This document shows positions 1 through 60,525 of a stretch of 60,525 bases of DNA, one piece after another (the stretch's first letter is position 1; the number at the start of each line of letters is the position of its first letter). Source of the stretch: an uncultured Gammaproteobacteria bacterium (GTDB taxonomy: Bacteria; Patescibacteriota; Patescibacteriia; UBA9934; GWF2-40-263); contig CAYMBX010000001.1 in NCBI GenBank assembly GCA_964388785.1, positions 1-60,525 of the forward strand. Reading direction: 5' to 3'. Both the position numbers and the translations under genes were made by a program. Below the pieces are notes generated by a model. The model was not told the origin of the DNA. It worked only from the letters and a program-made list of their open reading frames with translations, and did not search any database.

Positions 1-1244
1 AGTCGCAACTGAAAAGCTATCAAGACATCCAACCGGTCATTTCCAAAGCGAACATCACCGACATCATGACAGTCGTTATGGCCGCCGCGCTTCAGTTTGG
101 AACGAGCGATGTACACATTGAGGCCGAGCAAGAAAAAATTGCGGTGCGTTTTCGTATCGACGGGGTTCTGCAAGAAGTCGCAACCCTTCCCCATGACGCA
201 TGGAAAAAAATCATCGCGCGCATCAAGTTGATTAGCGGGCTGAAAATCAACGTCACGGAGCGTCCGCAAGACGGACGCTTTACCATCTTCCTTAAAACCG
301 GCGACACGGACGTGCGTGTTTCCACTATTCCAACCACGTGGGGTGAATCGGTGGTGATGCGTATTTTGAAACCGAGCGCCATTAATGTGGAATTTGAACA
401 GCTTGGCTATCGTCCAATCGCCGAACAAAAATTGCTCAGAGAGATCATGAAACCGCACGGCATGGTCATGACCACCGGTCCAACGGGATCCGGTAAAACC
501 ACCACGCTGTATGCCATCCTTCGCAAGCGCAATACACCTGACGTGAAAATCGTCACACTGGAAGATCCAATCGAATACAAACTGGAAGGCATTAACCAGT
601 CGCAAATCGATCACTCGAAAAATTATACATTTGCAAACGGATTGCGTTCGATTCTGCGCCAAGACCCGGATATTGTCATGGTTGGAGAAATTCGTGATCT
701 TGAAACGGCAGAAGTCGCGATCAACGCGGCGCTCACCGGACATCTCATGCTTTCCACACTGCACACCAATGATGCTGCCGGAGCAATCCCCCGTTTTATC
801 TCCATGGGAGTCAAACCCTTTTTGCTCTCTCCAGCGCTCAACGCGATCATCGGACAACGTCTCTCAAGACGCGTATGCGAAAAATGCAAAGAGGTCGTCA
901 CGCCGACGGAAAAAGAACTTGCGTTTGTCAAAAAAGTGACGGCAGAAATTCCGGAAACGTCGGGAGAAAAAGTCGCGCCCGAGGCGGAATGGAAATTTTA
1001 CAAAGGGAAAGGGTGTGACGTCTGCAATCAATCCGGCTACAAAGGTCGATTGGGAATTTATGAGATATTGGTCATGAGTGATGAAATCAAAGCAGCGATG
1101 TCAGAATCGATCTCCGAATATCAAGTGCGAGAGCTTGCCAAGCAACAAGGGATGACGACGATGCAACAAGACGGGGTGCTCAAAGTGCTTGACGGCCTGA
1201 CAACCGTAGAAGAAATTTTGCGCGTTGCGGGTGAGGGCGCATAA
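1..1244 (+). CDS. pilB: Type IV pilus / type II secretion ATPase (PilB/GspE family), 5' end cut by the window edge
   Basis: Frame 3 is open from nt 3, so the M at 66 is not the true start. Walker A GPTGSGKTTT. VGEIRD and TGHLMLSTLHTND boxes. C-terminal CEKC...CDVC tetracysteine cluster typical of GspE/PilB. Confidence 0.9.
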   Translation, partial: SQLKSYQDIQPVISKANITDIMTVVMAAALQFGTSDVHIEAEQEKIAVRFRIDGVLQEVATLPHDAWKKIIARIKLISGLKINVTERPQDGRFTIFLKTGDTDVRVSTIPTTWGESVVMRILKPSAINVEFEQLGYRPIAEQKLLREIMKPHGMVMTTGPTGSGKTTTLYAILRKRNTPDVKIVTLEDPIEYKLEGINQSQIDHSKNYTFANGLRSILRQDPDIVMVGEIRDLETAEVAINAALTGHLMLSTLHTNDAAGAIPRFISMGVKPFLLSPALNAIIGQRLSRRVCEKCKEVVTPTEKELAFVKKVTAEIPETSGEKVAPEAEWKFYKGKGCDVCNQSGYKGRLGIYEILVMSDEIKAAMSESISEYQVRELAKQQGMTTMQQDGVLKVLDGLTTVEEILRVAGEGA

Positions 1245-1283
1245 AACAGGGATGCAAATTCGTGATCAACCAACGTTTGGTGA

Positions 1284-1328
1284 GGCACAAAGGCTCGTTC
1301 TGTGAGCTCTCGAACGAGCCTTTGTGCC
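1284..1328. repeat. REP-like hairpin, family 1 (17-bp stem GGCACAAAGGCTCGTTC, 11-nt loop)
   Basis: Perfect 17-bp inverted repeat read directly. A second copy in inverted orientation lies at 52004..52048, with a near-identical core GGCTCGTTC-N11-GAACGAGCC and 9/11 identical loop bases. Confidence 0.8.
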
Positions 1329-1378
1329 GTATCGGGATTGGACGTGCAGTAATATCACACCCAACTTTCAACCTGACA

Positions 1379-1446
1379 GACGATGTGGGTGTGCCGGAGG
1401 GAACAACGGCGACAGTCCGTTGGCCCGGAGGCATACCCACATCGTC
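1379..1446. repeat. REP-like hairpin, family 2 (core GCCGGAGGGAACAACGG-N7-CCGTTGGCCCGGAGGCA at 1393..1433 inside an outer stem GACGATGTGGGT)
   Basis: Outer inverted repeat 1379-1395/1430-1446 with one mismatch. The core recurs at 17744..17785 and partially at 19282..19296. Confidence 0.75.
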
Positions 1447-1479
1447 CACAAGCGTTGAGTAAAAAAACACCAGGTGCGC

Positions 1480-1776
1480 TCAGGCTACCTGGCAAGGAGG
1501 GAATCCGTCGAGATCAACTGTGAAGATATCCGGCGCGCCGTGTGCCTCAGGTGCGCACATGGGACATCCGCTCTCATCGAAACGCAGGACGACTCCCGCG
1601 CGATCGATGGTGAGACCGGCCTGAGCGAACAGCTCGGCAGCGGTCTCCAATCTGAGATCCATGCGTCCGCGGCAGCGGACGCAGTACGTTCGAACCGCAT
1701 CCGGATGGGCGCATTCCCTGCAAATCAATACCCGATCGGAATGTCGCCCGTTGTGATCGCAAACCGCGCATCGCAT
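1480..1776 (-). CDS. Small cysteine-rich (multi CxxC, zinc-ribbon-like) protein, function unknown
   Basis: 98-aa ORF with CAVC, CREC, CVRC and CPMC pairs. GGGAGG Shine-Dalgarno 6 nt upstream of the ATG. TTGACA-N17-TATTGT promoter at about 1800-1830 (minus strand). High GC. Confidence 0.6.
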   Translation of the reverse strand: MRCAVCDHNGRHSDRVLICRECAHPDAVRTYCVRCRGRMDLRLETAAELFAQAGLTIDRAGVVLRFDESGCPMCAPEAHGAPDIFTVDLDGFPPCQVA

Positions 1777-1834
1777 GTCACACCTCCCAAAATGGGAGCT
1801 CTACAATACATCAAAAAACCAATTTTGTCAATTC

Positions 1835-1866
1835 AAAAACCGTCTCTCTTCACGAAGACGGTTTTT
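1835..1866. terminator. Bidirectional rho-independent terminator
   Basis: AAAAACCGTCT-loop-AGACGGTTTTT immediately downstream of the 1873..2418 gene. Confidence 0.75.
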
Positions 1867-1872
1867 ATATTC

Positions 1873-2418
1873 TCACGCCGCCAACCGATCTTGATCCCGA
1901 ATAACGCTCGCAACCTGCTGACCGTACTCTTCCGCTTGAGCAATAAACCTATCCTCATCTTCGGACGGATCACTTATTTCCGGAATAATGACGTCTGCCT
2001 TCCACGCATCTTTATTTGGATTTTTTGTCACGTCCACCGTGACCACAATACGTCGACCATCAGCTGTTTCATATTCGATCCATCCATCAATTCCATGGAA
2101 CTGATCAGCGGGCGTTTCCACGGCCGTATAAAACTTAACGCGATCCATCTCCTCCTCCGTTTCCAAGCCCAATGCCTCGATCACGGCTAAACGCAATTCG
2201 TTGGCAAATGGTTTATCGGGATTCAATGGATCTTGGGTTCCATGTTTGCGCACCAAATCGAGTGAGGCTTCATAACCGACATATCCGGTCTCTTTTGCGA
2301 CCGCACGATAGGCCTCACGAAATTTTGGTGTGGGTTTGAATAAACCAAACACATCACGTTCGTTCATTTTGCCCGTATAAAAATCACCCGGTCCACGATG
2401 TGAATCAAATCTACTCAT
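1873..2418 (-). CDS. Hypothetical protein
   Basis: 181-aa ORF that overlaps the tsaE stop by 4 nt, suggesting translational coupling. No motif recognised. Confidence 0.6.
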   Translation of the reverse strand: MSRFDSHRGPGDFYTGKMNERDVFGLFKPTPKFREAYRAVAKETGYVGYEASLDLVRKHGTQDPLNPDKPFANELRLAVIEALGLETEEEMDRVKFYTAVETPADQFHGIDGWIEYETADGRRIVVTVDVTKNPNKDAWKADVIIPEISDPSEDEDRFIAQAEEYGQQVASVIRDQDRLAA

Positions 2419-2828
2419 AAAATAATGCTTCGATATGAATCTTTCTGCACAAATTCAATTTCATGGTAACCCGATCCGAATCTTGATTCAAGCCATTTCG
2501 GCCATTCGATCAATAACAACGTTGAATCATCAAGATATTCTTCCAGAGTAAGCGGCGTAAGCTCCGACTCGTCTTTCAACCGGTATAAATCCACATGCAC
2601 GATTCGTTTGATGCGATCGTGACCGATCGGGTACACATTCACGATCGTAAACGTCGGGCTGCGCACAGGTCCTTCGTATCCAAGCGCGTGGGCAAGTCCT
2701 TGAACGAATGTCGTCTTCCCACTTCCAAGGTCGCCATGCAAAAAAACAACGTCTCCGCCTGTGAGGCGCTTTGCAAACTCTGTGGCAATGCGTTTTGTAT
2801 CTTCGGGAGTGTGGCTTCTGTATTCCAT
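2415..2828 (-). CDS. tsaE: tRNA threonylcarbamoyladenosine (t6A) biosynthesis protein TsaE
   Basis: GDLGSGKTTFVQG P-loop followed by SPTFTIVNVY, the hallmark TsaE/YjeE pattern. Sits next to tsaD. Confidence 0.9.
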   Translation of the reverse strand: MEYRSHTPEDTKRIATEFAKRLTGGDVVFLHGDLGSGKTTFVQGLAHALGYEGPVRSPTFTIVNVYPIGHDRIKRIVHVDLYRLKDESELTPLTLEEYLDDSTLLLIEWPKWLESRFGSGYHEIEFVQKDSYRSIIL

Positions 2829-2842
2829 AAGTCTTGTGAGTT

Positions 2843-3847
2843 CTAGGCCAATCGCCTGTTCGCGTCCGCCACAAGAGTCAGTGGATCTGCGGTTTCCCCC
2901 GCTTCATACCGGTAGGCGCCCGCAACCGCGATCATCACTGCGTTATCTCCCGTCAAACTCATCTGTGGGGCATAAAACGCGGTTTCAGGAGACGCCTGTT
3001 GAACCGCGGCAGCAAGCGCTTCTCGCAATTGAACGTTTGCGGCAACTCCTCCCGTCAGGATCACCGAACGTGGCTGAAATTCAGCCAGTGCGCGAACCGT
3101 TTTTGTCACAAGCACATCTACCACCGCTTGCTGAAACGAGGCGGCAACATCAGCAACCCTCATCGGGCTTCCGTCAACATGATTTTTCACCGCCGTCTTC
3201 AAACCGGAAAAACTAAAATCAAAATCTCCGCTCTCGATCATCGGCCGAGGAAACTCGACCGCATCCGTTCTCCCCTCTTTTGCCAACCGTGAAATTTCCG
3301 GACCACCCGGATACGGCAAGCCGAGGAGTTTTGCCACCTTATCAAACGCCTCGCCCGCCGCATCATCGCGCGTCATCCCGATGAGTTCATACTGTCCATG
3401 ATCTTTCATGAAAATCAACTCGGTGTGACCACCTGATACAAGTAAACACAACGCCGGAAATTCCGGATATCCTCCTTCCCCAACCCACACGCTATAAATA
3501 TGCCCTTCCAAATGGTTCACCGGCACAAGAGGCTTGGCCCACGCCCATGCCAAACTTTTTCCAAGTTCGACACCGATCCTGAGTGCAGGCACAAGTCCCG
3601 GCCCCGCCGTCACAGCGATCGCATCAATTCCGGCTCCATCTGGGCTGATTCCCATCTCAGCGAGCAACGGGAAAATATGCTCCGCATGTTCGCGTGCTGC
3701 CACTTCCGGTACCACCCCTCCATATTTCGCGTGTGTCTTCGCTTGTGACGCGAGAACGCTTTTCTCAACCGAAATCCCATCGGCGTCTCTCACGATCAAT
3801 GCCAAAGCGGTTTCATCACACGAAGATTCAATTCCCAAAATTCGCAT
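2843..3847 (-). CDS. tsaD: tRNA N6-adenosine threonylcarbamoyltransferase TsaD (Kae1/Gcp family)
   Basis: N-terminus MRILGIESSCDETALAL, NHLEGH motif, SGGHTELI and typical length (334 aa). Confidence 0.95.
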   Translation of the reverse strand: MRILGIESSCDETALALIVRDADGISVEKSVLASQAKTHAKYGGVVPEVAAREHAEHIFPLLAEMGISPDGAGIDAIAVTAGPGLVPALRIGVELGKSLAWAWAKPLVPVNHLEGHIYSVWVGEGGYPEFPALCLLVSGGHTELIFMKDHGQYELIGMTRDDAAGEAFDKVAKLLGLPYPGGPEISRLAKEGRTDAVEFPRPMIESGDFDFSFSGLKTAVKNHVDGSPMRVADVAASFQQAVVDVLVTKTVRALAEFQPRSVILTGGVAANVQLREALAAAVQQASPETAFYAPQMSLTGDNAVMIAVAGAYRYEAGETADPLTLVADANRRLA

Positions 3848-3930
3848 AACGCGGCAACAATATCACACTCTCAAATCCTTGAAAAACAAGTCCTGTGAAA
3901 TTTTAGCCGTTTATCGCAAGCCGAAGCGAT

Positions 3931-3961
3931 GACAGTGATCGAACGTGATTCGATCACTGTC
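3931..3961. repeat. Perfect 13-bp inverted repeat (GACAGTGATCGAA-cgtga-TTCGATCACTGTC)
   Basis: Read directly in the tsaD / phosphotransferase divergent intergenic region. Confidence 0.7.
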
Positions 3962-4042
3962 GAGCGAGGCGATGCGATCTGGGTTCCTCCCAGATTAAGT
4001 CCTGTTTCATCGTGTGAAGACTCTATGGTATAAACGAGGTAA

Positions 4043-5074
4043 ATGAGCTACCCACGGCATAAATCGGCCATTCCATTTGGGAACATGACCGCCTTGATTG
4101 AGGATCTGTTTTCGGTTGGCCGGGTTTTGGGCTTTGAAGATGTGCGCACAGGGCTTCTCAGTGAAAACCATAAGGTCAATACGTCTGTTGGCCCATTTTT
4201 TTTGAAACGCTACCGCGACCGAATGAACACGGTCATCCATGAAATCAAAACGGCGGAAGCCTACTTTGCTCACGCAAACATTCCGATTATTCTCCCAATC
4301 AAAGACCGATTCGCGCGGGAGGCCTTTTGGTGTCGCGGAAGTTGGTATTCCCTTTATCCATTTATCGATGGCCATACGCCAAGCTATGGAGATTTGACGC
4401 CGCCGCTTCTTGAACACATTGGATCATTGCTCGCACGCATCCATGTGGCGGGAGATGCGTTTCGTGCAAGACCGTTTCAAATCATCCGACTTGGCAATCC
4501 GCGCAAACTCCACATGGAACTTACGGAGCTGCGTTATCTGCTTGGGAAAAAACCGACGATCAGCGAAGAAGAACGTGCTCTACTTGAACTGCTTGATCTT
4601 AAAAAACGCGCGGCAAAACAAATCGAAACAACAATCGATCCTAGTGTTTATGCCTATGTGTCGCTGCTTCACGGTGATTTCCAGTATTACAATCTGTTCA
4701 CTCATGAAAACCACGTCACGCACGTTTACGATCTTGAACGTACTGCCCTGGGACCGACGAGTTATGAATTGATCCGTGCCCTCCTTCTCGATTGTTTCGA
4801 AGCGGGATGGGATGAAGAATCGTTTGATCGCGCCGGAGTTTACCTGCGCGCCTATCGGGAGCACAAAACGGTTTCGCAAGATGAGTTATATGCCGCCCTG
4901 CGTCTCTACCTCTATAACATCACACACACCACCTGGCTTGAAGCAAGCCATGTCATCTTTGGATCAACACGTCCATTCGCCGTGTTACAAAACCAACGCA
5001 ATCGCATCGCCTATCTGTCTACGCACGATTTGCGAGAATTCGCTGAACGCTTGGATAAAAAAAGCCGGGGGTAA
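4043..5074 (+). CDS. Phosphotransferase of the APH / choline-kinase / homoserine-kinase type II family
   Basis: LLHGDFQYYNLF catalytic-loop motif (HGD...N) and downstream YDLERT. 343 aa. Confidence 0.7.
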   Translation: MSYPRHKSAIPFGNMTALIEDLFSVGRVLGFEDVRTGLLSENHKVNTSVGPFFLKRYRDRMNTVIHEIKTAEAYFAHANIPIILPIKDRFAREAFWCRGSWYSLYPFIDGHTPSYGDLTPPLLEHIGSLLARIHVAGDAFRARPFQIIRLGNPRKLHMELTELRYLLGKKPTISEEERALLELLDLKKRAAKQIETTIDPSVYAYVSLLHGDFQYYNLFTHENHVTHVYDLERTALGPTSYELIRALLLDCFEAGWDEESFDRAGVYLRAYREHKTVSQDELYAALRLYLYNITHTTWLEASHVIFGSTRPFAVLQNQRNRIAYLSTHDLREFAERLDKKSRG

Positions 5075-5080
5075 GCCCAG

Positions 5081-5869
5081 CTAATAGATACGAACCGGGT
5101 TGTGCAGCAAGCCGACCGTCGTCCGCTTGTACTGTCTGAGGCTGGTCGTCGTGTGGTTGACGACGAGGGAATGCTCTTGCGCCGCAAGCTCGCCGAGCGT
5201 GAAATACTGAGCGCTCACGTGCGCCGTGCACATCAGCCGTTCATCGAGCGGATAACCGATCCGATCGTAGAGGCCACAACGGGCCCCGGTATCGGATTCG
5301 AGCGCGTGCTGTTCCTGAGCATCATCGAGCATCGCTCGGGTCTTTGCCCACACACGCTCGGTAAAACCGGGAAACGCCTGCGTGAAGGCGCGAACGCGCC
5401 AATGCGCCGGAACCGTCCGTCTGAGCGCCTTGAGCGTTCCCTTAATGTTTCGTTCGAACATCGAAGAAGAAACGCCGACGACTCCGCGCAGATGCTGGAG
5501 CTCGCGCTCATGGTCCGCAACAAGGACGGTCACATGCGCACCCGGCAAAACGGTCAGTACCCGCTCCACAAAAGGCCGATGCTTTTCAAAGAGTAACGGG
5601 ATCCCCGACCCCATCCGCTCAAAGGTATACGCGCCCTGCGCGTGCGAATAGTCCGGACACACGGGCACGTACAGATGAGCCGGCCACCGGGCAAGGAGCG
5701 CACAGCCGATGCGATAGAGTGCCTGGCGCGAGTGCGACTGTTCGCCGCAGATCGTCACCAGCGCGTGGAGAATGTGCAGCACGTTCCCGACCCGAACTGG
5801 ATCGATGGCGTGCTGGCGAGCGAACTGAGCGAGCCCCTGACGGACTCGCCGCCAGGGAATCGAGCTCAT
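5081..5869 (-). CDS. Hypothetical protein (high-GC orphan)
   Basis: 262-aa ORF with GAGGAG Shine-Dalgarno 8 nt upstream. Convergent with the phosphotransferase gene with only 6 nt between stops. Contains VPVCPDYS but I cannot place the family. Confidence 0.55.
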   Translation of the reverse strand: MSSIPWRRVRQGLAQFARQHAIDPVRVGNVLHILHALVTICGEQSHSRQALYRIGCALLARWPAHLYVPVCPDYSHAQGAYTFERMGSGIPLLFEKHRPFVERVLTVLPGAHVTVLVADHERELQHLRGVVGVSSSMFERNIKGTLKALRRTVPAHWRVRAFTQAFPGFTERVWAKTRAMLDDAQEQHALESDTGARCGLYDRIGYPLDERLMCTAHVSAQYFTLGELAAQEHSLVVNHTTTSLRQYKRTTVGLLHNPVRIY

Positions 5870-5962
5870 GTCGCAATCTCCTCACGTAACCTCCGGGGAC
5901 GAAACGGAGCTGGTTTGCCCAAATATAAAGACCACGCTTTTTTAAACTCGTCAAGGGGCCAT

Positions 5963-6748
5963 TCAAGAAGTGGAGGCTTCCCACAGCCCGTCAAATAAGG
6001 CGGAGAAAAATTGGTGGAGCTCTTTCGATTCGATCAAAATTGCAGACAGAGATTTGTATGAAGAGATAAACACAACAGTCTCATCAAATAAAATCATCAC
6101 GGTTTTGAACTTTCCGTGCATCACAGGCGGCAGATAGCGGGGATTGCGCTCAGCCAGAATCTCGGGGGTAAGCGGTTTACTGGCTGGCGTTTTTTTATCT
6201 CCGTTTGGCGATCGTTCCCAAAGTGAACGGGAAACGATTCCGCGTTTCTTGCGCGCGGAAAGATAATACTGAGCGTAATCCGGATCGAACTCTGAAAAAA
6301 AGTTTTTCCGTGGTGCCAAAATATCCCACGTGCGTGAACGGCAATAGAGCGCTTCTTCGACAACCAATTTCACGCCTTCGATACCTTGGAACTGTTTAAC
6401 TTCAACCGAGCCTCCACCCGTTTGTTGTTGTTGTGCAACAAGCCGCCCAGCTAATTCTTCCAAACCGGTTTTCTGCTTTTCCAATAGTTCGATTTTTGCA
6501 TCCAATAAATGGCCGATTTTTTCCGGCGATGTCATGGTGAATACGCAGCGCGCGCCGGTTCCCTTTTTTGACGCGAGTCCTTTTGTAAGAAGCGTTTCAA
6601 GCGCATGATAAACCGTTGGCCGTCTGATCTGCGTCTGTCGCGCAAGATCACTTGCCGCAATTCCTGGATGACCGAGTCCCGCGAGATAAATGGTTGCCTC
6701 GGTCTTGGAAAGTCCGAGTTGTTGAAGCGTATTGAGTGGTTGAGTCAT
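5963..6748 (-). CDS. TrmB-family transcriptional regulator
   Basis: N-terminal wHTH LGLSKTEATIYLAGLG...RRPTVYHALETLLTKGL plus a coiled segment and C-terminal domain. Paralog at 46794..47573. Confidence 0.8.
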   Translation of the reverse strand: MTQPLNTLQQLGLSKTEATIYLAGLGHPGIAASDLARQTQIRRPTVYHALETLLTKGLASKKGTGARCVFTMTSPEKIGHLLDAKIELLEKQKTGLEELAGRLVAQQQQTGGGSVEVKQFQGIEGVKLVVEEALYCRSRTWDILAPRKNFFSEFDPDYAQYYLSARKKRGIVSRSLWERSPNGDKKTPASKPLTPEILAERNPRYLPPVMHGKFKTVMILFDETVVFISSYKSLSAILIESKELHQFFSALFDGLWEASTS

Positions 6749-6774
6749 AGATATGGGTCAGTATAGCATTCGTG

Positions 6775-6806
6775 AAAAGAAAAAAACGAACGGCAAAGCG
6801 TTCGTT
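6775..6806 (-). terminator. Rho-independent terminator of the RNA ligase gene
   Basis: AACGAACG-loop-CGTTCGTT overlapping the stop codon, followed by a T-run on the minus strand. Confidence 0.75.
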
Positions 6807-8028
6807 ATGGTTTGATCGGGAAGGTGTGATGACCCTCCGCGAAGGCGAGGAACTCGCGACAGATCCCTCGGTAGTACTGCGTGGACTGCTCCGGCGGCAC
6901 CAGTCCGTAGAGGTACTGTCGCCTTTCCTTGATGGTGCCGGACATGAACAGCACGCGCATGATCCGACCGAGCATCTCGTTGGCGCCGGTCACAATCTCG
7001 GCGTCAAGCGTGGAGAGCATCCGGTGCAGGCTTCCGCCCATGATGCGTCGCATGAGGTACGACGGCGACAGCTTCGCCGCGACCATGAGTTGAATGTACG
7101 TTGCGTACTTCACCTTCACGCGCGTGTCGCCGATGCGCAGGACAAACCCCTCCTTGTTGCGCACGCCTCGATCCTTCATGTGCTCGATGATCGCACGCAG
7201 CTCGCCCGCCGACGTTCGCCGGCGCGATGCAAGCGTGTCCAGAACGGAAGCGGGGATCTGCGGATCTGCAAACGGGATCGACAGAGCGTTCGCCATCTGC
7301 TGAATGCGAGCCGGAGAAGCGTCCTCGAGAGTGACGCGATTGAACGCGCCGGTCATCACGAACCCGTGCTGCGCTTCCGTATACTCCACATGCACTTTTG
7401 TGGACGGATGGATGATCTCGACCGTCACGGTCCAGTCCTCGGGGAACGTGCGCTTCCAGCCGTCTCGGGCATGACGCTGCAGCATGGGAGCGGCGAGCAT
7501 GGAAGTCGGGCTCTGGAACCGGCCACGCGTCGTGATGAGCAACTCATCGCGGTAGGAGAAGATGATGCCAAGATGGCCGTCGAGCTTGTCGCTTGCAAAC
7601 CATTCGAAGTCGTCCGGCTGGTCGGCGAGGAGGGCGTCGAGCTGCGCTTCGGGATGTTCTCCCAGGTTGAAGAACTTGGGAAACGGATGCGCGAGTAGAT
7701 TCCCATGGTGGTCGAAGACGATCCCTCGACACATGCGCAAGGCATTGGTCCAGCCCTGCGGGTATGCATGAAGGGTGTTGTGCGCGACCGTCGAGTAGTT
7801 GAGCATCACCAGTGGATGGATGGGATGGAAGTCCAGAGCAATGAGGGACGGTAGTGCCGGAACCCCTTGCGTGAACGGATACGCGAAACGTTCCGTCATC
7901 CAGTCGATATTTCCAGCGTCTTTGCGCCAGATTTTGTACGCGTCGCGACTGAGCGCGCCGTCATCACGAAGCCGGCGAACGAATTGGCTCAGACGCTCGA
8001 TTCCTTCTCTACGTGCCTCGATCTTCAC
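6805..8028 (-). CDS. ATP-dependent RNA ligase (T4 Rnl1-like nucleotidyltransferase)
   Basis: CRGIVFD and PFPKFFNLGE upstream of motif I SDKLDGHLG (the KxDG lysine). EGFVLRIGDTRVKVKY matches motifs IV/V. GTG start with GGAGGA Shine-Dalgarno. Confidence 0.75.
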   Translation of the reverse strand: MKIEARREGIERLSQFVRRLRDDGALSRDAYKIWRKDAGNIDWMTERFAYPFTQGVPALPSLIALDFHPIHPLVMLNYSTVAHNTLHAYPQGWTNALRMCRGIVFDHHGNLLAHPFPKFFNLGEHPEAQLDALLADQPDDFEWFASDKLDGHLGIIFSYRDELLITTRGRFQSPTSMLAAPMLQRHARDGWKRTFPEDWTVTVEIIHPSTKVHVEYTEAQHGFVMTGAFNRVTLEDASPARIQQMANALSIPFADPQIPASVLDTLASRRRTSAGELRAIIEHMKDRGVRNKEGFVLRIGDTRVKVKYATYIQLMVAAKLSPSYLMRRIMGGSLHRMLSTLDAEIVTGANEMLGRIMRVLFMSGTIKERRQYLYGLVPPEQSTQYYRGICREFLAFAEGHHTFPIKP

Positions 8029-8087
8029 GATTCCTCCGTTTTTCTTGTCGTGCCAAAGAGCGCGAAGAACCTATCCGAATATGCGGC

Positions 8088-8113
8088 TTTTGTCAATCAA
8101 TTGATTGACAAAA
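8088..8113. promoter_or_regulatory. Perfect 26-bp palindrome carrying back-to-back -35 boxes of divergent promoters
   Basis: TTTTGTCAATCAA|TTGATTGACAAAA. Plus strand: TTGACA(8105-8110)-N17-TATGCT(8128-8133). Minus strand: TTGACA(8096-8091)-N17-TAGGTT(8073-8068). Confidence 0.7.
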
Positions 8114-8157
8114 TGAACAATTTCGTGTATGCTTTTGCGTCGCTTGTGAATTGCGGA

Positions 8158-8194
8158 AAGCCCGAATTTGCAGCGTCCAAGCCCGAATTTGCAG
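8158..8194 (+). repeat. Tandem direct repeat, 2 x AAGCCCGAATTTGCAG (period 21) in the 5' UTR of the 8204 gene
   Basis: Identical 16-mers at 8158..8173 and 8179..8194. The second copy runs into the AGGAG Shine-Dalgarno sequence. Confidence 0.85.
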
Positions 8195-8203
8195 GAGAAA
8201 GAC

Positions 8204-8959
8204 ATGGCTCGTTTTCATGTTTCACGCCAGCCAGGGGGCGACCTGATCACACGTATTCTGGACGACTCCGACGAGCACACTGCGATCGTCGAGCTCGAGA
8301 TCTACGTCGACGATCAGACCGACCAGAAGATCCGCGTAGTCGACAAGATCGAGTGTCCGGACCACTACCAGTCCGGAGGACTCTGTTCGATCTGCGGAGG
8401 CCGGGGCTCAAGCTTCGCGACAAAGGTCAAGATCGCCGGGTTCGAAATTGTGGACGGAGATCTCACGACCGTCCCCGAAGACGGCTGGCTGCGCGGATCA
8501 CTGAAGATCGTGAACGGTCACACCGTGCCAATCGGCGAGTTCGCGATCGACACCAAGCAACGAAAGCGGTTTGGTAGTGGCAACGATGTCATCAACTGCG
8601 ATGGGACATGGCTCACGCTCGCCTACAAGGACGGGCACATCAAAGTTGTTCCTTCGGGAACCATCGGACACACCTTCGCGGCACCCACTACGTCGACGAC
8701 TCAGCGGATGCTCAACCTCGTGATCCTACGTGAGGGCGTCAACATCTTCGTCGACGGCCTCCCGTTCGCGCACGGAAGCGTTCACGGCAACGCCGAGGGT
8801 ACCGAGCTCATGCTCAACACCAGCGGCACTCGGCTGAGAGTCGACACGCACGGCAAACGCGGGATCAAGGTCGATGTCATCCGAGGCGAAACAGTGCTGT
8901 TTTCCATGAAAACCACCGCGCGTACCCTCGAGCTCGACTGGAACGTGGAGGGAAAATGA
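8204..8959 (+). CDS. Hypothetical protein with one DnaJ-type CxxCxGxG zinc knuckle (CSICGGRG)
   Basis: 251-aa ORF starting at ATG 8204 with AGGAG Shine-Dalgarno. Its stop overlaps the next ATG (ATGA). Confidence 0.6.
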   Translation: MARFHVSRQPGGDLITRILDDSDEHTAIVELEIYVDDQTDQKIRVVDKIECPDHYQSGGLCSICGGRGSSFATKVKIAGFEIVDGDLTTVPEDGWLRGSLKIVNGHTVPIGEFAIDTKQRKRFGSGNDVINCDGTWLTLAYKDGHIKVVPSGTIGHTFAAPTTSTTQRMLNLVILREGVNIFVDGLPFAHGSVHGNAEGTELMLNTSGTRLRVDTHGKRGIKVDVIRGETVLFSMKTTARTLELDWNVEGK

Positions 8960-9884
8960 GCAGCATCGATATGAGCATGATCACCGAGCACGGCCTCGTG
9001 ATCCGTGACGAGGAGCGAACACATCGCGTCCTCGTCCGCAAGGACATGTCCCACCTGCTCGGAAAAGATCCGGCGGTGACCTGCCTCAATCCGGACGCTC
9101 CGGAGAACGAGCGGGTCTACCAAAAGGTCTTCACCAAACGTCGCATCTACCTGCCCAGCGAGTACGACCTTGCGGTGACCAATCACCTCAAGGGCAGGTA
9201 CGTCCTCGTGCTCGCGATGAACGGCTACTCGTCCATCAAGCCGGAGCAGTGCGCAGCCTGGGGCATCAAGCCCGGCGCGTATGAGCATGCCTGCCGGAAC
9301 CTCCTCAAGACGGTCTGGGCAACACTCCGCAAGGAGTTCCCCGACCTGGACATCCGGCTCGTCCACGGAAGCTCCGATCTGGGCGTTGACCGAGCGATCA
9401 TCCAGGCAGCCACGGAGCTGCGCCGTGAGACGCTCGGCTTCTCCTGCCCAGAGTATGCATTCTATGTGCCGGACGACGATGACTTCCCGATGTACATTGC
9501 CGCGACCGTCGCGGAGTACTCAGATGCGTTCGTACGCTCCGCCGACGTGCTCATCGCCGCAAACGGCCGGCTGCAGGCCTACCGGATGAACACCTTGTCG
9601 TGTTCGAACACGACAAGGTGTTCATCCCGATCAACGTGCTGCGACTGATCTCGACGCTGGCAGGTCCGCCACCCAAGAATGCGGCAGGCCAAATCGAGGA
9701 TGCGGTCGCGCACTTCGAGCAGCGCCTGCACATGATCGGACAGGACCGTCCGCATGTTCCCGGAACCGTTGCTCACGACAAATGGAAGAGCGCTCTCTGG
9801 GAGCTCGGCGAAGTACTCATCGATGTTTGCCGACATCAACTCGACCCCGAGATCGGTCTCGAGGTTCCCCCTCCGTCCCGCTGA
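8956..9884 (+). pseudogene. Rossmann/SLOG-like protein gene interrupted by a 44-bp palindrome (reads as ORFs 8956..9648 and 9600..9884)
   Basis: Removing exactly 9584..9627 joins frame 1 to frame 3 seamlessly (...ANGRLQAY-P-INVLRLIS...) and gives one ORF of about 294 aa. VHGSSDLGVDRAIIQAA...ADVLIAANG resembles SLOG/YpsA/DprA-type folds (weak). Confidence 0.5.
9584..9627. repeat. Perfect 44-bp palindrome (GGATGAACACCTTGTCGTGTTC|GAACACGACAAGGTGTTCATCC)
   Basis: Checked base by base: 22+22 nt with no mismatch, centred on TTCGAA, inside coding sequence. Confidence 0.95.
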
Positions 9885-9897
9885 CGGAGGGTTTTTT
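9869..9897 (+). terminator. Rho-independent terminator
   Basis: CCCTCCGTC-ccgct-GACGGAGGG followed by TTTTTT. Confidence 0.85.
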
Positions 9898-9916
9898 ATT
9901 AGGTGCAAAAAAACGC

Positions 9917-9956
9917 TTGACAGCATCATTACTTCGTGTGTATACTTACACTAAGT
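9917..9956 (+). promoter_or_regulatory. nrtR promoter (TTGACA-N18-TATACT) with palindromic operator site A, ACTTCGTGT-N8-ACACTAAGT (9931..9956)
   Basis: The -10 box at 9941..9946 lies in the operator spacer. The ATG at 9957 is only 10 nt after the -10 box, so the mRNA is nearly leaderless. Confidence 0.6.
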
Positions 9957-10625
9957 ATGAAACACCACCCTTCTGCCCAAAATGTAAAAGTTGCTGTGGA
10001 CGCGATCATTTTTACCATCAAAAATGATGCACTTCATGTCCTTCTCATCCAAATGAAAAAAACGCCGTTTACAGGACAATGGGCAGTGCCCGGTGGTCTC
10101 ATTGAAGAAAAAGAAACGACGCATGAAGCCGCAACACGTATTTTGCATACCCAAACCGGCGTCAGAGATGTTTACCTGGAGCAGCTCATGACGTTTGACG
10201 ACGTCGAACGGGATCCGGCGGGACGCGTCTTGAGCGTCTCCTACTTCGCCCTTCTCCCAAATGCCGATGCCAAGATCAAAACGACGGAAAAATATTCCGA
10301 TGTCCGTTGGTGGCCGATCAAGAAACTGCCGACACTTGCCTACGATCACCAACCAATGATTCGTCTCGCACGTAAACGCCTTGAATCAAAAATTCAATAT
10401 ACCAACATCGTCTGGAGCTTGCTTCCACGCGAATTCACGCTCACACAACTTCAACGCGTGTACGAAATCATTCTCGATAAACCGCTCGACAAACGCAATT
10501 TTCGAAAACGCCTCTTGGCCCTGGATTTCATCAAACCCACCGGAAAAAAAGAACAAGGAAGTGCGTATCGACCGGCTGCCCTTTATCAATTCAAACAGCA
10601 CACACTTGAATACGTAGAGATTTAA
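9957..10625 (+). CDS. nrtR: NrtR-type regulator (Nudix-like ADP-ribose-sensing domain plus C-terminal winged helix)
   Basis: Degenerate Nudix box GQWAVPGGLIEEKETTHEAATRILHTQTGV (REL changed to RIL, EE lost). C-terminal FTLTQLQRVYEIILDKPLDKRNFRKRL wHTH. Sits directly upstream of NAD genes. Confidence 0.75.
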   Translation: MKHHPSAQNVKVAVDAIIFTIKNDALHVLLIQMKKTPFTGQWAVPGGLIEEKETTHEAATRILHTQTGVRDVYLEQLMTFDDVERDPAGRVLSVSYFALLPNADAKIKTTEKYSDVRWWPIKKLPTLAYDHQPMIRLARKRLESKIQYTNIVWSLLPREFTLTQLQRVYEIILDKPLDKRNFRKRLLALDFIKPTGKKEQGSAYRPAALYQFKQHTLEYVEI

Positions 10626-10626
10626 G

Positions 10627-10650
10627 AAAAAGGGACAAAATCCCTTTTCT
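10627..10650 (+). terminator. Rho-independent terminator of nrtR
   Basis: AAAAAGGGA-caaaa-TCCCTTTT. Confidence 0.7.
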
Positions 10651-10651
10651 C

Positions 10652-10686
10652 TTGACGTATCAGTTAGTGTGTAATATACACTATAT
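10652..10686 (+). promoter_or_regulatory. NAD-island promoter (TTGACG-N17-TATACA) with operator site B, AGTTAGTGT-N7-ACACTATAT (10662..10686)
   Basis: Same half-site and the same -10-in-spacer geometry as sites A and C. About 158-nt leader to the nadD-like ATG. Confidence 0.6.
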
Positions 10687-10844
10687 AAAATCTTACACAA
10701 TTCATTGACAGAACAACGATTTTCTTGTAACGTCTTCCCCTTTCCTGAATCAGTTAATTAGAAATTTGCGCTTGGACTTCTCGAGCATAAATTTCTCACC
10801 TTCAAAGAGTTGGAGGTGAACCGCACTTCAAAACCGAGGACGTC

Positions 10845-11450
10845 ATGAAAAAGGTGTTTGTGCTTGGCGGGAGTTTCAACCCGCCCGCTCTCCACCACGA
10901 AACAATCGTCCGTGAGCTCATCGCAGTGCTCGATTCGAAGGACGAGCTTCTGGTAATCCCCTGCGGCGATCGGCCGGACAAACGGACCACTGGTTCGGTT
11001 GCGCCGATGCATCGCGCCAACCTAGCACGTCTCGCCTTCGGCAAGTTCGATCGAGTCATGCTCGACTTAAGCGATCTCGACCACGACGAGTTCACCCGCA
11101 CCGCCGATCTCAACGATCGGCTTCGCGCGCAGTATCAAGATTATGAGATCATTCTGGTTGTTGGTCAGGATCTGATCGAAGGCGGGGCCACGGGAGCATC
11201 CGAAATCCATCGCGTTTGGCACAGAGACGAAGAGCTGTGGAACGACGCATCGTTCCTTGTGCTCACGCGCGGTGACAAAGTGCCGGATCGAGATGATCTT
11301 CCGCCACACAGCCACGTCCTACAGATCAGCGCGCCCGGCTCGAGCAGCGAGGTCCGATCACTTATTCGTGAAAACCGCGACGTTCGGTCGCTTATCAGCC
11401 CGAAAGTGCACGAATACATCGTGCATCACCGGCTTTACATGGAGAGATGA
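10845..11450 (+). CDS. nadD: Nicotinate/nicotinamide-mononucleotide adenylyltransferase
   Basis: GGSFNPPALHHETIV (GxFxPxHxxH) and C-terminal SAPGSSSEVRSLI (ISST-like). GAGGA Shine-Dalgarno. Confidence 0.8.
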   Translation: MKKVFVLGGSFNPPALHHETIVRELIAVLDSKDELLVIPCGDRPDKRTTGSVAPMHRANLARLAFGKFDRVMLDLSDLDHDEFTRTADLNDRLRAQYQDYEIILVVGQDLIEGGATGASEIHRVWHRDEELWNDASFLVLTRGDKVPDRDDLPPHSHVLQISAPGSSSEVRSLIRENRDVRSLISPKVHEYIVHHRLYMER

Positions 11451-12580
11451 TGGTTACGCGAGAAAGTCGATTTCAAGGTTCGCTCATGGGCGTACGCATC
11501 GGCGACGGCCTCGGTATGCCGTGGGAATCGCTCACCGCCGAGCAGATTCGCGAGCGCACCGATGGGAAGGGCGTGCATACGTACCACTCCCCACAGCAAC
11601 GCAGCGATGCGCCAGCATGGGCTCTGCAGCTCGGGATTCTCAACCCGGGTGACTCAACCGATGACTGGCAGCTCACGCGCGCGACGGCACAAAGTCTCAT
11701 TCGCTGTGGCCAGCTCGATCTCGCCGATCTGGCACGCACCTTCGTCGACGAACACGCGATCTGCCGTCTCGGTTGGGGCGGAACCACCGAGTGGGGCATC
11801 GCGCAGATCGAAGCGTGGTTCAAGACAAACGGAATCGAAGGACGTTCGCCCGGAGAGTTCCCTCCAAATCCGGAAAGCGAGAACGAACGTTTCGGCACCG
11901 GCAACGGAGTCGCGATGCGCATCGCGCCGATCGGCCTGCTGGCCAGCCACGCGTTTAGCGAAGATGGCCGGATCGATGAGGGTGCGCTGATCAGCTTCAT
12001 GGAGTCTGTCTGGGGAGTGGGAGGTCTCACACATCCAGACCCGCGGGCAACGGTCGGCGCATTCGCGATCGCGAGCTTCATTGCGCGACTCACTGCGCGC
12101 GAAGGCCGGCCGCTCGCACAGCACCATCTCCTCAAGATGTTCGACAGTGTGCTCTATGAGGTCACACGCATGGAGCGCGAGTTCGCGTCGACGATCGGCT
12201 GGACGAGAAATCGTGAGCCGTTCTCAGCGCGGATGAACTGGATTCGTCCGCTCATTCTGGCGAATGCGTCCGCAACGCAGATCCGCGTGAAGTTCGGAAC
12301 CTCGAGCTACACACTCGAGTCCGCTGCGTTCTCGATCGCGACCTTTCTGCGCCACCCCACGGACTTCCGCGCCGCCCTGCGGGAGGCCGTCGAGGCCGGC
12401 GGGGATACGGACACCAACGCCGCGATCGTAGGAAGTCTCGTGGGCGCGAACGTTGGACTCGAAGGAATCCCTGAGGAGTGGATGGGGCGCGGGGACTTCC
12501 TTGTGGCGGAGACGCTGGGATCCGATCTCTGGAACCTGGTCCTGGACATCCTCACGTCACCGTACTCCAACGCTTCTTGA
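11447..12580 (+). CDS. ADP-ribosylglycohydrolase family protein (DraG/ARH-like)
   Basis: N-terminal FQGSLMGVRIGDGLGMPWE and C-terminal GGDTDTNAAIVGSLVGA, which are typical ARH metal-site motifs. Start overlaps the nadD stop. Confidence 0.8.
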   Translation: MMVTRESRFQGSLMGVRIGDGLGMPWESLTAEQIRERTDGKGVHTYHSPQQRSDAPAWALQLGILNPGDSTDDWQLTRATAQSLIRCGQLDLADLARTFVDEHAICRLGWGGTTEWGIAQIEAWFKTNGIEGRSPGEFPPNPESENERFGTGNGVAMRIAPIGLLASHAFSEDGRIDEGALISFMESVWGVGGLTHPDPRATVGAFAIASFIARLTAREGRPLAQHHLLKMFDSVLYEVTRMEREFASTIGWTRNREPFSARMNWIRPLILANASATQIRVKFGTSSYTLESAAFSIATFLRHPTDFRAALREAVEAGGDTDTNAAIVGSLVGANVGLEGIPEEWMGRGDFLVAETLGSDLWNLVLDILTSPYSNAS

Positions 12581-12591
12581 TCTCCTTCTTC

Positions 12592-12640
12592 GCGGACCGG
12601 CTGTGCCTCGGTCGGTCCGCACACCCTTTTTCTTCTTTGT
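12592..12640 (+). terminator. Probable terminator hairpin (GCGGACCG...CGGTCCGC followed by a T-run)
   Basis: Read directly. The T-run is 6 nt after the stem, so this is weaker than the other terminators. Confidence 0.5.
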
Positions 12641-12663
12641 CATTTCGAACGAACCCCCTCTCC

Positions 12664-12742
12664 CTTGTCATCCTGAGGGAGCGCAGCGACCGAAGGATCT
12701 CAAAGTCTGTCGGGATCCTTCGCTGACGCTCAGGATGACAGG
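12664..12742. repeat. Long REP-like inverted repeat (CTTGTCATCCTGAG...CGAAGGATC / GATCCTTCG...CTCAGGATGACAGG)
   Basis: Nested arms at 12664-12677/12729-12742 and 12691-12699/12714-12722. Resembles the GTCATCCTGAG...GAAGGATC palindromic elements common in environmental genomes. Confidence 0.75.
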
Positions 12743-12826
12743 AAAGAAAGCACTCAAAGTGATCAAAAGTTCGCCTGAAATGACAGAGTGGAAACCCCAC
12801 TCTTCGCACCTTCCAAGGAGCAAACC

Positions 12827-14116
12827 ATGCGTCCACACGCAGAATTGATCGACGAAATCCTCGACGGCCCGGTCGTCGGCAACATGCTCGACGACGACTT
12901 CTACACCTACTCGATGGGTCAGGCAATCGTCTTGAACCGCCCGCAGGTCGAAGTCGACTTTCGTCTCACCAATCGTTCGCGAGGCGTCGTGCTCACCCAC
13001 GAGGTCAGTCCGGACGAGCTCGCACAAGAGCTCGACCGGCTCAAGGTTCGACGTTTCACTCGGACGGAACTGCACTATGTGCTCGGAACCAACGAGTACG
13101 GTGAGCGCATGTTCCGATCGGAGTACATCGACCACTTGCGCGAGCTTGCACTGCCCGATTTTCATCTGGGAGTTCGGGATGATGGCCAGTTCGATCTGCG
13201 CTTTCCGGGCGTTTGGTCTCGGGCCATGCACTGGGAAGTTCCGGCCCTCGCGGCGATCAACGGGCTGCGCATGCGCAATGCTCTGCGGCGGATGACACCC
13301 TTCCAGCGTGATGAGGTCATCGCGCGCGGTGTTGCACGGTTGGGCGAGAAAATCCGCGTCATCCGTGAACTTCCGGGTCTCACGTTCACGGACTTCGGAA
13401 CACGGCGCCGCTTCCATCGTGCCTGGCAGCGCTACATCGACAAGACGCTTGCGCAGGAACTCCCCGGACAATTCCTGGGAACCTCGAACGTCGAGGCAGC
13501 CATGGACTTCGGGCTTCTGCCCATGGGCACCAACGCCCACCAGATGTTCATGGTGATCGCCGCGCTCATGAGCGAAACGGATGAAAGTCTGCTGCGCTCA
13601 CACAACCAGGCCCTGCGCGAGTGGTGGCAGCTCTACGGATGGGGTCTCTCAATCGCGCTCACCGACACCTTCGGCACGGACTTCTTCTTCCGTGACTTCA
13701 CGCCCGAACAGGCGCGCGCATGGAAGGGTCTGCGCCAGGACTCCGGGGATCCGATCGTGTTCGGACACAAGGCACTCGACTACTACCATCGCCGTGGCAT
13801 CGATCCGAAAGAGAAGCTTCTCATCTTCTCGGACGGACTCGATCTCGACATGATCGTCCGGCTCTACAACGAGTTCAAGAACGAGATCAAGGTGAGCTTC
13901 GGATGGGGAACGTTGCTCACCAACGACCTCGGACTCTCACCGATCTCGATCGTCATCAAGGCCATGCGCGCAAGGCGTGATGCGGGAAGCGTGTGGATCG
14001 ACACCTGCAAGCTCTCCGACAACATCGCCAAGGCGATGGGTACACGTGAGACGATCGACCGTTACGCACGTGTGTTCGGCTACGACTCGCACTTCGAGGA
14101 GACACCGATCGTCTGA
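12827..14116 (+). CDS. pncB: Nicotinate phosphoribosyltransferase
   Basis: N-terminal MLDDDFYTYSMGQA (the LDTDxYKxTM pattern), about 430 aa. AAGGAG Shine-Dalgarno 6 nt before ATG 12827; the ORF-track GTG at 12788 was rejected. Confidence 0.85.
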   Translation: MRPHAELIDEILDGPVVGNMLDDDFYTYSMGQAIVLNRPQVEVDFRLTNRSRGVVLTHEVSPDELAQELDRLKVRRFTRTELHYVLGTNEYGERMFRSEYIDHLRELALPDFHLGVRDDGQFDLRFPGVWSRAMHWEVPALAAINGLRMRNALRRMTPFQRDEVIARGVARLGEKIRVIRELPGLTFTDFGTRRRFHRAWQRYIDKTLAQELPGQFLGTSNVEAAMDFGLLPMGTNAHQMFMVIAALMSETDESLLRSHNQALREWWQLYGWGLSIALTDTFGTDFFFRDFTPEQARAWKGLRQDSGDPIVFGHKALDYYHRRGIDPKEKLLIFSDGLDLDMIVRLYNEFKNEIKVSFGWGTLLTNDLGLSPISIVIKAMRARRDAGSVWIDTCKLSDNIAKAMGTRETIDRYARVFGYDSHFEETPIV

Positions 14117-14222
14117 TGCTCCTTTCCCTCCCTGACCAGCCTCACTGGTCGCTTTTCGCCAGCTGCTCACCATATGGTGGGACGCTGACGATTCGTATTG
14201 TTCTTCACAACGAGGTAACCCC

Positions 14223-16271
14223 ATGACCGTCAAGGTACAAACCGTTCGCGGACGTTCAACGTCGCATGGGTTCGCTCGCGTCGCCGCCGCCTCCTTTTGG
14301 ACGCGCCCGGCTGCGATTGAGCAGAATTTGCAGCGTCACCTCGAAGCCGCTCGCGAGGCGGACGCCGAGCGCGTTCAACTGCTCGTCTTCCCTGAACTCG
14401 GCCTCACCGGCTACGCTTGTCGCGATCTCTTCCGGGACGACCACCTGCGCGTGCGTGCGCTCGAAGCGCTTCGGACGTTCTGCGACGAAACCCAGGACAT
14501 GGGAACCGTGTTCGTAGTCGGTCTGCCGCTCGCACTCAACGGTCTGTACAACGTGGCAGCTGTCGTCATTCACGGAGAGGTGCTGGCACTCATCCCCAAA
14601 TCCTTCCTCGCGGCTCGCAGTGAGTGGCAGGAAGACGAATGGTTCGTGCCGGCGTCGCACCTGCAGACCGAGTCGGTCATCCTGCCCTGGCAGAAAGAAG
14701 CCGTTCCGATCGGAACGGACATTCTGATCGAGGTGATGGACGAGAACGATGAAGAGCAGGTGTTCGTTCTGGGTGTCGAAATCTGTGCGGACGGCTGGCA
14801 GGCCGGCTCGCCCGGTGATCGGCTGGCACTCAACGGCGCGACCGTCATCGCCAACCTCTCGGCATCCAACTGGGTGCTCGGGAAGGACAAATGGCGTGAG
14901 GTCGTCTTCCCGGCCAGCTCGGGTCAGCAGAAGGCCGTCTACATCTACTGCACGATGGCTGGCGACTCGACCGCGAGCGTCACTTGGGACGGCCACTGCT
15001 TCATCGCCGAGGACGGCAACATCCTCGCGCGTTCCAAGCGTTGGCTCACGCCCACGCAGAGCGACCTTAGCGTCGCAGACGTGGACATCGCGCGCCTTCT
15101 GCGCGATCGAATGGTCGACGGCGAGTGGGCACAGGCCGAACATCTCCACCAATCGCCGCACCGAAAGATCACCGCCTTCGTGCGCACCTGGCCCGCGGAC
15201 GTCAACGATTTCCGCCGCCCGCTCACGCGCATGCCGTTTGTCCCGAAGGACGCAGCGGTGATGCACGAGGTCGCAACCGAACTGTTCCAGGGTCTCGCCC
15301 AAGGACTGATCGGCCGACTCTGGACGATGAAAAATGGTCAGCCGATCGATACCTACCTTGGCCTCTCCGGCGGGTCGGACTCTACGCTCGTCTATCTCAT
15401 CGCGTGCTACGTCTACGATCGGCTCGGCTGGGACCGCAAGCACTTGCACGCGGTGCGCCTGCCCGGGCCCGCCTCGAGCACGCGCACACAGCGCAACTCA
15501 CGCCTGCTCGCGCAGGCGATGGGGACGAGTCTGCACACCGTCAACATCACGAAGCTCGCCACGCGCGCGCTGCGTGACGTGGGACACGAGCCGTGCTGGC
15601 AGTGCCTCCAGTGCGAGAACGCACAGGCACGCGCCCGCACGTTCGTGCTCATGACCTACGGATTCGTTCTGGGCACCGGCGACATGACCGAAAAGGTGCT
15701 TGGATGGGCCACCTATAACGGCGACCAGATGTCGATGTACGACGTCATCGCCGGAGTGCCCAAGACGCTCGTGCGCTACCTCATCGCCGCCTACGTCGAA
15801 CACATGACCAAGGACATGGTGGTGAGACGCACGCTTCGAAGCATCCTCGCCGAGGTGATCTCGCCCGAGCTCGTCAAAGTCAAGCCCGGCGAACCGATCC
15901 AGTCTTCCGAGGCGAAGATCGGTCCGTACGATCTCAACGACTTCTTCCTCTACCATGTGATCCGCACCGGCGCCACGCCCGCGCGGATCGCCTTCCTCGC
16001 ACAGATCGCGTTCTCGAGGAAGGAACGTGAGACGGACCTCATCTACAACCTGCCAACCATCCTCACGTGGTTGAAGAGCTTCTACAGCCGGTTCAACCCG
16101 GCCCAGTACAAGCGAAATGCCGGTGCGGATAGCGTGCTTATTGGATCGGTGGGAATCGGCCCACACGACAAGCTGCGTTTGCCCTCCGACGGCGATGTGT
16201 TGATCTATCTGCGTGAGGTTGAGGCCATGCTGACGGCTGTCAGCTCATGCACCGAGGCGGCTGCAGCGTAA
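14223..16271 (+). CDS. nadE: Glutamine-dependent NAD+ synthetase (CN-hydrolase domain plus NAD synthetase domain)
   Basis: N-terminal nitrilase-like LLVFPELGLTGY...EICAD. C-terminal LGLSGGSDST PP-loop. 682 aa. GAGGT Shine-Dalgarno. Confidence 0.9.
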   Translation: MTVKVQTVRGRSTSHGFARVAAASFWTRPAAIEQNLQRHLEAAREADAERVQLLVFPELGLTGYACRDLFRDDHLRVRALEALRTFCDETQDMGTVFVVGLPLALNGLYNVAAVVIHGEVLALIPKSFLAARSEWQEDEWFVPASHLQTESVILPWQKEAVPIGTDILIEVMDENDEEQVFVLGVEICADGWQAGSPGDRLALNGATVIANLSASNWVLGKDKWREVVFPASSGQQKAVYIYCTMAGDSTASVTWDGHCFIAEDGNILARSKRWLTPTQSDLSVADVDIARLLRDRMVDGEWAQAEHLHQSPHRKITAFVRTWPADVNDFRRPLTRMPFVPKDAAVMHEVATELFQGLAQGLIGRLWTMKNGQPIDTYLGLSGGSDSTLVYLIACYVYDRLGWDRKHLHAVRLPGPASSTRTQRNSRLLAQAMGTSLHTVNITKLATRALRDVGHEPCWQCLQCENAQARARTFVLMTYGFVLGTGDMTEKVLGWATYNGDQMSMYDVIAGVPKTLVRYLIAAYVEHMTKDMVVRRTLRSILAEVISPELVKVKPGEPIQSSEAKIGPYDLNDFFLYHVIRTGATPARIAFLAQIAFSRKERETDLIYNLPTILTWLKSFYSRFNPAQYKRNAGADSVLIGSVGIGPHDKLRLPSDGDVLIYLREVEAMLTAVSSCTEAAAA

Positions 16272-16283
16272 CCGCGCCTCTCT

Positions 16284-16312
16284 GCAGCGAACTCCCTGTT
16301 CGCTGCTTTTTT
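16284..16312 (+). terminator. Rho-independent terminator after nadE
   Basis: GCAGCGAAC-tccct-GTTCGCTGC followed by TTTTTT. Confidence 0.85.
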
Positions 16313-16347
16313 GTTAAGTGGTAGGAGTGAAGTGTGAGGGGATCGGG

Positions 16348-16380
16348 TTGACGAATTTCAAAAATTCGTGCATAATTCGT
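16348..16380 (+). promoter_or_regulatory. Internal promoter TTGACG-N17-CATAAT with inverted repeat ACGAATTT-ca-AAATTCGT (16351..16369) and a third AATTCGT at 16374
   Basis: Read directly, in a low-GC spacer between nadE and the Nudix pair. Confidence 0.55.
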
Positions 16381-16412
16381 CCTCGCGATTAACGTTGCGA
16401 GCAACTCGGAGA

Positions 16413-17210
16413 ATGGAAATGTCACATTCCATCATGATCAACGGGCGAACAGTGCCCGTGACCGGCCAATACGCACCGGAGGCGGTCGACAGCCCACTCC
16501 TCAAGGACTGGGCGACTTCGCTCGATCCCCGCATCGTCGTGAACAAGGTGAAGGTGCTCGCACTCGTCCTGTTTGGAAAGCTGCCAAAACTCCGCGTCGG
16601 GTTCATGATGATCGATGCGGAGATGACGCTCGATGGCAAGTCCATTCCCGGCGTGGCGTTCCTGCGCGGCGATGCGGTCGCCATCTTCGTCGAAGTCAAC
16701 TGCGAGGGTGAGCGCTACGCACTCATGACCGTTCAACCACGCGGGCCGGTCGGCGAACTACTCGTCGAAATCCCGGCCGGCATGATGGACGGCAGTGGTC
16801 ACTTCCTCGGCAAGGCCGCGGACGAGCTACGCGAAGAAACGGACATCGAGATCGACCCCGCGCAACTCATCGATCTGTGTGCGCTTGCGCAAGGGTCGCC
16901 GGCGCCGCGTGGCGTCTACACGTCCCCAGGCGGCAGCGACGAGGCCATTCACTACTACTGGTACCGCGTCGTCCTCAGCCGCGAGGAGCTCAAGGAACTC
17001 GAAGGCAAGGCTACCGGTCTGCTCGAGGAGGGCGAACAGATCACGCTCAAGGTCGTCCCCTTCGGCGAGCTCGCCCGATACCGCGACGGCAAGCTCATGA
17101 CCGCACTCGGTCTGCTCGCCGTCATGGAACTCGCGGAGACGTACAGGATCGTCGATCGCGCCGTTGTGAACGCAGATCTCAACAAGGCGGCAATCGAAGC
17201 CGCTGCCTAG
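16413..17210 (+). CDS. Nudix hydrolase, ADP-sugar/ADP-ribose pyrophosphatase-like
   Basis: PAGMMDGSGHFLGKAADELREETDIEI Nudix box and a long N-terminal dimerisation-type domain as in ADPRases. Start chosen at ATG 16413 after GGAGA. Confidence 0.7.
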   Translation: MEMSHSIMINGRTVPVTGQYAPEAVDSPLLKDWATSLDPRIVVNKVKVLALVLFGKLPKLRVGFMMIDAEMTLDGKSIPGVAFLRGDAVAIFVEVNCEGERYALMTVQPRGPVGELLVEIPAGMMDGSGHFLGKAADELREETDIEIDPAQLIDLCALAQGSPAPRGVYTSPGGSDEAIHYYWYRVVLSREELKELEGKATGLLEEGEQITLKVVPFGELARYRDGKLMTALGLLAVMELAETYRIVDRAVVNADLNKAAIEAAA

Positions 17211-17225
17211 TCCAAGGAGACAGAC

Positions 17226-17678
17226 GTGAGCCACTACCGAAATCCTACCCCCGTCGTGGTCGTCATCCAGCCTGTGCGCCGACTTGATGGGAGTTCGGGT
17301 GTCATCCTCGTCCGACGAACCATCGAACCCGCCAAGGGTGAGCTGGTTCTGCCAGGCGGCTACCAAGTGATCGAGGACTGGCGGGATGCCGGCGCACGCG
17401 AACTTTTGCAAGAGGCGAGCATCGAGGTCGATCCTTCGACACTCCGACGATTCGGCTACGAGTCGACGCCGGACAACAGCAAGATCATCCTGTTCTGCGT
17501 GGCACCCGAGCTCGACGAGCGAGATCTCCCCGCCTTCGAGCCGCTGCCCAACGAATCGGGTGTTGTCGAGACGAGCCAACGGGTCATCGGAACGCTCGAT
17601 GATCTGCACCTCATCCCCTGGTCGCTGCACCAGTTCGCGTTTGCACGATTCCTGCGCGGCGATCCGTTCCTCCCCTAA
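17226..17678 (+). CDS. Nudix hydrolase
   Basis: VLPGGYQVIEDWRDAGARELLQEASIEV Nudix box. GTG start with AAGGAG Shine-Dalgarno. Confidence 0.7.
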   Translation: MSHYRNPTPVVVVIQPVRRLDGSSGVILVRRTIEPAKGELVLPGGYQVIEDWRDAGARELLQEASIEVDPSTLRRFGYESTPDNSKIILFCVAPELDERDLPAFEPLPNESGVVETSQRVIGTLDDLHLIPWSLHQFAFARFLRGDPFLP

Positions 17679-17699
17679 CTCCCCTGCGGGAGTTTTTTG
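17678..17699 (+). terminator. Rho-independent terminator
   Basis: ACTCCC-ctgc-GGGAGT followed by TTTTTT. Confidence 0.75.
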
Positions 17700-17743
17700 T
17701 TTTCCTTCTCTTCATAACTCCAGTCCGGACGTTCATCTGCCTT

Positions 17744-17785
17744 GCCGAAGGGAACAACGGTGATGAGTCCGTTGGCCCGAAGGCA
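17744..17785. repeat. REP-like element, family 2 copy (GCCGAAGGGAACAACGG-N8-CCGTTGGCCCGAAGGCA)
   Basis: Near-identical to 1393..1433. Lies between convergent genes. Confidence 0.75.
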
Positions 17786-17819
17786 GGGCAGACGAACGAA
17801 CAACATAAAAAGGACGCTT

Positions 17820-19160
17820 TCACGTCCAAGAAAAAAGATCGCCGCCGGTCTTTTTCGAAAAATCGACGTAACGATCAACGAAGTTGATGACGCACGCGGC
17901 GTCTACGTCGCGGTGAAACGCAATGTTGGGTCCGTGTCCGTCGAGCTGCACCGCGTAGATGCCGGGTTCGATCTCGCGCATGTTGGAGGCGGTGTTGAAT
18001 CCACATTCGTTCGAACCGCATTCAAACGGTTTCTGGCTCGCCGTCGGGATCATCTGCTCGCCTTCGCGCGTGAGCGGACAGTGCACATGCACGATCGCAT
18101 GGACCTTGTCAGCAAACCGTTCGTAGATTTGCTGCTGGGTGTGTTCGCCGACCGAGGGTCGAGCGCCCGCCGCGATGATGCTTCCATCCTCATCGCCAAA
18201 GATCTTTGCCATGCCGTCCTCGAGCACACGGTTGTGATCGGTCTTGCGCACCGAACTCACACGTACGTACGGCTCGCCATCGACAAAGCATCCGAAGTGC
18301 CCGCTCGTTTTTCCGAGAAACGATTTGAAGCCGCCACGTGCGATCAGATGCTCGAGCACCGGAACGAAGTTCTGCGGAATCTTGCCCTGCGCATACAGTT
18401 CACGAACATTCGCCCTCTCGCCTTCCCGCATCGTGGTACGCACGAAGGTGAGTTTGGTACGATCTGCGATCATCTCACAAAGCAGATCGAGTGCTTCACC
18501 TCGCGATGAAGTCGCGTACGGAAATTCCTCTGGGGTCACCACGAGGTTCGTGTGACGCACCACGTCGTTTGCGAGCACGAGGTTTGCACTGTTCCTCTTG
18601 AGGAGCTTCAGTCCGCGCGCGTACGTCTCCTGTTCACTCTGTCCGGCCGTCGTTTTGAACGCGACCAGAAAGATGTCTTTGCGCGTACGACGAACCGTTG
18701 TAAGCAACTTCTCGCTGGGAACGATCGTAAGCGTGTGTTCACGATCGGACGACAGACGCGGATGTATGTGCTTGCCGAAGACAGTTGGATCCGTGTAGGT
18801 CGGAGTGATCTGCAATGGTTCGAAATCGCACACGGCCGCGGCAGCGATGATGCAACGCGTCGATGGGTCTGTTGCGAGATGTGTCAGCAGAGCTTCCAAA
18901 TCCTCGTTGGTGACCAGGTCATGGATACCGACTTTCGCGAACAGCTCTTCGTCTTCTTGTGCACGATCCCATCCTCCCTGTGCCATGCGTGTGAGGACCA
19001 GGCGAACTTCCGCGCCCTCGTGCCCGGCCCTGATAAGGGCACCCGGCAGTCGACCTACAAGCTCACGTCCAACTTTGCCGAACGCCGGTGCGGAAAGCGC
19101 GAAATGCGGCGAGACGTGGTTGAACGTTCCACCCGCAATGACGTAATACACACATTTCAT
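17820..19160 (-). CDS. Fusion protein: phosphopantothenate-cysteine-ligase-like (DFP/CoaB fold) N-domain plus class II aldolase/adducin-like C-domain
   Basis: N-domain: VIAGGTFNHVSPHFALSAPAFGKVG and AAAVCDF (compare the CoaB patterns TAGGT..PID and AAAVaDy). C-domain: GKTSGHFG, ARPSVGEHTQQQIYERFADKVHAIVHVHCP, LDGHGPN (class II aldolase pattern PSsE..H..iY...aivHtH). AGGAGG Shine-Dalgarno. Confidence 0.6.
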   Translation of the reverse strand: MKCVYYVIAGGTFNHVSPHFALSAPAFGKVGRELVGRLPGALIRAGHEGAEVRLVLTRMAQGGWDRAQEDEELFAKVGIHDLVTNEDLEALLTHLATDPSTRCIIAAAAVCDFEPLQITPTYTDPTVFGKHIHPRLSSDREHTLTIVPSEKLLTTVRRTRKDIFLVAFKTTAGQSEQETYARGLKLLKRNSANLVLANDVVRHTNLVVTPEEFPYATSSRGEALDLLCEMIADRTKLTFVRTTMREGERANVRELYAQGKIPQNFVPVLEHLIARGGFKSFLGKTSGHFGCFVDGEPYVRVSSVRKTDHNRVLEDGMAKIFGDEDGSIIAAGARPSVGEHTQQQIYERFADKVHAIVHVHCPLTREGEQMIPTASQKPFECGSNECGFNTASNMREIEPGIYAVQLDGHGPNIAFHRDVDAACVINFVDRYVDFSKKTGGDLFSWT

Positions 19161-19281
19161 GGATCCCTCCTTTTTAAGGATCTGTGGGGAGAGTACTACG
19201 CTGAGATGTCAAAGAACAGATCTGTTTATCAAATCAGATTGACAGTCGTATCCTCGATCGGTAAAACGTCGAAGGCGATAA

Positions 19282-19296
19282 GTTGGCCCGGAGGCA
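19282..19296. repeat. Partial family-2 REP copy (GTTGGCCCGGAGGCA)
   Basis: Identical to the 3' half of the 1393..1433 element. Confidence 0.5.
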
Positions 19297-19324
19297 GAGT
19301 GTCACCCTGGTGAAAGGAAAACCT

Positions 19325-20539
19325 ATGAACCCATCGGAGCGCATTGCGCGCAATCCGCGCCTGCTCTTTTGGGGACGGGCGCTCTATGAAACAAAAATGC
19401 TCAACGCCGTGATTGTGTTGTTTTATCTCCACCGCGGTCTTGGACTCGATCACGTCTTCTACATGAGTATTGTGTGGTCGCTCACCGCGCTGGTGGCGGA
19501 AATCCCGTCCGGGTATCTTGCCGATCGCATCGGCCGCAAGCGCACGCTCATCCTGGGCGTTCTTCTGCTCATCGCCTCTCACGTGGTTACGTTCTTTGCT
19601 GTTGGCCTCTGGCCGTTCATGGTCGTGTTTGTGCTTATGTCCGCTTCATATGCATGCTTCTCGGGAACAGAGGAAGCACTGCTTTATGAGAGCCTTGCGG
19701 AAACGAAAAACGAACACGACATGAATGACCGAAACGGCAAGCAACTCTCCGCACGTTCGCTTTCCGCGATTTTCCTACCTGCGATCGGCGCGTTAATCGC
19801 GCATGACTTGCTCGAATGGCAATTCCAACTTCTCATCGTGTTGAACCTAGTTGGGACGCTTGCGGCCCTCGTCATCTTGAACCGTCTTGAGGAACCGACG
19901 GCTCGGCAGAGTGTTGCCACCCGAGAAATCAGCATCTTCAGGCAAAGTCTTCGAACCATCAAAAATGATCCATGGCTCCTGAAAGTCACGCTCAACAAAT
20001 TGCTCGTGTTCATTGCCGCCTTCCTGACTTGGCGCATTTCACAGCCGTACTTGAACGCTCACGGATTCGGAGCCGAAGCATTGGGAATCTTCTACGTATC
20101 CTTCCAAATCCTCGAGTTTGCAGGTGGTTGGTTCGCGGGAAAAATCGAAAAACGAGTGGGAACTGCGAGCGTCCTGCTGGCAACCCCACTCGTCATGATC
20201 GGTTCGCTTCTCGTTTCTATCTTCACGACAAACGTCTGGATCATCTTTGCCGCTCTTGCGCTCGCGATCTCGGCAAACGCGTTTCGCGAACCGGTCTTCG
20301 CACACGCGGTCAATGCGCGCATTCACTCGGACAGCCGCGCCACCACTCTGTCCAATCTCAACGTTCTCAAGGGATTGCTCGATATCCCTGTTCTGTTTCT
20401 TGCAGGATACTTCGCACAGACAACGCTCACGTTTCCGCTCATTCTTGCAATCGCTCTGTGTGGAGTTTCCATCGTCTTGCTACCGATTCGTCAACAGGAA
20501 CTCGTAGCAACAAAAGAGAGTGTAGCCGCTACCCCTTAG
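19325..20539 (+). CDS. MFS transporter
   Basis: About 12 predicted hydrophobic helices and the loop 2-3 motif GYLADRIGRKRT. Start at ATG 19325 after AAAGGAAA. Confidence 0.8.
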   Translation: MNPSERIARNPRLLFWGRALYETKMLNAVIVLFYLHRGLGLDHVFYMSIVWSLTALVAEIPSGYLADRIGRKRTLILGVLLLIASHVVTFFAVGLWPFMVVFVLMSASYACFSGTEEALLYESLAETKNEHDMNDRNGKQLSARSLSAIFLPAIGALIAHDLLEWQFQLLIVLNLVGTLAALVILNRLEEPTARQSVATREISIFRQSLRTIKNDPWLLKVTLNKLLVFIAAFLTWRISQPYLNAHGFGAEALGIFYVSFQILEFAGGWFAGKIEKRVGTASVLLATPLVMIGSLLVSIFTTNVWIIFAALALAISANAFREPVFAHAVNARIHSDSRATTLSNLNVLKGLLDIPVLFLAGYFAQTTLTFPLILAIALCGVSIVLLPIRQQELVATKESVAATP

Positions 20540-20550
20540 CGGCTTTTTTC
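20524..20550 (+). terminator. Rho-independent terminator
   Basis: AGCCGCT-loop-AGCGGCT followed by TTTTTT, overlapping the MFS stop. Confidence 0.7.
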
Positions 20551-20720
20551 TTCGGCAAATTTTTTCGTTTCGTCTGTGCGATCTCGCGCAACTGCTGCGT
20601 ATTCATGGATTCATGCATTTGTTTAGATGCTCCACGTAGCTCAAAAACTTTTTTCTCTCCTTTCTTCGCCGAAAGCGCCGCTGCCGCTGCCATTTGTTGC
20701 TGTTTGGATCGTGCCGTCAT
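20529..20720 (-). CDS. Small basic protein, DUF3008-like
   Basis: 63 aa: KQQQMAAAAALSAKKGEKK...LRGASKQMHESM...LREIAQTKRKNLPKKK. This matches my recollection of the DUF3008 pattern. Confidence 0.5.
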   Translation of the reverse strand: MTARSKQQQMAAAAALSAKKGEKKVFELRGASKQMHESMNTQQLREIAQTKRKNLPKKKAAKG

Positions 20721-20721
20721 A

Positions 20722-20916
20722 TCACACCTCCTCTTCGTTTAGCTTTCTCTCAATTTCTTCCTTACTCTCACCCGTTTTCTCTTTAATCCACCCAACCAAC
20801 GTTTGATAATCCCCTTCGGACTCAAGGATGGGATCATCGCTTAAATCTCCCCAGAGCTTTTTTGCCCGTCCGACGAGCTGGTCCCATCGTCCCTCCCATT
20901 TTTTTGCTTGATTCAT
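20722..20916 (-). CDS. CsbD-family general stress protein
   Basis: 64 aa: KWEGRWDQLVGRAKKLWGDLSDD...EGDYQTLVGWIKEKTGESKEEIERKL, the canonical CsbD pattern. Confidence 0.75.
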   Translation of the reverse strand: MNQAKKWEGRWDQLVGRAKKLWGDLSDDPILESEGDYQTLVGWIKEKTGESKEEIERKLNEEEV

Positions 20917-21077
20917 ATAGGTATTTTTACATGAGTTAAAAATGTTCTCCTGATTTGTGACGGGAGATCACGACCGTTCTTTCTGTCAAAGCCAGGTGAT
21001 AAACACCCTTTGACCGCTCGTTTTTCTTGACGTAAGTTGATATCTCCCAAACATGGGAGAGGACAAGGAGAGGGTCA

Positions 21078-21974
21078 ATGCGCCCACAAATCATTGATGT
21101 CCATGTCCATACGTCCAACCACCCCATGCGGGAACTGCACACGACCGACGCAAGTCTTCCCGCCATCGAGCGGGCGCTGGACGAACACGGGATCGAGCAA
21201 GCGCTCATCCTGGCCACGTACTTTCCATTCAAAGGAACAGGACTTCACAATCGGGAACTGCTCTTACGTCTTGGCGATAACCGCCGGTTCAACGCGATTG
21301 GGAGCCTCGATATGATGAACGCGTTTGAGGCCGGATTCGCTGAGCTGTGCGAACTGTGTGGTTCCGGTCGACTTGTGGGAATCAAGCTGTATCCGGGGTA
21401 CCAAAACTTCCATATGGACGATCCTCGTGTGGTCAGCGTGATCAACCTCGCGCGCATACACAACCTCGCGGTCACGATCCACGGAGGCGAGCTGCATCAC
21501 TGCTGCTCGGCCAGGAGGCGCGCTCAAGGCGATCTCGCCTGCCGCAACAGCTTCTGCTGGATCGATCGGCTCGGTGGACTTGCACATCCAAACGCATTTC
21601 GCGCGACGATCCAACAGTTTCCCGACGTCCGATTTGTGATCGCGCATCTTGCCAACCCGTTCTTCGAGGAACTGCGCGCGCTCATGCGCGATTGTCCCAA
21701 TGTCTACACCGACATCTCGGGACAATTCCTCTCTGGATCGGCCGAAGACACACCGGAATATCGCGAAACCGTCGTTGATGAGATCCTTCGCGTCATCACG
21801 ATGATTCCAAACGGCGCACAACGACTGCTGTTCGGCTCCGACTTTCCCATCCAGTCTTTCGAAGCAACGATCGCGCTGGTGGAAAGTTTGCCGGTTTCCG
21901 ATGAGATCAAGGCGGCTATCTATCGTGACAACGCCTTGCGTGTCTACCCGCAGTTGAAAGGAGAACGTCGATGA
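21078..21974 (+). CDS. Metal-dependent amidohydrolase (TIM-barrel, amidohydrolase_2-like)
   Basis: IIDVHVHT N-terminal HxH, internal H residues, and FGSDFP near the C-terminus. GGAGAGGG Shine-Dalgarno. Confidence 0.7.
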   Translation: MRPQIIDVHVHTSNHPMRELHTTDASLPAIERALDEHGIEQALILATYFPFKGTGLHNRELLLRLGDNRRFNAIGSLDMMNAFEAGFAELCELCGSGRLVGIKLYPGYQNFHMDDPRVVSVINLARIHNLAVTIHGGELHHCCSARRRAQGDLACRNSFCWIDRLGGLAHPNAFRATIQQFPDVRFVIAHLANPFFEELRALMRDCPNVYTDISGQFLSGSAEDTPEYRETVVDEILRVITMIPNGAQRLLFGSDFPIQSFEATIALVESLPVSDEIKAAIYRDNALRVYPQLKGERR

Positions 21975-22657
21975 AAATACTCGTCACCGCAGGACACACG
22001 CGCGAGATGATCGACCGTGTTCGTAGTCTCGAAAACATCTTCTCGGGCAAAACCGGCACTGCGATCGCAGAGGCGTTCGCACGAGCCGGACATGAGGTGG
22101 TTCTGTTCACCTCTTCACCGGAGCTCGTTGATCGCACGATCGGGATCGATGTGTCGAGGTTCAAGTCCTTCGACGAACTCGAGACACTCATGCGCCAGGA
22201 GATCGCGCAGGGCGGCTACGATGTGATCGTGCACTCGGCCGCGGTCGGTGACTACAAGCCGACCGGTCGGCAATTCACGATTGTCGATCCGGATGCAGCA
22301 ATTCCGATCTTCACGGAGCTCCCGCCCCGAGGGAAGATTCCGTCCGGACACACACGGCTGCTCATCGAGCTCGAGCCCACAATCAAGCTCATCGACCTCA
22401 TTCGTGGACCGCTCGGCTTCCAGGGGTTCCTCGTGAAGTTCAAGCTCCAGGTCGACAACGACGCGGGTGAACCCATGAGCGACGAGGAGCTGATCGCGAT
22501 CGCGAGCCGTTCGCGAGAACACTCGGACGCGGACCTCATCGTCGCGAACTGTCTCGCGTGGGCGCGGGATCGCGCGATCATCATCGGGCGCGACAATGTC
22601 CCCGAGCACGTGAGCCGCGAGGAGATCGCCCACGCAATCATGCGGAGGATCGTATGA
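21971..22657 (+). CDS. coaB: Phosphopantothenate-cysteine ligase (monofunctional CoaB)
   Basis: ILVTAGHTREMIDRVRSLENIFSGKTG and HSAAVGDYKP motifs. ATGA overlap with the upstream gene. Confidence 0.8.
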   Translation: MKILVTAGHTREMIDRVRSLENIFSGKTGTAIAEAFARAGHEVVLFTSSPELVDRTIGIDVSRFKSFDELETLMRQEIAQGGYDVIVHSAAVGDYKPTGRQFTIVDPDAAIPIFTELPPRGKIPSGHTRLLIELEPTIKLIDLIRGPLGFQGFLVKFKLQVDNDAGEPMSDEELIAIASRSREHSDADLIVANCLAWARDRAIIIGRDNVPEHVSREEIAHAIMRRIV

Positions 22658-23202
22658 ACATCCTGGTGGGCGTGACGGGTTCTGTGGCGACGATCGTCGT
22701 CAAGAAACTCGTCGATGCGCTCAGCGCGCGCGGTCACGAAGTCCAAGTCGTTGCGACCAAATCTTCCCTCTACTTCTTCGATTCCGATTCGCTCGGGGTG
22801 AAGGTGTGGAAGGACGAGGACGAATGGCCCGGGAATGGCTACGAGCGTGGGCAATCGATCCCGCATATCGAGCTGCGGCGTTGGGCGGACGCGCTGCTCA
22901 TCGCGCCACTGAGCGCTAACACGCTCGGAAAGCTCGCGGGCGGCCTGTGCGATAACCTGCTCACGTGTGTCTTCCGCGCGTGGGATTTCAAAAAGCCGGT
23001 GGTCATCGCCCCGGCTATGAACACGCACATGTGGGAAAGCCCGTTTACTCGTATCCATTTGCGAACACTCGAGGGACTGAGCGCGTTAGGACTCAAGCTC
23101 GTTGTCATCGATCCGATCGCGAAGACACTCGCTTGCGCCGACGTCGGGATAGGCGCGATGGCGGAAGTCGACACGATCGTCTCCTCCGTCAACACACTCT
23201 AA
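22654..23202 (+). CDS. coaC: Phosphopantothenoylcysteine decarboxylase (flavoprotein, CoaC/HFCD family)
   Basis: MNILVGVTGSVA, APLSANTLGKLAGGLCDNLL and APAMNTHMW motifs. ATGA overlap with coaB. Confidence 0.85.
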   Translation: MNILVGVTGSVATIVVKKLVDALSARGHEVQVVATKSSLYFFDSDSLGVKVWKDEDEWPGNGYERGQSIPHIELRRWADALLIAPLSANTLGKLAGGLCDNLLTCVFRAWDFKKPVVIAPAMNTHMWESPFTRIHLRTLEGLSALGLKLVVIDPIAKTLACADVGIGAMAEVDTIVSSVNTL

Positions 23203-23207
23203 CCTCA

Positions 23208-23236
23208 ACTCCGGAACCGATCTCCGGAGTTTTTTA
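23208..23236 (+). terminator. Rho-independent terminator after coaC
   Basis: ACTCCGGA-loop-TCCGGAGT followed by TTTTT. Confidence 0.8.
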
Positions 23237-23240
23237 AACC

Positions 23241-23264
23241 AAAAACCGCCCACCGGCGGTTTTT
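23241..23264. terminator. Bidirectional terminator
   Basis: AAAAACCGCC-cacc-GGCGGTTTTT. Serves the minus-strand gene ending at 23273. Confidence 0.8.
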
Positions 23265-23272
23265 CTTGACGA

Positions 23273-24085
23273 TCAACTGACTCCGATTTCAACCAATTCG
23301 CCTTTCTCATGATCAAGAGCGAAATCGTAGGCCACCTCGCTTGAAGGACGAAAATATGCATGAACGGTGACACTTAAATCATGTTTAGGAGAACCGGCAA
23401 CTGTATGTAAATAAGGCGGGGGACTTTTGTATGTTTTACTGATACCCGCGGGATAGGTCTTCGTTCGTTGTCCCAACAATTTTATCCGTTGATGGCCTCT
23501 CGGGTTTTGTGTCCCATCTGTTCCTGTGGTTATCAAATTCGCGGTGTCGGCGATATACACCGTTTCATCAATTGCCCCTTCATGGACACGCAAGACAACA
23601 GAAGAGTCGGCGTGATCATGAATCTTGGTTTCGCGATCCCACTGCACTGCATCCTTTCCTCTCCATCCAAATAAAAATACGTCTGGCAAATTCCCGATCT
23701 CTCTTAACATAAGTTTTACAACCGGTCGCTTCTCGTACATCTCACGATTCAAAAAATGTTTCGTGATTCTCGAAATGGTTTCCGCGTGTTCCTGCGACAA
23801 ATAGTCGACCATGTCTTTCATTTTTTTTCGATTCCAAACTCCATCCCCCACATGCTCCTTCGCCCAATCAAGTAGCGCAAGACGTAATTCTTTGATCGCT
23901 TCGGCGCGTTCGGCAAACTCAGCTTCGGAAAGACGCTCACCTCGAATCTTTGACGCCGCTTCGCGATCCGATTCTTGAACGAACATTCCCCTGGTCGAAT
24001 CAGACTCCTGCTCTTTCTCTTCTTTTTGCTCAGGAAATCGAAATAACGCAGCCCCTTCAGGTGTATAACCTCGTTCGTAGCACAT
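23273..24085 (-). CDS. Hypothetical protein
   Basis: ORF 23273..24175 trimmed to ATG 24085, which follows the upstream stop (24090) by 2 nt. No motif recognised. Confidence 0.5.
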   Translation of the reverse strand: MCYERGYTPEGAALFRFPEQKEEKEQESDSTRGMFVQESDREAASKIRGERLSEAEFAERAEAIKELRLALLDWAKEHVGDGVWNRKKMKDMVDYLSQEHAETISRITKHFLNREMYEKRPVVKLMLREIGNLPDVFLFGWRGKDAVQWDRETKIHDHADSSVVLRVHEGAIDETVYIADTANLITTGTDGTQNPRGHQRIKLLGQRTKTYPAGISKTYKSPPPYLHTVAGSPKHDLSVTVHAYFRPSSEVAYDFALDHEKGELVEIGVS

Positions 24086-24089
24086 AATT

Positions 24090-26354
24090 CTATTTGATAA
24101 TCTTTTTTGAAATGGTGATCTCCGGCACCTTCGCCTTCCCGTTGCGTTTAATCGGCACATCGATTTCAAGCGCATTCCAACGGCCGCGACCGATCATACT
24201 CACCGCCCGAGAACAAACAGCTTCTTCAAGCAATCGATCAACAATTTGGGGTTCATTTTTATCATCAAGATCAGGTGCAAACGTAATCGAAATGGCAAAC
24301 TCGCCCGCATTCCCCCTCGTGCTTGGACTCTCTCGTTTAAACGTAATCCGTAGTCGTTCGCATTTCACCCCAGGAAATACATACTGATCGAGAATGTCCG
24401 CGACGGATGCTTTCATTTCAATTTCTGTTGTTAAACCAGGTCTTTCAATGGTCGACGAATCAATGTTGACCGTATACACCTCTGAACGCTCGTCCGGATT
24501 GATTTCAAGAGAAATGTCCGGCTCGTGGAAATCATATCGTGGAAGCGGTTTCTCCGTCGTCATCTGCGCATTGCGCTTCGCCATGAGTTCCGTGCGAGGA
24601 CCCCATGTTCCTACGGAGACGCGTGTCCCGGTCGTTGGAGAAAGAGGTGTTTTTGTATTCCCTGTTAACTGCCGCTCTGACTCCTCCACCACACGACCCA
24701 AACTTCCCGGACCCAAACTATAGATTTCCTCATCCTTTAACTTTACCCCGATCGTCATTTGATACGGCAAATCGTCTGTCTGCCCCACAATCGGTTCCGC
24801 ATATTCCGGATCCGCAAACGGATTTGTGCCTTGTTCGAAACCAAACGCTTCTCCCTGCCGATCGATATAACCCGTGGCCAAATACCCAAAATCACCAAAC
24901 ACTTCTTTGAGTTCTTTCTGCCCTGTCTGAGGATTAACCGACGACACAAGAAAACGATATTTCTCATCAACTCCCTTTGCCAAACGTACCTGATCGATAT
25001 AGCCTTCGACTCCTTCAAGTTTTCGAGGTTTGTAATCCTCTCCCAAATCAGGGTCCGGCATTTCAAGAGTGATCTGCAAATACCGTGCATTTTTCTGCCA
25101 AGACATGTATTTTTCGCGGGAAATTCCCTTCGAACTAATGATGACGATCTTCTTTGGGAGTCCCGCATTCATCACATCGTCTTTTGAAGCCAACTTATCC
25201 GCAAATCCAAGAAAGAATTCGATCGCCGTCATCGTTGAATCGCCCGAGCCACCGAATACGATCGTTTTACCGGCAAATTTTCTTCGTGGAAATTTAACCG
25301 TCGGATCATCAATATAGTCGACCAACCCTTCATAGCTATCGAGTGTTGGCGGCTCGTCACCGACTCGCTTCGAACCCGATGCAAAAACTTTCTTCGATTC
25401 CTCATCAAAGCCTGAAGGCAAATTCGGTTCCCCAAGTCCTGAAATTTTATTGATCCTGTTTGCAAACACATACGTCCCGTCAGCGAATACAACTTTATAC
25501 CGCGCCGGCCATGTTTTCGATTTCGGATCATCTTGCGGTTTCACCACATGATCAAACGTCGTCTTCACCATCACCTCGCTGTTTGACAAAAACATGTTCG
25601 CTTCCGCAAGTTCACCGAATACGTTCCCTGTTGGAAAACGCTCGGACTCGATATAAGGCATCTGTACAGGCGCCCGTCGCCCCATCGAGTTTAAATTTCC
25701 TTTTCCAAGCATCGGTTGTGGGGTTGTACGTTCATGGGGAACGTTAGGACTGTTTATATCCACGAACTTTTTGTTCCGAAATTGGCCTGCCGTGTGAGGG
25801 AATCGATCAACGGTTAACGTTTTTACGTCCAAATTTTCCTGTGCCATGGCATTGGCATAAATCGCGCCATGAACACCCGCTCCAATATTCACTTCGTCAT
25901 AGACAAGTGCCGCGATATCCTCTTCATCAAGTGACTTTGCCGATCGTTCAAATTTTACATTTGAAGCTTTGATGGCATCATGAAGCAGGTGCGTTTTCTC
26001 TGCGTTCTCTTCATCAATCATTTTGATAAAGACTTCACGCAATTCACGGTCGCGCATCATCGACACAACAACAGAAGACACTTTTTCCGGTGAATCACCA
26101 AAGGTTTCTTCTTCAAAATTGACCATCTTATCTTTATGAATATCTAAAAACCGTTCGCGTGTGGTCGGATCAGAAAGCATGACTTTGATCAGATTACCAA
26201 TCCGTCCTTCTCGTAATTTTCGAGCATATAGTTGCGTGACTTCTTCCAAATCCTGTTCTTCTTTTTCTTCTTTTGTTTCAGCAACAGGCTGTTCACGCTC
26301 GGACATACTTCCCATTTCGGGAGATCTGCCAAATCTTTCAAATTGCATAGGCAT
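24090..26354 (-). CDS. Large protein with a two-dinucleotide-binding-domain flavoprotein core (N-hydroxylating monooxygenase-like), unknown function
   Basis: NIGAGVHGAIYA (GxGxxG) and a second IVFGGSGDSTMTA motif, plus an acidic N-terminal extension. Start set at ATG 26354 (MPMQFERF) because the longer ORF runs into the divergent ABC-F gene. Confidence 0.5.
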   Translation of the reverse strand: MPMQFERFGRSPEMGSMSEREQPVAETKEEKEEQDLEEVTQLYARKLREGRIGNLIKVMLSDPTTRERFLDIHKDKMVNFEEETFGDSPEKVSSVVVSMMRDRELREVFIKMIDEENAEKTHLLHDAIKASNVKFERSAKSLDEEDIAALVYDEVNIGAGVHGAIYANAMAQENLDVKTLTVDRFPHTAGQFRNKKFVDINSPNVPHERTTPQPMLGKGNLNSMGRRAPVQMPYIESERFPTGNVFGELAEANMFLSNSEVMVKTTFDHVVKPQDDPKSKTWPARYKVVFADGTYVFANRINKISGLGEPNLPSGFDEESKKVFASGSKRVGDEPPTLDSYEGLVDYIDDPTVKFPRRKFAGKTIVFGGSGDSTMTAIEFFLGFADKLASKDDVMNAGLPKKIVIISSKGISREKYMSWQKNARYLQITLEMPDPDLGEDYKPRKLEGVEGYIDQVRLAKGVDEKYRFLVSSVNPQTGQKELKEVFGDFGYLATGYIDRQGEAFGFEQGTNPFADPEYAEPIVGQTDDLPYQMTIGVKLKDEEIYSLGPGSLGRVVEESERQLTGNTKTPLSPTTGTRVSVGTWGPRTELMAKRNAQMTTEKPLPRYDFHEPDISLEINPDERSEVYTVNIDSSTIERPGLTTEIEMKASVADILDQYVFPGVKCERLRITFKRESPSTRGNAGEFAISITFAPDLDDKNEPQIVDRLLEEAVCSRAVSMIGRGRWNALEIDVPIKRNGKAKVPEITISKKIIK

Positions 26355-26463
26355 CTGTTTAATTCTGACAATAATGGCATTGTACCTAAAATGAAAAAAA
26401 CAACAATTCTGTTGTGTATTTCTCGACACATTTATCATCTTATGGTACATTTCTGGCCTTGCT

Positions 26464-27921
26464 ATGAGCCAACAGAACGTAATCATAAGGTTTGAAGATG
26501 TCCGCTTTGGATACCACAGCGAAAAACGTCTGCTTGATGAGGCGTCTTTTTCCGTTCGCGAGGACGCGAAATTTACACTGATGGGCCAAAACGGCGCTGG
26601 CAAAAGCACGATCTTCAAACTCATCACCGGTGAGCTGAAGCCGGAACGCGGACAAATTCACATTCCACCAAATGCAACCATTGCGATCGCCAAGCAGGTC
26701 ATGGCGCGCGAACATTTGACGGAAACGGTACGAGAATATTTTGCACATGCGTTTACGGAAGTTCCCTATAACCTCGACAAGCGCATTGCTGACGTGCTTG
26801 AGGTCGTTAATCTCTCCGCACCGCTCGACAAAATCGTCGGTGAATTTTCCGGTGGTCAACAAGCCCGCCTTCTTCTCGCGTTTGCCCTCATCCAAGAACC
26901 GGACATTTTGCTTTTGGATGAACCGACCAACAATCTCGACCGTGATGGGATCGATCATCTCACCGCATTTCTCATCATGTATCCCAAAACCGTTCTGGTC
27001 ATCTCCCACGACGCCGACTTCCTCAACTGCTTCACCGAAGGCGTGTTGCATCTTGATGTATTCACGGGAAAAGTCGATCGATACGACGGGAATTATTTTG
27101 ACGTCGTGGAGGAAATCGCCGCACGCGTGGAACGCGAGCGTGCCAAAAACGCTCAGTTGCTGAAGACCATCCAAGATCGAAAAGACAAAGTGAATTTCTT
27201 TGCGCACAAGGGAGGAAAGATGCGTAAGCTCGCGAGCAAACTGAGGGATGAAATTGAGGAAGCGGAAGAAAACATGGTGGATGTGAAACGGGACGATCGC
27301 ACGATTAGCGCGTTTGCAATTCCCGCACAGCCGTTTACCGAACCGATCGTGCGACTCACCGCCGTCAACGTGATTCAAAATCACGAAGCGCATCGTACAC
27401 CCGTTGATCTGACGCTTCGGCGTGGCACACACCTGCTCATTGCCGGTCCAAATGGAATCGGAAAAAGCACGCTTCTGCGCACACTTGCGCTTGAACGCGG
27501 AACGGATGCCGTGATCACCCCCGGCGTAAAAGTCGGTTATTATCGACAAGATTTTTCCGGACTTGATTTCGAACAAACTGCGTACGATTCGCTTTGGTCA
27601 ATCATGGATGTCCCGGATAATGAACTACTCAGACGAACAGCCGCGCGTTTCCTCCTCAACGGCGACGCACTGGCCACACCGATCGGCGCACTCTCTGAGG
27701 GACAAAAGGGTCTTCTGTGTTTTGCGCGGTTTGTCCTTCAAGAACCCGGACTGCTGATTTTTGACGAGCCAACGAACCATATCAATTTTCGCCATCTACC
27801 CGTCATCGCGAAAGCACTGAACGATTACGAAGGCTGCTTGTTGGTTGTGAGCCATGCGGAAGATTTCGTGAAACAAATCCGCTTTGACCAGACACTCGAT
27901 CTCTCAACACTTAGAAAATAA
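26464..27921 (+). CDS. ABC-F family ATPase (two ABC cassettes, no membrane domain)
   Basis: Two Walker A motifs (GQNGAGKST, GPNGIGKST), two LSGGQ-type signatures (FSGGQQ, LSEGQK) and an inter-domain linker. Confidence 0.9.
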   Translation: MSQQNVIIRFEDVRFGYHSEKRLLDEASFSVREDAKFTLMGQNGAGKSTIFKLITGELKPERGQIHIPPNATIAIAKQVMAREHLTETVREYFAHAFTEVPYNLDKRIADVLEVVNLSAPLDKIVGEFSGGQQARLLLAFALIQEPDILLLDEPTNNLDRDGIDHLTAFLIMYPKTVLVISHDADFLNCFTEGVLHLDVFTGKVDRYDGNYFDVVEEIAARVERERAKNAQLLKTIQDRKDKVNFFAHKGGKMRKLASKLRDEIEEAEENMVDVKRDDRTISAFAIPAQPFTEPIVRLTAVNVIQNHEAHRTPVDLTLRRGTHLLIAGPNGIGKSTLLRTLALERGTDAVITPGVKVGYYRQDFSGLDFEQTAYDSLWSIMDVPDNELLRRTAARFLLNGDALATPIGALSEGQKGLLCFARFVLQEPGLLIFDEPTNHINFRHLPVIAKALNDYEGCLLVVSHAEDFVKQIRFDQTLDLSTLRK

Positions 27922-27928
27922 ACAATCT

Positions 27929-28384
27929 ATGAAAAAATTCTTTGATAAGAAACGAACGGGTGGATATAAAGGCGGTGGAAAAAAATTTGGTGGTGGCGGA
28001 GGCGGCAGATGGCAAAGAGATGAGGAACGCGGACAACGACCAACCATGTACCGAGCGACATGCGACGGATGCCGTACCTCATGCGAAGTTCCGTTTCAGC
28101 CAACAGGACAACGGCCGGTGTATTGTCGCGAATGTTTCCGCTCAAACGACAGCGGTTCACAATACAAGCGTCCAAGCTTTATGGAGAAGAAACCACCATT
28201 TTCAAGTGCGCCCCGTTCCAGCACAAGCACTACTGACGAGGTGGTGCGAGAACTCAAAGCGCTCAACAAAAAAATGGATCAGCTCCTGGAAGCTCTGTCC
28301 GGATTTGAAGTCGTAGAAGAAGACGAGGAGGACGAAAATCGAGACGAAGAGATGGGTGATGTGAGTTTCACAGATGAAGAATAA
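27929..28384 (+). CDS. CxxC-x17-CxxC zinc-binding protein with Gly/Lys-rich N-terminus and acidic C-terminus
   Basis: CDGCRTSCEVPFQPTGQRPVYCRECF. ATG at 27929. Confidence 0.7.
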   Translation: MKKFFDKKRTGGYKGGGKKFGGGGGGRWQRDEERGQRPTMYRATCDGCRTSCEVPFQPTGQRPVYCRECFRSNDSGSQYKRPSFMEKKPPFSSAPRSSTSTTDEVVRELKALNKKMDQLLEALSGFEVVEEDEEDENRDEEMGDVSFTDEE

Positions 28385-28395
28385 ACGCGTTTTAC

Positions 28396-28429
28396 AAAAA
28401 CCGTCCGGTCATTCGACCGGACGGTTTTT
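28396..28429 (+). terminator. Rho-independent terminator
   Basis: 15-bp stem AAAAACCGTCCGGTC-attc-GACCGGACGGTTTTT. Confidence 0.85.
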
Positions 28430-28436
28430 GTCACGT

Positions 28437-29654
28437 ATGATGTGTGGCGATATGTTTAAAAATCTTTCATCAGCTCAACGAAGACTCTTGACGTCTTTTT
28501 TTCTTTTTGGACTGGCCACCCCCATGGTGGTTGTGTATGCCAACACGTTTCTATGGCGCCAAACGCAGGATTTACTTACGCTCGCCATTTTCAACATCGG
28601 CAATTACATCGGCATCACCCTTGGATTTTTATTCAACGCTCGTCTTTTGCGTATATTTGAAAGCGGTCGACTGTATGCATTTGGCTGTGTCCTGCAAGGC
28701 ATCGTCCCGATCGTGCTTGTGGCGCTTGGTGCGCAGGCAAATACATATGTCCTCCCCCTTGGAATTGTGCTTGGCATTGCACAAGGATTTTTTTGGAGCA
28801 ATCGGAACGCGCTCACGTCAAAAGTTACGCAAGGCCCCCATCGCTATCAGTTTATCAGCACAGAAACCGCCTTCTCCATCATTGCAGGCATTGGCTCTCC
28901 GCTTCTGATCGGTTGGTTTATTGCGTTTGGAGAAACGCTTCCAAGCTATACGGTCGAGCAAGCCTATCAAATCACCTCCGTTCTTGGCTTTTTACTGCTT
29001 GTGGGTGCGGGAATGCTCGCGTGGAATTACATCGTTGAACCATTCGCGGACAAGGTATTTTTTGTAAAACCGGCAAGCACGCGGTGGAACCTGCAGCGCC
29101 TGCTCGAAGGAGTCAATGGAATCGCAAGCGGAATCGAAAGCATTTTGCCGCTTGTCATTATTTTGCTATTTCTTGGACAAGAAGAAGCGGTAGGAACCGT
29201 CAAAGCGCTCGCTTCGGCCCTGTCAGCGGTTGTCATTTTCCTCTTGTCACGCCGCGTGCGTCACAACCATCACACGGCACTGTTTAGTATTTGGTTGCTG
29301 TTTAATTTTGTCGGTGCCGCCATCTTTTTTTGGTGGTACTCCCCGCTTTCGGCCCTCGTATTTTTTGTGTTGAACGGTCTTGTCGCCTCCCTGCGCTGGT
29401 CATCACTGATCACGGTCATGTATGAACTGGTCGACAGAGAAATCGAACACGACGGATCGCACCGTTTTGTGTATTTGATTGATCGTGAACTTTTTCTCAA
29501 CGCCGGTCGCGTGGCAGGTATCGCCCTGTTGGCGTGGTTTTATACGCTAAATCCCGCAATGACCTTGAGATCCGGGCTTGTGCTCATGATCCTCATCCAA
29601 ATTCCAGCCGTCTTCATGCTAAAACACATCAGTGACAGTGTACATCGTCACTAA
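28437..29654 (+). CDS. MFS-type membrane transporter
   Basis: Multi-helix hydrophobic ORF. The start must lie after the terminator hairpin, at ATG 28437 or 28452. Confidence 0.65.
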   Translation: MMCGDMFKNLSSAQRRLLTSFFLFGLATPMVVVYANTFLWRQTQDLLTLAIFNIGNYIGITLGFLFNARLLRIFESGRLYAFGCVLQGIVPIVLVALGAQANTYVLPLGIVLGIAQGFFWSNRNALTSKVTQGPHRYQFISTETAFSIIAGIGSPLLIGWFIAFGETLPSYTVEQAYQITSVLGFLLLVGAGMLAWNYIVEPFADKVFFVKPASTRWNLQRLLEGVNGIASGIESILPLVIILLFLGQEEAVGTVKALASALSAVVIFLLSRRVRHNHHTALFSIWLLFNFVGAAIFFWWYSPLSALVFFVLNGLVASLRWSSLITVMYELVDREIEHDGSHRFVYLIDRELFLNAGRVAGIALLAWFYTLNPAMTLRSGLVLMILIQIPAVFMLKHISDSVHRH

Positions 29655-29664
29655 TTTTATCTAT

Positions 29665-30606
29665 TTACGCATGGATGGACGATTTGGTCGTGAGTTTCAC
29701 GTCGAATGTTTGCCCGCTCAGTTCGGTCTTCACCTCCCCCTCGGGCGAAATCTCAAGCGTCACACCTCCCCCGGCGTTTACCGGAAGGTAATCCGTTGCC
29801 GGACGATCAAGCACACGACGTTTAATAAACGGACTGATCGCGTCATAGTGACTCACCGCCCAGATCACCAGACGCTTTCCCGGATTTTCTTTATGTCGTT
29901 GGTCGGCTGCACGCGTGAGCATGAGCAAAAAATAACGCATGCGCTCTGCGATATCTTCAACCCCCTCTGCGTTCATGGCTTTGCGTGTCTCGCGCTCGCT
30001 ATCTATCTCATAATTGATCCAGAACTTCTTTCCGCTGCCGTATTTCTCAACTAAATGTTGCACGAACTCCGGCGATTTGCTGAACATTTTGAGCGCTTCA
30101 AGTTCGTCAAATTCCACCGGCCCTTCCGGCTCTGCAAACTCCGCAAATTCAGAACGGTTTAACAACTGAGTCTGATCGACCCCAACCTCTTCGAGCGCTT
30201 CTTCGATCCCATTGATAACCTGCTCCGCCGTTTCCAGTCCACGCTTATGTTCACTCGTGAATCCTTCGGGCGACTCCAACTTTGCATCGCTTGCCACAAC
30301 AAGAATCTCCACCTCTTTACGCTCCTCCGGCGAGAGGGCCGCGAACAGATTCAGAAAATATTGCTTGGCTTGTGCGCGCGTTTGTTCAACGGCTTCAGGT
30401 GTGAGCGCGCCAAAATCCTTTGCATCCGGATTTCGTTCATCTTTTGCATTGCGCTGGAGGATCAGCGCCGTTCCATCCACTTCCGGAACAACCATACGCA
30501 GATCCGCTTCCGTGATCCCATGAATTTCCCCACCAACCTCCGTCTGTTTTTCCACTTCAGGTCCCCGCATCACTTCAGGCCCGGAAATGACTTCTCTTGA
30601 TTTCAT
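29665..30606 (-). CDS. Hypothetical protein (weak histidine-phosphatase-like features)
   Basis: ILQRNAKDE in place of an RHG motif, and a late VSHYDAI. Very tentative. Confidence 0.4.
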   Translation of the reverse strand: MKSREVISGPEVMRGPEVEKQTEVGGEIHGITEADLRMVVPEVDGTALILQRNAKDERNPDAKDFGALTPEAVEQTRAQAKQYFLNLFAALSPEERKEVEILVVASDAKLESPEGFTSEHKRGLETAEQVINGIEEALEEVGVDQTQLLNRSEFAEFAEPEGPVEFDELEALKMFSKSPEFVQHLVEKYGSGKKFWINYEIDSERETRKAMNAEGVEDIAERMRYFLLMLTRAADQRHKENPGKRLVIWAVSHYDAISPFIKRRVLDRPATDYLPVNAGGGVTLEISPEGEVKTELSGQTFDVKLTTKSSIHA

Positions 30607-30642
30607 AATATGTTAGGATGGATGCAAATAAATTTTGTGTTT

Positions 30643-31176
30643 ATGCTAGCATATTTTGGCTACGGAACGAATCGCAACCGCGACATGATGGCAGCGATGA
30701 TCGGGAGAGAAAATTTAACAGGAGAGGAAGCGGTCTTGCCTGGATACGAACTCGTCATCCAAAATTTAGAACACATCCCCGACAAAGTGCTCCCAACAGC
30801 ACCAGTTCCCAAATCCGCACGTGAAATTCTCGGTTCTGCACTTGGTAAAGAGGCAAGGCTCTATATCATTCGTCCAAATCCGGACGCGCAAACGCATGGA
30901 ACTCTCTGGCAACTTTCCGAACTCGAGTACGAGATGGTGCGTGATTGGGAACTGCTCGATTTTGGGATGCAGGAGGATTTGCAGGCACAGGCGCGTACGA
31001 AATCAGGCCAAACCGTGCAGATACAGACACACGGTTCGCGCGATCCAAATCTGCCCGCCAGTATGGTCATTTACGGAAGGGATTATGAAGACTACATCGT
31101 TGAAAAGAATCTTATTCTTGAAACAGCCCGACGCGTGAATAGAGAATTTCGTGAACGGATGGAATCGCAAACGTGA
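30643..31176 (+). CDS. Gamma-glutamylcyclotransferase / AIG2-like family protein
   Basis: N-terminal YFGYGTNRNRDMM (YGSN-type motif) and a conserved later E in LSELEYEMV. Confidence 0.55.
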   Translation: MLAYFGYGTNRNRDMMAAMIGRENLTGEEAVLPGYELVIQNLEHIPDKVLPTAPVPKSAREILGSALGKEARLYIIRPNPDAQTHGTLWQLSELEYEMVRDWELLDFGMQEDLQAQARTKSGQTVQIQTHGSRDPNLPASMVIYGRDYEDYIVEKNLILETARRVNREFRERMESQT

Positions 31177-31177
31177 T

Positions 31178-31795
31178 ATGGAATCATGTCCAATAAAACT
31201 TGAACCGCTCGATCTCAAAAAAGTTGAGCACGTGGTCAGTACATACGAAAATGCGCATACACGACACAAACGTGGTGCGATCATTTTTGTCGGATCAGGC
31301 GGCGGCAAATCAACCACGTACCGCAAACAAGTACCAAACGCTGAAGGAAAAGTTGATTTAGTCGATGCAGACCTCGTTTATCGCGAAACGGAAGCACACC
31401 CCACTGAGCCTGGTATGACCCCTCTTCGACCGCTTCCTTGGTGGGATATGGGACTTGAGGTCATTCAGGAAGTAGAGAAGCGATGCGGGGTTGTGAACCA
31501 AGTCATGGTCGAACACGGACTTTGGGCACTCACAACCTCCTTTGATCCGAATGATTCCTATATTCCTCATCAGTTGGTGATCGTCATACTGCCTTGGGAA
31601 GAACAGAGGAAACGCATTATTGAGAAGTCTGGCAGTGAATACTATGATGGTGGAGCCAAAGCAACAGATGAGGGATTCGAGTTAGTGAAACAACACCGAG
31701 AGTGGGCAGAACGGGTCGCAAAAGAAAAGAATATCCCGGTCGTAAGTTCAATTGAGTCGGCGATTGAGTTGGTTCGTACTTGGGAGAATATATGA
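31178..31795 (+). CDS. P-loop NTPase/kinase-like hypothetical protein
   Basis: IIFVGSGGGKST Walker A. Start is 2 nt after the upstream stop. Confidence 0.5.
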   Translation: MESCPIKLEPLDLKKVEHVVSTYENAHTRHKRGAIIFVGSGGGKSTTYRKQVPNAEGKVDLVDADLVYRETEAHPTEPGMTPLRPLPWWDMGLEVIQEVEKRCGVVNQVMVEHGLWALTTSFDPNDSYIPHQLVIVILPWEEQRKRIIEKSGSEYYDGGAKATDEGFELVKQHREWAERVAKEKNIPVVSSIESAIELVRTWENI

Positions 31796-31810
31796 TTGTT
31801 GTTGATCAAA

Positions 31811-31840
31811 CAAAAACGCCCAGCCTATGCTGAGCGTTTT
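31811..31840. terminator. Bidirectional terminator
   Basis: AAAAACGCCCAGC-cta-TGCTGAGCGTTTTT between convergent genes. Confidence 0.7.
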
Positions 31841-31928
31841 TGTTGGTGACCCTCGGCGACTTGGTTGCAACCAGTGGGTGGAGGAATTGAGGGGGTGGGT
31901 GCGATTTCGTGGGCTGGTCGCTCTGTCA

Positions 31929-32345
31929 TCAGGAGCTACAGGCGTGACATAAACCGAAAACGGCAGTGCTGGGTGTGTGAAGAATGGTAAATTTTTTAGC
32001 ATCTCGTTTCATGGATATAAGAAACTGACACTCGTTTTGACATCCATACACCTCCTCAATCATCCCGCAAGATTCACACACAGCATGATGATGGTGGGGT
32101 TTGTGTGCACTTTCAAAATCAGTATGTCCATGTCCCACATCACAGGCTAACCAAATTCCTTTCTCAACAAAATCGGTAGCCATACGATACAGTGTCACAT
32201 CGTTAATCTTGGGAAATTCTTTTTTCAAAATTTCTATTCCAACAGGATGCTTTTGTTTTTTCACATAGAGAAGCACCCTGATGCGATTCTCCGTCGCACG
32301 CATCCCATTTTTTCTAAGCAAATCTCTTAATTCTTTTTTCTCCAT
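31929..32345 (-). CDS. Fur-family metalloregulator (Fur/Zur/PerR type)
   Basis: RATENRIRVLLYV wHTH, HHHHAVCESCG and a C-terminal CxxC. About 139 aa from ATG 32345. Confidence 0.8.
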   Translation of the reverse strand: MEKKELRDLLRKNGMRATENRIRVLLYVKKQKHPVGIEILKKEFPKINDVTLYRMATDFVEKGIWLACDVGHGHTDFESAHKPHHHHAVCESCGMIEEVYGCQNECQFLISMKRDAKKFTILHTPSTAVFGLCHACSS

Positions 32346-32521
32346 AGACGTTTCAAAATATCGAAGATGATTGCTTTGATCAACCGAAATAAATCTTTGA
32401 TTTGCCAAACGATGATAGCAAAGATGGGAACAGATGCCAATGCTTGCGCCACACTGACAGCAGTGATGACTTCTTGTTGAGTTTGAACAGGATCCCCGCA
32501 AACCATGCACATAACGATCGT

Positions 32522-33826
32522 TTATAGATGATTATGTATAGGAAGATTTTCGTCCTGCCAAGCAAGAATTCCCCCCTTAAGCGAATACGCTTCGTAGCCG
32601 AGTTTTTTCATCATGGCTGCAGCCCGCTTGCTTCTTCGGCCAAACGGACACACGAAAATGATCGGCTTATCAGGACAGAACTTTACATCGTTTTCTAGCC
32701 ATTCAAAGAGTGTTTCTTCGGGTATATTCAATGACCCATCGACATGGATGGTTTTAAACGACGCGTGACTTCGGCTGTCGATGAGAATCGCGCCTTGCTT
32801 TATTTTTTCTAATGTCTCTTGGGGTGTCAGCTCATCGACATTTAAAAGATCTTCTTCCGTTAGCTTCTCAGCAACACAGGAGGGTTTTTCGATCCCGAGC
32901 AGGTCTGGACGGTACTTGGTAATGTAGCTCACATACCATTCCATCCGATCGCAAACAATGAAGACAACATTCACGGGCTTCTCTGCCGGATACTGCTGAA
33001 AGTATTCTTTTACAGCCGCAAAAACGGCCCCACTTGTCGGACCGCACAAGACACCAGCTCGTTGTATAAGTTCAATTTCAGCATCAACAGCCACTCCGGG
33101 ATTTACCTCAAGAATATGCGTGTAAAAGGTGGGGACGAACAGTCCAACCTCAAGCACTTCATCACGATTGCGAATGCCTGGAATATAGCCTCCCTTTGAT
33201 GCAACGACGCCGATAACTCTCAGTTCTCTATCACGTTCTTGGATGCGCGTTGCCGTCCCACGGGTTGATCCAGATGTACCAACTCCACCGAAAAAGAAAT
33301 CAACACGGTTAAGATCATTCAACAACTCTTCTCCTGTTGTTCTGTAATGCGTGTCTATATTCTTTTCGTTGCTATACTGCGATGTAAAATATACCTTGCC
33401 GGGATGTTTGCGAATTTCTTCATGAACATACACAAGCGGATCATTTGGATCATTTGGGTCGTGACAATCACTTTTGCCAGGAAGTTCTTGGATTTCCGTT
33501 CCCATGATGTTGAGAATGTCCTTCACCTCAGGAACTTTGATGCGATTTGTGATCGTTTTAAACGGAATACTGTGAGCGGAAGCAATGCCCTGCAGAGCCT
33601 TGGCGGTGTTCCCACTCGACATTTCAACAATCGTCTGACCACTTTGTCGAATGAAATCGATATCATCCTTCAGGATACCCCAAGCAATTCGATCTTTCAC
33701 TGAGCCAAAGGGGTTGTAATACTCGAGCTTTGCATACAGGTTTACATTTGGGATTCTGTGAACATTGGGATCAATCTCAAGTAACGGGGTGTTTCCAATA
33801 AGTTCTGTTATGTTTCTGTAGAGCAT
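32522..33826 (-). CDS. Cysteine-synthase-family PLP enzyme fused to a C-terminal rhodanese domain
   Basis: LIGNTPLL, NPFGSVKDRIA (PLP lysine), SSGNTAKAL and GVGTSGST. The rhodanese active-site loop CPFGRRS lies in the last ~100 aa. Confidence 0.75.
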   Translation of the reverse strand: MLYRNITELIGNTPLLEIDPNVHRIPNVNLYAKLEYYNPFGSVKDRIAWGILKDDIDFIRQSGQTIVEMSSGNTAKALQGIASAHSIPFKTITNRIKVPEVKDILNIMGTEIQELPGKSDCHDPNDPNDPLVYVHEEIRKHPGKVYFTSQYSNEKNIDTHYRTTGEELLNDLNRVDFFFGGVGTSGSTRGTATRIQERDRELRVIGVVASKGGYIPGIRNRDEVLEVGLFVPTFYTHILEVNPGVAVDAEIELIQRAGVLCGPTSGAVFAAVKEYFQQYPAEKPVNVVFIVCDRMEWYVSYITKYRPDLLGIEKPSCVAEKLTEEDLLNVDELTPQETLEKIKQGAILIDSRSHASFKTIHVDGSLNIPEETLFEWLENDVKFCPDKPIIFVCPFGRRSKRAAAMMKKLGYEAYSLKGGILAWQDENLPIHNHL

Positions 33827-35205
33827 ACCGTGTTGTCTTTTACGATGATTGTTCTCGCGACAGGTTGACCAAGCGTAGCGCTTTCAGCGAAGTTCATGTT
33901 GTAGGCGCCTGTATTTACGAATACGAGTAGGTCCCCTCTTGATGGTTTGTGAGGAAAAAATGTTTTGTGTCGATAAATTAAGTCGCTATGAAGACAGAGA
34001 TTTCCAGCGATGAACGCTGATAATGGCTCGTCATGATCATCTTTTTGCGACACGAGCAGCGGATCGGACATGAACTCCATGTCGATGGCGTTAATATTGG
34101 AGCGATTCATGTCAACAATGACAACCTGATCTCCAGATGATGTTTCTTTTACATCAAGTACTTCGGCGATGGTTACGCCCACTTGATCGAGAAGAGAACG
34201 CCCTGGTTCTATTGCCAGACCAATGAGCATCTCATTCAAAATCGTTTTGACAGGCTGGTCATACGTGGGCAGTTTTTCATTCAAAAGATCTTCCAACTCA
34301 CGTTCTTTTACAAGTGTGCGATAAAACTCGCCAAAATTCGGACCACCCTCAAGGAAGCCACCACGATTTTTAAATCCTAACCCCGAGTCATTCCAGGAGA
34401 GACGCTCGCCGTGGCCTAGCACAGATTGTTTGAGAGCCGAGACATAATCATGCCACTCTTGTTGATGTGCAAGATAGTTAATGTGAAATCCTCCGCCGAT
34501 ATTTATGAACTGTGGGTTCAGTCCGAATTTTCGTGCCGCAAGCGTGCACTCAATGGAATTTTCTATAGCGACCAACCGTTCCTTTTTGTCGCCCGCATTG
34601 ATGTGAAATGAAAAGCCGATCAACTGGATGGAATCTTTATGGTCAATGAGTTGCCGTAAAATAACCGGCAGGTCTTTTATCAGAATGCCGAAACGAGACT
34701 CACTCCAACGTACGTTGGTATGTTGTGCAGAAAATCCATTCAGTCGCAGATAGACTTGTGTTTTTTTGTTTTGATATTTACTTTCGGCAATAACGAGCTC
34801 TAACTCCGTGAGGCTATCGATATTGAAAACGATCTCAGTTTGTACACCTTGCTTGATAAGCAGGTCGTTTTTAGGACCCGTTGCCTCGATATATTTAGGA
34901 TCGATACCCATCTGCAAGGCATTGTCTAACTCATTGAGCGACGCGACATCAACACCAACGCCCGCAAGTCGTACTGACTGAAGGAGTTCGACGGATTTGT
35001 TTGGTTTGTGAGCGTAGTAGATCTGGCTACGATCCATGTTCCGTTCAAGAACCGCTTGAAAACAACCGATAGTGTGTGACATTAATTCAGGAAATAGAAC
35101 ATTGAGCGGTGACCCGTGATGCCGAATCAATTCTAATAAACGATCTTGATTCTCCAAGAAGGTTGCGACCTCCCCATGAACAAGTGGTGTGAGTTTCAAA
35201 CTCAT
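33808..35205 (-). CDS. Type III (alanine-racemase fold) PLP-dependent decarboxylase (Orn/Lys/Arg/DAP-decarboxylase family)
   Basis: YYAHKPNKS (PLP-lysine motif yAvKaN), NIGGGF and a C-terminal GNLCLHSD. Confidence 0.75.
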   Translation of the reverse strand: MSLKLTPLVHGEVATFLENQDRLLELIRHHGSPLNVLFPELMSHTIGCFQAVLERNMDRSQIYYAHKPNKSVELLQSVRLAGVGVDVASLNELDNALQMGIDPKYIEATGPKNDLLIKQGVQTEIVFNIDSLTELELVIAESKYQNKKTQVYLRLNGFSAQHTNVRWSESRFGILIKDLPVILRQLIDHKDSIQLIGFSFHINAGDKKERLVAIENSIECTLAARKFGLNPQFINIGGGFHINYLAHQQEWHDYVSALKQSVLGHGERLSWNDSGLGFKNRGGFLEGGPNFGEFYRTLVKERELEDLLNEKLPTYDQPVKTILNEMLIGLAIEPGRSLLDQVGVTIAEVLDVKETSSGDQVVIVDMNRSNINAIDMEFMSDPLLVSQKDDHDEPLSAFIAGNLCLHSDLIYRHKTFFPHKPSRGDLLVFVNTGAYNMNFAESATLGQPVARTIIVKDNTVCSTET

Positions 35206-36161
35206 AGCTGTACATCCTTCACTGAGAAGTCTGGGTCAATTTGTTCGGTAAGGTCACCGTGGCGAGCCACGATGTAATCGGCTTGCGCGTGCTTGCGATG
35301 GAGGTAATGCAAGATACTGATCCGACGATCTTCTGTTTCCATATTTCTCCTTGTGATTTCTGCAATGCGATCAAACACGTCTTCAACCCCTTCAATTTTC
35401 TCGATATCAATTGTTTCACCTAATTGTCGTGATCGCTTGAGATATGACTGTCGACCAAGAGACCCGACCAACTTGCTGCCAACATTTGATTGCAGGTATG
35501 TAACATCTTCGTCATCATCTACTTTATTTCCAATTACATAAATGTAGTCGTCTACTCCCGCCACCTTGGCAAGCTCCATATACTGTTTAAAAACGCTTAC
35601 GCCTTCAGGTGTCGGCTCAACAACCAGAGCGATCGCATCAAACTGTGCGTGAAGTGTACCGGCAAATGCGTCCGTACCAGCCACCATATCCGCCACAAGC
35701 CACTCATTTTCTTTCAGAAGTGTGTGAGAAAGGAGCGATTCAAAGATGGCTAAGTTGGTGTGATAACAACTTTCACCGATTTCATCTTTATCGTACGTGC
35801 CCACATGGAGCAAAAATCCAGAATGGCTGATAGAAGTCGCAAATGAAGAGAGAACGAAATTATCTGCATCGCAAGTTAAAAAACAGGATCCCTGACCGGG
35901 TGGAGTAGATTTTACAATCGAAAATGCATCTTTAATACGCGTATTTGATCCTTTGAGATACTCCTTCACCTTCAAGCTGTTTTCTGGAAGAGACAAGGCC
36001 TGGTCGGGATCGATAGAACATCCGAGCAAAATCGGCAGGTGAATATTTACGTCAGCGTCCACCGCTATAACTGATAGGTTCTTCTTTTGAAGGTATTGTA
36101 TGAAAAGGGATGAGATGGTGCTTTTTCCCGATCCACCTTTTCCCACAAACGCAATTTTCAT
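35202..36161 (-). CDS. CooC/MinD/ParA-type P-loop ATPase (metal-centre maturation factor-like)
   Basis: MKIAFVGKGGSGKSTIS deviant Walker A and DADVN. 319 aa. ATGA overlap with the decarboxylase gene. Confidence 0.7.
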   Translation of the reverse strand: MKIAFVGKGGSGKSTISSLFIQYLQKKNLSVIAVDADVNIHLPILLGCSIDPDQALSLPENSLKVKEYLKGSNTRIKDAFSIVKSTPPGQGSCFLTCDADNFVLSSFATSISHSGFLLHVGTYDKDEIGESCYHTNLAIFESLLSHTLLKENEWLVADMVAGTDAFAGTLHAQFDAIALVVEPTPEGVSVFKQYMELAKVAGVDDYIYVIGNKVDDDEDVTYLQSNVGSKLVGSLGRQSYLKRSRQLGETIDIEKIEGVEDVFDRIAEITRRNMETEDRRISILHYLHRKHAQADYIVARHGDLTEQIDPDFSVKDVQL

Positions 36162-36170
36162 ATTTATGTT

Positions 36171-36220
36171 AACGCAATTTAGTTGCGTTTAAATTTAGCC
36201 GAGCCTTTCCTTTTTGTCAA
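36171..36220 (-). promoter_or_regulatory. Promoter TTGACA-N17-TAAATT (minus strand) followed by palindrome AACGCAA-N5-TTGCGTT (36171..36189), just upstream of the CooC-like ATG
   Basis: Read directly. Candidate operator for the Fur-family protein encoded at the end of the operon. Confidence 0.45.
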
Positions 36221-36254
36221 CGTTAAAACACCAGACAAGCTGGTGTTTTAACGT
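36220..36254 (-). terminator. Perfect 15-bp hairpin abutting the tRNA-Glu 3' CCA (terminator or processing signal)
   Basis: ACGTTAAAACACCAG-acaag-CTGGTGTTTTAACGT. Confidence 0.6.
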
Positions 36255-36328
36255 GGTGACCCCACGGGGAGTCGAACCCCGCTTTACAGGATGAAAACCT
36301 GTCGTCCTAACCGATAGACGATGGGGCC
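36254..36328 (-). tRNA. tRNA-Glu (anticodon UUC), CCA encoded
   Basis: Reverse complement GGCCCCATCGTCTATCGGTTAGGACGACAGGTTTTCATCCTGTAAAGCGGGGTTCGACTCCCCGTGGGGTCACCA. Cloverleaf with anticodon loop TTTTCAT and T-arm GGGGTTCGACTCCCC. Confidence 0.9.
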
Positions 36329-36371
36329 ATATTTTATTATGGCGTGAACTGTGTACGGTTAGGACGACTGT

Positions 36372-36507
36372 GTCCTAACCGATGCGTGAGTGAGCGAGTG
36401 GAGAGACCAAGCTGAAAGCTTGGGCTATCCCGAGCGAGCGAGCGCAATATGGCCGCTCGGCTTGCCATCCGGCCATATAGACGATGGGGCCATATTTTAT
36501 TATGGCG
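36372..36507 (-). repeat. Disrupted second copy of the tRNA-Glu 5' segment plus its upstream region, split by a 95-bp insertion
   Basis: The 41-mer at 36304..36344 (GTCCTAACCGAT|AGACGATGGGGCCATATTTTATTATGGCG) recurs as 36372..36383 plus 36479..36507. An inverted D-arm fragment lies at 36358..36370. Confidence 0.8.
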
Positions 36508-36618
36508 ATGACGGAAATGCGTCAGAATCATACGGGTTTTCTGTGAGTTCGTCAAGCGTTTCGTTGACAAATCCATTACGGTTTGAAAAACTGTGGTCGC
36601 CTACGCAGGAGGAGAGCC

Positions 36619-37275
36619 ATGCAGTTCCCCGGCGAATTCATGTGCGGATGGAGAGTCAAAGAGGCAAACGGCTATGTGGTCGGAGTCGACGTCGTCACCT
36701 CGCCGTCCCCGCATCAAGTGGTCACCCAGGCGCTCGGCCAGCTCGGGCTGGGCCTGAGCGACGTGTTTGCTGAATGCAACGAGATTTCGGTTCGAGCACC
36801 CATCGGTGCGGACCACATCTCGCGCGTTCAGCTCCCCGCCTCGCTAGATCATCTCCCCTCCGACGTCCGCGAACGCATCGCGTACACGGCACTCGTTGGC
36901 TCACACGATCTCTTCATCGTCGTGCAATACATCAAGGCGCTTGAGAATCTCGTGCGCAAGCTGGTTCCCCGCTACGTGGAGGCGAATCATCTCACTCTGC
37001 GCGTCTGCGTCGAGCACCAGCCGCTCGTCCAAATCATCGACACGAAAGATGAAGCGGCTCGATATCGGGTGGAACAGCAGAACGTGATACGCATGCGGCC
37101 GAGCGCGCAACTGGCTGAACACGAAGGAAGCATGCGCCTGCGCCTCATGGGATTCCACACCACCTTCCCGCTCAGGCAGTGGGCCCACAACCTCGTCCCC
37201 ACCATGGTCTCCTTGCTCATCCTTGAACATCTCTCCGGCGCGCACTTTGTCGCCGGAACCGACTCGATCAACTGA
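36619..37275 (+). CDS. Hypothetical protein (high-GC orphan beside the tRNA scar)
   Basis: ATG 36619 preceded by AGGAGGAG. 218 aa, no motif recognised. Confidence 0.55.
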   Translation: MQFPGEFMCGWRVKEANGYVVGVDVVTSPSPHQVVTQALGQLGLGLSDVFAECNEISVRAPIGADHISRVQLPASLDHLPSDVRERIAYTALVGSHDLFIVVQYIKALENLVRKLVPRYVEANHLTLRVCVEHQPLVQIIDTKDEAARYRVEQQNVIRMRPSAQLAEHEGSMRLRLMGFHTTFPLRQWAHNLVPTMVSLLILEHLSGAHFVAGTDSIN

Positions 37276-37295
37276 GGACCCCGTCCTCTTTTTTC
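37274..37295 (+). terminator. Rho-independent terminator
   Basis: GAGGAC-ccc-GTCCTC followed by TTTTTT. Confidence 0.75.
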
Positions 37296-37332
37296 TTTCT
37301 GAAAAATCCGGAACAAGGTAAAGTAATCACGT

Positions 37333-38388
37333 ATGCAAGCCTTTCCACAACACATGACCATTGAAAAATGGTTTTTTCTCCTCATTACGGCAGTGGTTGC
37401 CGGTCTCTTTTGGAAGATTATTCAACCGTTTGCACTCGTGCTTTTAAGCGCGGCTGTCTTCGCGATCATGCTCTCACCGCTCGATGCCCGGCTGAACAAA
37501 TTTCTTAAACATCCCCGCATCTCCGCCGCCATCATTTCCATCGGCGTCGTGATCCTCGTGTTTGTTCCCCTTCTTCTTCTGTCGCTCGTGATGGTACGCC
37601 AAGCATCAGACCTCATTCAAAATTCATTCCATGAAACCGGTTGGATCGAAGGGATCCGCGCATTTTTGTTACCGATTATTTCACTGCTTCCCCAACATGT
37701 TCAGGAATCGATTCTTTCCTACGACGTGACCCAGCTTGGAGTGACAATCGCCACGTGGGCGTTCAATAATATCGGCAACATTTTTGAAAGTGCGACCAAT
37801 CTGATCCTCAATACGTTTCTGTTTTTTATTGCGCTTTATTATCTTATTGTCGATCGCGAAAAAATTTATGCCGAAGTGCTCGCGCTTTCCCCACTCAAAG
37901 ACAACGTGGATGTAAAAATCCTTAAACGCGTCATCGGCACGGTGCGTTCGGTGGTGTTTGGTGTGCTTATCTTGGGATTCGTTCAAGGTGTATTTGCCGC
38001 AATCGGCATGAGCATCTTTGGCGTGCCCGGTGCGCTCATCTGGGGTGCGGTCACGGCGCTTGCCGCACTTGTCCCACTTGTCGGATCCGCGCTCGTGCTC
38101 GTTCCCGCCGTCTTGTATCTCTTCTTTACCGGCTCCACCGCCGCGGCATTTGGGTTGCTTATCTGGTCGGTCGTTGTGGTCGGACTCGCTGATAACATCT
38201 TGGGGCCTTATCTCATCAAAGGCACCACGCACATGCACGCATTTCTCGTGCTCATTTCGGTGCTCGGTGGCATTCAAGTGTTCGGGTATATCGGCGTGAT
38301 TGCCGGCCCGACAATACTCGCCGCCCTGCTTGCGCTTATTGAATTGTATCAGTCGGGTATTTTGACGAAAGGAAGAATTACGCAATAA
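37333..38388 (+). CDS. AI-2E family transporter (PerM/YhhT, UPF0118)
   Basis: 351 aa, 7-8 hydrophobic helices and a characteristic C-terminal GGIQVFGYIGVIAGP. Confidence 0.75.
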   Translation: MQAFPQHMTIEKWFFLLITAVVAGLFWKIIQPFALVLLSAAVFAIMLSPLDARLNKFLKHPRISAAIISIGVVILVFVPLLLLSLVMVRQASDLIQNSFHETGWIEGIRAFLLPIISLLPQHVQESILSYDVTQLGVTIATWAFNNIGNIFESATNLILNTFLFFIALYYLIVDREKIYAEVLALSPLKDNVDVKILKRVIGTVRSVVFGVLILGFVQGVFAAIGMSIFGVPGALIWGAVTALAALVPLVGSALVLVPAVLYLFFTGSTAAAFGLLIWSVVVVGLADNILGPYLIKGTTHMHAFLVLISVLGGIQVFGYIGVIAGPTILAALLALIELYQSGILTKGRITQ

Positions 38389-38512
38389 GACCTCTGAAAA
38401 ACTAGTGGATTTTTGTTGAACGGGCTGTCGAGCTCGCGAGACGTAGGTTAATCTTACGTTGAGCGAGTCGACGGGTACCCGTGAGACGAAAAGACACGGT
38501 TTTGCAGAGGTC
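38389..38512. repeat. Nested inverted-repeat element (outer GACCTCTG/CAGAGGTC; inner GTCGAGCTCGCGAGACGTAGG...CTTACGTTGAGCGAGTCGAC)
   Basis: Read directly in the convergent intergenic region. Confidence 0.6.
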
Positions 38513-38520
38513 TTTGAAAT

Positions 38521-38550
38521 TAAAAAGCAGGGTTCACGAGGGAACCCTGC
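38521..38550 (-). terminator. Rho-independent terminator of the PP2C-kinase operon
   Basis: GCAGGGTTC-loop-GAACCCTGC with a T-run on the minus strand. Confidence 0.8.
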
Positions 38551-38565
38551 AAGGGAAGTTGGCGC

Positions 38566-38919
38566 CTACGCGCCGAAGCCCGACGCAGCGGTCTGACTGA
38601 AGCCGGCGCCGCCCTGGCTGGCGCGCACCGCCGACTGGGAGACGACGGCCATGGCCGCGCGGATCTCGCTGGGCGTGTTGCCCGGGGTCAGGACGAACTC
38701 GCGCGGGATCCCCATGGATTCCGCGACCTTGTGGAAGTCCGTGTGGCCGTCCTTGATCCCGATGAAGAAGACGAGGTGCGTCTCGCGACGCAGCATGTCC
38801 TCCACGATCGCCTTGACGCTCGCGGGCGTCTGGTGGCGGGAGTGCTCGTCCATCTTGGGGCGGTAACCCCAGATGCCGGCGTTCTTGGGATCGAAATGTT
38901 GAGGCATCGGAAGCTGCAT
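38566..38919 (-). CDS. Small hypothetical protein, third gene of the PP2C-kinase operon
   Basis: ATG 38919 with GAGAGGAA Shine-Dalgarno. 117 aa with a Gly/Ala/Ser/Gln-rich tail. The HLVFFIGIKDGHTDFHKVAESMGIP segment faintly recalls the last beta-alpha units of vWA domains, but there is no DxSxS MIDAS motif. Confidence 0.55.
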   Translation of the reverse strand: MQLPMPQHFDPKNAGIWGYRPKMDEHSRHQTPASVKAIVEDMLRRETHLVFFIGIKDGHTDFHKVAESMGIPREFVLTPGNTPSEIRAAMAVVSQSAVRASQGGAGFSQTAASGFGA

Positions 38920-39003
38920 GACGTTCCTCTCTTTTTCCTTTGAAGCCTTGGTTGCAAGCAACAACTTTTACGTGGGCTACTCAACCACGGTTCTGCACCC
39001 GCC

Positions 39004-40950
39004 TCAGGACATCTTCAGCAGGTGGATCTCATCTCTGCGGATCACGTAGATCCCCTCCTTCGCGTAGAACAGCCGCGAGGAGGCGTCGACAAAGGGCTCC
39101 GTGTCGGCGAAGTGGCGCGTCTGCACGATCCCGGTAGGCTCGGCATCCACGCATACAATCCCTTCATCCGTCGGCACGAACAGGACGTGTCGGATCCCGC
39201 CACCCTGCTTGGGCAGCGTCACGGCACATCCGCCGCGAATGTCACTCAGCCACGATCCGTCGCCGTCCGTAGCCTCATGGCTCGCGATCACTTTCCCGTC
39301 TGGTGCGAGCACCGTGCAACGGTTGATCAGGTTGCCGAGGTGCTGGCTCTTGGTGAAGAACCAAACTCCGTTAGACGAGAAGACGGCGTGCGCGTCCACC
39401 AGCTGCCCGGGGATGGGCGGCAGGTTGACACTATCGTTGAGCGACCGCTTTGCCTCGTTGAAGACGAACGCCTGGAAGAGCGCGCCGGCTCGGTAGAATC
39501 CGAATCCGAACGCCGGCCCCGTCCAGATGACCGTCTGTCCGCTCAGCACGTTACCGATCAGCTCGGTGGTGTCGATGCCGAAGTTACCTTCGCGCACGAG
39601 CTGTCCGCCCTGAAGACGAAACAGCGTCTTGGCGGTGGTGTCGAACATCGGCTTGTGACCGAACGTATCGACGTTCAACGCCTTGGGTGCCTCGCCTGGT
39701 TCGATCGCAACGAGCCGTCCGCCAAGCCCGATCAGGGTACGCGTTCCGCTGATGCGCAAACGCATCTCGGGGCGTGCAGGCTGTGTGAACACGACGGTCG
39801 CATCTTCGCGACGAATCTGTCCGCCCTCTTCGTAGAGGTAGACGAGCTTTCCGTCTTGCATCGCGACCTGCAGAATCCGACCGTGAGCACGCCCGTTGGG
39901 GAACAACCTAGTAGCTGTCACCTTTCCACGTACGGTCACATGCTGCGCGATCGCCGCCGCGGCCACACCGCACTGCGGACAAGTCCGCCGTGCGTGCTCG
40001 AAGCCGCAGTCATTGCACTTCGTCCATCGCAAGTTCTCAAGCAGACTCGCCTCGACCTCGCCGCGGCGATCCTTCTCGAACACGTCGAGGAAGAACTGAA
40101 GCAGTTCGTCGGGAAGTAGCTTGGGGCTGCGCGCCGGCTTGGGGTAGATGACGTCTGCGCCAAGCACGCTTGCCCGCCTGAGGCTTCGCGCATCATGCGC
40201 GATCCTTTGGCTGGCTTCTTTGGGCTTGTGCACTCCCCCGTACGGTCCGGTCCACAGCAGGCTCTCAAAGAGCATGACCAGGAACGCGAACCAATCGGAG
40301 TTGGTGGTGTGCGGTTTGATGAGCATCGGCTTGGTCGCCGCGGGATCGCACAGCATTGGGTCGACGAATCGCGCCGTGAACATCGGACTCAGGAAATTGC
40401 CGAACTGCATGGAGTCCGCGTCGACGAGCATCGGGATTGCCTCGGGCGTGCCAATCTTTTGGATAAGCACGTTGAGGTCGTTGAAATCCGCGATGATGAT
40501 CCCCGCCTTGTGGATCTGCGCGACCAGAGTGCGCAGACGCAGGAAGAAATGAACCAGATCCTTGGGCGCGATCTGCTTGCGCAGACCTTTGTCGTCGTGT
40601 AGAGCCATGAGCTCGCGTGCATCGACGATAAGGGGCATGGTGTAGCCGTAGATCGCTCCCTTCCTGTCGGTCGCAAGGTCCACAGGCGCGATCAGACCGC
40701 TCGGCAGGTCCTTTTTGGGGAACGCCGCCAGTTTTGTCTGATGCGTGGCGATGCGCTGTCGTGCCTCCCGTGCGAGCCGTTCACGATCCGGCCCCGGCGG
40801 AAGCGACACGATGTCGGGGTGGTCGGGCGTCTTGAACACCTTGAGTGCCTTATCGCCCAGCCGATAGACGTCGGCTTCACCACCTTTTCCGAGCACCATG
40901 GCCGGATCCAGACGAACTCGGTTTCCGGCGACGATCAATTCGGTAAGCAT
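39004..40950 (-). CDS. Ser/Thr protein kinase-like protein (648 aa) with central zinc ribbon and a large C-terminal domain
   Basis: VLGKGGEADVYRLGDKALKVFK (G-loop plus lysine), HKAGIIIADFNDLNVLI (catalytic loop), LVDADSMQF (DFG-like), CNDCGFEHARRTCPQCG. GGAGG Shine-Dalgarno. Start is 2 nt after the PP2C stop. Confidence 0.75.
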   Translation of the reverse strand: MLTELIVAGNRVRLDPAMVLGKGGEADVYRLGDKALKVFKTPDHPDIVSLPPGPDRERLAREARQRIATHQTKLAAFPKKDLPSGLIAPVDLATDRKGAIYGYTMPLIVDARELMALHDDKGLRKQIAPKDLVHFFLRLRTLVAQIHKAGIIIADFNDLNVLIQKIGTPEAIPMLVDADSMQFGNFLSPMFTARFVDPMLCDPAATKPMLIKPHTTNSDWFAFLVMLFESLLWTGPYGGVHKPKEASQRIAHDARSLRRASVLGADVIYPKPARSPKLLPDELLQFFLDVFEKDRRGEVEASLLENLRWTKCNDCGFEHARRTCPQCGVAAAAIAQHVTVRGKVTATRLFPNGRAHGRILQVAMQDGKLVYLYEEGGQIRREDATVVFTQPARPEMRLRISGTRTLIGLGGRLVAIEPGEAPKALNVDTFGHKPMFDTTAKTLFRLQGGQLVREGNFGIDTTELIGNVLSGQTVIWTGPAFGFGFYRAGALFQAFVFNEAKRSLNDSVNLPPIPGQLVDAHAVFSSNGVWFFTKSQHLGNLINRCTVLAPDGKVIASHEATDGDGSWLSDIRGGCAVTLPKQGGGIRHVLFVPTDEGIVCVDAEPTGIVQTRHFADTEPFVDASSRLFYAKEGIYVIRRDEIHLLKMS

Positions 40951-40952
40951 GG

Positions 40953-41801
40953 TTACTGCCTCCGTCCCACGATCAGCGTCGTGTCGTCCTTGAGATGACC
41001 TGCTTCGGTGACCAACCGTCGTGCGTCCCAATCCGGCAACACGGAGGTGAGGTTCGCCAAAGCCAAGCGTCTGCGGATGTTATCCGTGTTTCTAAAGAAC
41101 CGCTCTTCCTCCCAGAACTGGGACAGCGGGCCGACGAGCTGATCTTTGCCGGGCAGGCGCAGCTGGCTTGCGCGCACGAAGTGGCGCAAACCGTCTGTCC
41201 CGACCAGGAAATGATCCAGTCGTTCGGTGCTGACGACTTGGAGGATCTCGAACTTGAGCGACTCCGGCTTCACATCCGCAAGCGACGTGTCCACCAGCGC
41301 GTACGCCAGATACACCGGCGCGTTTCCTGCTTCCGGTTCGATCCAGAACTCCTCGCCGTTGATGATGATGAGACCGTCTCCGCGGGAGAAGAACACGCAG
41401 AACTCTTCGGTCAGAATCGCGCCGACGAGTGTGAATAGGAAGTGCTCGTTGATCGTGGACGAATAGGATCCACCCATCGAGAGCGCAAGTGTGCGCATCT
41501 GTGCAAGCACATCCTGTCGGGCACGCTCCAGGATCTTCATGAACTGCATCCTGGGTGCATCGTCCGTCTTCTGCCAACGCTTGAGCTGGAACGCGAGTGC
41601 ACTCTGCAACAAGCGCACGCCGATTTTGGCGCCGACTTCGCTGTGTGCACCGGAACCGCACCCGTCCGCCACGAGGCAGATCTGTGTGGAACCGAACACT
41701 GATTCGCTGGACGTGATTCCATAGGCGTCATGTCCATTGGATTCTTTGAGCGCCTGACGATGATCGGTTCCAACAACGGAACCGGCAGCCAATTCGAACA
41801 T
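40953..41801 (-). CDS. PP2C-family protein phosphatase (PP2C_2-like)
   Basis: LVADGCGSGAHSEVGAKIG and FLVGTDGL motifs. ATG 41801 with GGAGG Shine-Dalgarno; the longer ORF-track start at 41912 lies in the low-GC leader and was rejected. Confidence 0.7.
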   Translation of the reverse strand: MFELAAGSVVGTDHRQALKESNGHDAYGITSSESVFGSTQICLVADGCGSGAHSEVGAKIGVRLLQSALAFQLKRWQKTDDAPRMQFMKILERARQDVLAQMRTLALSMGGSYSSTINEHFLFTLVGAILTEEFCVFFSRGDGLIIINGEEFWIEPEAGNAPVYLAYALVDTSLADVKPESLKFEILQVVSTERLDHFLVGTDGLRHFVRASQLRLPGKDQLVGPLSQFWEEERFFRNTDNIRRRLALANLTSVLPDWDARRLVTEAGHLKDDTTLIVGRRQ

Positions 41802-41968
41802 GTCGTCGACCTCCAATGAGATCTCAATAAATGTCTCGGTTGTAGGGAACGGTCGAGGGAGTGTTCCACTCGTTTTTAACCCCGAATCTTGGGTCAAAAA
41901 CCAACGGAACAAGACCGCGAACCTTACGCGTTTTTTAGAATTTTGTCAATCTTCATCCCTCGCTATTT

Positions 41969-42006
41969 ACTTAGTGTAATATATACACATAGTAAAATCT
42001 TGTCAA
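41969..42006 (-). promoter_or_regulatory. PP2C-kinase operon promoter (minus strand TTGACA 42006-42001, N17, TATATT 41983-41978) with operator site C, ACTTAGTGT-N7-ACACATAGT (41969..41993)
   Basis: Same half-sites and -10-in-spacer layout as sites A and B at nrtR and the NAD island. Confidence 0.6.
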
Positions 42007-42012
42007 CCAATC

Positions 42013-42039
42013 AAAAAAGGCCGTTTGTTCGGCCTTTTT
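42013..42039. terminator. Bidirectional terminator after ribH
   Basis: AAAAAGGCCG-tttgtt-CGGCCTTTTT. Confidence 0.8.
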
Positions 42040-42042
42040 CTT

Positions 42043-42441
42043 TTAGAAAAGCATTTTCGCGACCGCTGCAACCGCAGCACGAGCGTGCGGTTCCAAGCGC
42101 GGTGGAATCTGAGATGGCAATATTTCCGGACCAAGAATACCAAGCCCGATCGGCTTCATAAACTCAAGTTGGAGTTGAATGATCGCGCTTACAACCGCCT
42201 GCCCCATCACAAACCCATGTTTGGTTTCTCCGCGTTCGATGATGCCGAGCGTTGCGACTCCATCAATATCCTCACGCATGAGTAGTCTCTTGATCGCAAG
42301 CGGTTTTTCAATTGAGCCGGGAACCCATACTTCTTCCGCGATTTCTAAATTGTGCTTTGCGGCTTCGTCGCGTGCCGCCGCGAGCATAAGCTCAGCTTCT
42401 TTTTTGTGGAAGGATCCAAGAACGATCGCAAGGCGTTTCAT
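42043..42441 (-). CDS. ribH: 6,7-dimethyl-8-ribityllumazine synthase (short form)
   Basis: LGIIERGETKHGFVMGQAV (the G.IrGeT.H pattern) and VPGSIEKP. Sits next to ribE. Confidence 0.7.
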   Translation of the reverse strand: MKRLAIVLGSFHKKEAELMLAAARDEAAKHNLEIAEEVWVPGSIEKPLAIKRLLMREDIDGVATLGIIERGETKHGFVMGQAVVSAIIQLQLEFMKPIGLGILGPEILPSQIPPRLEPHARAAVAAVAKMLF

Positions 42442-42458
42442 AGATAGTTTATTCAGTA

Positions 42459-43073
42459 TTATTTTGCATTTTTTAAAACCTGCTCGACGGTCTCCACGAT
42501 CGCTTGTGTCATCGCGTCAATTTCCACATTCACCTGATCTCCCACTCCCTTTTCTCCAAACGTGGTGAGTCTCAGTGTCTCCGGAATAAACCACACCTGA
42601 AACGTGCCCTTTTCTTTGTCTGCATCCACCACGGTCAAACTCGCTCCATCGAGCCCGATAAATCCTTTGGAAAAAATATACTTCATCCAGATGGGATCAA
42701 CTTTAAACGTAACGGCTTTGTTATTCTCCGGCATCTTAACCGTGACAATCTCCGCTATTGTTGAAACATGTCCGCTCATGACATGCCCGCCGATTTCGTC
42801 CCCCATCCGTGCAGAGCGTTCGATATTCACCAACATTCCTTCCGACAATTTGCCGAGCGTTGTTTTGCGTAGCGTCTCTTCCATCACATCGAAACCGATT
42901 TCGTTTCCGTTCAATCGAGCCGCCGTTAGACAGACGCCATTAACCGCAATACTCGCTCCGAGTGCGACTCCTTGAGCAAGCTCGGGAGAAAGCGAGACGT
43001 CAAAGCGCCGAAGACCAGATTGATCTTCCAGCCGCACGACGGGAAATTTTCCCTGTACGATTCCTGTAAACAT
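42459..43073 (-). CDS. ribE: Riboflavin synthase alpha chain
   Basis: MFTGIVQG N-terminus and an internal repeat with GHVMSGHV. 204 aa. Confidence 0.9.
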   Translation of the reverse strand: MFTGIVQGKFPVVRLEDQSGLRRFDVSLSPELAQGVALGASIAVNGVCLTAARLNGNEIGFDVMEETLRKTTLGKLSEGMLVNIERSARMGDEIGGHVMSGHVSTIAEIVTVKMPENNKAVTFKVDPIWMKYIFSKGFIGLDGASLTVVDADKEKGTFQVWFIPETLRLTTFGEKGVGDQVNVEIDAMTQAIVETVEQVLKNAK

Positions 43074-43107
43074 ACGCCCATACTAAATCAAAAAAGACCC
43101 CGAAGGG

Positions 43108-44049
43108 TCAAGGTGCACACACGTTGTGCTCGCGCAGGAAGCTGTTGATCGCAGAGGCGATTTCGTCGGGTCCGCGTGCGGATCCGTTACCGCGTGCGTT
43201 ACCAAAGACGATGTCCCCGCCACCGAAGTGATCGGCCGGATCCTCATCACGATTGAGAAACGCGCAGATTTCCGGCACCGGAAACCACGTCGCGTATGTA
43301 CTCTTGCGGCAGACGGTGTACACCCAGCGCCCATCTCCCTTCTGTCGTGCGGAGACAAACGCCCGAATGCCGTGACGCGCCATCTTCATGCGCGCATGCG
43401 GACCAATCTCCCGCACCATGGACCAGTTCTGTCCGCCGCCGAGGGTCTCGTAGCGATCGTCAATGTCCAGATTGTGCCCACGACTGGCCACGAACTCATT
43501 GATGCGCGAAACGATGTCCCAGAGCACACCGATGTACGCAGCGGCGTTCTTCTGATCGATCGCTCCGCTCATGCGGAAGTTCCAGTACGGCTCGAAGATC
43601 CATGCACTCTGGCCGACGATCGGCATGTCACGTGGCACAGCGAGCAGTCCACTCGACTTGTCCATGGATTGCACGTGACCAAAGAGACGATTGACCGCCG
43701 GATTCACCGGATCGCGCACGATGTAGTGATGGGTGAGCGCGTACCAGGAAAGGGCGACGTCCGGATCCGGATCGTTCATCCAGACCAAAACATTCTCGTC
43801 GCCCCGCGGCATCAACAGTTCAACGAAATCATCTGTGCGAATCTGCTCAAGCACCTGCACGGCCGTGCAGTGCATACAGCTGCGCGGAGGACCGGCGTGG
43901 TGGTCGAAATTGAACTGGAGCCGTGCGACATCGATCTGCGGGGGACCGTACACGAAGCCATCAAGTGCGATCGAACGCTCCGGCATCTGCGTTTGGAAGT
44001 GCTCCCAGGTCACCACACGACCCGGAAGCATGTGAGGAACGAATCCCAT
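43108..44049 (-). CDS. Hypothetical protein (high GC) with DHH-like and GGG motifs
   Basis: NFDHHAG and a late GGGDIVFG. GGGAGGAG Shine-Dalgarno. Only 34 nt upstream of ribE. Confidence 0.5.
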   Translation of the reverse strand: MGFVPHMLPGRVVTWEHFQTQMPERSIALDGFVYGPPQIDVARLQFNFDHHAGPPRSCMHCTAVQVLEQIRTDDFVELLMPRGDENVLVWMNDPDPDVALSWYALTHHYIVRDPVNPAVNRLFGHVQSMDKSSGLLAVPRDMPIVGQSAWIFEPYWNFRMSGAIDQKNAAAYIGVLWDIVSRINEFVASRGHNLDIDDRYETLGGGQNWSMVREIGPHARMKMARHGIRAFVSARQKGDGRWVYTVCRKSTYATWFPVPEICAFLNRDEDPADHFGGGDIVFGNARGNGSARGPDEIASAINSFLREHNVCAP

Positions 44050-44126
44050 ATTCTCCTCCCTTCTGAGAATTTCACGCTATCAATCATCTGTCGTTCTGTC
44101 CATCTTTTGGGTATACTAAAGATACT

Positions 44127-44819
44127 ATGCCATCGTTCTTCATCGCCGCACTTGTGTTATTTATTGTGTGGCTTGTCCTCTTTCTCTTTTCCAACTCCAC
44201 ACGACGCGAACAAGTGATGATGAGTATTGTGGGACTTGTACTCGCGCCCGGCGCGCTCATCGTCGTCTCAAACGATTATCGTCACGTTATTTCCAACACC
44301 ATCGCAGGTGTTGGCCTGGAGGATCTCCTGTTTTCCTTTTCGCTTTTCGGAATCGCCGCTGTGGTCTATCAAGTGATTCTCGGTGCGCATGTACACAAAC
44401 TACAAGGCAAGCGCTGGACCCACGAACATCCGGCCGTCCATTGGTACGCGCATCTTCTGGTTGTACTCGGACTTTGGGGTTTCATTTCACTCTTGCTCAT
44501 CCATGTCTTTGAACTCGCATCTATCCGCGCTTTGATCGTCGGTGGTTTGTTGGTGGGTGTTTATGCGATTGCCGATCGTCGAGATCTGTTGCTTGATGCG
44601 CTGCTGTCAGGACTCTTTACAGCTACTCTTGTTTTTCTCATCGAACAAATTTTCTTTGTGCGCCTATTCCCGGAAGCCGCAGAGGCGTTTTGGCGCTTTG
44701 ACCAAATGACCCTCTTCCTGATTGGGGGCATCCCGTTGGAAGAAATCATCTGGGCGGCTGTGATCGGATTTACGATCGGCCCCATGTACGAATGGTTGCG
44801 CAGGTACGAGCTGAAATAA
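44127..44819 (+). CDS. Integral membrane protein, unknown function
   Basis: 230 aa with about 6 hydrophobic helices. A TATACT -10 box lies upstream. Confidence 0.6.
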   Translation: MPSFFIAALVLFIVWLVLFLFSNSTRREQVMMSIVGLVLAPGALIVVSNDYRHVISNTIAGVGLEDLLFSFSLFGIAAVVYQVILGAHVHKLQGKRWTHEHPAVHWYAHLLVVLGLWGFISLLLIHVFELASIRALIVGGLLVGVYAIADRRDLLLDALLSGLFTATLVFLIEQIFFVRLFPEAAEAFWRFDQMTLFLIGGIPLEEIIWAAVIGFTIGPMYEWLRRYELK

Positions 44820-44839
44820 AAATCACCCGAACTTCACGC

Positions 44840-45655
44840 CTAGAATTTTTTCTTTCCAGTAATCACATAATAATAAGGAACTGTCCGAATCGGATTCAGT
44901 TCTTTTTTGTATTGTTCAATACCTTCATCCCCCGCACAGGAAGAGCCGAGGGTAAACTCTTCAAATCCTTCAAACAATTTTGCACGTTCATGATGGAGCC
45001 AGCGACTGAGGCCCTTATACGTATAATCAACTTTCAAATGCAAGCCAACCCATCGAGTTTTATCAAACGCGGCACCCATCGCAATGCCTGCAAGCTTGCC
45101 ATCAATTTCAACATAGAGCGTTTGAATTCGATACGGCTCTTGATGTTCAAAGCAAAACCAAAAAAATTCTAGACTCTGTTCATACGATACCGTTTGTTCA
45201 TTTTGTTTGGAGTGCCAGAGCGTTATGAACGCCTCGAGTTTCTCTTTTGGGTATCGCAACAATACAACAGGATGATATCGACGCTCCGCCAGGGAGACCT
45301 TTTTTCGAAATGCGGACCAGGAACTTCCCGGCATTTCAATAAAATCCGATGTGCGATAATAAAACTCCTCAACAAGAGGAAATTCTTTGACAATCTCGTG
45401 CGATGTCAGGATGTGATCCCTTTCTTCACGGGTCGCAAATGAGATGATCGAGTGCTCCAAATTTTGTTCATGCCTTGGTGGATACAAATAGGGAAATTCG
45501 TTGGGATACAACACATCTTGTGTAATGATGTCTTGTGTTCCGTTACGCGGTAAAAGCCATCCAGCAAAATCTAGAAAGGCGTTGTGACAATCATACCTAA
45601 ACGGCCGATCAACAACAGATCGATCTGGACGCGTTGAGTCGTATCGATAAATCAT
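44840..45655 (-). CDS. Hypothetical protein (possibly GNAT-fold / DUF2156-like)
   Basis: SAFRKKVSLAERRY and IDGKLAGIAMG segments. Tentative. Confidence 0.4.
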   Translation of the reverse strand: MIYRYDSTRPDRSVVDRPFRYDCHNAFLDFAGWLLPRNGTQDIITQDVLYPNEFPYLYPPRHEQNLEHSIISFATREERDHILTSHEIVKEFPLVEEFYYRTSDFIEMPGSSWSAFRKKVSLAERRYHPVVLLRYPKEKLEAFITLWHSKQNEQTVSYEQSLEFFWFCFEHQEPYRIQTLYVEIDGKLAGIAMGAAFDKTRWVGLHLKVDYTYKGLSRWLHHERAKLFEGFEEFTLGSSCAGDEGIEQYKKELNPIRTVPYYYVITGKKKF

Positions 45656-45678
45656 ACGATTCTAGTATACAAGCAAAA

Positions 45679-45704
45679 GGAAAAACCCCCACGAGTGGGT
45701 GGGG
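45679..45704 (-). terminator. Rho-independent terminator
   Basis: CCCCAC-loop-GTGGGG with a T-run on the minus strand, directly after the Nudix stop. Confidence 0.65.
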
Positions 45705-46130
45705 TTAGTGAGAGGATTCCGAGAACCACAGACGCTCCTTGAACGCTTCAACCACCTTGTAGTGATCAAAGCCGAGCAGGTCGCGCGTGAGGTCGCACAA
45801 CCGAATGAGATGGATGCTTTGCGCATCGCTTCCCGCGCGTGCTTTCGTCAGGAGGTGCTGTGGAATGCGCATTCCAAACACGTAGCTGATCCGCCTTCCG
45901 GGACGCGGATCGCGATCCGGAGCGTCGAGGCGACAGATGAACTGGAGATCATAGGGAGAAACTTCGATCCCTACTTCTTCCTTGAGTTCACGCGCAGCCG
46001 CAAACTCGAACCGCTCGCCTTCATCGACATGCCCGCCCGGAAGGACAAACTTGTCCTCGAACGGGGGCTTGGCACGACGAATGAGAAGAACGTTGTCGTA
46101 CTCGTCGAGCAGAAGGATGTCGACTGTCAT
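45705..46130 (-). CDS. Nudix hydrolase
   Basis: Canonical box LPGGHVDEGERFEFAAARELKEEVGIEV. Start at ATG 46130. Confidence 0.8.
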   Translation of the reverse strand: MTVDILLLDEYDNVLLIRRAKPPFEDKFVLPGGHVDEGERFEFAAARELKEEVGIEVSPYDLQFICRLDAPDRDPRPGRRISYVFGMRIPQHLLTKARAGSDAQSIHLIRLCDLTRDLLGFDHYKVVEAFKERLWFSESSH

Positions 46131-46140
46131 GATGATCTTT

Positions 46141-46362
46141 TTAGTACTTTGCATGTGGCACCGGCCAAAGCTGAGCATGACAGTCCTTGCATGTACGCCA
46201 GGCATCACCGGCGTTGTCCCGACCGCTCGCCTGATTCTTGTGCGGACAGTCGTACTTGAGCTTCTCGAACTCGCGATCGAGTGCCTTCACCTGTAGATCA
46301 AGCGTGATACGCTTACGCATCAAATTGTCATATGCATCACGCACCTGTTCGTCCGTCAGCAT
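46141..46362 (-). CDS. Small hypothetical protein (coiled N-terminus, CPHK...CKDC pair)
   Basis: 73 aa with AAGAGGA Shine-Dalgarno. Overlaps the upstream ORF by 7 nt. Confidence 0.5.
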   Translation of the reverse strand: MLTDEQVRDAYDNLMRKRITLDLQVKALDREFEKLKYDCPHKNQASGRDNAGDAWRTCKDCHAQLWPVPHAKY

Positions 46363-46625
46363 GAGCGTCCTCTTTTATCGGGAATCCCCGAATAGTTCGG
46401 CCCGTCGTAGTCGATGTCGGTCTCTACTCCGCAGTCCGCGCAGCGGAACGTCACGTACACATCGTGTCCTCCACCGTAGTCGTAGTGATGCGTGTGGTAG
46501 AGATCCGGGAACTCCACGAGCAGTTTCGCTCCACACCCGCCTCCGCCGTTTCCCCTGCCGGTGCAGGTGAACTCCTTGGCCCATCCGCGCTGTGGACGAC
46601 CTTTCTCAAGCACCTTCATGACCAT
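46356..46625 (-). CDS. Small zinc-ribbon-like protein
   Basis: CTGRGNGGGGC...CADCG. AAGGAG abuts ATG 46625, so the second ATG at 46619 is the more likely start. Confidence 0.5.
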   Translation of the reverse strand: MVMKVLEKGRPQRGWAKEFTCTGRGNGGGGCGAKLLVEFPDLYHTHHYDYGGGHDVYVTFRCADCGVETDIDYDGPNYSGIPDKRGRSC

Positions 46626-46709
46626 CTCCTTGTAAGGAACGTTCGCGAGTTTTCCTCGTCACTCGCACGACCATCATGCCGCGCCTCAAAAGAAACTACG
46701 ATGAAAATA

Positions 46710-46723
46710 AGGATTTAAATCCT
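46710..46723. promoter_or_regulatory. 14-bp perfect palindrome AGGATTTAAATCCT in a divergent intergenic region
   Basis: Read directly. Lies between the high-GC three-gene operon and the TrmB paralog. Confidence 0.4.
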
Positions 46724-46751
46724 AAGTCACATAAAATTTTTGCTAAAATAT

Positions 46752-46792
46752 TTGACAAAGTGGTAATAAAATACTACGATTTATTTCGTAGT
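46752..46792 (+). promoter_or_regulatory. TrmB-paralog promoter TTGACA-N17-TACGAT with inverted repeat ACTACGA-N6-TCGTAGT (46773..46792)
   Basis: The -10 box lies inside the left arm. ATG 46794 is 13 nt after the -10 box (near leaderless). An extra ACTACGAT lies at 46695. Confidence 0.55.
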
Positions 46793-46793
46793 T

Positions 46794-47573
46794 ATGAATG
46801 AATCCCAAAAACAAGAGCTCAAAGAAACTCTTTCTGACTTTGGACTGAATGCAAAAGACCAAATCGTGTATCTTGCTTTGCTTAAAATTGGAGAGACAAC
46901 CCTCTCACCGCTCGCACGAAAAGCCGAGCTTCCGCTCACCACCGTTCAGTCCGTTATGCCACGTCTTGCACAAAAAGGACTTATCCACGTTTCCAAGCGC
47001 AAATCTCGACATCTCTACGAAGCACACGACCCGATGGTCTTCAAAGACATCCTCAAAGAGCAAGCAACCGCAATCGCCATGGCACTGCCGATCCTGCAAG
47101 GAATAAAAAGCAGTGCTCTCTCCGAATCCCGCGTGCGTGTATTTGAACGAGAGCGCATCTCCGAAATTCTGAACGAATCGCTCAAAGCAAAAGATAAATG
47201 TGTGTACGAAATTGTCTCGGCCGGACCGTTTCAAAAACTCCTCGGAGAAAAATATCACTATACCCGTCGCCGCGTTCAAGCGGACGTTTCTCTCAAAAGC
47301 CTGCGCGTTCGATCAACGGAAATCAAAAAATACAACGCACGTACACACCGATCGGAAAAGCGGGAAGCGCGTTTCCTCCCAAAGGAACTCACGTTTGAAG
47401 CGAATATCCTGTTCTGGGATGATACAGTCGCGATCTTGAGCACCAAATCGGAAGGTGTTCATGTCCTGATCAAAAGCAAAAGCATTCGTGTCATGTTTGC
47501 ACAATTGTTCGATTTGCTTTGGTCGGTGTCTGGCAAGATGGAGACGCTGGCAGAAAGTGATGAATCGAAGTAA
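46794..47573 (+). CDS. TrmB-family transcriptional regulator (paralog of 5963..6748)
   Basis: LNAKDQIVYLALLKIGETTLSPLARKAELPLTTVQSVMPRLAQKGL wHTH. Confidence 0.8.
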   Translation: MNESQKQELKETLSDFGLNAKDQIVYLALLKIGETTLSPLARKAELPLTTVQSVMPRLAQKGLIHVSKRKSRHLYEAHDPMVFKDILKEQATAIAMALPILQGIKSSALSESRVRVFERERISEILNESLKAKDKCVYEIVSAGPFQKLLGEKYHYTRRRVQADVSLKSLRVRSTEIKKYNARTHRSEKREARFLPKELTFEANILFWDDTVAILSTKSEGVHVLIKSKSIRVMFAQLFDLLWSVSGKMETLAESDESK

Positions 47574-47574
47574 A

Positions 47575-47991
47575 ATGGCTCTTGAATCAGTTATGGCGAC
47601 GGATCCAAAAGCAACAACCCATTCGTTTCTCGACTCAGACTGGCTTTCCGTTCCGGAAGGTCAACTTTCTCTTGATGTGTTGGAAACCCCCACACAGCTT
47701 ATCGTCCGTTCCGCCATTGCGGGCATCCGGGCGGAAGATCTGGACATTACGCTGACGGATGATACATTGACGATCCGAGGATCTCGCCACGCAGAATCTC
47801 AATCCGTGCGCGGAGAACGTTACCATCTCAAAGAATGCCATTGGGGAACATTTTCCCGTTCGGTCATTTTGCCGGCTCATGTCGACCAGGATCAGGTGGA
47901 AGCAACCTTCCAGCGGGGCATTTTGACCATCACGATGAAAAAAACGGAAATGGATCGCCATGTTCCCGTTCTCGACCTCGGTGATTTATAA
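47575..47991 (+). CDS. Hsp20/alpha-crystallin small heat-shock protein
   Basis: LTIRGSR...ECHWGTFSRSVILPAHVDQDQVEATFQRGILTITMKK, which is the alpha-crystallin domain. Confidence 0.85.
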   Translation: MALESVMATDPKATTHSFLDSDWLSVPEGQLSLDVLETPTQLIVRSAIAGIRAEDLDITLTDDTLTIRGSRHAESQSVRGERYHLKECHWGTFSRSVILPAHVDQDQVEATFQRGILTITMKKTEMDRHVPVLDLGDL

Positions 47992-47994
47992 GCT

Positions 47995-49863
47995 ATGAAC
48001 CTCCAAGAAGAAAGTCACAAAAAGGCGATCTTGCTCGTCATGATCGGATTTGTCGCCTTTTTTATTTTTACCGTCGCGGCAAGTTACGCCTGGGCTCGGC
48101 AATTCGATGACCGCATTGCCCCGCGTGTCTCCATGGGACCCGTGGAAGTCGGCGGAATGAAACCTGAACTCGCACGCCAACTCCTGGAATCAAAAATCGA
48201 CACGTTGCTTGTGAACGGAATTCCCGTCATGGTTGAAAGCGAAACAAAAACACTCCCTCTTTCAACACTGGTCTCAAGTGATCTGATCGAACAGGTGAAT
48301 TTTTCTCTTGAGGAGGCCCTCGTCCAGGCGCAACAGGCGCGCCGATCTCCAAATCCGCTCATAGAAACCTGGCTTTTCCTGCAATCGTTCTGGGACGAAA
48401 AAACGGTTCCAATTTCGGTCACACTTGCGGACGATGCGATCAAACAAAATATCTCCGAACTCTTTCCGGAAAAAGAGCTGCCGGGAGAAGACGCGCGATT
48501 CGTGTTTCTTCAACAAGCAGGAGCATGGGAAATCAGAACGCTTCCAGGAAAAAATGGTGTTGAGTTTGATTGGATAGCATTCTTCAACCAACTAGAGACA
48601 CAACTCGAACGATTTGACGGATCCGCCATCACACTGACATTGAAAAAAACACAGCCGAATGTTTCACTTGCGCAAGCAGATGCACTCAAAGAAGAGGCAC
48701 TCAATAAACTGTTTTTTGCGCCCTTTACTTACTCCTATACCGACGAGCGGTCACAGACAACTTCATGGGTTCTTTCTCGGGAGACCTGGTCATCCATGCT
48801 GATTCCACAAACAGATGGATCGGTTGGAATCGACAAAGACAGCTTTCATGCTTTTTTGGATCCCCTCGCTGAAAAAGTCGAGCGACCGGCCCAAAATGCG
48901 CGTCTGCAAGTGGAAAACGGACGGGTGGTTGAATTCGTGGAAAGTCAAGCCGGCCAGCGGTTTGATCGCGAGTTGATGTATCAGGAACTTCTTACCGCTT
49001 CCGAACAAGCAACGCTTGAAATCGCATTCCTCGTTGAGGAACCTGCCGTGCAAACCGGCGATGTGAATGATCTTGGAATCGATCAAATTCTCGGCGTCGG
49101 CACTTCCAGTTATCGAGGAAGTCCGGTCAATCGTCGTAAAAATATTCAAAACGGAGTGGATTTGTTAAACGGCCGACTCATTGCGCCGGGCGAAACGTTT
49201 TCACTTGTGGAAGCGCTTAAGCCATTTGAAACGGCAAACGGTTATCTTCCGGAACTCGTCATTAAGGGAACCAAAATCACGCCTGAACTCGGCGGCGGTT
49301 TATGCCAAATCGGAACCACAACCTTTCGCGCCGCCATGAACTCCGGACTCCCGATTGCGGAACGACAAAATCATTCGCTTGTCGTTTCATACTACAACGA
49401 TCCCTCCAATAAAAATCCCGGAACCGATGCCACGATTTATGATCCAGCTCCGGATTTCAAATTTGTGAACGACACAGAACACTACATTCTTTTTCAAGCG
49501 GAAAATCTTGTGGAGACACAGGAACTGCGGTTCACATTTTGGGGAACCACCGATGGACGTAAAGGTTCCTATACACCCCCTGTTGTCAGCCGTTGGATTC
49601 CGGTCGGCGAGACGCAATATATCGAGACTCCAGATCTGGAACCCGGAAAAGAAAAGTGTCAGGAAGCGCACATCGGTGCCGATGCCTCGTTTGATTACAC
49701 GATTGTCCGTCCGGACGGAACGGAGGAAATTGTTACGTTCACATCTCACTATCGACCGCTTCCGCGCATTTGCTTGGTGGGAATGACACCGGTCATTCCA
49801 AGCGAACCGCAAACAAGCGAAGAATCGGAAGAATCTACGGACACAAACCTATCCACAGAATAA
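47995..49863 (+). CDS. VanW-family protein with N-terminal membrane anchor
   Basis: GGGLCQIGTTTFRAAMNSGLPIAERQNHSLVVSYY...GTDATIY...DFKFVNDT is the VanW core. Confidence 0.8.
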   Translation: MNLQEESHKKAILLVMIGFVAFFIFTVAASYAWARQFDDRIAPRVSMGPVEVGGMKPELARQLLESKIDTLLVNGIPVMVESETKTLPLSTLVSSDLIEQVNFSLEEALVQAQQARRSPNPLIETWLFLQSFWDEKTVPISVTLADDAIKQNISELFPEKELPGEDARFVFLQQAGAWEIRTLPGKNGVEFDWIAFFNQLETQLERFDGSAITLTLKKTQPNVSLAQADALKEEALNKLFFAPFTYSYTDERSQTTSWVLSRETWSSMLIPQTDGSVGIDKDSFHAFLDPLAEKVERPAQNARLQVENGRVVEFVESQAGQRFDRELMYQELLTASEQATLEIAFLVEEPAVQTGDVNDLGIDQILGVGTSSYRGSPVNRRKNIQNGVDLLNGRLIAPGETFSLVEALKPFETANGYLPELVIKGTKITPELGGGLCQIGTTTFRAAMNSGLPIAERQNHSLVVSYYNDPSNKNPGTDATIYDPAPDFKFVNDTEHYILFQAENLVETQELRFTFWGTTDGRKGSYTPPVVSRWIPVGETQYIETPDLEPGKEKCQEAHIGADASFDYTIVRPDGTEEIVTFTSHYRPLPRICLVGMTPVIPSEPQTSEESEESTDTNLSTE

Positions 49864-49911
49864 TCTTGCAGAAAAAACTCACGCGCGTAATATCGAATCA
49901 TGAGAAGCAAG

Positions 49912-50153
49912 CAGTTGGACTTTCCATATTGGATGCAGTTTGAACGCATGGGTGTCAAATCGCTGAGCTGTAGCAGCGCTCCAGCGAAGCGATTGACGGG
50001 TCCCATAAGTTCAAAATGCGCCAATATGGAAAGTTCCAACTTAAAAGCAGTGAACTGCAGGCAAGAAATTTCAGTTATGGTAAGGTCAAGTCCGTAAACC
50101 TGAAACTTCCATAAATTGAAATCCCATGCTTGTCGTGCCTGCAGATCACTGCT
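49912..50153 (+). other. Two consecutive long imperfect hairpins (about 131 and 108 nt) in a gene-free gap; candidate structured ncRNA or MITE remnants
   Basis: Arms 49913-49932 / 50021-50041 (20 of 21 pair, one bulge) with further internal pairing. Arms 50046-50063 / 50136-50153 (17 of 18 pair). Confidence 0.45.
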
Positions 50154-50264
50154 GTTAAGGATGCTAAATCAAGTTTGGAACACCCAAGCTTATCAGGGCG
50201 CGCAAAAATTGTCAAGCATCTTTACCAAAGTCATGGTAACCCATCTGAACAAGATAGGCAAGAG

Positions 50265-50299
50265 AAAGGGCTTCTCCTTGGGAAAAGCCCTTTATTTTT
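50265..50299 (+). terminator. Plus-strand rho-independent terminator closing the gene-free region
   Basis: AAAGGGCTT-loop-AAGCCCTTT followed by ATTTTTG. Confidence 0.7.
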
Positions 50300-50343
50300 G
50301 TCTCTTTTGATTGAACAATCCACCGTTTATCCCACGGTTTTCC

Positions 50344-50922
50344 CTATTTTATCACCTTATCAATCAAACCGTACTTCATAGCCTCCTCAGGATCCAAGAA
50401 ATAATCACGCTCGGTATCTGCCTCCACTTTTGGAAGTTTTTGACCCGTGTGCTTTACCAAAATCTTATTCAAACGATCCTTCATTTTCAAAATTCGCTCC
50501 GCATGAATCTTAATGTCCGTCGCCTGCCCCTCAACACCCCCAAGTACCTGATGAATCATCACTTCTGAATTTGGCAACGCAAACCGTTTCCCTTTTGCAC
50601 CCGAGGTGAGGAGTACAGCACCCATAGACGCAGCCATCCCAACACAAATCGTCGACACATCAGGTTTGACGTATTGCATAGCATCGTAAATCGCGAGTCC
50701 GGACGTCACGGATCCGCCGGGTGAATTGATATACAACTTAATATCTTTTGTTTTGTCCTGACTTTCTAAAAACAACATCTGTGCGATGATGAGATTGGCA
50801 ACCGTATCGTCAATGGCCGTTCCCAAAAAAATAATGCGATCCTTCAGGAGGCGCGAATAAATATCGTACGCACGCTCGCCCATGTGTGTTTTTTCAATGA
50901 CGGTTGGAATAAGAATAGACAT
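50344..50922 (-). CDS. clpP: ATP-dependent Clp protease proteolytic subunit
   Basis: [27 protein letters not shown] (catalytic Ser), MIHQ (His). 192 aa. Confidence 0.95.
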
Positions 50923-50943
50923 ATAATTGACTCAAACAGTCTA

Positions 50944-51921
50944 TCACTTCTCCCCCTTCTTCTCAACCCTCCAACATCCATCTGTTCCGCAGACCAATCG
51001 GGCATGCTTTACGGTATACCCTGCAGCCTTCTCGTGCCCACCACCCCCATGTGTGCGTGCGATCGCACTGACATCGCGCGAAGAAGAACGCATACTCACT
51101 TTGACATGTCCATCCGAGGTTTCGCGCAGGACATATAAGGTATCCGTATCAGTCACCAAACTCAAAAAATTAGACAAGCCTTCCATTTCCTCGTCGCCAA
51201 TTTGATGTTCATTGATATCTTTGCGTGTAATACAAGTGACGACACAGTCATAATCCGGGTGATGATGCAGGCGTTCAAGTGCAGCTCCCCATACACGCAA
51301 AACCGGCACTGAACGGTTTTTGAACATGGTGCGAATCACGCTTTGTGCACGCGCTCCGCACAGGACAAGCTCGGAGGCAACCTGAAGCGCTCGATCGTTT
51401 GTTGCGGAATTAGAAAAGGCTGTTGTGTCATAGCATAAACCAGTCAAAAGGCATGTGGCCGCCTCACGGCTCGGAATGAGTCTGTTTGACTCGTAAAAAC
51501 GATAGACAACTTCCGCGGTCGCGGGCGATTCCGGCACGACCATGTTCACATGCCCGTAATGCGGGTTAGTCTTGTGGTGATCAATGTTGATGACGCGTGG
51601 CGAAGATGGGCACATGGAAACAAGGCGTTCAACATATGCGCCATCCGAGCAATCAAACACCACCACCAAATCAATGGTCGGATCAAGAAAGATGCCCGCA
51701 TCTTGCGTGCAGACATCGATATGGGGAAGATGCCGATAGACGTCCGGTATCTCCGCACTCACGTACACACGAGGACGCGCCCGTTCGTGCTGTTTGAGGA
51801 TATCGACAAACGCGAGCGAGGAACCGAGACTGTCTCCATCAATCCGCTCATCGCATACAAAAACCGGACGCTTCGCGGCGAGCAATTCTTCATAAATTTG
51901 CTTGTGCTGAAGACCATCCAT
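50944..51921 (-). CDS. DHH-family phosphoesterase (NrnA-like oligoribonuclease/pAp phosphatase)
   Basis: DGDSLGS, NIDHHKTN and a C-terminal GGGHEKAAG (DHHA1). Start at ATG 51921. Confidence 0.8.
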   Translation of the reverse strand: MDGLQHKQIYEELLAAKRPVFVCDERIDGDSLGSSLAFVDILKQHERARPRVYVSAEIPDVYRHLPHIDVCTQDAGIFLDPTIDLVVVFDCSDGAYVERLVSMCPSSPRVINIDHHKTNPHYGHVNMVVPESPATAEVVYRFYESNRLIPSREAATCLLTGLCYDTTAFSNSATNDRALQVASELVLCGARAQSVIRTMFKNRSVPVLRVWGAALERLHHHPDYDCVVTCITRKDINEHQIGDEEMEGLSNFLSLVTDTDTLYVLRETSDGHVKVSMRSSSRDVSAIARTHGGGGHEKAAGYTVKHARLVCGTDGCWRVEKKGEK

Positions 51922-52003
51922 AGCCGCCCATCCTACTAAAACCAACGGGGTGCGTCAATCGTGATATACTTTGTATACTCTATCAAAACCTACATCCTGA
52001 CAT

Positions 52004-52048
52004 GGTCACATGGCTCGTTCGAGTGCTCGCAGAACGAGCCATGTGACC
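52004..52048. repeat. REP-like hairpin, family 1, second copy (inverted orientation)
   Basis: GGTCACATGGCTCGTTC-gagtgctcgca-GAACGAGCCATGTGACC, a perfect 17-bp stem, just upstream of smc. Confidence 0.8.
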
Positions 52049-52077
52049 CACCAAACGTTGGTCTACCACAACCCCCT

Positions 52078-54270
52078 ATGCACCTCGAGCGACTCGAAAT
52101 TCAAGGCTTTAAAACGTTTGCCAAAAAAACCGTCCTCACCTTCCTTTCGCCCCGCGACCATCGTTTCCCGCTCACCGCAATTGTTGGTCCAAACGGATCC
52201 GGAAAATCCAATACGGCTGATGCAATTCGCTGGGTTCTTGGAGAACAAAGTTTGAAATTGTTGCGTGGCAAACAATCAGATGACGTCATTTTTTCCGGAT
52301 CAGAAGGCAAGGTACGCGCCGGCTTCGCGGAAGTTTCCATGACACTCAATAACGAGGATCGTGCCATGCCGATCGAGTACGCCCGCGTGGTCATCACCCG
52401 TCGGTTGTATCGCGACGGCACATCCGAATATCTTCTCAATGAAGCAATGGTGCGTCTCGCGGATATTCAACTTCTACTCGCGCAAGCGAATATCGGACAA
52501 CGATCCTATTCGGTTGTTGGCCAGGGAATGATCGACCATATCCTTGTTGCCTCACCGGAGGAGCGGAAATCTTTCTTTGATGACGCAACGGGAGTGAAGC
52601 AATTTCAGATCAAGCGCCACGAGGCCATGCTGAAACTCAAACGGACACTGGAAAATCTCGCGGACGTGGAAATGGTCCTCAAAGAAATCGAACCGCGCAT
52701 GCGCTCGCTTAAACGCCAAGTTTCTCGGCTTGAACAACGCGAAGAAGTTGAACAAGAATTGCGAAAACTCGAACGCCATTATTACGGAAGCCTTTGGTGG
52801 CAACTCGCCGACCAAAGAAACGAGGTTGATAAACAATTGGCGCAAGCGGACAAAAAAATCGAAGAAGTAAAATCGGAAGTGGCTGTCCTGGATGAAAAAA
52901 CACGCGCAGTTGAAGATGCGGACACAAAAGACGAAGGGCTTCTTGCCCTTCAGGCGTCCTATCGTGAACTCCAGAAAGCGCGGGACAACATTCGGCGCAA
53001 ACAATTCGAAGCGGAAAAAAACATTGAACTCGCAAAGGTGAAAGCACAGTCGAATTGGGCGCCGCTGCCGCTGTCGAAAATCATTGAGGAGGTGAAGAAT
53101 ATAAAAGAGAAACTGGAGAAGTTAAAGAAGCTGAAAAAGTTGGAAGAGGCAACAGAAGAAATTGAAAAGGCATTCGCTCATTCGGTCACGCTCCTTTCAC
53201 GACTCGAACGTCCGAATCCTGAAGATATCAAACCGGACCCTGCCCTTGTTGCCGAATTGCACGAGCTGAAAAAAACCGAAACATTGTTCGATCATCAGCT
53301 GAAGGATTTGGAAAAACAGATCGACTCCCATGCGACCAAAGAACAGAAAGTGCGTACGGAACTCATCGAGATTCAACGCGCGCTACGCGCCAAGCAGCAA
53401 GAGCTGCACGGGCTTGAGCAAGAAAAAAACGGGTATGACATCGAGTGTGCACGACTCGAGGAACGCACTCAGGCGCTGCAACGAGAGATGGATGAATTCA
53501 TGAAAGAGGAGGGTGCGGAAGTGAGAAACGTGAAAGAGACGGGAAAGGTCGGAGAGGAAACATATGCCGAAATCCAACGGTTGCGGTATAAACTGGAACT
53601 CATCGGCGGAATTGATCCGGAAATAATCAAAGAGTACGAGGAGACGAAACAACGATTCGAATTTCTGGATGGGCAAGTGACGGATTTGCAAAAAGCGATC
53701 CGATCCACCGAAAAAATCATCATCGAGCTGGATGAGAAAATTGAGAAGCAATCACGAAAGGTCTTCAACGACATCAACAAACGGTTCCAGCATTATTTCA
53801 AAATTCTGTTTGGCGGCGGCAGCTGTGAGCTCGTGAAGGTTTCCAGCACTGTCATCCCGACTGAGTCCCAACCAGAATCTCTCGATACGCTCGAGAGGAC
53901 AAAAAATGAAGGCATCGACATTCAAGCAACCCCGCCCGGCAAGCGCATGAAGGCGCTGAACCTACTCTCGGGAGGCGAACGTGCACTCACCTCAATCGCG
54001 CTTCTGTCTGCCATCATGGATGTGAATCCTTCTCCGTTTGTCGTGCTCGACGAGGTGGACGCCGCACTCGATGAGGCAAACACGATCCGCTTCGCAGCCA
54101 TTCTTGATGAGCTCGCACAGAAAAGTCAATTCATCATCATCACGCATAACCGCGCAACCATGGAAAAAGCCGATATTCTCTATGGGGTCACAATGGGAGA
54201 CGATGGGATTTCAAATCTCCTAAGCGTTCATTTGGAGGATATTGCACAAGGTGGAACGGCCAGACGATAA
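52078..54270 (+). CDS. smc: SMC-family chromosome segregation ATPase (short, about 730 aa)
   Basis: FKTFAKKT...IVGPNGSGKSN Walker A, long coiled coil, C-terminal LSGGERALTSIALL and VLDEVDAALD. Confidence 0.9.
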   Translation: MHLERLEIQGFKTFAKKTVLTFLSPRDHRFPLTAIVGPNGSGKSNTADAIRWVLGEQSLKLLRGKQSDDVIFSGSEGKVRAGFAEVSMTLNNEDRAMPIEYARVVITRRLYRDGTSEYLLNEAMVRLADIQLLLAQANIGQRSYSVVGQGMIDHILVASPEERKSFFDDATGVKQFQIKRHEAMLKLKRTLENLADVEMVLKEIEPRMRSLKRQVSRLEQREEVEQELRKLERHYYGSLWWQLADQRNEVDKQLAQADKKIEEVKSEVAVLDEKTRAVEDADTKDEGLLALQASYRELQKARDNIRRKQFEAEKNIELAKVKAQSNWAPLPLSKIIEEVKNIKEKLEKLKKLKKLEEATEEIEKAFAHSVTLLSRLERPNPEDIKPDPALVAELHELKKTETLFDHQLKDLEKQIDSHATKEQKVRTELIEIQRALRAKQQELHGLEQEKNGYDIECARLEERTQALQREMDEFMKEEGAEVRNVKETGKVGEETYAEIQRLRYKLELIGGIDPEIIKEYEETKQRFEFLDGQVTDLQKAIRSTEKIIIELDEKIEKQSRKVFNDINKRFQHYFKILFGGGSCELVKVSSTVIPTESQPESLDTLERTKNEGIDIQATPPGKRMKALNLLSGGERALTSIALLSAIMDVNPSPFVVLDEVDAALDEANTIRFAAILDELAQKSQFIIITHNRATMEKADILYGVTMGDDGISNLLSVHLEDIAQGGTARR

Positions 54271-54289
54271 AAAAACAGGCGCAAACCTG

Positions 54290-54502
54290 TTAGGTAAAGA
54301 CAAAGGACAAGCAGAGTGTTGCAAGGACGGCATAAGCCGCCAGCAGGATGGGGAGGATCAGTTTCGCACGCCAATCAAGTTCGTTGTGCATTTCCAAATA
54401 CGCAGAGCCGCCGCAGAGGAAGCCGATCACGAATCCGACGCCCAGAAGAAACATGAAGACAGAGAGAAACGCGAGGAAGATGTTGAAAAGGCATGCAGCC
54501 AT
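54290..54502 (-). CDS. Small membrane protein
   Basis: 70 aa from ATG 54502, with GGAGG Shine-Dalgarno 6 nt upstream. Two hydrophobic helices. Confidence 0.5.
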   Translation of the reverse strand: MAACLFNIFLAFLSVFMFLLGVGFVIGFLCGGSAYLEMHNELDWRAKLILPILLAAYAVLATLCLSFVFT

Positions 54503-54545
54503 GAAGCACCTCCAAGAAACAAAAATGTACCTGAATCCAAAAAAC

Positions 54546-54572
54546 AAAACAACCCCGCCGTGGGGTTGTTTT
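54546..54572. terminator. Bidirectional terminator
   Basis: AAAACAACCCC-gccgt-GGGGTTGTTTT. Confidence 0.8.
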
Positions 54573-54677
54573 GATTCCTGAACGTTCGATGTTTCTCAAA
54601 GGCTCGGGATTGTTGCCAAGAAGCGTAACTTGGCGAGGTGGGATCCGATCAAATGACCGGACGCTTTTTGTGATCGA

Positions 54678-55244
54678 CTAGTAGCCGACCGTGGCGACGA
54701 CCTTACCGGGCTTGACCTCCACGGTCTGCAGCACCAGCTTCGCCGCCCGCTCCTTGAGGGAGCTCTCCTTGAATGTGTAGACCGGAATGTTCGGTGTCAT
54801 CTTGTCGAGCGTCCCTTGCACGTAGTCGGTGACCATCTTCATGGCGAACTGCGGCACGCCGTCGAGCGTGATGTCGGCGATGCGCAGCTCGCTCAAGTAG
54901 AAGGTTCCGTTCTCCGGCCGGTACGCCAACTTGCCCGTCGAGGTCAGACTGCCCGTACCCGTGCGGCCGTAGGCGGAGACCTTCAGATCGACCTTCAGGC
55001 CGACCCGATTGCCTTCCTCCTCGAGCAGCACCTTCGGGTTGTTGAACACGACGGTGTCCCCGAACTGCCCGTTCTCGTCGACGTACCTCTCCACGCGCTG
55101 CTGAATGTCCTCCTTGCTGAACTCCACCTTGGTGGTGAAGCCGCGGAGCGAGTACCACAGCACGAGACCGACGACGGAACCAGCCATGAGGAACCCGAGC
55201 ACTCTGAACACCCGGCCACTGACGACGAAACGAAACTCTCGCAT
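54678..55244 (-). CDS. Membrane-anchored hypothetical protein (possibly DUF1439-like)
   Basis: ATG 55244 after GGGAGAAGG. One N-terminal helix followed by a beta-rich domain. High GC. Confidence 0.5.
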   Translation of the reverse strand: MREFRFVVSGRVFRVLGFLMAGSVVGLVLWYSLRGFTTKVEFSKEDIQQRVERYVDENGQFGDTVVFNNPKVLLEEEGNRVGLKVDLKVSAYGRTGTGSLTSTGKLAYRPENGTFYLSELRIADITLDGVPQFAMKMVTDYVQGTLDKMTPNIPVYTFKESSLKERAAKLVLQTVEVKPGKVVATVGY

Positions 55245-55414
55245 TTTAGAAGCCTTCTCCCATGTTTGCGACATCGGCGTCGCGGGCGCATGGGGCCCAC
55301 TCTTTGAGGTTTCCCTCGCCTGAAGGTTCGATCTTCATCGAGCACTCAGGTGAAGCCCGATGGACGATCGGGCAGTTGTTGATGCACAGCGCGTGTCCGG
55401 CGCACTGTGTGAGT

Positions 55415-55693
55415 CTAGAACCCGATCACCAGGATGTCGACGATCACGACCTCAACGTACTCCATGAAGAGGAACGTGCCGTCCGACAACAGCGCGAAGC
55501 CGTTGCTCGGAACCTCGCCGTCGGGCGGTGTGTCTCCATTCCAGTCGGGGTGCACGTCCATGTCCCAGACGAACACGGTCTGTCCGTCAGTCGAGAACAG
55601 GAATCGGTCCGTCCCGTCCATCTGGTTCGGCGTGATCTGAACCGTCTCGAGACCGGACTCTCCCAAGATCGTAATAGCTACGAAGCTCTGCAT
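55415..55693 (-). CDS. Small hypothetical protein
   Basis: ATG 55693 after GAGGAG. 92 aa, high GC. Confidence 0.45.
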   Translation of the reverse strand: MQSFVAITILGESGLETVQITPNQMDGTDRFLFSTDGQTVFVWDMDVHPDWNGDTPPDGEVPSNGFALLSDGTFLFMEYVEVVIVDILVIGF

Positions 55694-55812
55694 GAGATTC
55701 TCCTCACTGTTCACCTCCCATATTGGGGAGGGTGCCTGGTACACCACTTCACAAAAAAGACCGATTACTAAATACTTCGCTGGGAAATACCCAATAATCG
55801 GTCTTAAACCTC

Positions 55813-55875
55813 GTATTGCCTTCGATCCCGCTAAGCGGGACTAACCCAGCTCAGCTGGGCAAGCTCAGGCAATAC
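55813..55875. repeat. Three-way nested hairpin element (outer GTATTGCC/GGCAATAC; inner TCCCGC-taa-GCGGGA and CCCAGCT-c-AGCTGGG)
   Basis: Read directly. No tRNA-like T-loop. Confidence 0.6.
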
Positions 55876-56025
55876 TGCAGTTTGGCACTCTCTCCCAAGA
55901 GTTTCTTTTACTGTATTGTACGCAAACTAAGATACCATATTTTAACACTTTTGTCAAGATATTTTGACAATTTTTATACTAAAATAAGCGAAAAACAAAA
56001 ATTGTTCTCGAAGAACAAACAGGCG

Positions 56026-56054
56026 TTGACAAGTGATACGTCATCCTGTACGAT
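56026..56054 (+). promoter_or_regulatory. rpsP promoter TTGACA-N17-TACGAT
   Basis: Consensus -35 box and 17-nt spacer, about 64-nt leader. Confidence 0.65.
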
Positions 56055-56117
56055 CAGCGCACCGTCAAAACGCTCGATAATTCATACCTCTCGACCAGCT
56101 CGAGGTATAACGAGATT

Positions 56118-56531
56118 ATGTTAACCATTCGATTCTCACGCGTTGGGAAGAAAAAGGCGCCGGTCTATCGCATCGTCGTCATGCCAAAACACAAAGACCC
56201 ATGGGCTCCTTCTACGGAAATCCTCGGGCACTACAACCCGCGCAAACAACCGAAAGAATTCGTTGTGAATGTTGACCGGGTCAAATACTGGCTCTCCAAA
56301 GGAGCGGAAGCGAGCGACTCTGTTTGGAACCTCTTGATTGAACAAAAGGTCGTGGAAGGAAAAAAACGCTCGGTCACGAACATCAGCAAAGTACGCGCCG
56401 GTAAACTCGAAACAAAAGCCGCGGAAGCCAAGGCGAAAGCCGAAGAAGCCGCTGCGAAAGCCAAGGAAGCTGAAGCGCCTGCCGAAGAACCAAAAGCTGA
56501 GGAACCAAAACCAGAAGAACCCGCCGCATAA
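56118..56531 (+). CDS. rpsP: 30S ribosomal protein S16 with Lys/Ala/Glu-rich C-terminal extension
   Basis: MLTIRFSRVGKKKAPVYRIVV...GHYNPR. Confidence 0.95.
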   Translation: MLTIRFSRVGKKKAPVYRIVVMPKHKDPWAPSTEILGHYNPRKQPKEFVVNVDRVKYWLSKGAEASDSVWNLLIEQKVVEGKKRSVTNISKVRAGKLETKAAEAKAKAEEAAAKAKEAEAPAEEPKAEEPKPEEPAA

Positions 56532-56616
56532 CGGCGAGTTCTTTATTTTTGAAACGATTGCTTGACAACGAAGAAAAAATAAGGAACTCTCTGTTGCCTG
56601 GAGGCAGGAGGAACAC

Positions 56617-57372
56617 ATGGCTTTTGCTCCCGCTCGCATTATCCTGACGCGTGTTCAGCGTCAGATTCTCGTCGATCTCGATCGCATGGCAATGGCACTT
56701 AACTCCGATGACTCGGTCCCCTTCGCTCTGGCTCGGTTCGTGGCAAGTCGACACGGAACCATCCATGCACATCGGGTCCTGATCGGACTATGTCAGAACG
56801 GATTTCTTCGTCCGAACCACCGTGACGAGTGCTACATCCTCACCGACAAGCCCGTTCCGCCGGAGCGGGAGTGTCCGAGGACAAGCGTTCCTGTTGCGAC
56901 ACTTGACGTCTCTTTCTTCGAACAGGTGGCCGCGAAATGGATCTCCGGCGATCGCGCGGTCGAAACGTACCTCGTCCGAGACGACGACCCGGAGTCAACG
57001 CGCTCAAGCGTGAGTGAACAGTCGATCGAACGTACACTCACCAAGGCGCGGATCGCGGTAAACGGGAGTACGAGTGCCGCAACGCCATGGGGGACAATCA
57101 TGGCCGATCATCTCCTCCTTGAGGAGCTCAATGGCGGCGGACTCATCGGTCCACAGTCTGTTCGTCTGATCGCCATGCACTACCCTCACTTGGGAGCACC
57201 ACAGAGCAAGCAGACCGCGATGCGCGCCGAAGGTGTGCTCGATACAACAAGAAAAGCGGGCCTCAAGGGCGGCCTCTGGTCTGTCAGTGATCTGGCTGCG
57301 CACGTCATCGCGCGTCTGCGGATCCAACCGTCGCTCACCCCCGATCAAGCTCGTGCATTCTTGGACTCCTGA
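56617..57372 (+). CDS. Hypothetical protein (high-GC orphan, possible N-terminal wHTH)
   Basis: AGGAGG Shine-Dalgarno 5 nt before the ATG. 251 aa. Its 3' end overlaps the convergent trmD 3' end by 28 nt. Confidence 0.55.
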   Translation: MAFAPARIILTRVQRQILVDLDRMAMALNSDDSVPFALARFVASRHGTIHAHRVLIGLCQNGFLRPNHRDECYILTDKPVPPERECPRTSVPVATLDVSFFEQVAAKWISGDRAVETYLVRDDDPESTRSSVSEQSIERTLTKARIAVNGSTSAATPWGTIMADHLLLEELNGGGLIGPQSVRLIAMHYPHLGAPQSKQTAMRAEGVLDTTRKAGLKGGLWSVSDLAAHVIARLRIQPSLTPDQARAFLDS

Positions 57373-58070
57373 ACGTCATCGCCACCGACCTTGTGGCGAT
57401 TTTTATTTTTCCACTCGTCTATCTTTTTGTGATCTCCGGAAAGCAGCACTTCCGGCACCTTCCATTTTTTATAAATCTCCGGTTTTGTGTACTGTGGATA
57501 TTCAAGCACCCCTTCTTCATCATGCGATTCACTTTCAAGCGATTCTTTTGATCCGAGCACTCCGGGCACCATGCGCGCGATCGCATCAATCATCACGAGC
57601 GCGGGCAGTTCCCCGCCGGTCAAAACATAATTCCCAATCGAAAACACTTCATCCGCAACATGTTCTTCCACACGATGATCGACGCCTTCATACCGGCCGC
57701 AAACAAAAATCAACTGATCATACTTTGCAAGCCGCCGTGCATCTTTTTGGGTAAAACGTTTTCCCGAAGCCGCTGTCAAAATGACACGTGTGCGAGGTCT
57801 GGGACCCCCCCCTGTTTTTTTGCGAATGGATGCAATCGCTCTCTCTATCGGTTCCACCTTCATGAGCATTCCCGGTCCACCACCGTAAGGTGTGTCATCC
57901 ACTTTTTGATGGCGGTCTGTCGACCAGTCGCGCAAATTATGTGCAGTGATTTTCAACAACTTTTTCTTTTGCGCCCGACCCAAAATCGACGCGTCTGTGT
58001 AAGGCGTAAGCGTTTCTGGAAAGATGGTGAGAATATCAAATTGTCGTCGTTTGGCCTTGGTCATAAACAA
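57345..58070 (-). CDS. trmD: tRNA (guanine37-N1)-methyltransferase
   Basis: FDILTIFPE, DDTPYGGGPGM, CGRYEGVDHRV and SIGNYVLTGGELPA. Confidence 0.95.
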   Translation of the reverse strand: MFMTKAKRRQFDILTIFPETLTPYTDASILGRAQKKKLLKITAHNLRDWSTDRHQKVDDTPYGGGPGMLMKVEPIERAIASIRKKTGGGPRPRTRVILTAASGKRFTQKDARRLAKYDQLIFVCGRYEGVDHRVEEHVADEVFSIGNYVLTGGELPALVMIDAIARMVPGVLGSKESLESESHDEEGVLEYPQYTKPEIYKKWKVPEVLLSGDHKKIDEWKNKNRHKVGGDDVQESKNARA

Positions 58071-58111
58071 AATCAGCTACGCGTTAGCATAGCTGATTTT
58101 TATTCTTTTAT

Positions 58112-58450
58112 CTAGATTCCGAGGTCATCTACAGAGGCTTCGTCCGCGCTTGAAGCATAGGCTGGCGCTTCCGAGCGTGGGCGTGGACCGCGGGATCCTT
58201 CCGGCTCATAGATCTTCAAGTTGACGCGTGCATTTTCCTTTGCGCCGACGATCTTGAGCAGGGTGCGAACCGCGCGGGCTGTTTGGCCTTGGCGACCAAT
58301 GACGTAACCCATGTCCTCCGGATTGATGTGGAGGGTGATGAGCACGCCGCGCTCGTCGACGATACGTTCGGTGCGGACATCACTTGGATGATTGACGATC
58401 GCGCGCACGACGTATTCGACGAACTCTTGGTCGAACTGTTTGTCTGCCAT
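58112..58450 (-). CDS. KH-domain RNA-binding protein (YlqC/UPF0109 type)
   Basis: VIGRQGQTARAVRTLL GxxG KH motif. Sits next to trmD as in the conserved rpsP-KH-rimM-trmD neighbourhood. Confidence 0.85.
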   Translation of the reverse strand: MADKQFDQEFVEYVVRAIVNHPSDVRTERIVDERGVLITLHINPEDMGYVIGRQGQTARAVRTLLKIVGAKENARVNLKIYEPEGSRGPRPRSEAPAYASSADEASVDDLGI

Positions 58451-58578
58451 ATCAGTTTCAACAATTTACAATTCGTTTCTGATCTCTGTACGTCTGTCGA
58501 CCAAACGCGCAGAGCGCGTCAGACAGAGACACAGAACACAAGAAAGGATACGAAAAAAATTACGTCTTGTCAATCGAC

Positions 58579-59100
58579 TTAGGCGGCTCTTGTTTGTTGA
58601 TACGGACGCCGAGTCGCCTTCTGATAAAATTGTTCGAGTGCCCGTGTGGCAACGTCTTTTGCTTTTAATCCATTGACGCCCTGAAGAAAAAATTCCGTTC
58701 CTCTGCGATCCCGCAAAAAATCCTCCACCATTTTTGGATCACGCAACCGTTCGAGCACTTTTCCCAACTCCGGTTGTGAAAATTTCCAAGAGAGAAGATT
58801 TGAGGTCATCTCTGCGAGCAACTGATTAGCATCTTCCATTTTTTCTCGTTGCTGACGCTCTCCTACAGCCATGCTCGGTTGTGTATGTGCACGTTCCGGA
58901 GCCGGTGCCTGAGAGCGTTTCGCTTCTGTAGACTCGAGTGCCGCCAGTTCAGCCTCAAGTCCCCTCCGCCTTTCAATGGCAGCGAGACCTTTTTGGCTAT
59001 TCTTTCCAAACGTGGCGGTGACTTCGTTTGCTTGGTCAATCAAATCTTTTAGCTCTTCCGCGCTCCGAGGCGCCTCTGCGCGTCCTGTTTCTTTATGCAT
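58579..59100 (-). CDS. Hypothetical protein
   Basis: 173-aa helical, charged ORF. No motif recognised. Confidence 0.5.
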   Translation of the reverse strand: MHKETGRAEAPRSAEELKDLIDQANEVTATFGKNSQKGLAAIERRRGLEAELAALESTEAKRSQAPAPERAHTQPSMAVGERQQREKMEDANQLLAEMTSNLLSWKFSQPELGKVLERLRDPKMVEDFLRDRRGTEFFLQGVNGLKAKDVATRALEQFYQKATRRPYQQTRAA

Positions 59101-59167
59101 ATAATTATGAACAATTTAGCACAAAAACGAGAAAAAATCAAGTCGAAGCTATCCCCTACTTAAGGCC

Positions 59168-59196
59168 TTGACAGCATTTCAAACCTTTTATAAAAT
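59168..59196 (+). promoter_or_regulatory. rRNA operon promoter TTGACA-N17-TAAAAT
   Basis: Consensus boxes about 160 nt upstream of the 16S 5' end. Leader hairpin TCACACAA...TTGTGTGA at about 59258-59290. Confidence 0.65.
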
Positions 59197-59355
59197 GCGA
59201 CCGCTACTTGTCAGAAGCACCCAAATTTGACGAGAAGTTCATTCACAACTGAAGAGATCACACAAGAATCAACTTCTCTATTGTGTGATTGCAACGTTTG
59301 TTCCAATAGCAGAACTTCGGTTCTGCACAACACAGAGTCTTGATTACTCAAGATT

Positions 59356-60525
<1,170 letters not shown>

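Follow-up and report, generated by a model that had tools for sequence, protein, structure and literature searches.

The gene cluster at positions 10845–17678 of the analysed window (the whole stretch of 60,525 nucleotides from contig CAYMBX010000001.1) is probably an NAD supply module of Uhrbacteria-type Patescibacteria. In this module, NrtR-controlled salvage would combine an old, vertically inherited regulator with enzymes that are exchangeable within the gene pool of the family and were not recently imported from outside.

Gene content and regulatory signals

Profile searches confirmed the six consecutive plus-strand genes, and their families, that a first-pass annotation had proposed from the sequence, with NadD and NudB scoring below model cut-offs. 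The features of the locus are as follows.

9917..9956, plus strand: nrtR promoter (TTGACA-18-TATACT; promoter scan), overlapped by a putative NrtR operator (site A)
9936..10625, plus strand: nrtR, Nudix plus winged-helix repressor (PF21906, 93 bits; PF00293, 59 bits)
10652..10686, plus strand: promoter-like TTGACG...TAATAT with a predicted NrtR operator, about 160 nt 5′ of nadD
10845..11450, plus strand: nadD, NaMN/NMN adenylyltransferase with motifs GSFNP..HH and SSSEVR (TIGR00482, 95 bits, cut-off 112; PF01467)
11447..12580, plus strand: ARH-family ADP-ribosylglycohydrolase (PF03747, 177 bits, full length, 1–287 of 287)
12664..12742, no strand: palindromic, REP/MITE-like repeat element of 79 bp within the ARH–pncB spacer (about 15–20 genome copies)
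12827..14116, plus strand: pncB, nicotinate phosphoribosyltransferase of the ‘type B’ lineage (NF003704, 388 bits, cut-off 379; TIGR01514, 302 bits, cut-off 270)
14223..16271, plus strand: nadE, glutamine-dependent NAD synthetase with CN-hydrolase and NAD synthase domains (NF002730, 588 bits, cut-off 473)
16284..16313, plus strand: intrinsic terminator 3′ of nadE, a 9-bp stem followed by a T run
16348..16376, plus strand: promoter-like site TTGACG-17-CATAAT holding the palindrome ACGAATTTcaaAAATTCGT
16413..17210, plus strand: nudA, 265-aa Nudix protein, ADP-ribose pyrophosphatase-like (PF00293, 25.6 bits, cut-off 21.1)
17226..17678, plus strand: nudB, 150-aa Nudix protein with the box GGYQVIEDWRDAGARELLQEASI (PF00293, 20.5 bits, slightly below cut-off)
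17677..17700, plus strand: intrinsic terminator 3′ of nudB
17820..19160, minus strand: 446-aa protein with a CoaB/DFP-like N-terminal part (PF04127, 38 bits)
19283..20539, plus strand: MFS transporter with its own promoter (PF07690)

The real start of nrtR is probably the ATG near 9957; the product reaches 156 bits with NF050029, below the cut-off of 400 for that model. Genome-wide pattern searches located a perfect operator, TAGTGT-N7-ACACTA, at 10665-10683, which is the sole perfect copy in the genome, and a third NrtR-type site at 41972-41990 in the window. Site A is also kept in the congener G002. The perfect operator on the nadD promoter and the related site 5′ of nrtR agree with what is described for NrtR, both in the core GT-N7-AC and in the logic of repression (Rodionov et al. 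2008, PMC2330246).

The nadD stop and the ARH start overlap (ATGA). The ARH translation shows PWE, STDD, and GGDTDT, so that its metal-site motifs are intact, and its closest solved structures are MJ1187, DraG, and ARH3 (E 1e-15 to 1e-11). Both pncB and nudA most likely begin later than their longest ORFs, at ATG 12827 (SD AAGGAG 6 nt 5′) and ATG 16413, respectively. The ribosome-binding sites claimed by the first-pass annotation were found before all six starts as SD-like boxes 4–7 nt upstream (GAGGA, GGAGAG, AAGGAG, GAGGT, GGAGA, and AAGGAG). Its two low-GC REP spacers fared less well. The element at 12664..12742 is a repeat, but its GC content is 58%; it is missing from the nearest sampled relative, L101, where the ARH–pncB spacer is otherwise conserved. 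The stretch 16313-16412 is unique in the genome and contains the tail of the nadE terminator and the promoter-like site 16348-16376.

The nadE terminator and the promoter 5′ of nudA divide the six genes into at least two transcription units. The palindrome at the second promoter-like site occurs once in the genome, and no NrtR operator was found there; the tie of nudA-nudB to the operon is thus one of adjacency alone. NudA has a partly divergent Nudix box (GMMDGSGHFLGKAADELREETDI) and matches the ADPRases 8wv3 and 8zr8 weakly in the PDB (E 0.003), and its homologues sit in the cassettes of three relatives (L032, G087, and G082). In NudB, a Gln takes the place of one catalytic Glu; the protein weakly resembles the Nudix domain of NadM-Nudix and 3cng, and homologues occur in 6/72 family genomes, outside the cassettes. 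Four Nudix-fold genes were found in the window rather than the five counted earlier: nrtR, nudA, nudB, and 45705-46208 (minus strand).

NAD salvage and ADP-ribose handling

No nadA, nadB, or nadC was found in the genome, which is scored 100% complete by marker genes. With the de novo genes absent from the assembly, the island is its only NAD route and is not redundant, as redundant de novo synthesis elsewhere would have made it. The genome also encodes the NAD-consuming ligase LigA. The Preiss-Handler route had been called complete; PncB, NadD, and NadE are indeed present, but the word is weakened by two gaps, as neither a PRPP synthetase, which would account for the co-substrate of PncB, nor pncA (nicotinamidase) was found in the genome. 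The proposed ADP-ribose handling fits the ARH with its intact metal site and the two Nudix proteins.

NrtR regulons of this kind are known, for example nrtR-pncA-pncB-nadD-nadE in Clostridium acetobutylicum and nrtR-nadD / pncA-pncB-nadE in Pseudomonas (Rodionov et al. 2008, PMC2330246). The present locus shares with them a Nudix plus winged-helix regulator adjoining the genes it controls, a palindromic operator whose core is GT-N7-AC and which overlaps the promoter (here read from the sequence), targets in the Preiss-Handler and universal NAD steps, and a niaP-like MFS neighbour. It differs from them in that the host belongs to the Patescibacteria and has no other NAD route, pncA is absent, the ARH is translationally coupled within the operon, and the enzymes, unlike the regulator, are GC-rich and swapped among relatives. 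Pairs of nrtR and niaP have already been described (PMC2330246), and the MFS transporter at 19283..20539 is a candidate niacin (NiaP-type) importer. Its gene adjoins nudA in L032; in G002, from which 17820..19160 is missing as part of the block, nrtR is joined straight to it. NrtR has also been linked to a DraG/ARH-family ADP-ribosylglycohydrolase in the Streptomyces nrtR1-draG-SCO1765 cluster, listed under ‘ADPR’ by the same authors (PMC2330246). The Streptomyces ARH is encoded away from the genes for NAD synthesis, whereas the present one lies between nadD and pncB.

The linkage of an ADP-ribosylglycohydrolase to a Nudix regulator could also be read as a conflict response, in which the NrtR regulon senses ADP-ribose arising from ADP-ribosylation or NAD cleavage by a phage or competitor, ARH strips the marks, the Nudix proteins clear ADP-ribose, and NAD is rebuilt. 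Iyer, Burroughs, Anantharaman, and Aravind (2022; PMC9503650, section 3.8) have predicted ARG-centred systems that would counteract ADP-ribosylation by viruses. Like them, the cluster has an ARG/ARH that is not coupled to a transferase: neither an ADP-ribosyltransferase nor a sirtuin was found as a partner near the ARH, and the genome yielded no SIR2. Further hallmarks of those systems that recur here are a Nudix-HTH repressor presumed to respond to ADP-ribose, accessory content that varies between close genomes, and displacement of equivalent genes; the third operator in the window may be counted on the same side. However, the cluster lacks the phosphatases and chaperones by which the published systems are defined, as well as their nuclease effectors; the partners here are housekeeping NAD enzymes, and the systems themselves are predictions. 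In addition, an operon that provides the only NAD route of the cell is required in ordinary growth, and translational coupling of the ARH inside nadD-pncB indicates a metabolic setting. A conflict role thus appears rather improbable.

Composition and evolutionary history

The first-pass annotation had pictured visibly GC-rich genes beside a low-GC nrtR and read them as an acquired cassette. The contrast itself stands: GC content is 60.9% in the island and 57–63% in its genes, as compared with 51% in the genome, 46.7% in nrtR (host-like; GC3 0.48), and 37.9% in the nrtR-nadD spacer, although no gene reaches the 77% of the first-pass spot counts. The six genes have GC3 values of 0.66–0.80 (88th–97th percentile among 931 ORFs; genome median 0.52), and a codon-usage comparison places them far from the ribosomal and rpoBC genes (87th–97th percentile of distance; nrtR, 41st). 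An SD peak is seen in GC-rich ORFs and is absent in native ORFs of the genome. Since core genes are compositionally uniform (GC3 0.41–0.57), the contrast cannot be dismissed as general heterogeneity of the core.

Taken as the fingerprint of a donor, GC content and SD boxes would speak for the whole block having been imported recently and horizontally from beyond the lineage, with a GC-rich host or neighbour from another phylum as a possible source. The absence of the block from four congeners points the same way, as does the type-B PncB clade, whose nearest outgroup includes Vicinamibacteria-type sequences (50–55% identity). The best matches argue against it. Those of NadE (54–66% identity; following tier ≤43%) carry the names Uhrbacteria or Parcubacteria where named, and the protein falls within a clade of 14 rows, in which the named members are Uhrbacteria. 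The best PncB matches (57–78%) belong to a clade of some 14 sequences. For ARH (50–67%), all named matches at ≥40% are Patescibacteria, as is most of its clade. Among 5.8 billion proteins, no match exceeded 78% for PncB or 67% for NadE and ARH. The family itself includes NCBI records named Candidatus Uhrbacteria and Parcubacteria (G066, which is JACPHU01; P0132 on G047; P0035 on G014), so the matches of all three enzymes lie in the organism's own family, which at the level of the lineage speaks against acquisition.

L101 carries the cassette with the same order and GC contrast at dS of about 0.8–2.6, i.e., with synonymous sites largely turned over. In all 13 relatives, from 8 genera, whose RpoB has a GC3 under 0.6, the GC3 of the enzymes lies 0.1–0.46 above that of RpoB, and nrtR stays near RpoB; in high-GC genera, enzymes, nrtR, and RpoB are equal in GC3. 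The identity of the six genes to any single relative varies widely, which argues against arrival as one block, and no tRNA, direct repeats, or integrase were found at the island borders. Recent import from outside the lineage is strongly disfavoured by these data, and we regard it as very improbable.

The opposite extreme, a purely vertical resident set, would derive the cassette from the family ancestor through many losses and no transfer, with GC content and SD boxes kept by selection (e.g., if structured GC-rich mRNAs were translated under a regime of their own) or by gene conversion with a GC bias. The order nrtR, nadD, (ARH), pncB, nadE recurs in about one quarter of 73 family genomes (NrtR in 24/73, PncB in 19/73, and ARH in 20/73) and in about 15 fetched loci, a synteny shared with L101, and it is conserved family-wide behind an nrtR whose tree is congruent with that of RpoB. 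The type-1 NadE tree likewise shows no conflict with the species tree. The GC contrast persists in both the studied genome and L101 at dS of about 1–2.6 and lies mainly at third codon positions, with spacers between GC-rich genes only about 5 points above native spacers; the GC-rich gene 5081-5869 holds its position and high GC3 in G002 and G003 at only 40–54% identity. Yet PncB falls into two deep types (35% mutual identity) that alternate within genera g4 and g41, and in the type-B clade g41 is nested inside closer genera. At least five unrelated NadE lineages occupy the same locus in the family, and NadD is much more diverged than its neighbours between the studied genome and L101 (NrtR 80%, PncB 77%, ARH 67%, and NadD 58% identity), with identities of 36–58% to the cassette NadD proteins of relatives. 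These patterns require gene replacement, and loss alone does not suffice; strict vertical descent is therefore unlikely.

The evidence is better accommodated by a supply module that is exchanged within the family. The region around the cassette is hypervariable, with different genes between the same anchors in G003 and G004, and the cassette is a flexible, family-internal module, in which the ARH-pncB pair is retained in relatives with either PncB type. What remains of the ‘acquired cassette’ is this variability, the absence from four congeners, and the polyphyly of PncB and NadE in the family; recurrence with GC excess across the family, an origin before the L101 split, and unmarked borders speak against the rest. 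Within the genus, a single gain and a single loss in the sister clade would be equally compatible with the pattern.

The GC-rich stretch exceeds the island (also 6805-9884, 17820-19160, and 21078-23058), and the class makes up 13.5% of coding bases. Gios et al. (2025; PMC12455944) ascribe up to 13% of Patescibacteria genome length to transfer, mostly between Patescibacteria, and make no mention of NAD genes. Here, too, the island genes have their nearest relatives in Patescibacteria; unlike in that study, the same gene families here show the contrast family-wide, and it outlasts synonymous-site saturation. The lasting GC excess could reflect transfer from GC-rich relatives followed by partial amelioration, with which the rough numbers agree; they also agree with an excess that selection or biased gene conversion actively maintains.

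A model for NAD supply

Family membership and published NrtR regulons suggest the following mechanism. NrtR would bind the palindrome on the promoter 5′ of nadD and repress nadD-ARH-pncB-nadE. When free ADP-ribose builds up as a sign of NAD consumption, NrtR would leave the operator. Nicotinate, imported possibly via the neighbouring MFS transporter, would be converted to NaMN by PncB, to NaAD by NadD, and to NAD by the glutamine-dependent NadE. ARH would release ADP-ribose from ADP-ribosylated substrates, and the separately transcribed nudA-nudB pair most likely cleaves ADP-ribose to AMP and ribose-5-phosphate. The regulator would be the old component of the family, whereas the enzyme genes would belong to a flexible pool that is carried by about a quarter of its genomes and replaced at the same locus by unrelated versions; the present copy would have been in place before the split from the nearest sampled relative. 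Because the genes are carried and swapped among many relatives, their high GC content is the mark of a gene class long established in this group and not of a fresh foreign import. For this organism, the GC-rich, SD-led appearance of the NAD genes is thus shared by a class of genes that makes up about 13% of the genome, and it does not demonstrate recent import from outside.

Gene content and transcription units of the NAD locus

The ORF listing and the profile searches bear out six consecutive plus-strand genes of the families named in the first-pass annotation, with an NrtR-type regulator gene upstream.

Features of the NAD cassette and the profile evidence for them
9936-10625, upstream of nadD: nrtR; PF00293 (Nudix) 59 bits, PF21906 (NrtR winged helix) 93 bits
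10845-11450, plus strand: nadD; TIGR00482 95 bits (below the cut-off of 112), PF01467 27 bits, GSFNP..HH and SSSEVR motifs
11447-12580, plus strand: ARH-family ADP-ribosylglycohydrolase (ARH); PF03747 positions 1-287 of 287, 177 bits
from ATG 12827, after AAGGAG, plus strand: pncB; NF003704 388 bits (cut-off 379), TIGR01514 302 bits (cut-off 270)
14223-16271, plus strand: glutamine-dependent nadE; NF002730 588 bits (cut-off 473), CN-hydrolase and synthase domains both present

On reading the spacer sequences, the starts of pncB and nudA were moved to ATG 12827 and ATG 16413, the latter preceded by GGAGA; the ATG of the ARH gene overlaps the nadD stop. NrtR scores 156 bits against the NCBIfam equivalog NF050029 (cut-off 400). 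The ARH translation retains the PWE, STDD and GGDTDT motifs, the Glu of the first and the other two presumably forming a two-metal site as in ARH3 and DraG. The nearest solved structures are MJ1187, DraG and ARH3, at E values of 1e-15 to 1e-11 only, and the protein scores 61 bits against the DraG equivalog (cut-off 337) and 31 bits against that of Tri1 (cut-off 490). NudA matches PF00293 above the cut-off with a partly divergent Nudix box, in which G, D and D replace E, R and G of GX5EX7REUXEEXGU, and it weakly resembles Bacillus-type ADP-ribose pyrophosphatases in the PDB (E 0.003); an AlphaFold (AF2) model from a 5-sequence alignment (mean pLDDT 43.6) was too poor for a fold search. NudB lies slightly below the PF00293 cut-off and has the box REUxQE. 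Four Nudix-fold genes are counted in the window, not the five first listed.

The presumed six-gene island resolves into two predicted transcription units, nadD-ARH-pncB-nadE under NrtR and a separate nudA-nudB unit. The perfect palindrome TAGTGTgtaatatACACTA (TAGTGT-N7-ACACTA) lies at 10665-10683 within a TTGACG...TAATAT promoter, about 160 nt 5' of nadD, and a related NrtR-type site, conserved ahead of nrtR in the congener G002, overlaps the nrtR promoter. Both the GT-N7-AC operator core and the placement of the repressor at target promoters are shared with described NrtR regulons, whose known clusters include nrtR-pncA-pncB-nadD-nadE, nrtR-niaP and nrtR-draG (PMC2330246). A genome-wide pattern search returned another NrtR-like site 31 kb from the cluster and none ahead of pncB, nadE or nudA. 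Since an intrinsic terminator at 16284-16306 directs an end after nadE and a promoter-like site at 16348-16376 precedes nudA, the Nudix pair would be transcribed separately, with a second terminator after nudB. Between the -35 and -10 elements of the nudA promoter lies the perfect palindrome ACGAATTTcaaAAATTCGT (16351-16369), the sole close copy in the genome, which may be an operator for some other regulator.

The two spacers described as low-GC REP elements fared differently. The palindrome at 12664-12742 does recur across the genome, in about 15-20 copies, and is an insertion relative to the nearest sampled relative, the metagenome contig L101, but its GC content is 58%; 16313-16412 has no further copy in the genome and was rejected as a second REP spacer. 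Genome-wide, 16 of about 25 palindromic repeat arms (GTCATCCTGAG...CTCAGGATGAC) adjoin a GC-rich ORF, though such ORFs make up about 12% of genes, and arrays related to the 12664-12742 repeat lie beside the NAD genes of two family genomes, G014 and G008. Neither the 160-nt nadD leader nor the rest of 9500-20000 gave an Rfam match above chance to a known riboswitch.

Homology together with published regulon logic provides good support for predicting a Preiss-Handler operon that NrtR represses and that would respond to ADP-ribose, with an ARH gene set inside it and a Nudix pair next to it. With the corrections given above, most of the first-pass observation holds, and the original functional reading, NAD salvage with ADP-ribose handling, appears right.

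Composition and the GC-rich gene class

The contrast between GC-rich genes and a low-GC nrtR holds: the island has 60.9% GC against 51% for the genome, and its genes reach third-position GC (GC3) values of 0.66-0.80, in the 88th-97th percentile. Compared with ribosomal and rpoBC genes, the enzymes lie far off in codon usage, and nrtR is ordinary in both GC3 and codon usage. Core genes, whose possible heterogeneity had been raised as an argument against acquisition, are uniform (GC3 0.41-0.57). The composition is nevertheless not peculiar to the island, since a GC-rich tail of 129 of the 931 ORFs (13.5% of coding bases) is spread across the genome, singly or in small blocks amid core genes. The contrast resides mostly inside genes, as spacers flanked by GC-rich genes exceed native ones by just about 5 points. 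A Pfam scan of 33 of 99 GC-rich ORFs returned mostly unknown or accessory functions (transporters, vWA, SDR, GNAT, peptidase M20), along with a single thymidylate kinase; ribosomal and tRNA-synthetase genes were absent from this set.

The GC-rich class is also set apart by its translation signals. Of the ORFs with a GC3 of at least 0.66, 44% have a GGAG/GAGG core in a sharp peak between -12 and -7; the 680 low-GC ORFs lack such a peak, their 0.04 being the background level. On contig C7 (about 440-455), the 3' end of the 16S still carries CCUCC: GGATCACCTCCTT. Low-GC ORFs in the relatives' loci that were fetched do have the peak (0.24). The GC-rich genera g41 and g18, considered as Shine-Dalgarno users and hence as plausible donors, gave only a weak peak, start calls being unreliable in GC-rich DNA.

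In the window, a 16S rRNA gene starts in 59364-60525 and runs off the contig, its 3' end lying on C7; model positions 874-1047 are absent between 60223 and 60398, where an insertion or a divergent stretch may lie. On the minus strand, 5081-5869 is a GC-rich ORF (GC3 0.72) with no Pfam match, found at the same position in the congeners G002 and G003 at 40-54% identity; its neighbours are 52-92% identical in congeners, and the G003 copy is GC-rich too (0.74). It is best read as a resident, fast-evolving GC-rich gene.

Distribution, inheritance and origin of the cassette

The GTDB family of this genome includes Candidatus Uhrbacteria and Parcubacteria as named by NCBI (G066 is JACPHU01, G047 has P0132 and G014 has P0035). 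In searches of 5.8 billion proteins, the best NadE matches have 54-66% identity, the named ones being Uhrbacteria or Parcubacteria, and the next drop to 43%. The clade to which PncB belongs comprises about 14 sequences (57-78% identity) and is followed by a broad tier at 50-55% that includes Vicinamibacteria and other CPR bacteria, and every named ARH match of at least 40% is from Patescibacteria. The closest NadE, PncB and ARH thus belong to Uhrbacteria and Parcubacteria, the host's own family, and the same collections contain no near-identical donor of the cassette genes, which argues, at the level of lineage, against the foreign origin first proposed.

Of the 73 family genomes surveyed, 24 have NrtR, 19 PncB and 20 ARH, in many cases within a few kb of one another. 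The synteny sought in relatives is there: about 15 fetched loci repeat the order nrtR, (conserved unknown gene), nadD, (ARH), pncB, ..., nadE, and the block is absent from G002. Optional extras in relatives comprise a nucleoside hydrolase, Prs, a radical-SAM gene and a NudA-like Nudix gene. Homologues of the gene at 8956-9648 (34-70% identity) lie within the NAD cassettes of loci L041, L043, L050, L052 and L102, either between nrtR and nadD or beside pncB or nadE; this family is evidently a conserved cassette member without an assigned function. In all 13 genomes with an RpoB GC3 below 0.6, the NAD enzymes exceed RpoB by 0.1-0.46 and nrtR stays near the host value (RpoB 0.38 versus PncB 0.84 in G065; 0.51 versus 0.88 in G008), and in the GC-rich genera (RpoB GC3 0.82-0.90) nrtR and the enzymes are equally GC-rich. 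A low-GC regulator beside GC-rich enzymes is therefore a family-wide pattern.

The regulator and the enzymes have different histories. The NrtR tree repeats the deep split and the genus groups of the RpoB tree, placing the present sequence with G002 and L101. PncB falls into two deep types of about 35% mutual identity that alternate inside genera g4 and g41; the copy studied here is of type B and sister to that of L101, and the distant, GC-rich g41 is nested among closer genera in the type-B clade. Five or more unrelated NadE lineages occupy this same locus across the family; the one found here is a 14-row clade, with Uhrbacteria as its named members and a topology compatible with the species tree. 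Taken with the wide variation in the identities of the six genes to any single relative, the PncB and NadE types argue that the enzymes have been exchanged one at a time behind an NrtR regulator that stayed in place.

The 5.3-kb contig L101 matches the present locus at 80% identity in NrtR, 77% in PncB, 67% in ARH, 58% in NadD and 91% over the first 56 residues of NadE, and its gene order and GC contrast are identical in kind. As L101 carries the cassette at a synonymous divergence of about 0.8-2.6 (saturated for NadD), the cassette predates the split between the two. Between NadD at 10845-11450 and L101:1725-2435, 58% of amino acids are identical and four-fold sites are at chance, a divergence far beyond that of the neighbours; NadD may have been replaced separately or have come under weaker constraint.

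Congeners differ markedly around the cassette. In G002, the MFS gene follows nrtR after 64 bp, and 5963-9884 and 10845-19160 are missing; in G003, collinearity with the window ends at 5869 and resumes at 42049, and the 36 kb between (5963-42040) are replaced by six unrelated genes spanning 6.5 kb; G004 joins 5065 to 36619. These arrangements indicate that the island sits in a hypervariable zone. The stretch 5963-42040, which also takes in low-GC genes that look like core genes, is a large zone of plasticity or rearrangement. Within the block absent from G002, the minus-strand ORF 17820-19160 (446 aa) has a weakly CoaB/DFP-like N-terminal half and a C-terminal half with the look, by eye, of a class II aldolase (ARPS..E..H...HVH); an ordinary CoaB gene occupies 21971-22657.

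Like a classical genomic island, the block is atypical in composition and missing from close relatives. Marks of mobility were sought without success: no direct repeats flank the island, the sole tRNA lies away from it at 36254, and no gene scanned gave an integrase or transposase Pfam match. Given the RpoB tree, one loss in the sister clade accounts for the absence from congeners as well as one gain would. The term "acquired" survives only for a flexible module that members of the family exchange; foreign origin was overstated. GC-rich lineages are plausible reservoirs of the enzymes. The GC excess could reflect partial amelioration after transfer, about 35-40% from a g41-like state, which fits the rough numbers; active maintenance, whether through selection or through biased gene conversion, is an equally good fit, and a neutral-decay test on the comparison with L101 (dS 0.8-2.6) is compatible with both. 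Transfers in Patescibacteria have been put at up to 13% of genome length, mostly within the phylum, in a study that does not mention NAD genes (Gios et al. 2025, PMC12455944). The locus belongs to two known kinds, the NrtR regulon and the flexible genes of Patescibacteria.

NAD supply and the role of the regulon

The 1.0-Mb assembly (59 contigs, 100% complete by marker genes) encodes the NAD-consuming ligase LigA, and neither nadA, nadB and nadC nor a nicotinamidase (PncA, PF00857) or a sirtuin was found in it. With no de novo or nicotinamidase gene among its matches, the cassette is, as far as prediction goes, the sole recognisable NAD route of the genome, and the suspicion that de novo genes elsewhere might make the island redundant falls away. 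The description of the route as a complete Preiss-Handler pathway stands for PncB and NadE, which exceed their cut-offs, and less so for NadD (95 bits against 112); neither Prs nor PncA was found. PRPP synthetase was sought with PF13793 and by tblastn with the Prs of a relative, neither of which matched anything in the genome, yet PncB and three other phosphoribosyltransferases encoded there need PRPP. In the relative's locus L035, prs is carried within the NAD cassette. Nicotinate would have to be imported, for which the adjacent MFS gene is a candidate. A second NAD-related gene may lie at C2:15804-17030 (plus strand; 408 aa, GC3 0.80), where a weakly CinA/PncC-like N-terminal part (E 2e-4, below the cut-off) is joined to a cytidylyltransferase domain with GSFDPLHHGH, a possible NMN deamidase/adenylyltransferase fusion. 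In the literature collection searched, no paper links Patescibacteria or CPR bacteria to pncB or NAD salvage.

It has also been considered whether the NrtR regulon of the family serves as an ADP-ribose-sensing counter-measure to NAD-cleaving or ADP-ribosylating attack where no other NAD source exists. Such a regulon would couple mark removal by a Patescibacteria-specific ARH, always beside pncB, and a distant phosphatase/kinase operon with the same operator to NAD resynthesis, its enzymes being a separately translated, actively maintained, GC-rich and Shine-Dalgarno-dependent class rather than a decaying one. Anti-ADP-ribosylation systems centred on ARG, published as a prediction only, resemble the cassette in having a Nudix regulator; in them ARG is tightly coupled to a phosphatase and a peptide-binding chaperone, with a Nudix-HTH or WYL regulator (PMC9503650). 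However, no phosphatase or chaperone lies within 9900-19200, so that these defining partners are missing from the cluster, and the operon is needed in ordinary growth. A conflict role of this kind is accordingly regarded as unlikely.

The preferred reading, a salvage operon exchanged within the family, bears on more than this genome. It offers a clean case of a vertically inherited regulator whose target enzymes are exchanged between relatives. It also cautions that GC-rich, Shine-Dalgarno-led genes in CPR genomes are not automatically recent foreign imports, the contrast being family-wide and long-lived for the same gene families. Finally, it illustrates the way in which a bacterium that is ultra-small and probably dependent on a host would maintain its NAD, by means of one repressor-controlled salvage operon that is absent from most of its relatives.

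Follow-up and report, generated by a model that had tools for sequence, protein, structure and literature searches.

A PP2C-kinase operon that appears to end in a deletion scar, and its probable parent, a four-gene cassette linked to NAD salvage

The window, i.e., the whole stretch of 60,525 nucleotides of DNA that was analysed, contains an operon of a PP2C-family phosphatase gene, a kinase gene and a 117-aa open reading frame (ORF). This locus is probably (roughly 0.6) a decayed copy, with an in-frame deletion of about 1.6 kb, of a four-gene, NAD-linked cassette belonging to an NrtR regulon, for which a possible way of working is proposed below. In relatives the gene order is PP2C, kinase, G3 and G4. 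The locus itself is mainly corrective, its third gene being most simply read as a deletion scar, and the parent cassette would be the object of interest.

The operon and its third reading frame

The three ORFs named in a preliminary description of this DNA were all recovered on the minus strand, as listed below together with the flanking signals.

40953..41801, minus strand: PP2C-family Ser/Thr phosphatase gene, intact, 282 aa, ATG at 41801, TAA at 40955..40953
40950..39004, minus strand: kinase gene, intact, 648 aa, ATG at 40950, stop codon at 39006..39004
38919..38566, minus strand: 117-aa ORF, ATG at 38919, TAG at 38568..38566
38527..38550, minus strand: intrinsic-terminator-like hairpin with a 9-bp stem (6 GC pairs), then TTTTTAATTT
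41978..42006, minus strand: sigma-70-type promoter-like site, TTGACA at 42006..42001, 17-nt spacer, TATATT at 41983..41978

The genes are as tightly coupled as described, the kinase ATG (40950) lying exactly 2 nt past the PP2C stop codon, and the terminator reported 3' of the small ORF corresponds to the terminator-like hairpin at 38550..38527 and the T-run behind it. GGAGG-type ribosome-binding sites had been given for all of the genes; this does not apply to the third, whose site is GAGAGGAA. The putative promoter upstream of the PP2C gene shows 11 of 12 consensus matches, and is proposed from the consensus match only.

The PP2C protein matched PF13672 (PP2C_2) with an E value of 6e-16 in a Pfam scan. 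It retained the conserved residue in each of the 30 columns with ≥95% conservation among 78 homologs, including the metal-site motifs DG, GDG, DG and DD. The kinase could be divided into three parts.

40036..40950, minus strand: protein-kinase domain, aa 1-305 (AF2 model, Foldseek, invariant residues; YegI-like)
39961..40023, minus strand: zinc ribbon CxxC-x8-CxxC, aa ~310-330 (invariant Cys; weak Pfam zinc-ribbon matches)
39004..39942, minus strand: C-terminal all-beta domain, aa 337-648, and stop codon (AF2 model, Foldseek)

The AF2 model of the kinase had a pLDDT of 90.8 (mostly >90 in the C-terminal domain), and its top Foldseek matches were the kinase domains of ULK1 and CaMKII. The catalytic set, i.e., the GKGGEA loop, K37, D155-x4-N160 and D177/D179, was invariant in 31 homologs. 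The eukaryote-like kinase core suggested earlier is thus supported by both fold and catalytic residues, and the concern that these residues might be missing on proper alignment did not materialise. The zinc-ribbon cysteines C312, C315, C324 and C327 were also invariant in the homolog alignment; their inner spacing is x8 and not x10 as first given. The C-terminal domain had been described as about 300 aa of unknown fold. The length stands (about 310 aa), and the model predicts an all-beta fold of about 29 strands, which we class only as beta-propeller-like. With the whole kinase model as query, kinase domains crowded the results of the fold searches in both PDB and BFVD; the one propeller among the PDB matches, that of Nup159, ranked 29, and the best viral whole-protein match in BFVD was a Myoviridae kinase. 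Among 1.84 billion proteins, no architecture other than that of this kinase contained the C-terminal domain (528 representatives).

The 117-aa ORF is, judged from sequence, an in-frame chimera of the N-terminus of G3 and the C-terminus of G4, and not a new component.

38851..38919, minus strand: codons 1-23 of the fusion ORF, G3 5'-end remnant (G3 HMM positions 2-28, E 4.9e-6)
38848..38853, minus strand: deletion junction ATGGAC, codons 23-24 (DNA comparison with relatives; contig L090 identical across it)
38566..38850, minus strand: codons 24-117 and stop codon, G4 3'-end remnant (G4 HMM positions 168-260, E 1.5e-44)

The G3 remnant was supported by protein and DNA alignments to loci L001, L005 and L007, and it is within ATGGAC that the DNA stops resembling the G3 5' end of relatives and begins to resemble their G4 3' end. 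Relative to L007, about 1.63 kb is missing at the junction, where codon 23 of G3 (about 350 aa) is joined to approximately codon 170 of G4 (about 263 aa). The deleted part held all of the nicotinamidase catalytic residues and the whole MIDAS site (DxSxS, T and D). Only residues 1-23 of G3 remain, while the G4 remnant begins after the last MIDAS residue and retains the conserved Ser/Gln-rich tail. The absence of a MIDAS motif noted in the preliminary description therefore reflects the deletion, and the likeness of the middle of the protein to the C-terminal part of vWA proteins, then called vague, was much stronger than that (E 1.5e-44 to the G4 HMM). The earlier option of a truncated vWA partner proved correct, the last ~94 residues of the vWA protein remaining. 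The other option was a distinct PP2C/kinase/small-protein system with an unrelated third gene replacing the vWA partner. It would agree with the lack of any Pfam, NCBIfam or PADLOC family match for the 117-aa protein, but it is refuted, because both halves are homologous to parts of G3 and G4, the genes that follow the kinase in relatives.

Among 101 loci, the 117-aa ORF was the only one that matched both the G3 and G4 families. The protein had no counterpart among the 5.8 billion proteins of a database, where the only homologs found were three contig-end fragments of G4. Instead of a stable vWA-less variant, as first supposed, the locus thus appears to be a one-off deletion derivative. The G4 remnant showed 72-76% identity to G4 of L010, L001 and L007, and it was no more diverged than intact G4 proteins are (76% to L010 vs 64% between L005 and L010). 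Hence the deletion happened recently, or else selection still acts on the fusion protein. With a GC3 of 0.9 and only 63-76% identity between the remnant and its nearest relative, saturation of the synonymous sites is probable.

We consider it distinctly unlikely that the fusion is a functional small protein, acting as substrate, adaptor or decoy for the kinase and phosphatase in a real three-gene derivative. The ORF is uninterrupted and flanked by a ribosome-binding site and a terminator, the remnant is conserved as much as intact genes are, and the kinase and PP2C genes show no decay. The G3 N-terminal peptide LPxPxHFDP, the G4 C-terminal subdomain and the Ser/Gln-rich tail are all kept, and few stretches of either family are as conserved as the two kept ends. 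However, no second instance was found in the 5.8 billion proteins or the 101 loci, parent-like folding is improbable with half of the vWA Rossmann fold missing, and a recent deletion accounts for the same observations more simply.

It is very improbable that the organism has the full cassette and that the junction is artefactual, whether from the assembly (for example, contigs collapsed or joined wrongly) or from the population (for example, a deletion allele carried by a minority). The window is a metagenomic contig, and with a junction microhomology of ≤2 nt the sequence alone can neither date nor verify the junction. Nevertheless, the separately assembled Logan contig L090 (run SRR5011273), which may stem from the same reads, was identical over 2.19 kb and reached about 25 nt beyond the junction. 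The deletion is also exactly in frame, and the flanking synteny is otherwise colinear with L010.

The parent cassette in relatives

The preliminary description had proposed a survey of the neighbourhoods of kinase homologs. PP2C was found to be syntenic with the kinase, and the order PP2C, kinase, G3 and G4 was present in 58 of 64 species-level loci with enough flanking sequence; the unit first described as three genes has four in its parent. The syntenic Candidatus Uhrbacteria locus L010 carries all four in this order, and the slot of the cassette, between ribE-ribH and an AI-2E permease gene, is common to the window and its closest relatives L010, L001 and L007. At least 409 species-level genomes had a relative of the kinase, and no family is assigned to over 1,100 of its homologs. 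The cassette was patchily distributed over Patescibacteria, Cyanobacteria, Gammaproteobacteria, Planctomycetota, Acidobacteriota and one archaeal MAG, and was especially common in cyanobacteria and in Patescibacteria. Some cyanobacteria keep the PP2C-kinase pair separate from G3/G4, and the pair may therefore act without adjacent partners. A different third gene at the cyanobacterial loci without G3/G4 was ruled out, as housekeeping genes follow there.

G3 is predicted to belong to the nicotinamidase family (PncA-type). When G3 was compared with E. coli PncA by hhalign (96% probability, E 4e-9), WPxHC, KG..PL..YS.F and the catalytic Cys were aligned, and the G3 profile matched M. tuberculosis PncA (E 0.008) at the N-terminal DVQNDF, WPPHC and catalytic-Cys segments. 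PF00857 was matched by 7 of 14 G3 members. The catalytic Asp-Lys-Cys set and the metal-binding His are represented by D56, K230, C282 and H196, all invariant in relatives. G3 thus retains the Asp (IDxQxDF), metal/His (WPxH), Lys (IKGG) and Cys (SHCV) of PncA and the isochorismatase-like hydrolases (PF00857), but most members fall under the Pfam thresholds, and G3 differs from PncA in its length (about 350 aa vs about 190-210 aa), its large insertions and its conserved N-terminal peptide.

G4 of the relatives is modelled as a vWA domain with a complete MIDAS. A G4 profile gave no match to PDB sequences, and hhalign with YegL alone gave a weak match for G4 (18% probability); the assignment needed a structure model. 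The AF2 model (pLDDT 85, pTM 0.87) had only vWA, integrin-I or MIDAS domains as its top PDB matches by Foldseek, and the MIDAS residues DxSxS, T and D were invariant in the family. The parent cassette would thus be a TerY-P-type vWA/PP2C/kinase triad with an added nicotinamidase, widespread and so far undescribed.

Putative NrtR operator, NAD salvage and proposed function

The NAD-related features of the window are listed below; no strand is given for the palindromes.

41972..41990: NrtR-type operator-like palindrome ATGTGTATATATTACACTA, GT-N7-AC core, overlapping the -10 hexamer of the PP2C promoter
10665..10683: second NrtR-type operator, perfect copy TAGTGTGTAATATACACTA, from a palindrome search of the window
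9936..10625, plus strand: nrtR, NUDIX and NrtR winged-helix DNA-binding domain (PF21906 E 1e-26, PF00293 E 6e-16)
10845..17210, plus strand: NAD salvage operon with nadD-like, ADP-ribosylglycohydrolase, NAPRTase (pncB), NadE and NUDIX genes (Pfam)

According to the relevant passages of PMC2330246, NrtR binds 21-bp palindromic operators whose core is GT-N7-AC, and it is released from the DNA by ADP-ribose. The window has such a palindrome in the promoter region as well as an nrtR gene. The palindrome occurs just twice in the window, at the PP2C promoter and beside nrtR/nadD. The 8-base core alone was not significant in the window (2 found vs 0.68 expected), and an operator is proposed from where the site lies, from the longer palindrome and from its reappearance at other loci: of 78 loci, 62 had TAGTGT-N7-ACACTA in the 300 nt before PP2C, vs an overall rate of 0.032 per 300 nt. 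An HMM built from cassette-linked NrtR proteins matched the window nrtR over its full length (E 1e-111), and nrtR was located within 10 kb of the cassette in 45 of 64 loci. The cassette appears to be under NrtR control, with the NrtR encoded at 9936..10625 as the likely regulator and the palindrome as a candidate operator. A NUDIX gene at 45705..46208 was considered as a neighbouring nrtR and rejected, since it is without the winged-helix domain. The regulon, the fourth gene and the nicotinamidase origin of residues 1-23 had been missed in the preliminary description.

We propose that the parent cassette joins a TerY-P-type phospho-switch to a nicotinamidase, within an ADP-ribose-responsive NrtR regulon that would also hold the Preiss-Handler salvage genes pncB, nadD and nadE and an ADP-ribosylglycohydrolase. 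Cleavage of NAD would raise ADP-ribose, NrtR would leave the operator that overlaps the -10 hexamer, and the operon would be transcribed. The kinase and PP2C would then reversibly phosphorylate the vWA protein and/or the nicotinamidase, although who phosphorylates whom is purely conjectural, and the conversion of nicotinamide to nicotinate, which feeds PncB-NadD-NadE, would be gated. In the window, the fusion ORF would stand behind an intact, still NrtR-wired PP2C-kinase pair. The output step is gone there, and the kinase and phosphatase may therefore be orphaned or heading for loss. That two things hold together, namely an ADP-ribose-induced parent whose kinase/PP2C/vWA switch controls the nicotinamidase and a window fusion that is a working kinase partner, is quite doubtful.

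The parent might instead be a TerY-P-type anti-phage or conflict system, with the nicotinamidase-like protein as effector or manipulator of the NAD pool and the window copy inactivated, which we regard as possible and on the unlikely side. ADP-ribose, the effector of NrtR, is also the product of NAD-depleting defence systems. The GC content of the cassette was 6-15 points above that of the flanks in the window and L001, and the cassette was found on 12 IMG/VR contigs, which are flagged as viral. Together with the patchy spread across phyla, including the one archaeal MAG, these features would suit a mobile or defence-type module no less than a metabolic one. The Myoviridae kinase match points the same way, as do the TerY-P-like modules that act as stand-alone defence systems (Gao 2020, as given in part of PMC11090510). 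However, the PADLOC models, TerY/TerY-P included, gave no match for PP2C, G3 or G4, and for the kinase just a generic PD-T4-6 match of 20 bits. Proximity to defence islands, raised in the preliminary description as a point to check, was not observed, the neighbours being NAD salvage genes and nrtR. Furthermore, the position between ribH and the AI-2E permease gene is fixed across diverged Uhrbacteria-like genomes, and the cassette is common in the very small genomes of Patescibacteria.

If the proposal is true, the parent cassette would be a first instance in which Ser/Thr phosphorylation governs NAD salvage in bacteria, or else an NAD-centred immune response. We know of no output identified so far for TerY-P triads; in the cassette, an enzyme that could plausibly be the output of such a switch and its input signal, ADP-ribose, can both be named, which makes the switch testable. 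To our knowledge, NAD salvage is poorly understood in Patescibacteria and cyanobacteria. In the literature searched, no paper treating NrtR together with PP2C and no description tying a TerY-P-type triad to NAD salvage was found.

Comparison with known systems

The window NrtR has the same regulator domain architecture as that of the NrtR regulons of Rodionov et al. 2008 (PMC2330246, in the passages searched). The cassette likewise shares with them a 19-21-bp palindromic operator with a GT-N7-AC core and co-location with pncB, nadD, nadE and prs-like genes, whereas PP2C, kinase and vWA genes are absent from those passages.

E. coli yegI-yegK-yegL had been named as kin, which agrees with the homology of the kinase domain to YegI (25% identity over 294 aa, E 3e-11, BLASTP) and with the shared Pfam family of the phosphatase and PphC/YegK, PF13672. 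Both kinases escape the Pfam Pkinase model, and the window kinase has the catalytic Asp/Asn and Mg-binding Asp of a YegI-type kinase (D155, N160 and D177, invariant). The MIDAS motifs of G4 and YegL align, although the sequence match is only marginal. The alignment with YegI does not extend past residue ~295: in its C-terminal half YegI, which bioRxiv 10.1101/819920 describes as a two-pass membrane protein, has a helix-hairpin-helix match and, unlike the window kinase, no zinc ribbon or beta domain. In addition, the E. coli system differs from the cassette in its gene order and has no nicotinamidase gene.

The TerY-P triad is described, in the part of PMC11090510 that cites Anantharaman et al. 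[quoted passage not shown] The parent cassette shares all three types of protein, i.e., a kinase-zinc ribbon fusion followed by a beta-rich domain, a PP2C_2 phosphatase and, in relatives, a predicted vWA protein with a complete MIDAS. It differs in a fourth conserved gene, encoding the predicted PncA-type nicotinamidase, between the kinase and vWA genes, and in its NrtR/NAD salvage context instead of tellurite-resistance or restriction loci. The window operon contains the PP2C-family gene and the kinase fused C-terminally to a zinc ribbon, but unlike TerY-P it carries no vWA protein with a MIDAS, its vWA gene being reduced to the last 94 codons.

Operon layout and kinase architecture

The preliminary description proposed an operon of PP2C phosphatase, kinase and small-protein genes, possibly a vWA-less variant. 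This three-gene layout was borne out, and the coordinates, the gap between PP2C and kinase, and the terminator-like hairpin were confirmed:

42006..41978, minus strand, promoter-like TTGACA-17-TATATT, a consensus-like site
41801..40953, minus strand, PP2C phosphatase, 282 aa (PF13672, E 6e-16)
40950..39004, minus strand, kinase, 648 aa, its ATG 2 nt past the PP2C stop
38919..38566, minus strand, 117-aa ORF, in the same orientation as PP2C and kinase
38550..38527, minus strand, terminator-like hairpin

Two details were corrected: the third ribosome-binding site, described as GGAGG-type, is GAGAGGAA, and the cysteine ribbon of the kinase has CxxC-x8-CxxC rather than CxxC-x10-CxxC spacing.

A homolog search returned more than 1,100 full-length kinase homologs at about 45% identity, nearly all without annotation. 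Across 31 aligned homologs the catalytic positions are invariant, and the window kinase keeps them: GKGGEA in the Gly-rich loop, K37, D155-x4-N160 and D177/D179. The four zinc-ribbon cysteines are invariant as well. The AlphaFold2 model of the kinase (pLDDT 90.8) has three parts: a protein-kinase fold (residues 1-305; best Foldseek matches ULK1 and CaMKII), the zinc ribbon, and an all-beta domain (residues 337-647) with roughly 29 strands. In the model this last domain looks propeller-like, with the Nup159 propeller among the Foldseek matches, and it was confined to this architecture (528 of 1.84 billion representatives). E. coli YegI has a kinase domain homologous to that of the window kinase (E 3e-11), whereas its C-terminal half is unlike. 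The top whole-length structural match was BFVD entry A0A8S5RYX0 (Myoviridae sp. ctNQV2; E 6e-23), a 550-aa phage-annotated kinase, the alignment spanning both the kinase and beta domains.

The 117-aa ORF and the parent cassette

With each species represented by a single genome, the scan found kinase relatives in 409 genomes. The neighbourhood survey showed that PP2C is co-located with the kinase, and that two further genes, G3 (about 350 aa) and then G4 (about 263 aa), follow the kinase in relatives such as the syntenic metagenomic locus L001 and Leptolyngbya 'hensonii' (L003), which, like Nodosilinea nodulosa PCC 7104 (L078), is a cultivable carrier. The order PP2C-kinase-G3-G4 on one strand was present in 58 of the 64 loci with enough flank; in two of the other six, the contig ends before the cassette completes. 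Four cyanobacterial loci contain the PP2C-kinase pair or the kinase alone, with housekeeping genes next and no adjacent G3 or G4. Loci with the kinase, with or without PP2C, but without G3/G4 were L039, L045, L047 (Spirulina), L060 (Prochloron) and L061, in which the genes after the kinase encode Dtd, an Hsp70-like protein, CtpA and a nucleoside transporter. At least one of these genomes has G4 elsewhere: Spirulina sp. CCY15215 carries a G4 homolog on a separate contig (P0151), an example of how the cassette can come apart.

Judged by its profile, G3 is a nicotinamidase-family protein. Comparison with E. coli PncA by hhalign (96% probability, E 4e-9) aligned WPxHC, K-G..PL..YS.F and the catalytic Cys, and half of the G3 members reached PF00857. 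Three segments of the G3 profile align with M. tuberculosis PncA, the first placing the conserved IDxQxDF opposite the N-terminal DVQNDF, where the catalytic Asp lies. The vWA assignment of G4 was marginal by sequence methods alone; its DxSxS, T and D motifs were invariant among relatives, and the top PDB matches of its AlphaFold2 model (pLDDT 85, pTM 0.87) were all vWA, integrin-I or MIDAS domains. In the long-read MAG locus L067 (11790-13455), G3 and G4 are each broken into two ORFs by frameshifts, which reflect either errors in sequencing or the decay of a further copy.

The window locus is a degraded member of this cassette. In protein alignment, the N-terminus of the 117-aa ORF (MQLPMPQHFDPKNAGIWGYRPKM) pairs with the first residues of G3, and from residue 24 on the ORF corresponds to the C-terminal ~94 residues of G4. 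HMMs built from relatives matched it at G3 positions 2-28 (E 4.9e-6) and G4 positions 168-260 (E 1.5e-44). DNA homology changes over from G3 to G4 inside ATGGAC (38853..38848), and about 1.63 kb of the sequence of relative L007 is absent from the window, an in-frame deletion that took out the counterparts of all the G3 residues and G4 MIDAS motifs listed here. Logan contig L090 (2.19 kb; run SRR5011273), which comes from a separate assembly, shows no difference from the window, the junction included. No second ORF matching both families was found in 101 loci (89 genomic/metagenomic and 12 IMG/VR), and the protein database searched contained no second instance of the 117-aa protein. Every conserved residue of the window kinase and PP2C is retained, and the divergence of the G4 remnant does not exceed that among intact orthologs, which suggests either that the deletion is recent or that the fusion ORF is still useful.

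The closest relative, a Candidatus Uhrbacteria MAG (L010; 63% identity), has its genes arranged as in the window, orf230-orf313-ribE-ribH / cassette / AI-2E permease, so the cassette already stood at this site when the deletion occurred. Two ORFs here lack a Pfam match: a conserved 313-aa ORF upstream of ribE (43108-44049, minus strand; the L010 copy is 54% identical) and a GC-rich 230-aa ORF past the AI-2E permease (36583-37275, plus strand).

NrtR-type sites and NAD salvage

In 62 of 78 loci, the 300 nt upstream of PP2C contain the palindrome TAGTGT-N7-ACACTA, compared with an overall frequency of 0.032 per 300 nt. Its 21-bp symmetry and GT-N7-AC core are those reported for NrtR operators, and ADP-ribose releases NrtR from DNA (PMC2330246). 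In 45 of 64 loci an nrtR gene occurs no more than 10 kb away, and NAPRTase-like, ADP-ribosylglycohydrolase and Prs-like genes were frequent neighbours. The window contains only two sites of this type, listed here with nrtR and the NAD operon:

9936..10625, plus strand, bona fide nrtR, 5' of the perfect operator copy
10665..10683, NrtR-type operator-like site 2, perfect copy, between nrtR and the NAD operon
up to 17210, plus strand, NAD operon after site 10665-10683: nadD-like, ADP-ribosylglycohydrolase, NAPRTase (pncB), glutamine-dependent NadE, NUDIX
41972..41990, NrtR-type operator-like site 1, overlapping the -10 hexamer of the PP2C promoter-like site

The region 9936-17210 (plus strand) is apparently the core of an NrtR regulon. 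Neither this operon nor the set of window ORFs that were scanned includes a canonical pncA, so the loss of G3 may have cost the window its sole encoded nicotinamidase.

In several loci, L005 (6942-9240), L012, L036 and L062, the genes after the cassette are NAPRTase-like and Prs-like (ribose-phosphate pyrophosphokinase). Gene pairs annotated in this way make up the phage NARP1 pathway of NAD reconstitution (Adps + Namat), and the pair in these loci may be either PncB/Prs or Namat/Adps-like.

Proposed role of the cassette

A nicotinamidase makes nicotinate for the PncB-NadD-NadE route, which is still encoded in the window; we infer that in the parent cassette a kinase/PP2C/vWA switch would gate this first salvage step. 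The main rival is a defence-type role, which is consistent with the patchy distribution of the cassette, a GC content that exceeds that of the flanks by 6-15 points and the occurrence on contigs flagged viral, but its proteins had no PADLOC match and its gene neighbourhood is metabolic. Both putative NrtR regulon parts of the window (11000-18000 and 38000-41000) have a GC of 0.60-0.63 versus 0.45-0.52 in most of the window, and GC3 is 0.77 for the kinase and 0.92 for the fusion ORF versus about 0.5 for ribE and ribH, which suggests a foreign or shared origin of these blocks. Twelve IMG/VR contigs (L091-L102; 42-545 kb), flagged viral and representing either (huge) phages or misclassified Patescibacteria contigs, each carry the complete cassette, with no nrtR match within the ~8 kb of flank fetched per side.

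We interpret the parent unit as a TerY-P-type triad plus a nicotinamidase within an ADP-ribose-responsive NAD salvage regulon. The TerY-P triad comprises a vWA protein, PP2C and a kinase with a Zn ribbon, according to PMC11090510, and a variant with a beta-rich domain is noted in PMC7159879. The parent cassette shares these three components and adds the nicotinamidase. No paper that connects a module of PP2C, kinase and vWA protein to NrtR or to nicotinamidase was found in a literature search.

Follow-up and report, generated by a model that had tools for sequence, protein, structure and literature searches.

An NrtR-type operator probably controls a PP2C phosphatase/kinase operon in a Patescibacteria genome and accompanies the same gene module at related loci in several phyla

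Introduction

ADP-ribose is a product of NAD consumption, and the regulons so far described for the regulator NrtR serve NAD synthesis, NAD salvage, pentose use, and ADP-ribose recycling. Most NrtR motifs have the symmetry of a 21-bp palindrome with a GT-N7-AC core, and ADP-ribose suppresses NrtR DNA binding in vitro, which makes it the published anti-repressor (Rodionov et al. 2008, PMC2330246). The regulon members listed in that study are genes of NAD synthesis and salvage, prs, niaP, pnuC, genes of pentose use, and draG, together with nrtX-nrtY, two uncharacterized targets in Streptomyces, Frankia, Proteus, and Hahella (PMC2330246). Our literature search found no follow-up on nrtX/nrtY.

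TerY-P triads have been presented as switches that act in metal stress or against phages, and to our knowledge no input signal has been reported for them. According to the part of PMC11090510 that draws on Anantharaman et al. (2012), a triad consists of a vWA protein (TerY), a PP2C phosphatase, and a Ser/Thr kinase with a C-terminal zinc ribbon, and the same part of that source cites Gao et al. (2020) for TerY-P-like modules as anti-phage systems. A further group, the ADP-ribosylglycohydrolase (ARG)-centered systems, combines a Nudix-HTH or WYL regulator with phosphatases and with vWA or other chaperones (Iyer et al. 2022, PMC9503650, section 3.8).

Here we analyzed a stretch of DNA of 60,525 nucleotides, referred to as the window, in which an earlier note had described three copies of one operator, the third of them (site C) on the promoter of a PP2C-phosphatase/Ser-Thr-kinase operon. 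The closest kinase and NrtR relatives of the window belong to Candidatus Uhrbacteria (Patescibacteria); Patescibacteria have reduced genomes and depend on salvage. The window ends with a partial 16S rRNA gene (59356..60525) that is cut by the contig end, and it contains one tRNA gene (36257..36328).

Results

Site C, at 41969..41993, reads ACTTAGTGT-aatatat-ACACATAGT around a GTGT-N7-ACAC core. The letters at these positions, ACTTAGTGTaatatatACACATAGT, are those reported in the earlier note, and written as a 21-bp palindrome they give TTAGTGT-aatatat-ACACATA, with the symmetry and the GT-N7-AC core published for NrtR motifs (PMC2330246). A search of the window for the pattern ACTTAGTGT-N7-ACACTAAGT with up to 3 mismatches returned only site C (2 mismatches) and site B (10662..10686, 3 mismatches), where 0.01 matches were expected by chance from shuffles. 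In addition, a 25-nt weight matrix was built from 126 sites of other genomes, the window being left out. Its scores are biased towards the GTGT-N7-ACAC core because the training sites were picked for the exact core, and read in that light they were 27.6 bits for site B and 26.9 for site C in the 60.5-kb window, against 6.5 for the next best position and top scores of 2.4 to 17.5 in 20 shuffled windows. The dozens of equally good matches of which the earlier note had warned were thus absent from the 60.5 kb scanned; further operators, or a second NrtR paralog, may lie elsewhere in the genome.

The operator overlaps a promoter, P1, on the minus strand, whose -35 hexamer TTGACA (42001..42006) and -10 hexamer TATATT (41978..41983) are separated by a 17-nt gap, with the -10 hexamer inside the operator spacer. 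This arrangement, already described in the earlier note, was borne out by a consensus promoter scan of 41750..42100, in which P1 agreed with 11 of 12 consensus positions and was the sole promoter-like site. Site C is placed directly past the terminator of ribH (42043..42441), which lies upstream on the minus strand with ribE (42459..43073). As had also been observed, similarity between sites B and C extends past the palindrome: next to each right half-site, in the same register, stands the identical 9-mer TAAAATCTT (10686..10694 and 41993..42001), on opposite sides relative to the two promoters. That this 9-mer marks a longer operator is not supported: it is absent from the matrix flanks and is not kept at L090, the locus of the closest NrtR relative with available sequence.

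The same window encodes an NrtR-family regulator. The nrtR gene (9957..10625, plus strand) combines a Nudix domain with the NrtR winged helix (PF21906, 9.8e-27; PF00293, 5e-16). Catalytic Nudix enzymes carry REUXEE in the Nudix box; the window NrtR has RILHTQ in its place and is therefore probably a sensor, not a hydrolase. Site B, a canonical NrtR operator, lies between nrtR and an NMNAT-like gene, and its equivalent in L090, where NrtR is 77% identical, scored 28.5 bits. Site A (9931..9956) is an operator variant on the nrtR promoter, with two very good half-sites and an 8-nt spacer; it scored -17.6 as found and 26.3 after removal of one spacer base. The promoter there consists of TTGACA (9917..9922), an 18-nt spacer, and TATACT (9941..9946), and given the ATG at 9957, 10 nt past the -10 hexamer, the nrtR mRNA is probably leaderless. 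An assembly error as the source of the 8-nt spacer was ruled out, since the corresponding site in L090 (L090 2000..2021) is spaced alike, and site A counts as a conserved variant of the operator rather than an identical third copy. Thus, the description of site C as the third copy of the same operator stands for C and B, which are of the same type, but not for A, whose spacer is 8 nt and not 7.

Behind site B lies an NAD island (10845..16271, plus strand) with, by Pfam, an NMNAT-like gene, an ADP-ribosylglycohydrolase gene (11447..12580), a NAPRTase gene (pncB), and a glutamine-dependent NAD synthetase gene (nadE). Two more Nudix-domain genes (16368..17678, plus strand) and an MFS transporter gene (19283..20539) come after nadE. 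In relatives, the NrtR NAD islands (L085/L086 12564..14181; L088 5211..8147) have SLOG/LSDAT_prok-domain genes and a nucleoside 2-deoxyribosyltransferase-like gene within or adjoining them. The locus therefore resembles described NrtR regulons in its Nudix plus winged-helix regulator, in a 21-bp palindrome that overlaps promoters, and in the predicted control of the regulator's own gene together with pncB, nadD/M, and nadE (PMC2330246). It differs in that the target at site C is a phosphatase/kinase/vWA module, which is absent from the listed members (PMC2330246), and in that its motif, TTAGTGT-N7-ACACTAA, varies unusually little between phyla.

To place site C among related genomes, more than 1,100 kinase homologs were found, and 80 loci were taken from species-representative genomes, to which several metagenomic contigs were added; the upstream counts rest on 67 kinase loci from several phyla with enough upstream sequence. 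The closest syntenic loci, L001 and L005 (Ca. Uhrbacteria BH28), have the order ribE-ribH-PP2C-kinase, with kinases 62 to 63% identical to that of the window. In both, TTGACA is followed by TTAGGTGTaagtcttACACTA or TTAAGTGTgagtctaACACTA at the spacing seen in the window, so that the -35 hexamer and the palindrome align column for column, as the earlier note would have expected of a conserved site; site C also aligns with the operator of L088. L001 and L005 each have a second GTGT-N7-ACAC site immediately after the first.

The motif was strongly concentrated upstream of the module. Across all loci, the exact core GTGT-N7-ACAC occurred 128 times in 1.45 Mb, with the consensus TTAGTGT-N7-ACACTAA. 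Within 350 nt upstream of PP2C, at least one site was present in 48 of 67 loci and at least two in 34 of 67, and the density of exact cores was 3.54/kb upstream of PP2C (83 sites in 23.5 kb) versus 0.027/kb elsewhere (32 in 1.18 Mb), an approximately 130-fold difference. Co-occurrence of the motif with PP2C/kinase operons in related genomes, one of the checks proposed in the earlier note, was thereby confirmed. The remaining core sites were mostly before nrtR, pncB, or nadE, including nrtR's own promoters. Furthermore, 38 of 67 loci have an nrtR homolog that ends at most 1.5 kb upstream of PP2C, reading in the same direction as PP2C in Patescibacteria and divergently in cyanobacteria. Together with the match to the published core, this neighborhood argues that the operator belongs to NrtR, as had been suggested. 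The motif is found at the nrtR promoter (in the window as site A, with its 8-nt spacer), at NAD genes, and upstream of orthologous targets.

Gene order carries the same association. In L088, it runs nrtR - TTGACA/operator - PP2C - kinase - X - Y - pncA - NAD-kinase-like - GNAT - ADP-ribosylglycohydrolase, where X and Y are the third and fourth genes of the module, and in L094 (kinase 64% identical) it runs nrtR - PP2C - kinase - X - Y - ARG - pncB - prs. Among the 29 loci without adjacent nrtR, 18 still have the operator, as does the window. Eight nrtR-adjacent loci have no PP2C-proximal site, and in five of these (L006, L011, L019, L038, and L050) the site is on the nrtR promoter instead. In most of the genomes sampled, the module directly adjoins nrtR, and it often stands between nrtR and the NAD-salvage genes. 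These observations support the PP2C-kinase module as a conserved genomic partner of nrtR and NAD-salvage genes, an association that appears from gene neighborhoods to be general. In the clade of the window, L001, and L005, we infer that the module, which lies behind ribE-ribH and away from nrtR, has retained the operator. Between Y and pncA, L088 has about five tandem copies of the 16-nt unit CCCAACCTCTCACGTT (~15975..16060).

The module was also present on 12 IMG/VR contigs that lack nrtR (L096..L107, 42 to 545 kb, classed as viral), which carry PP2C-kinase-X-Y and may represent either jumbo phages or CPR contigs that were misclassified. Operator-like sites above 15 bits were found in only 2 of the 12 (L101 and L102), both downstream of the kinase gene and not before PP2C. 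Some of these modules adjoin pncB, nadE, or NMNAT homologs.

The position of the operator was not uniform. In many Patescibacteria (L007, L020, L021, L037, L045, L053, and L094), it lies in the nrtR-PP2C gap about 180 to 280 nt before the PP2C start and 30 to 90 nt upstream of a TTGACAAA-type promoter, while cyanobacteria have two operators 23 to 50 nt ahead of that start. Phyla thus differ in regulatory geometry, and since so many operators in Patescibacteria stand upstream of a TTGACA promoter, simple occlusion is not the general rule.

The operon behind P1 has three ORFs on the minus strand, whose coordinates in the earlier note were correct. The first (40953..41801, 282 aa), with a GGAGG ribosome-binding site before its ATG at 41801, encodes a PP2C-family phosphatase (PF13672 PP2C_2, 9e-16). 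The second (39004..40950, 648 aa) encodes a Ser/Thr-kinase-like protein with a kinase domain, a CxxC..CxxC zinc ribbon, and an all-beta C-terminal domain. The kinase, X, and Y had no Pfam match at standard thresholds, and sequence-profile searches of the PDB gave RIO2 at 0.007 and nicotinamidases at ~0.06, suggestive at most, and no match with Y; structure prediction and fold search were therefore used for the kinase and Y. In the AlphaFold model of the kinase (pLDDT 90.9), the N-terminal part adopts a eukaryote-like protein-kinase fold (Foldseek hits: ULK1 and CaMKII, E ~4e-8). Residues invariant over 46 homologs, including those of the glycine loop (G21/G23/G24), K37, D155, N160, and D177/D179, are all present in the window, and the zinc-ribbon cysteines C312, C315, C324, and C327 are invariant. 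In addition, the kinase family profile aligned, over both the kinase domain and the zinc ribbon, with the kinase from a Rhizobium plasmid operon of the order VWA-PP2C-kinase (hhalign probability 98.7%, E 3.6e-16). The earlier labels of the two genes thus hold, the phosphatase as PP2C_2 and the kinase as a protein-kinase fold homologous to TerY-P kinases.

The third ORF of the window is a remnant, and the two genes from which it derives are best seen in relatives. There, X is a protein of ~367 aa with an Isochorismatase match in 18 of 40 members and invariant Asp, Lys, and Cys residues, which are candidates for a catalytic triad. We considered X as a mere stand-in for the nicotinamidase PncA and rejected this, since L088 has both X and a canonical isochorismatase-family gene. 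Y is a protein of ~265 aa with a conserved MIDAS motif, DDSGS...T...DG, and its model (pLDDT 88.6) has a vWA fold (Foldseek: CMG2, TEM8, and integrin I-domains, E ~1e-6); its profile matched a plasmid TerY-type vWA weakly (E 0.027). The module conserved across phyla is therefore one of four genes: PP2C, a zinc-ribbon kinase with a beta-rich C-terminal domain, the isochorismatase-like X, and the vWA protein Y. Its proteins are 41 to 49% identical across phyla, which by this measure is unusually conserved for a defense system.

Compared with the TerY-P triad, the module has the same three components: a PP2C gene stands in the operon, the kinase has the C-terminal zinc ribbon by fold, invariant cysteines, and hhalign, and a MIDAS-bearing vWA gene is present in relatives, with 93 aa of Y left in the window. 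The plasmid operon to which the kinase profile aligned is itself a classical triad by the definition given in the relevant part of PMC11090510. However, the kinase is only ~25% identical to its plasmid relatives, the plasmid collection holding only distant ones, and it carries a large beta-rich domain at its C terminus; the genes run in the order PP2C-kinase-X-Y, in which the isochorismatase-like X is an addition; the genetic linkage is to nrtR and NAD salvage and not to Ter, restriction, or CoCoNuT genes; and the proteins are strongly conserved across phyla. PADLOC models did not recognize the module as TerY-P, the kinase matching only PD-T4-6 (6e-5) and PP2C, X, and Y having no match at E ≤0.01. 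On sequence and predicted structure, the module is distantly related to the TerY-P triad and adds to it a putative isochorismatase-like cysteine hydrolase.

ARG-centered systems, the nearest published description that our search turned up, share with this locus a Nudix-HTH negative regulator tied to the operon, here an NrtR-like repressor predicted to sense ADP-ribose, and an operon with a phosphatase and a vWA protein (PMC9503650). An ADP-ribosylglycohydrolase gene is also near the module, in the NAD island of the window and, in several cyanobacteria (L062, L068, L069, L075, L077, L082, and L084), between PP2C and the kinase as a gene 25 to 28% identical to ADP-ribosylglycohydrolase. In contrast, ARG-centered systems are defined by the ARG gene, have phosphatases of the rhodanese, calcineurin, HD, or HAD type, are described as fast-evolving, and are nowhere mentioned with PP2C or a protein kinase (PMC9503650), whereas ARG is not the core of the operon described here, being missing from the PP2C operon of the window and beside the module in some loci only, and the module is highly conserved.

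Discussion

We consider it likely, from the sequence comparisons above, that site C is a genuine operator through which NrtR, encoded 31 kb away, represses P1 of the PP2C/kinase/remnant operon. P1 is of the sigma-70 type and close to consensus; site C spans both its -10 box and its predicted transcription start, and an NrtR dimer bound there would block RNA polymerase. ADP-ribose would then free the operator of NrtR, so that, at times of NAD consumption, the operon would be induced jointly with the genes for NAD salvage and ADP-ribose recycling that follow site B; we extrapolate this response from the NrtR proteins of Synechocystis and Shewanella. The kinase/PP2C pair may in turn toggle phosphorylation of the vWA protein and/or X, which would couple a phospho-switch to NAD/ADP-ribose status. 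By analogy with the proposal made for TerY-P, this toggling is the likeliest role of the pair, and it is the weakest step of the proposal.

The state of the operon in this genome raises the question of whether its regulation still matters. The remnant ORF (38566..38919, minus strand, 117 aa) is an in-frame fusion whose first ~26 aa are the N terminus of X and whose last 93 aa are the C terminus of Y, joining X residues 4 to 26 to Y residues 168 to 260. Compared with L001, L005, L094, and L092, ~1.6 kb is missing, comprising most of X (the hydrolase) and the MIDAS half of Y. We infer that an in-frame deletion in this genome fused and gutted genes three and four and left only the phosphatase and kinase intact, and NrtR may thus act on a decaying operon in the window. 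The 5' leader (41802..41970, minus strand, ~170 nt) is altered as well: a ~110-nt segment (~41860..41960) absent from L001/L005 is inserted just after site C and splits the second operator known from these loci. The insert contains a long hairpin (~41910..41862; folding z-score -2.46, unique in the window), and no RNA family was found for the leader in Rfam at gathering thresholds on the whole window or in a permissive scan of 41700..42100. From the fusion and the split operator, it could be argued that the operator is real but a relic, left by a recent loss in a module decaying since the X-Y deletion, with no physiological consequence. We regard this as unlikely, because PP2C and the kinase are full length, the kinase retains every invariant residue, site C and P1 remain near consensus, and the fused ORF stays in frame with its own ribosome-binding site and a terminator-like hairpin and T-run, identified by sequence reading, that closes the operon (38523..38550, minus strand).

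Another reading accepts NrtR binding at site C but holds that its main effect is not to block P1: NrtR may instead act as an activator or anti-activator upstream of a second promoter, by looping with other sites, or as a roadblock to read-through from ribE-ribH. The second promoter-like site, P2 (41921..41949, minus strand), consists of TTGACA (41949..41944), a 17-nt gap, and TAAGGT (41926..41921), lies outside the operator and within the insert, and has counterparts of the form TTGACAAA...TAGGAT/TAAGGT in the PP2C promoters of L094 and L021. Such promoters 30 to 90 nt downstream of the operator, in the window as in the seven Patescibacteria loci listed above, a like two-promoter layout at site B and in L090, and the position of site C directly past the ribH terminator would all suit this reading. 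It is nevertheless less probable still, since P1 is close to consensus while P2, with its -10 hexamer TAAGGT, did not pass the consensus promoter scan (41750..42100), since in cyanobacterial loci, among others, paired operators close in front of PP2C have classic repressor geometry, and since characterized NrtR proteins are all repressors as far as PMC2330246 and the relevant part of PMC6800001 describe them. Under repression of P1, P2 may provide NrtR-independent basal expression; an active P2 would place NrtR bound at site C near -68 relative to that promoter, from where it could not shut off the operon completely. That the palindrome is bound by another regulator, or is a chance or structural palindrome, is highly improbable: the different spacing of site A on nrtR's own promoter could be cited in its favor, but chance matches are all but unexpected, the motif is enriched upstream of PP2C and co-occurs with nrtR, on nrtR promoters, and before NAD genes with the published NrtR core, and the nrtR-free IMG/VR contigs have no such site before PP2C.

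What is new here is the proposed NrtR control of a PP2C/kinase module; NrtR regulons and TerY-P-like triads are both of known kinds. Our literature search found no paper linking NrtR with PP2C or TerY-P, although an earlier mention in Anantharaman 2012 or de Souza & Aravind 2012 is possible, and found none that treats NrtR and Patescibacteria together. The cluster is prominent in Patescibacteria and is also present in cultured cyanobacteria, among them Pseudanabaena minima Chao 2107, Nodosilinea nodulosa PCC 7104, and Synechococcus sp. PCC 7502.

More tentatively, the module might be an ADP-ribose-induced partner of NrtR across phyla, serving either as a post-translational control layer on NAD salvage or as a response to phages or toxins that attack the NAD pool. 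If the former is true, the kinase/phosphatase pair would switch a vWA protein and a nicotinamidase-like enzyme according to NAD/ADP-ribose status. If the latter is true, NAD depletion or ADP-ribose would be the trigger, and a TerY-P-type switch would be wired to a metabolite-sensing repressor. In sum, the coupling of NrtR with this module suggests ADP-ribose/NAD status as a candidate input for one branch of TerY-P-type phospho-switches, and it would also add a signaling layer to NAD homeostasis.
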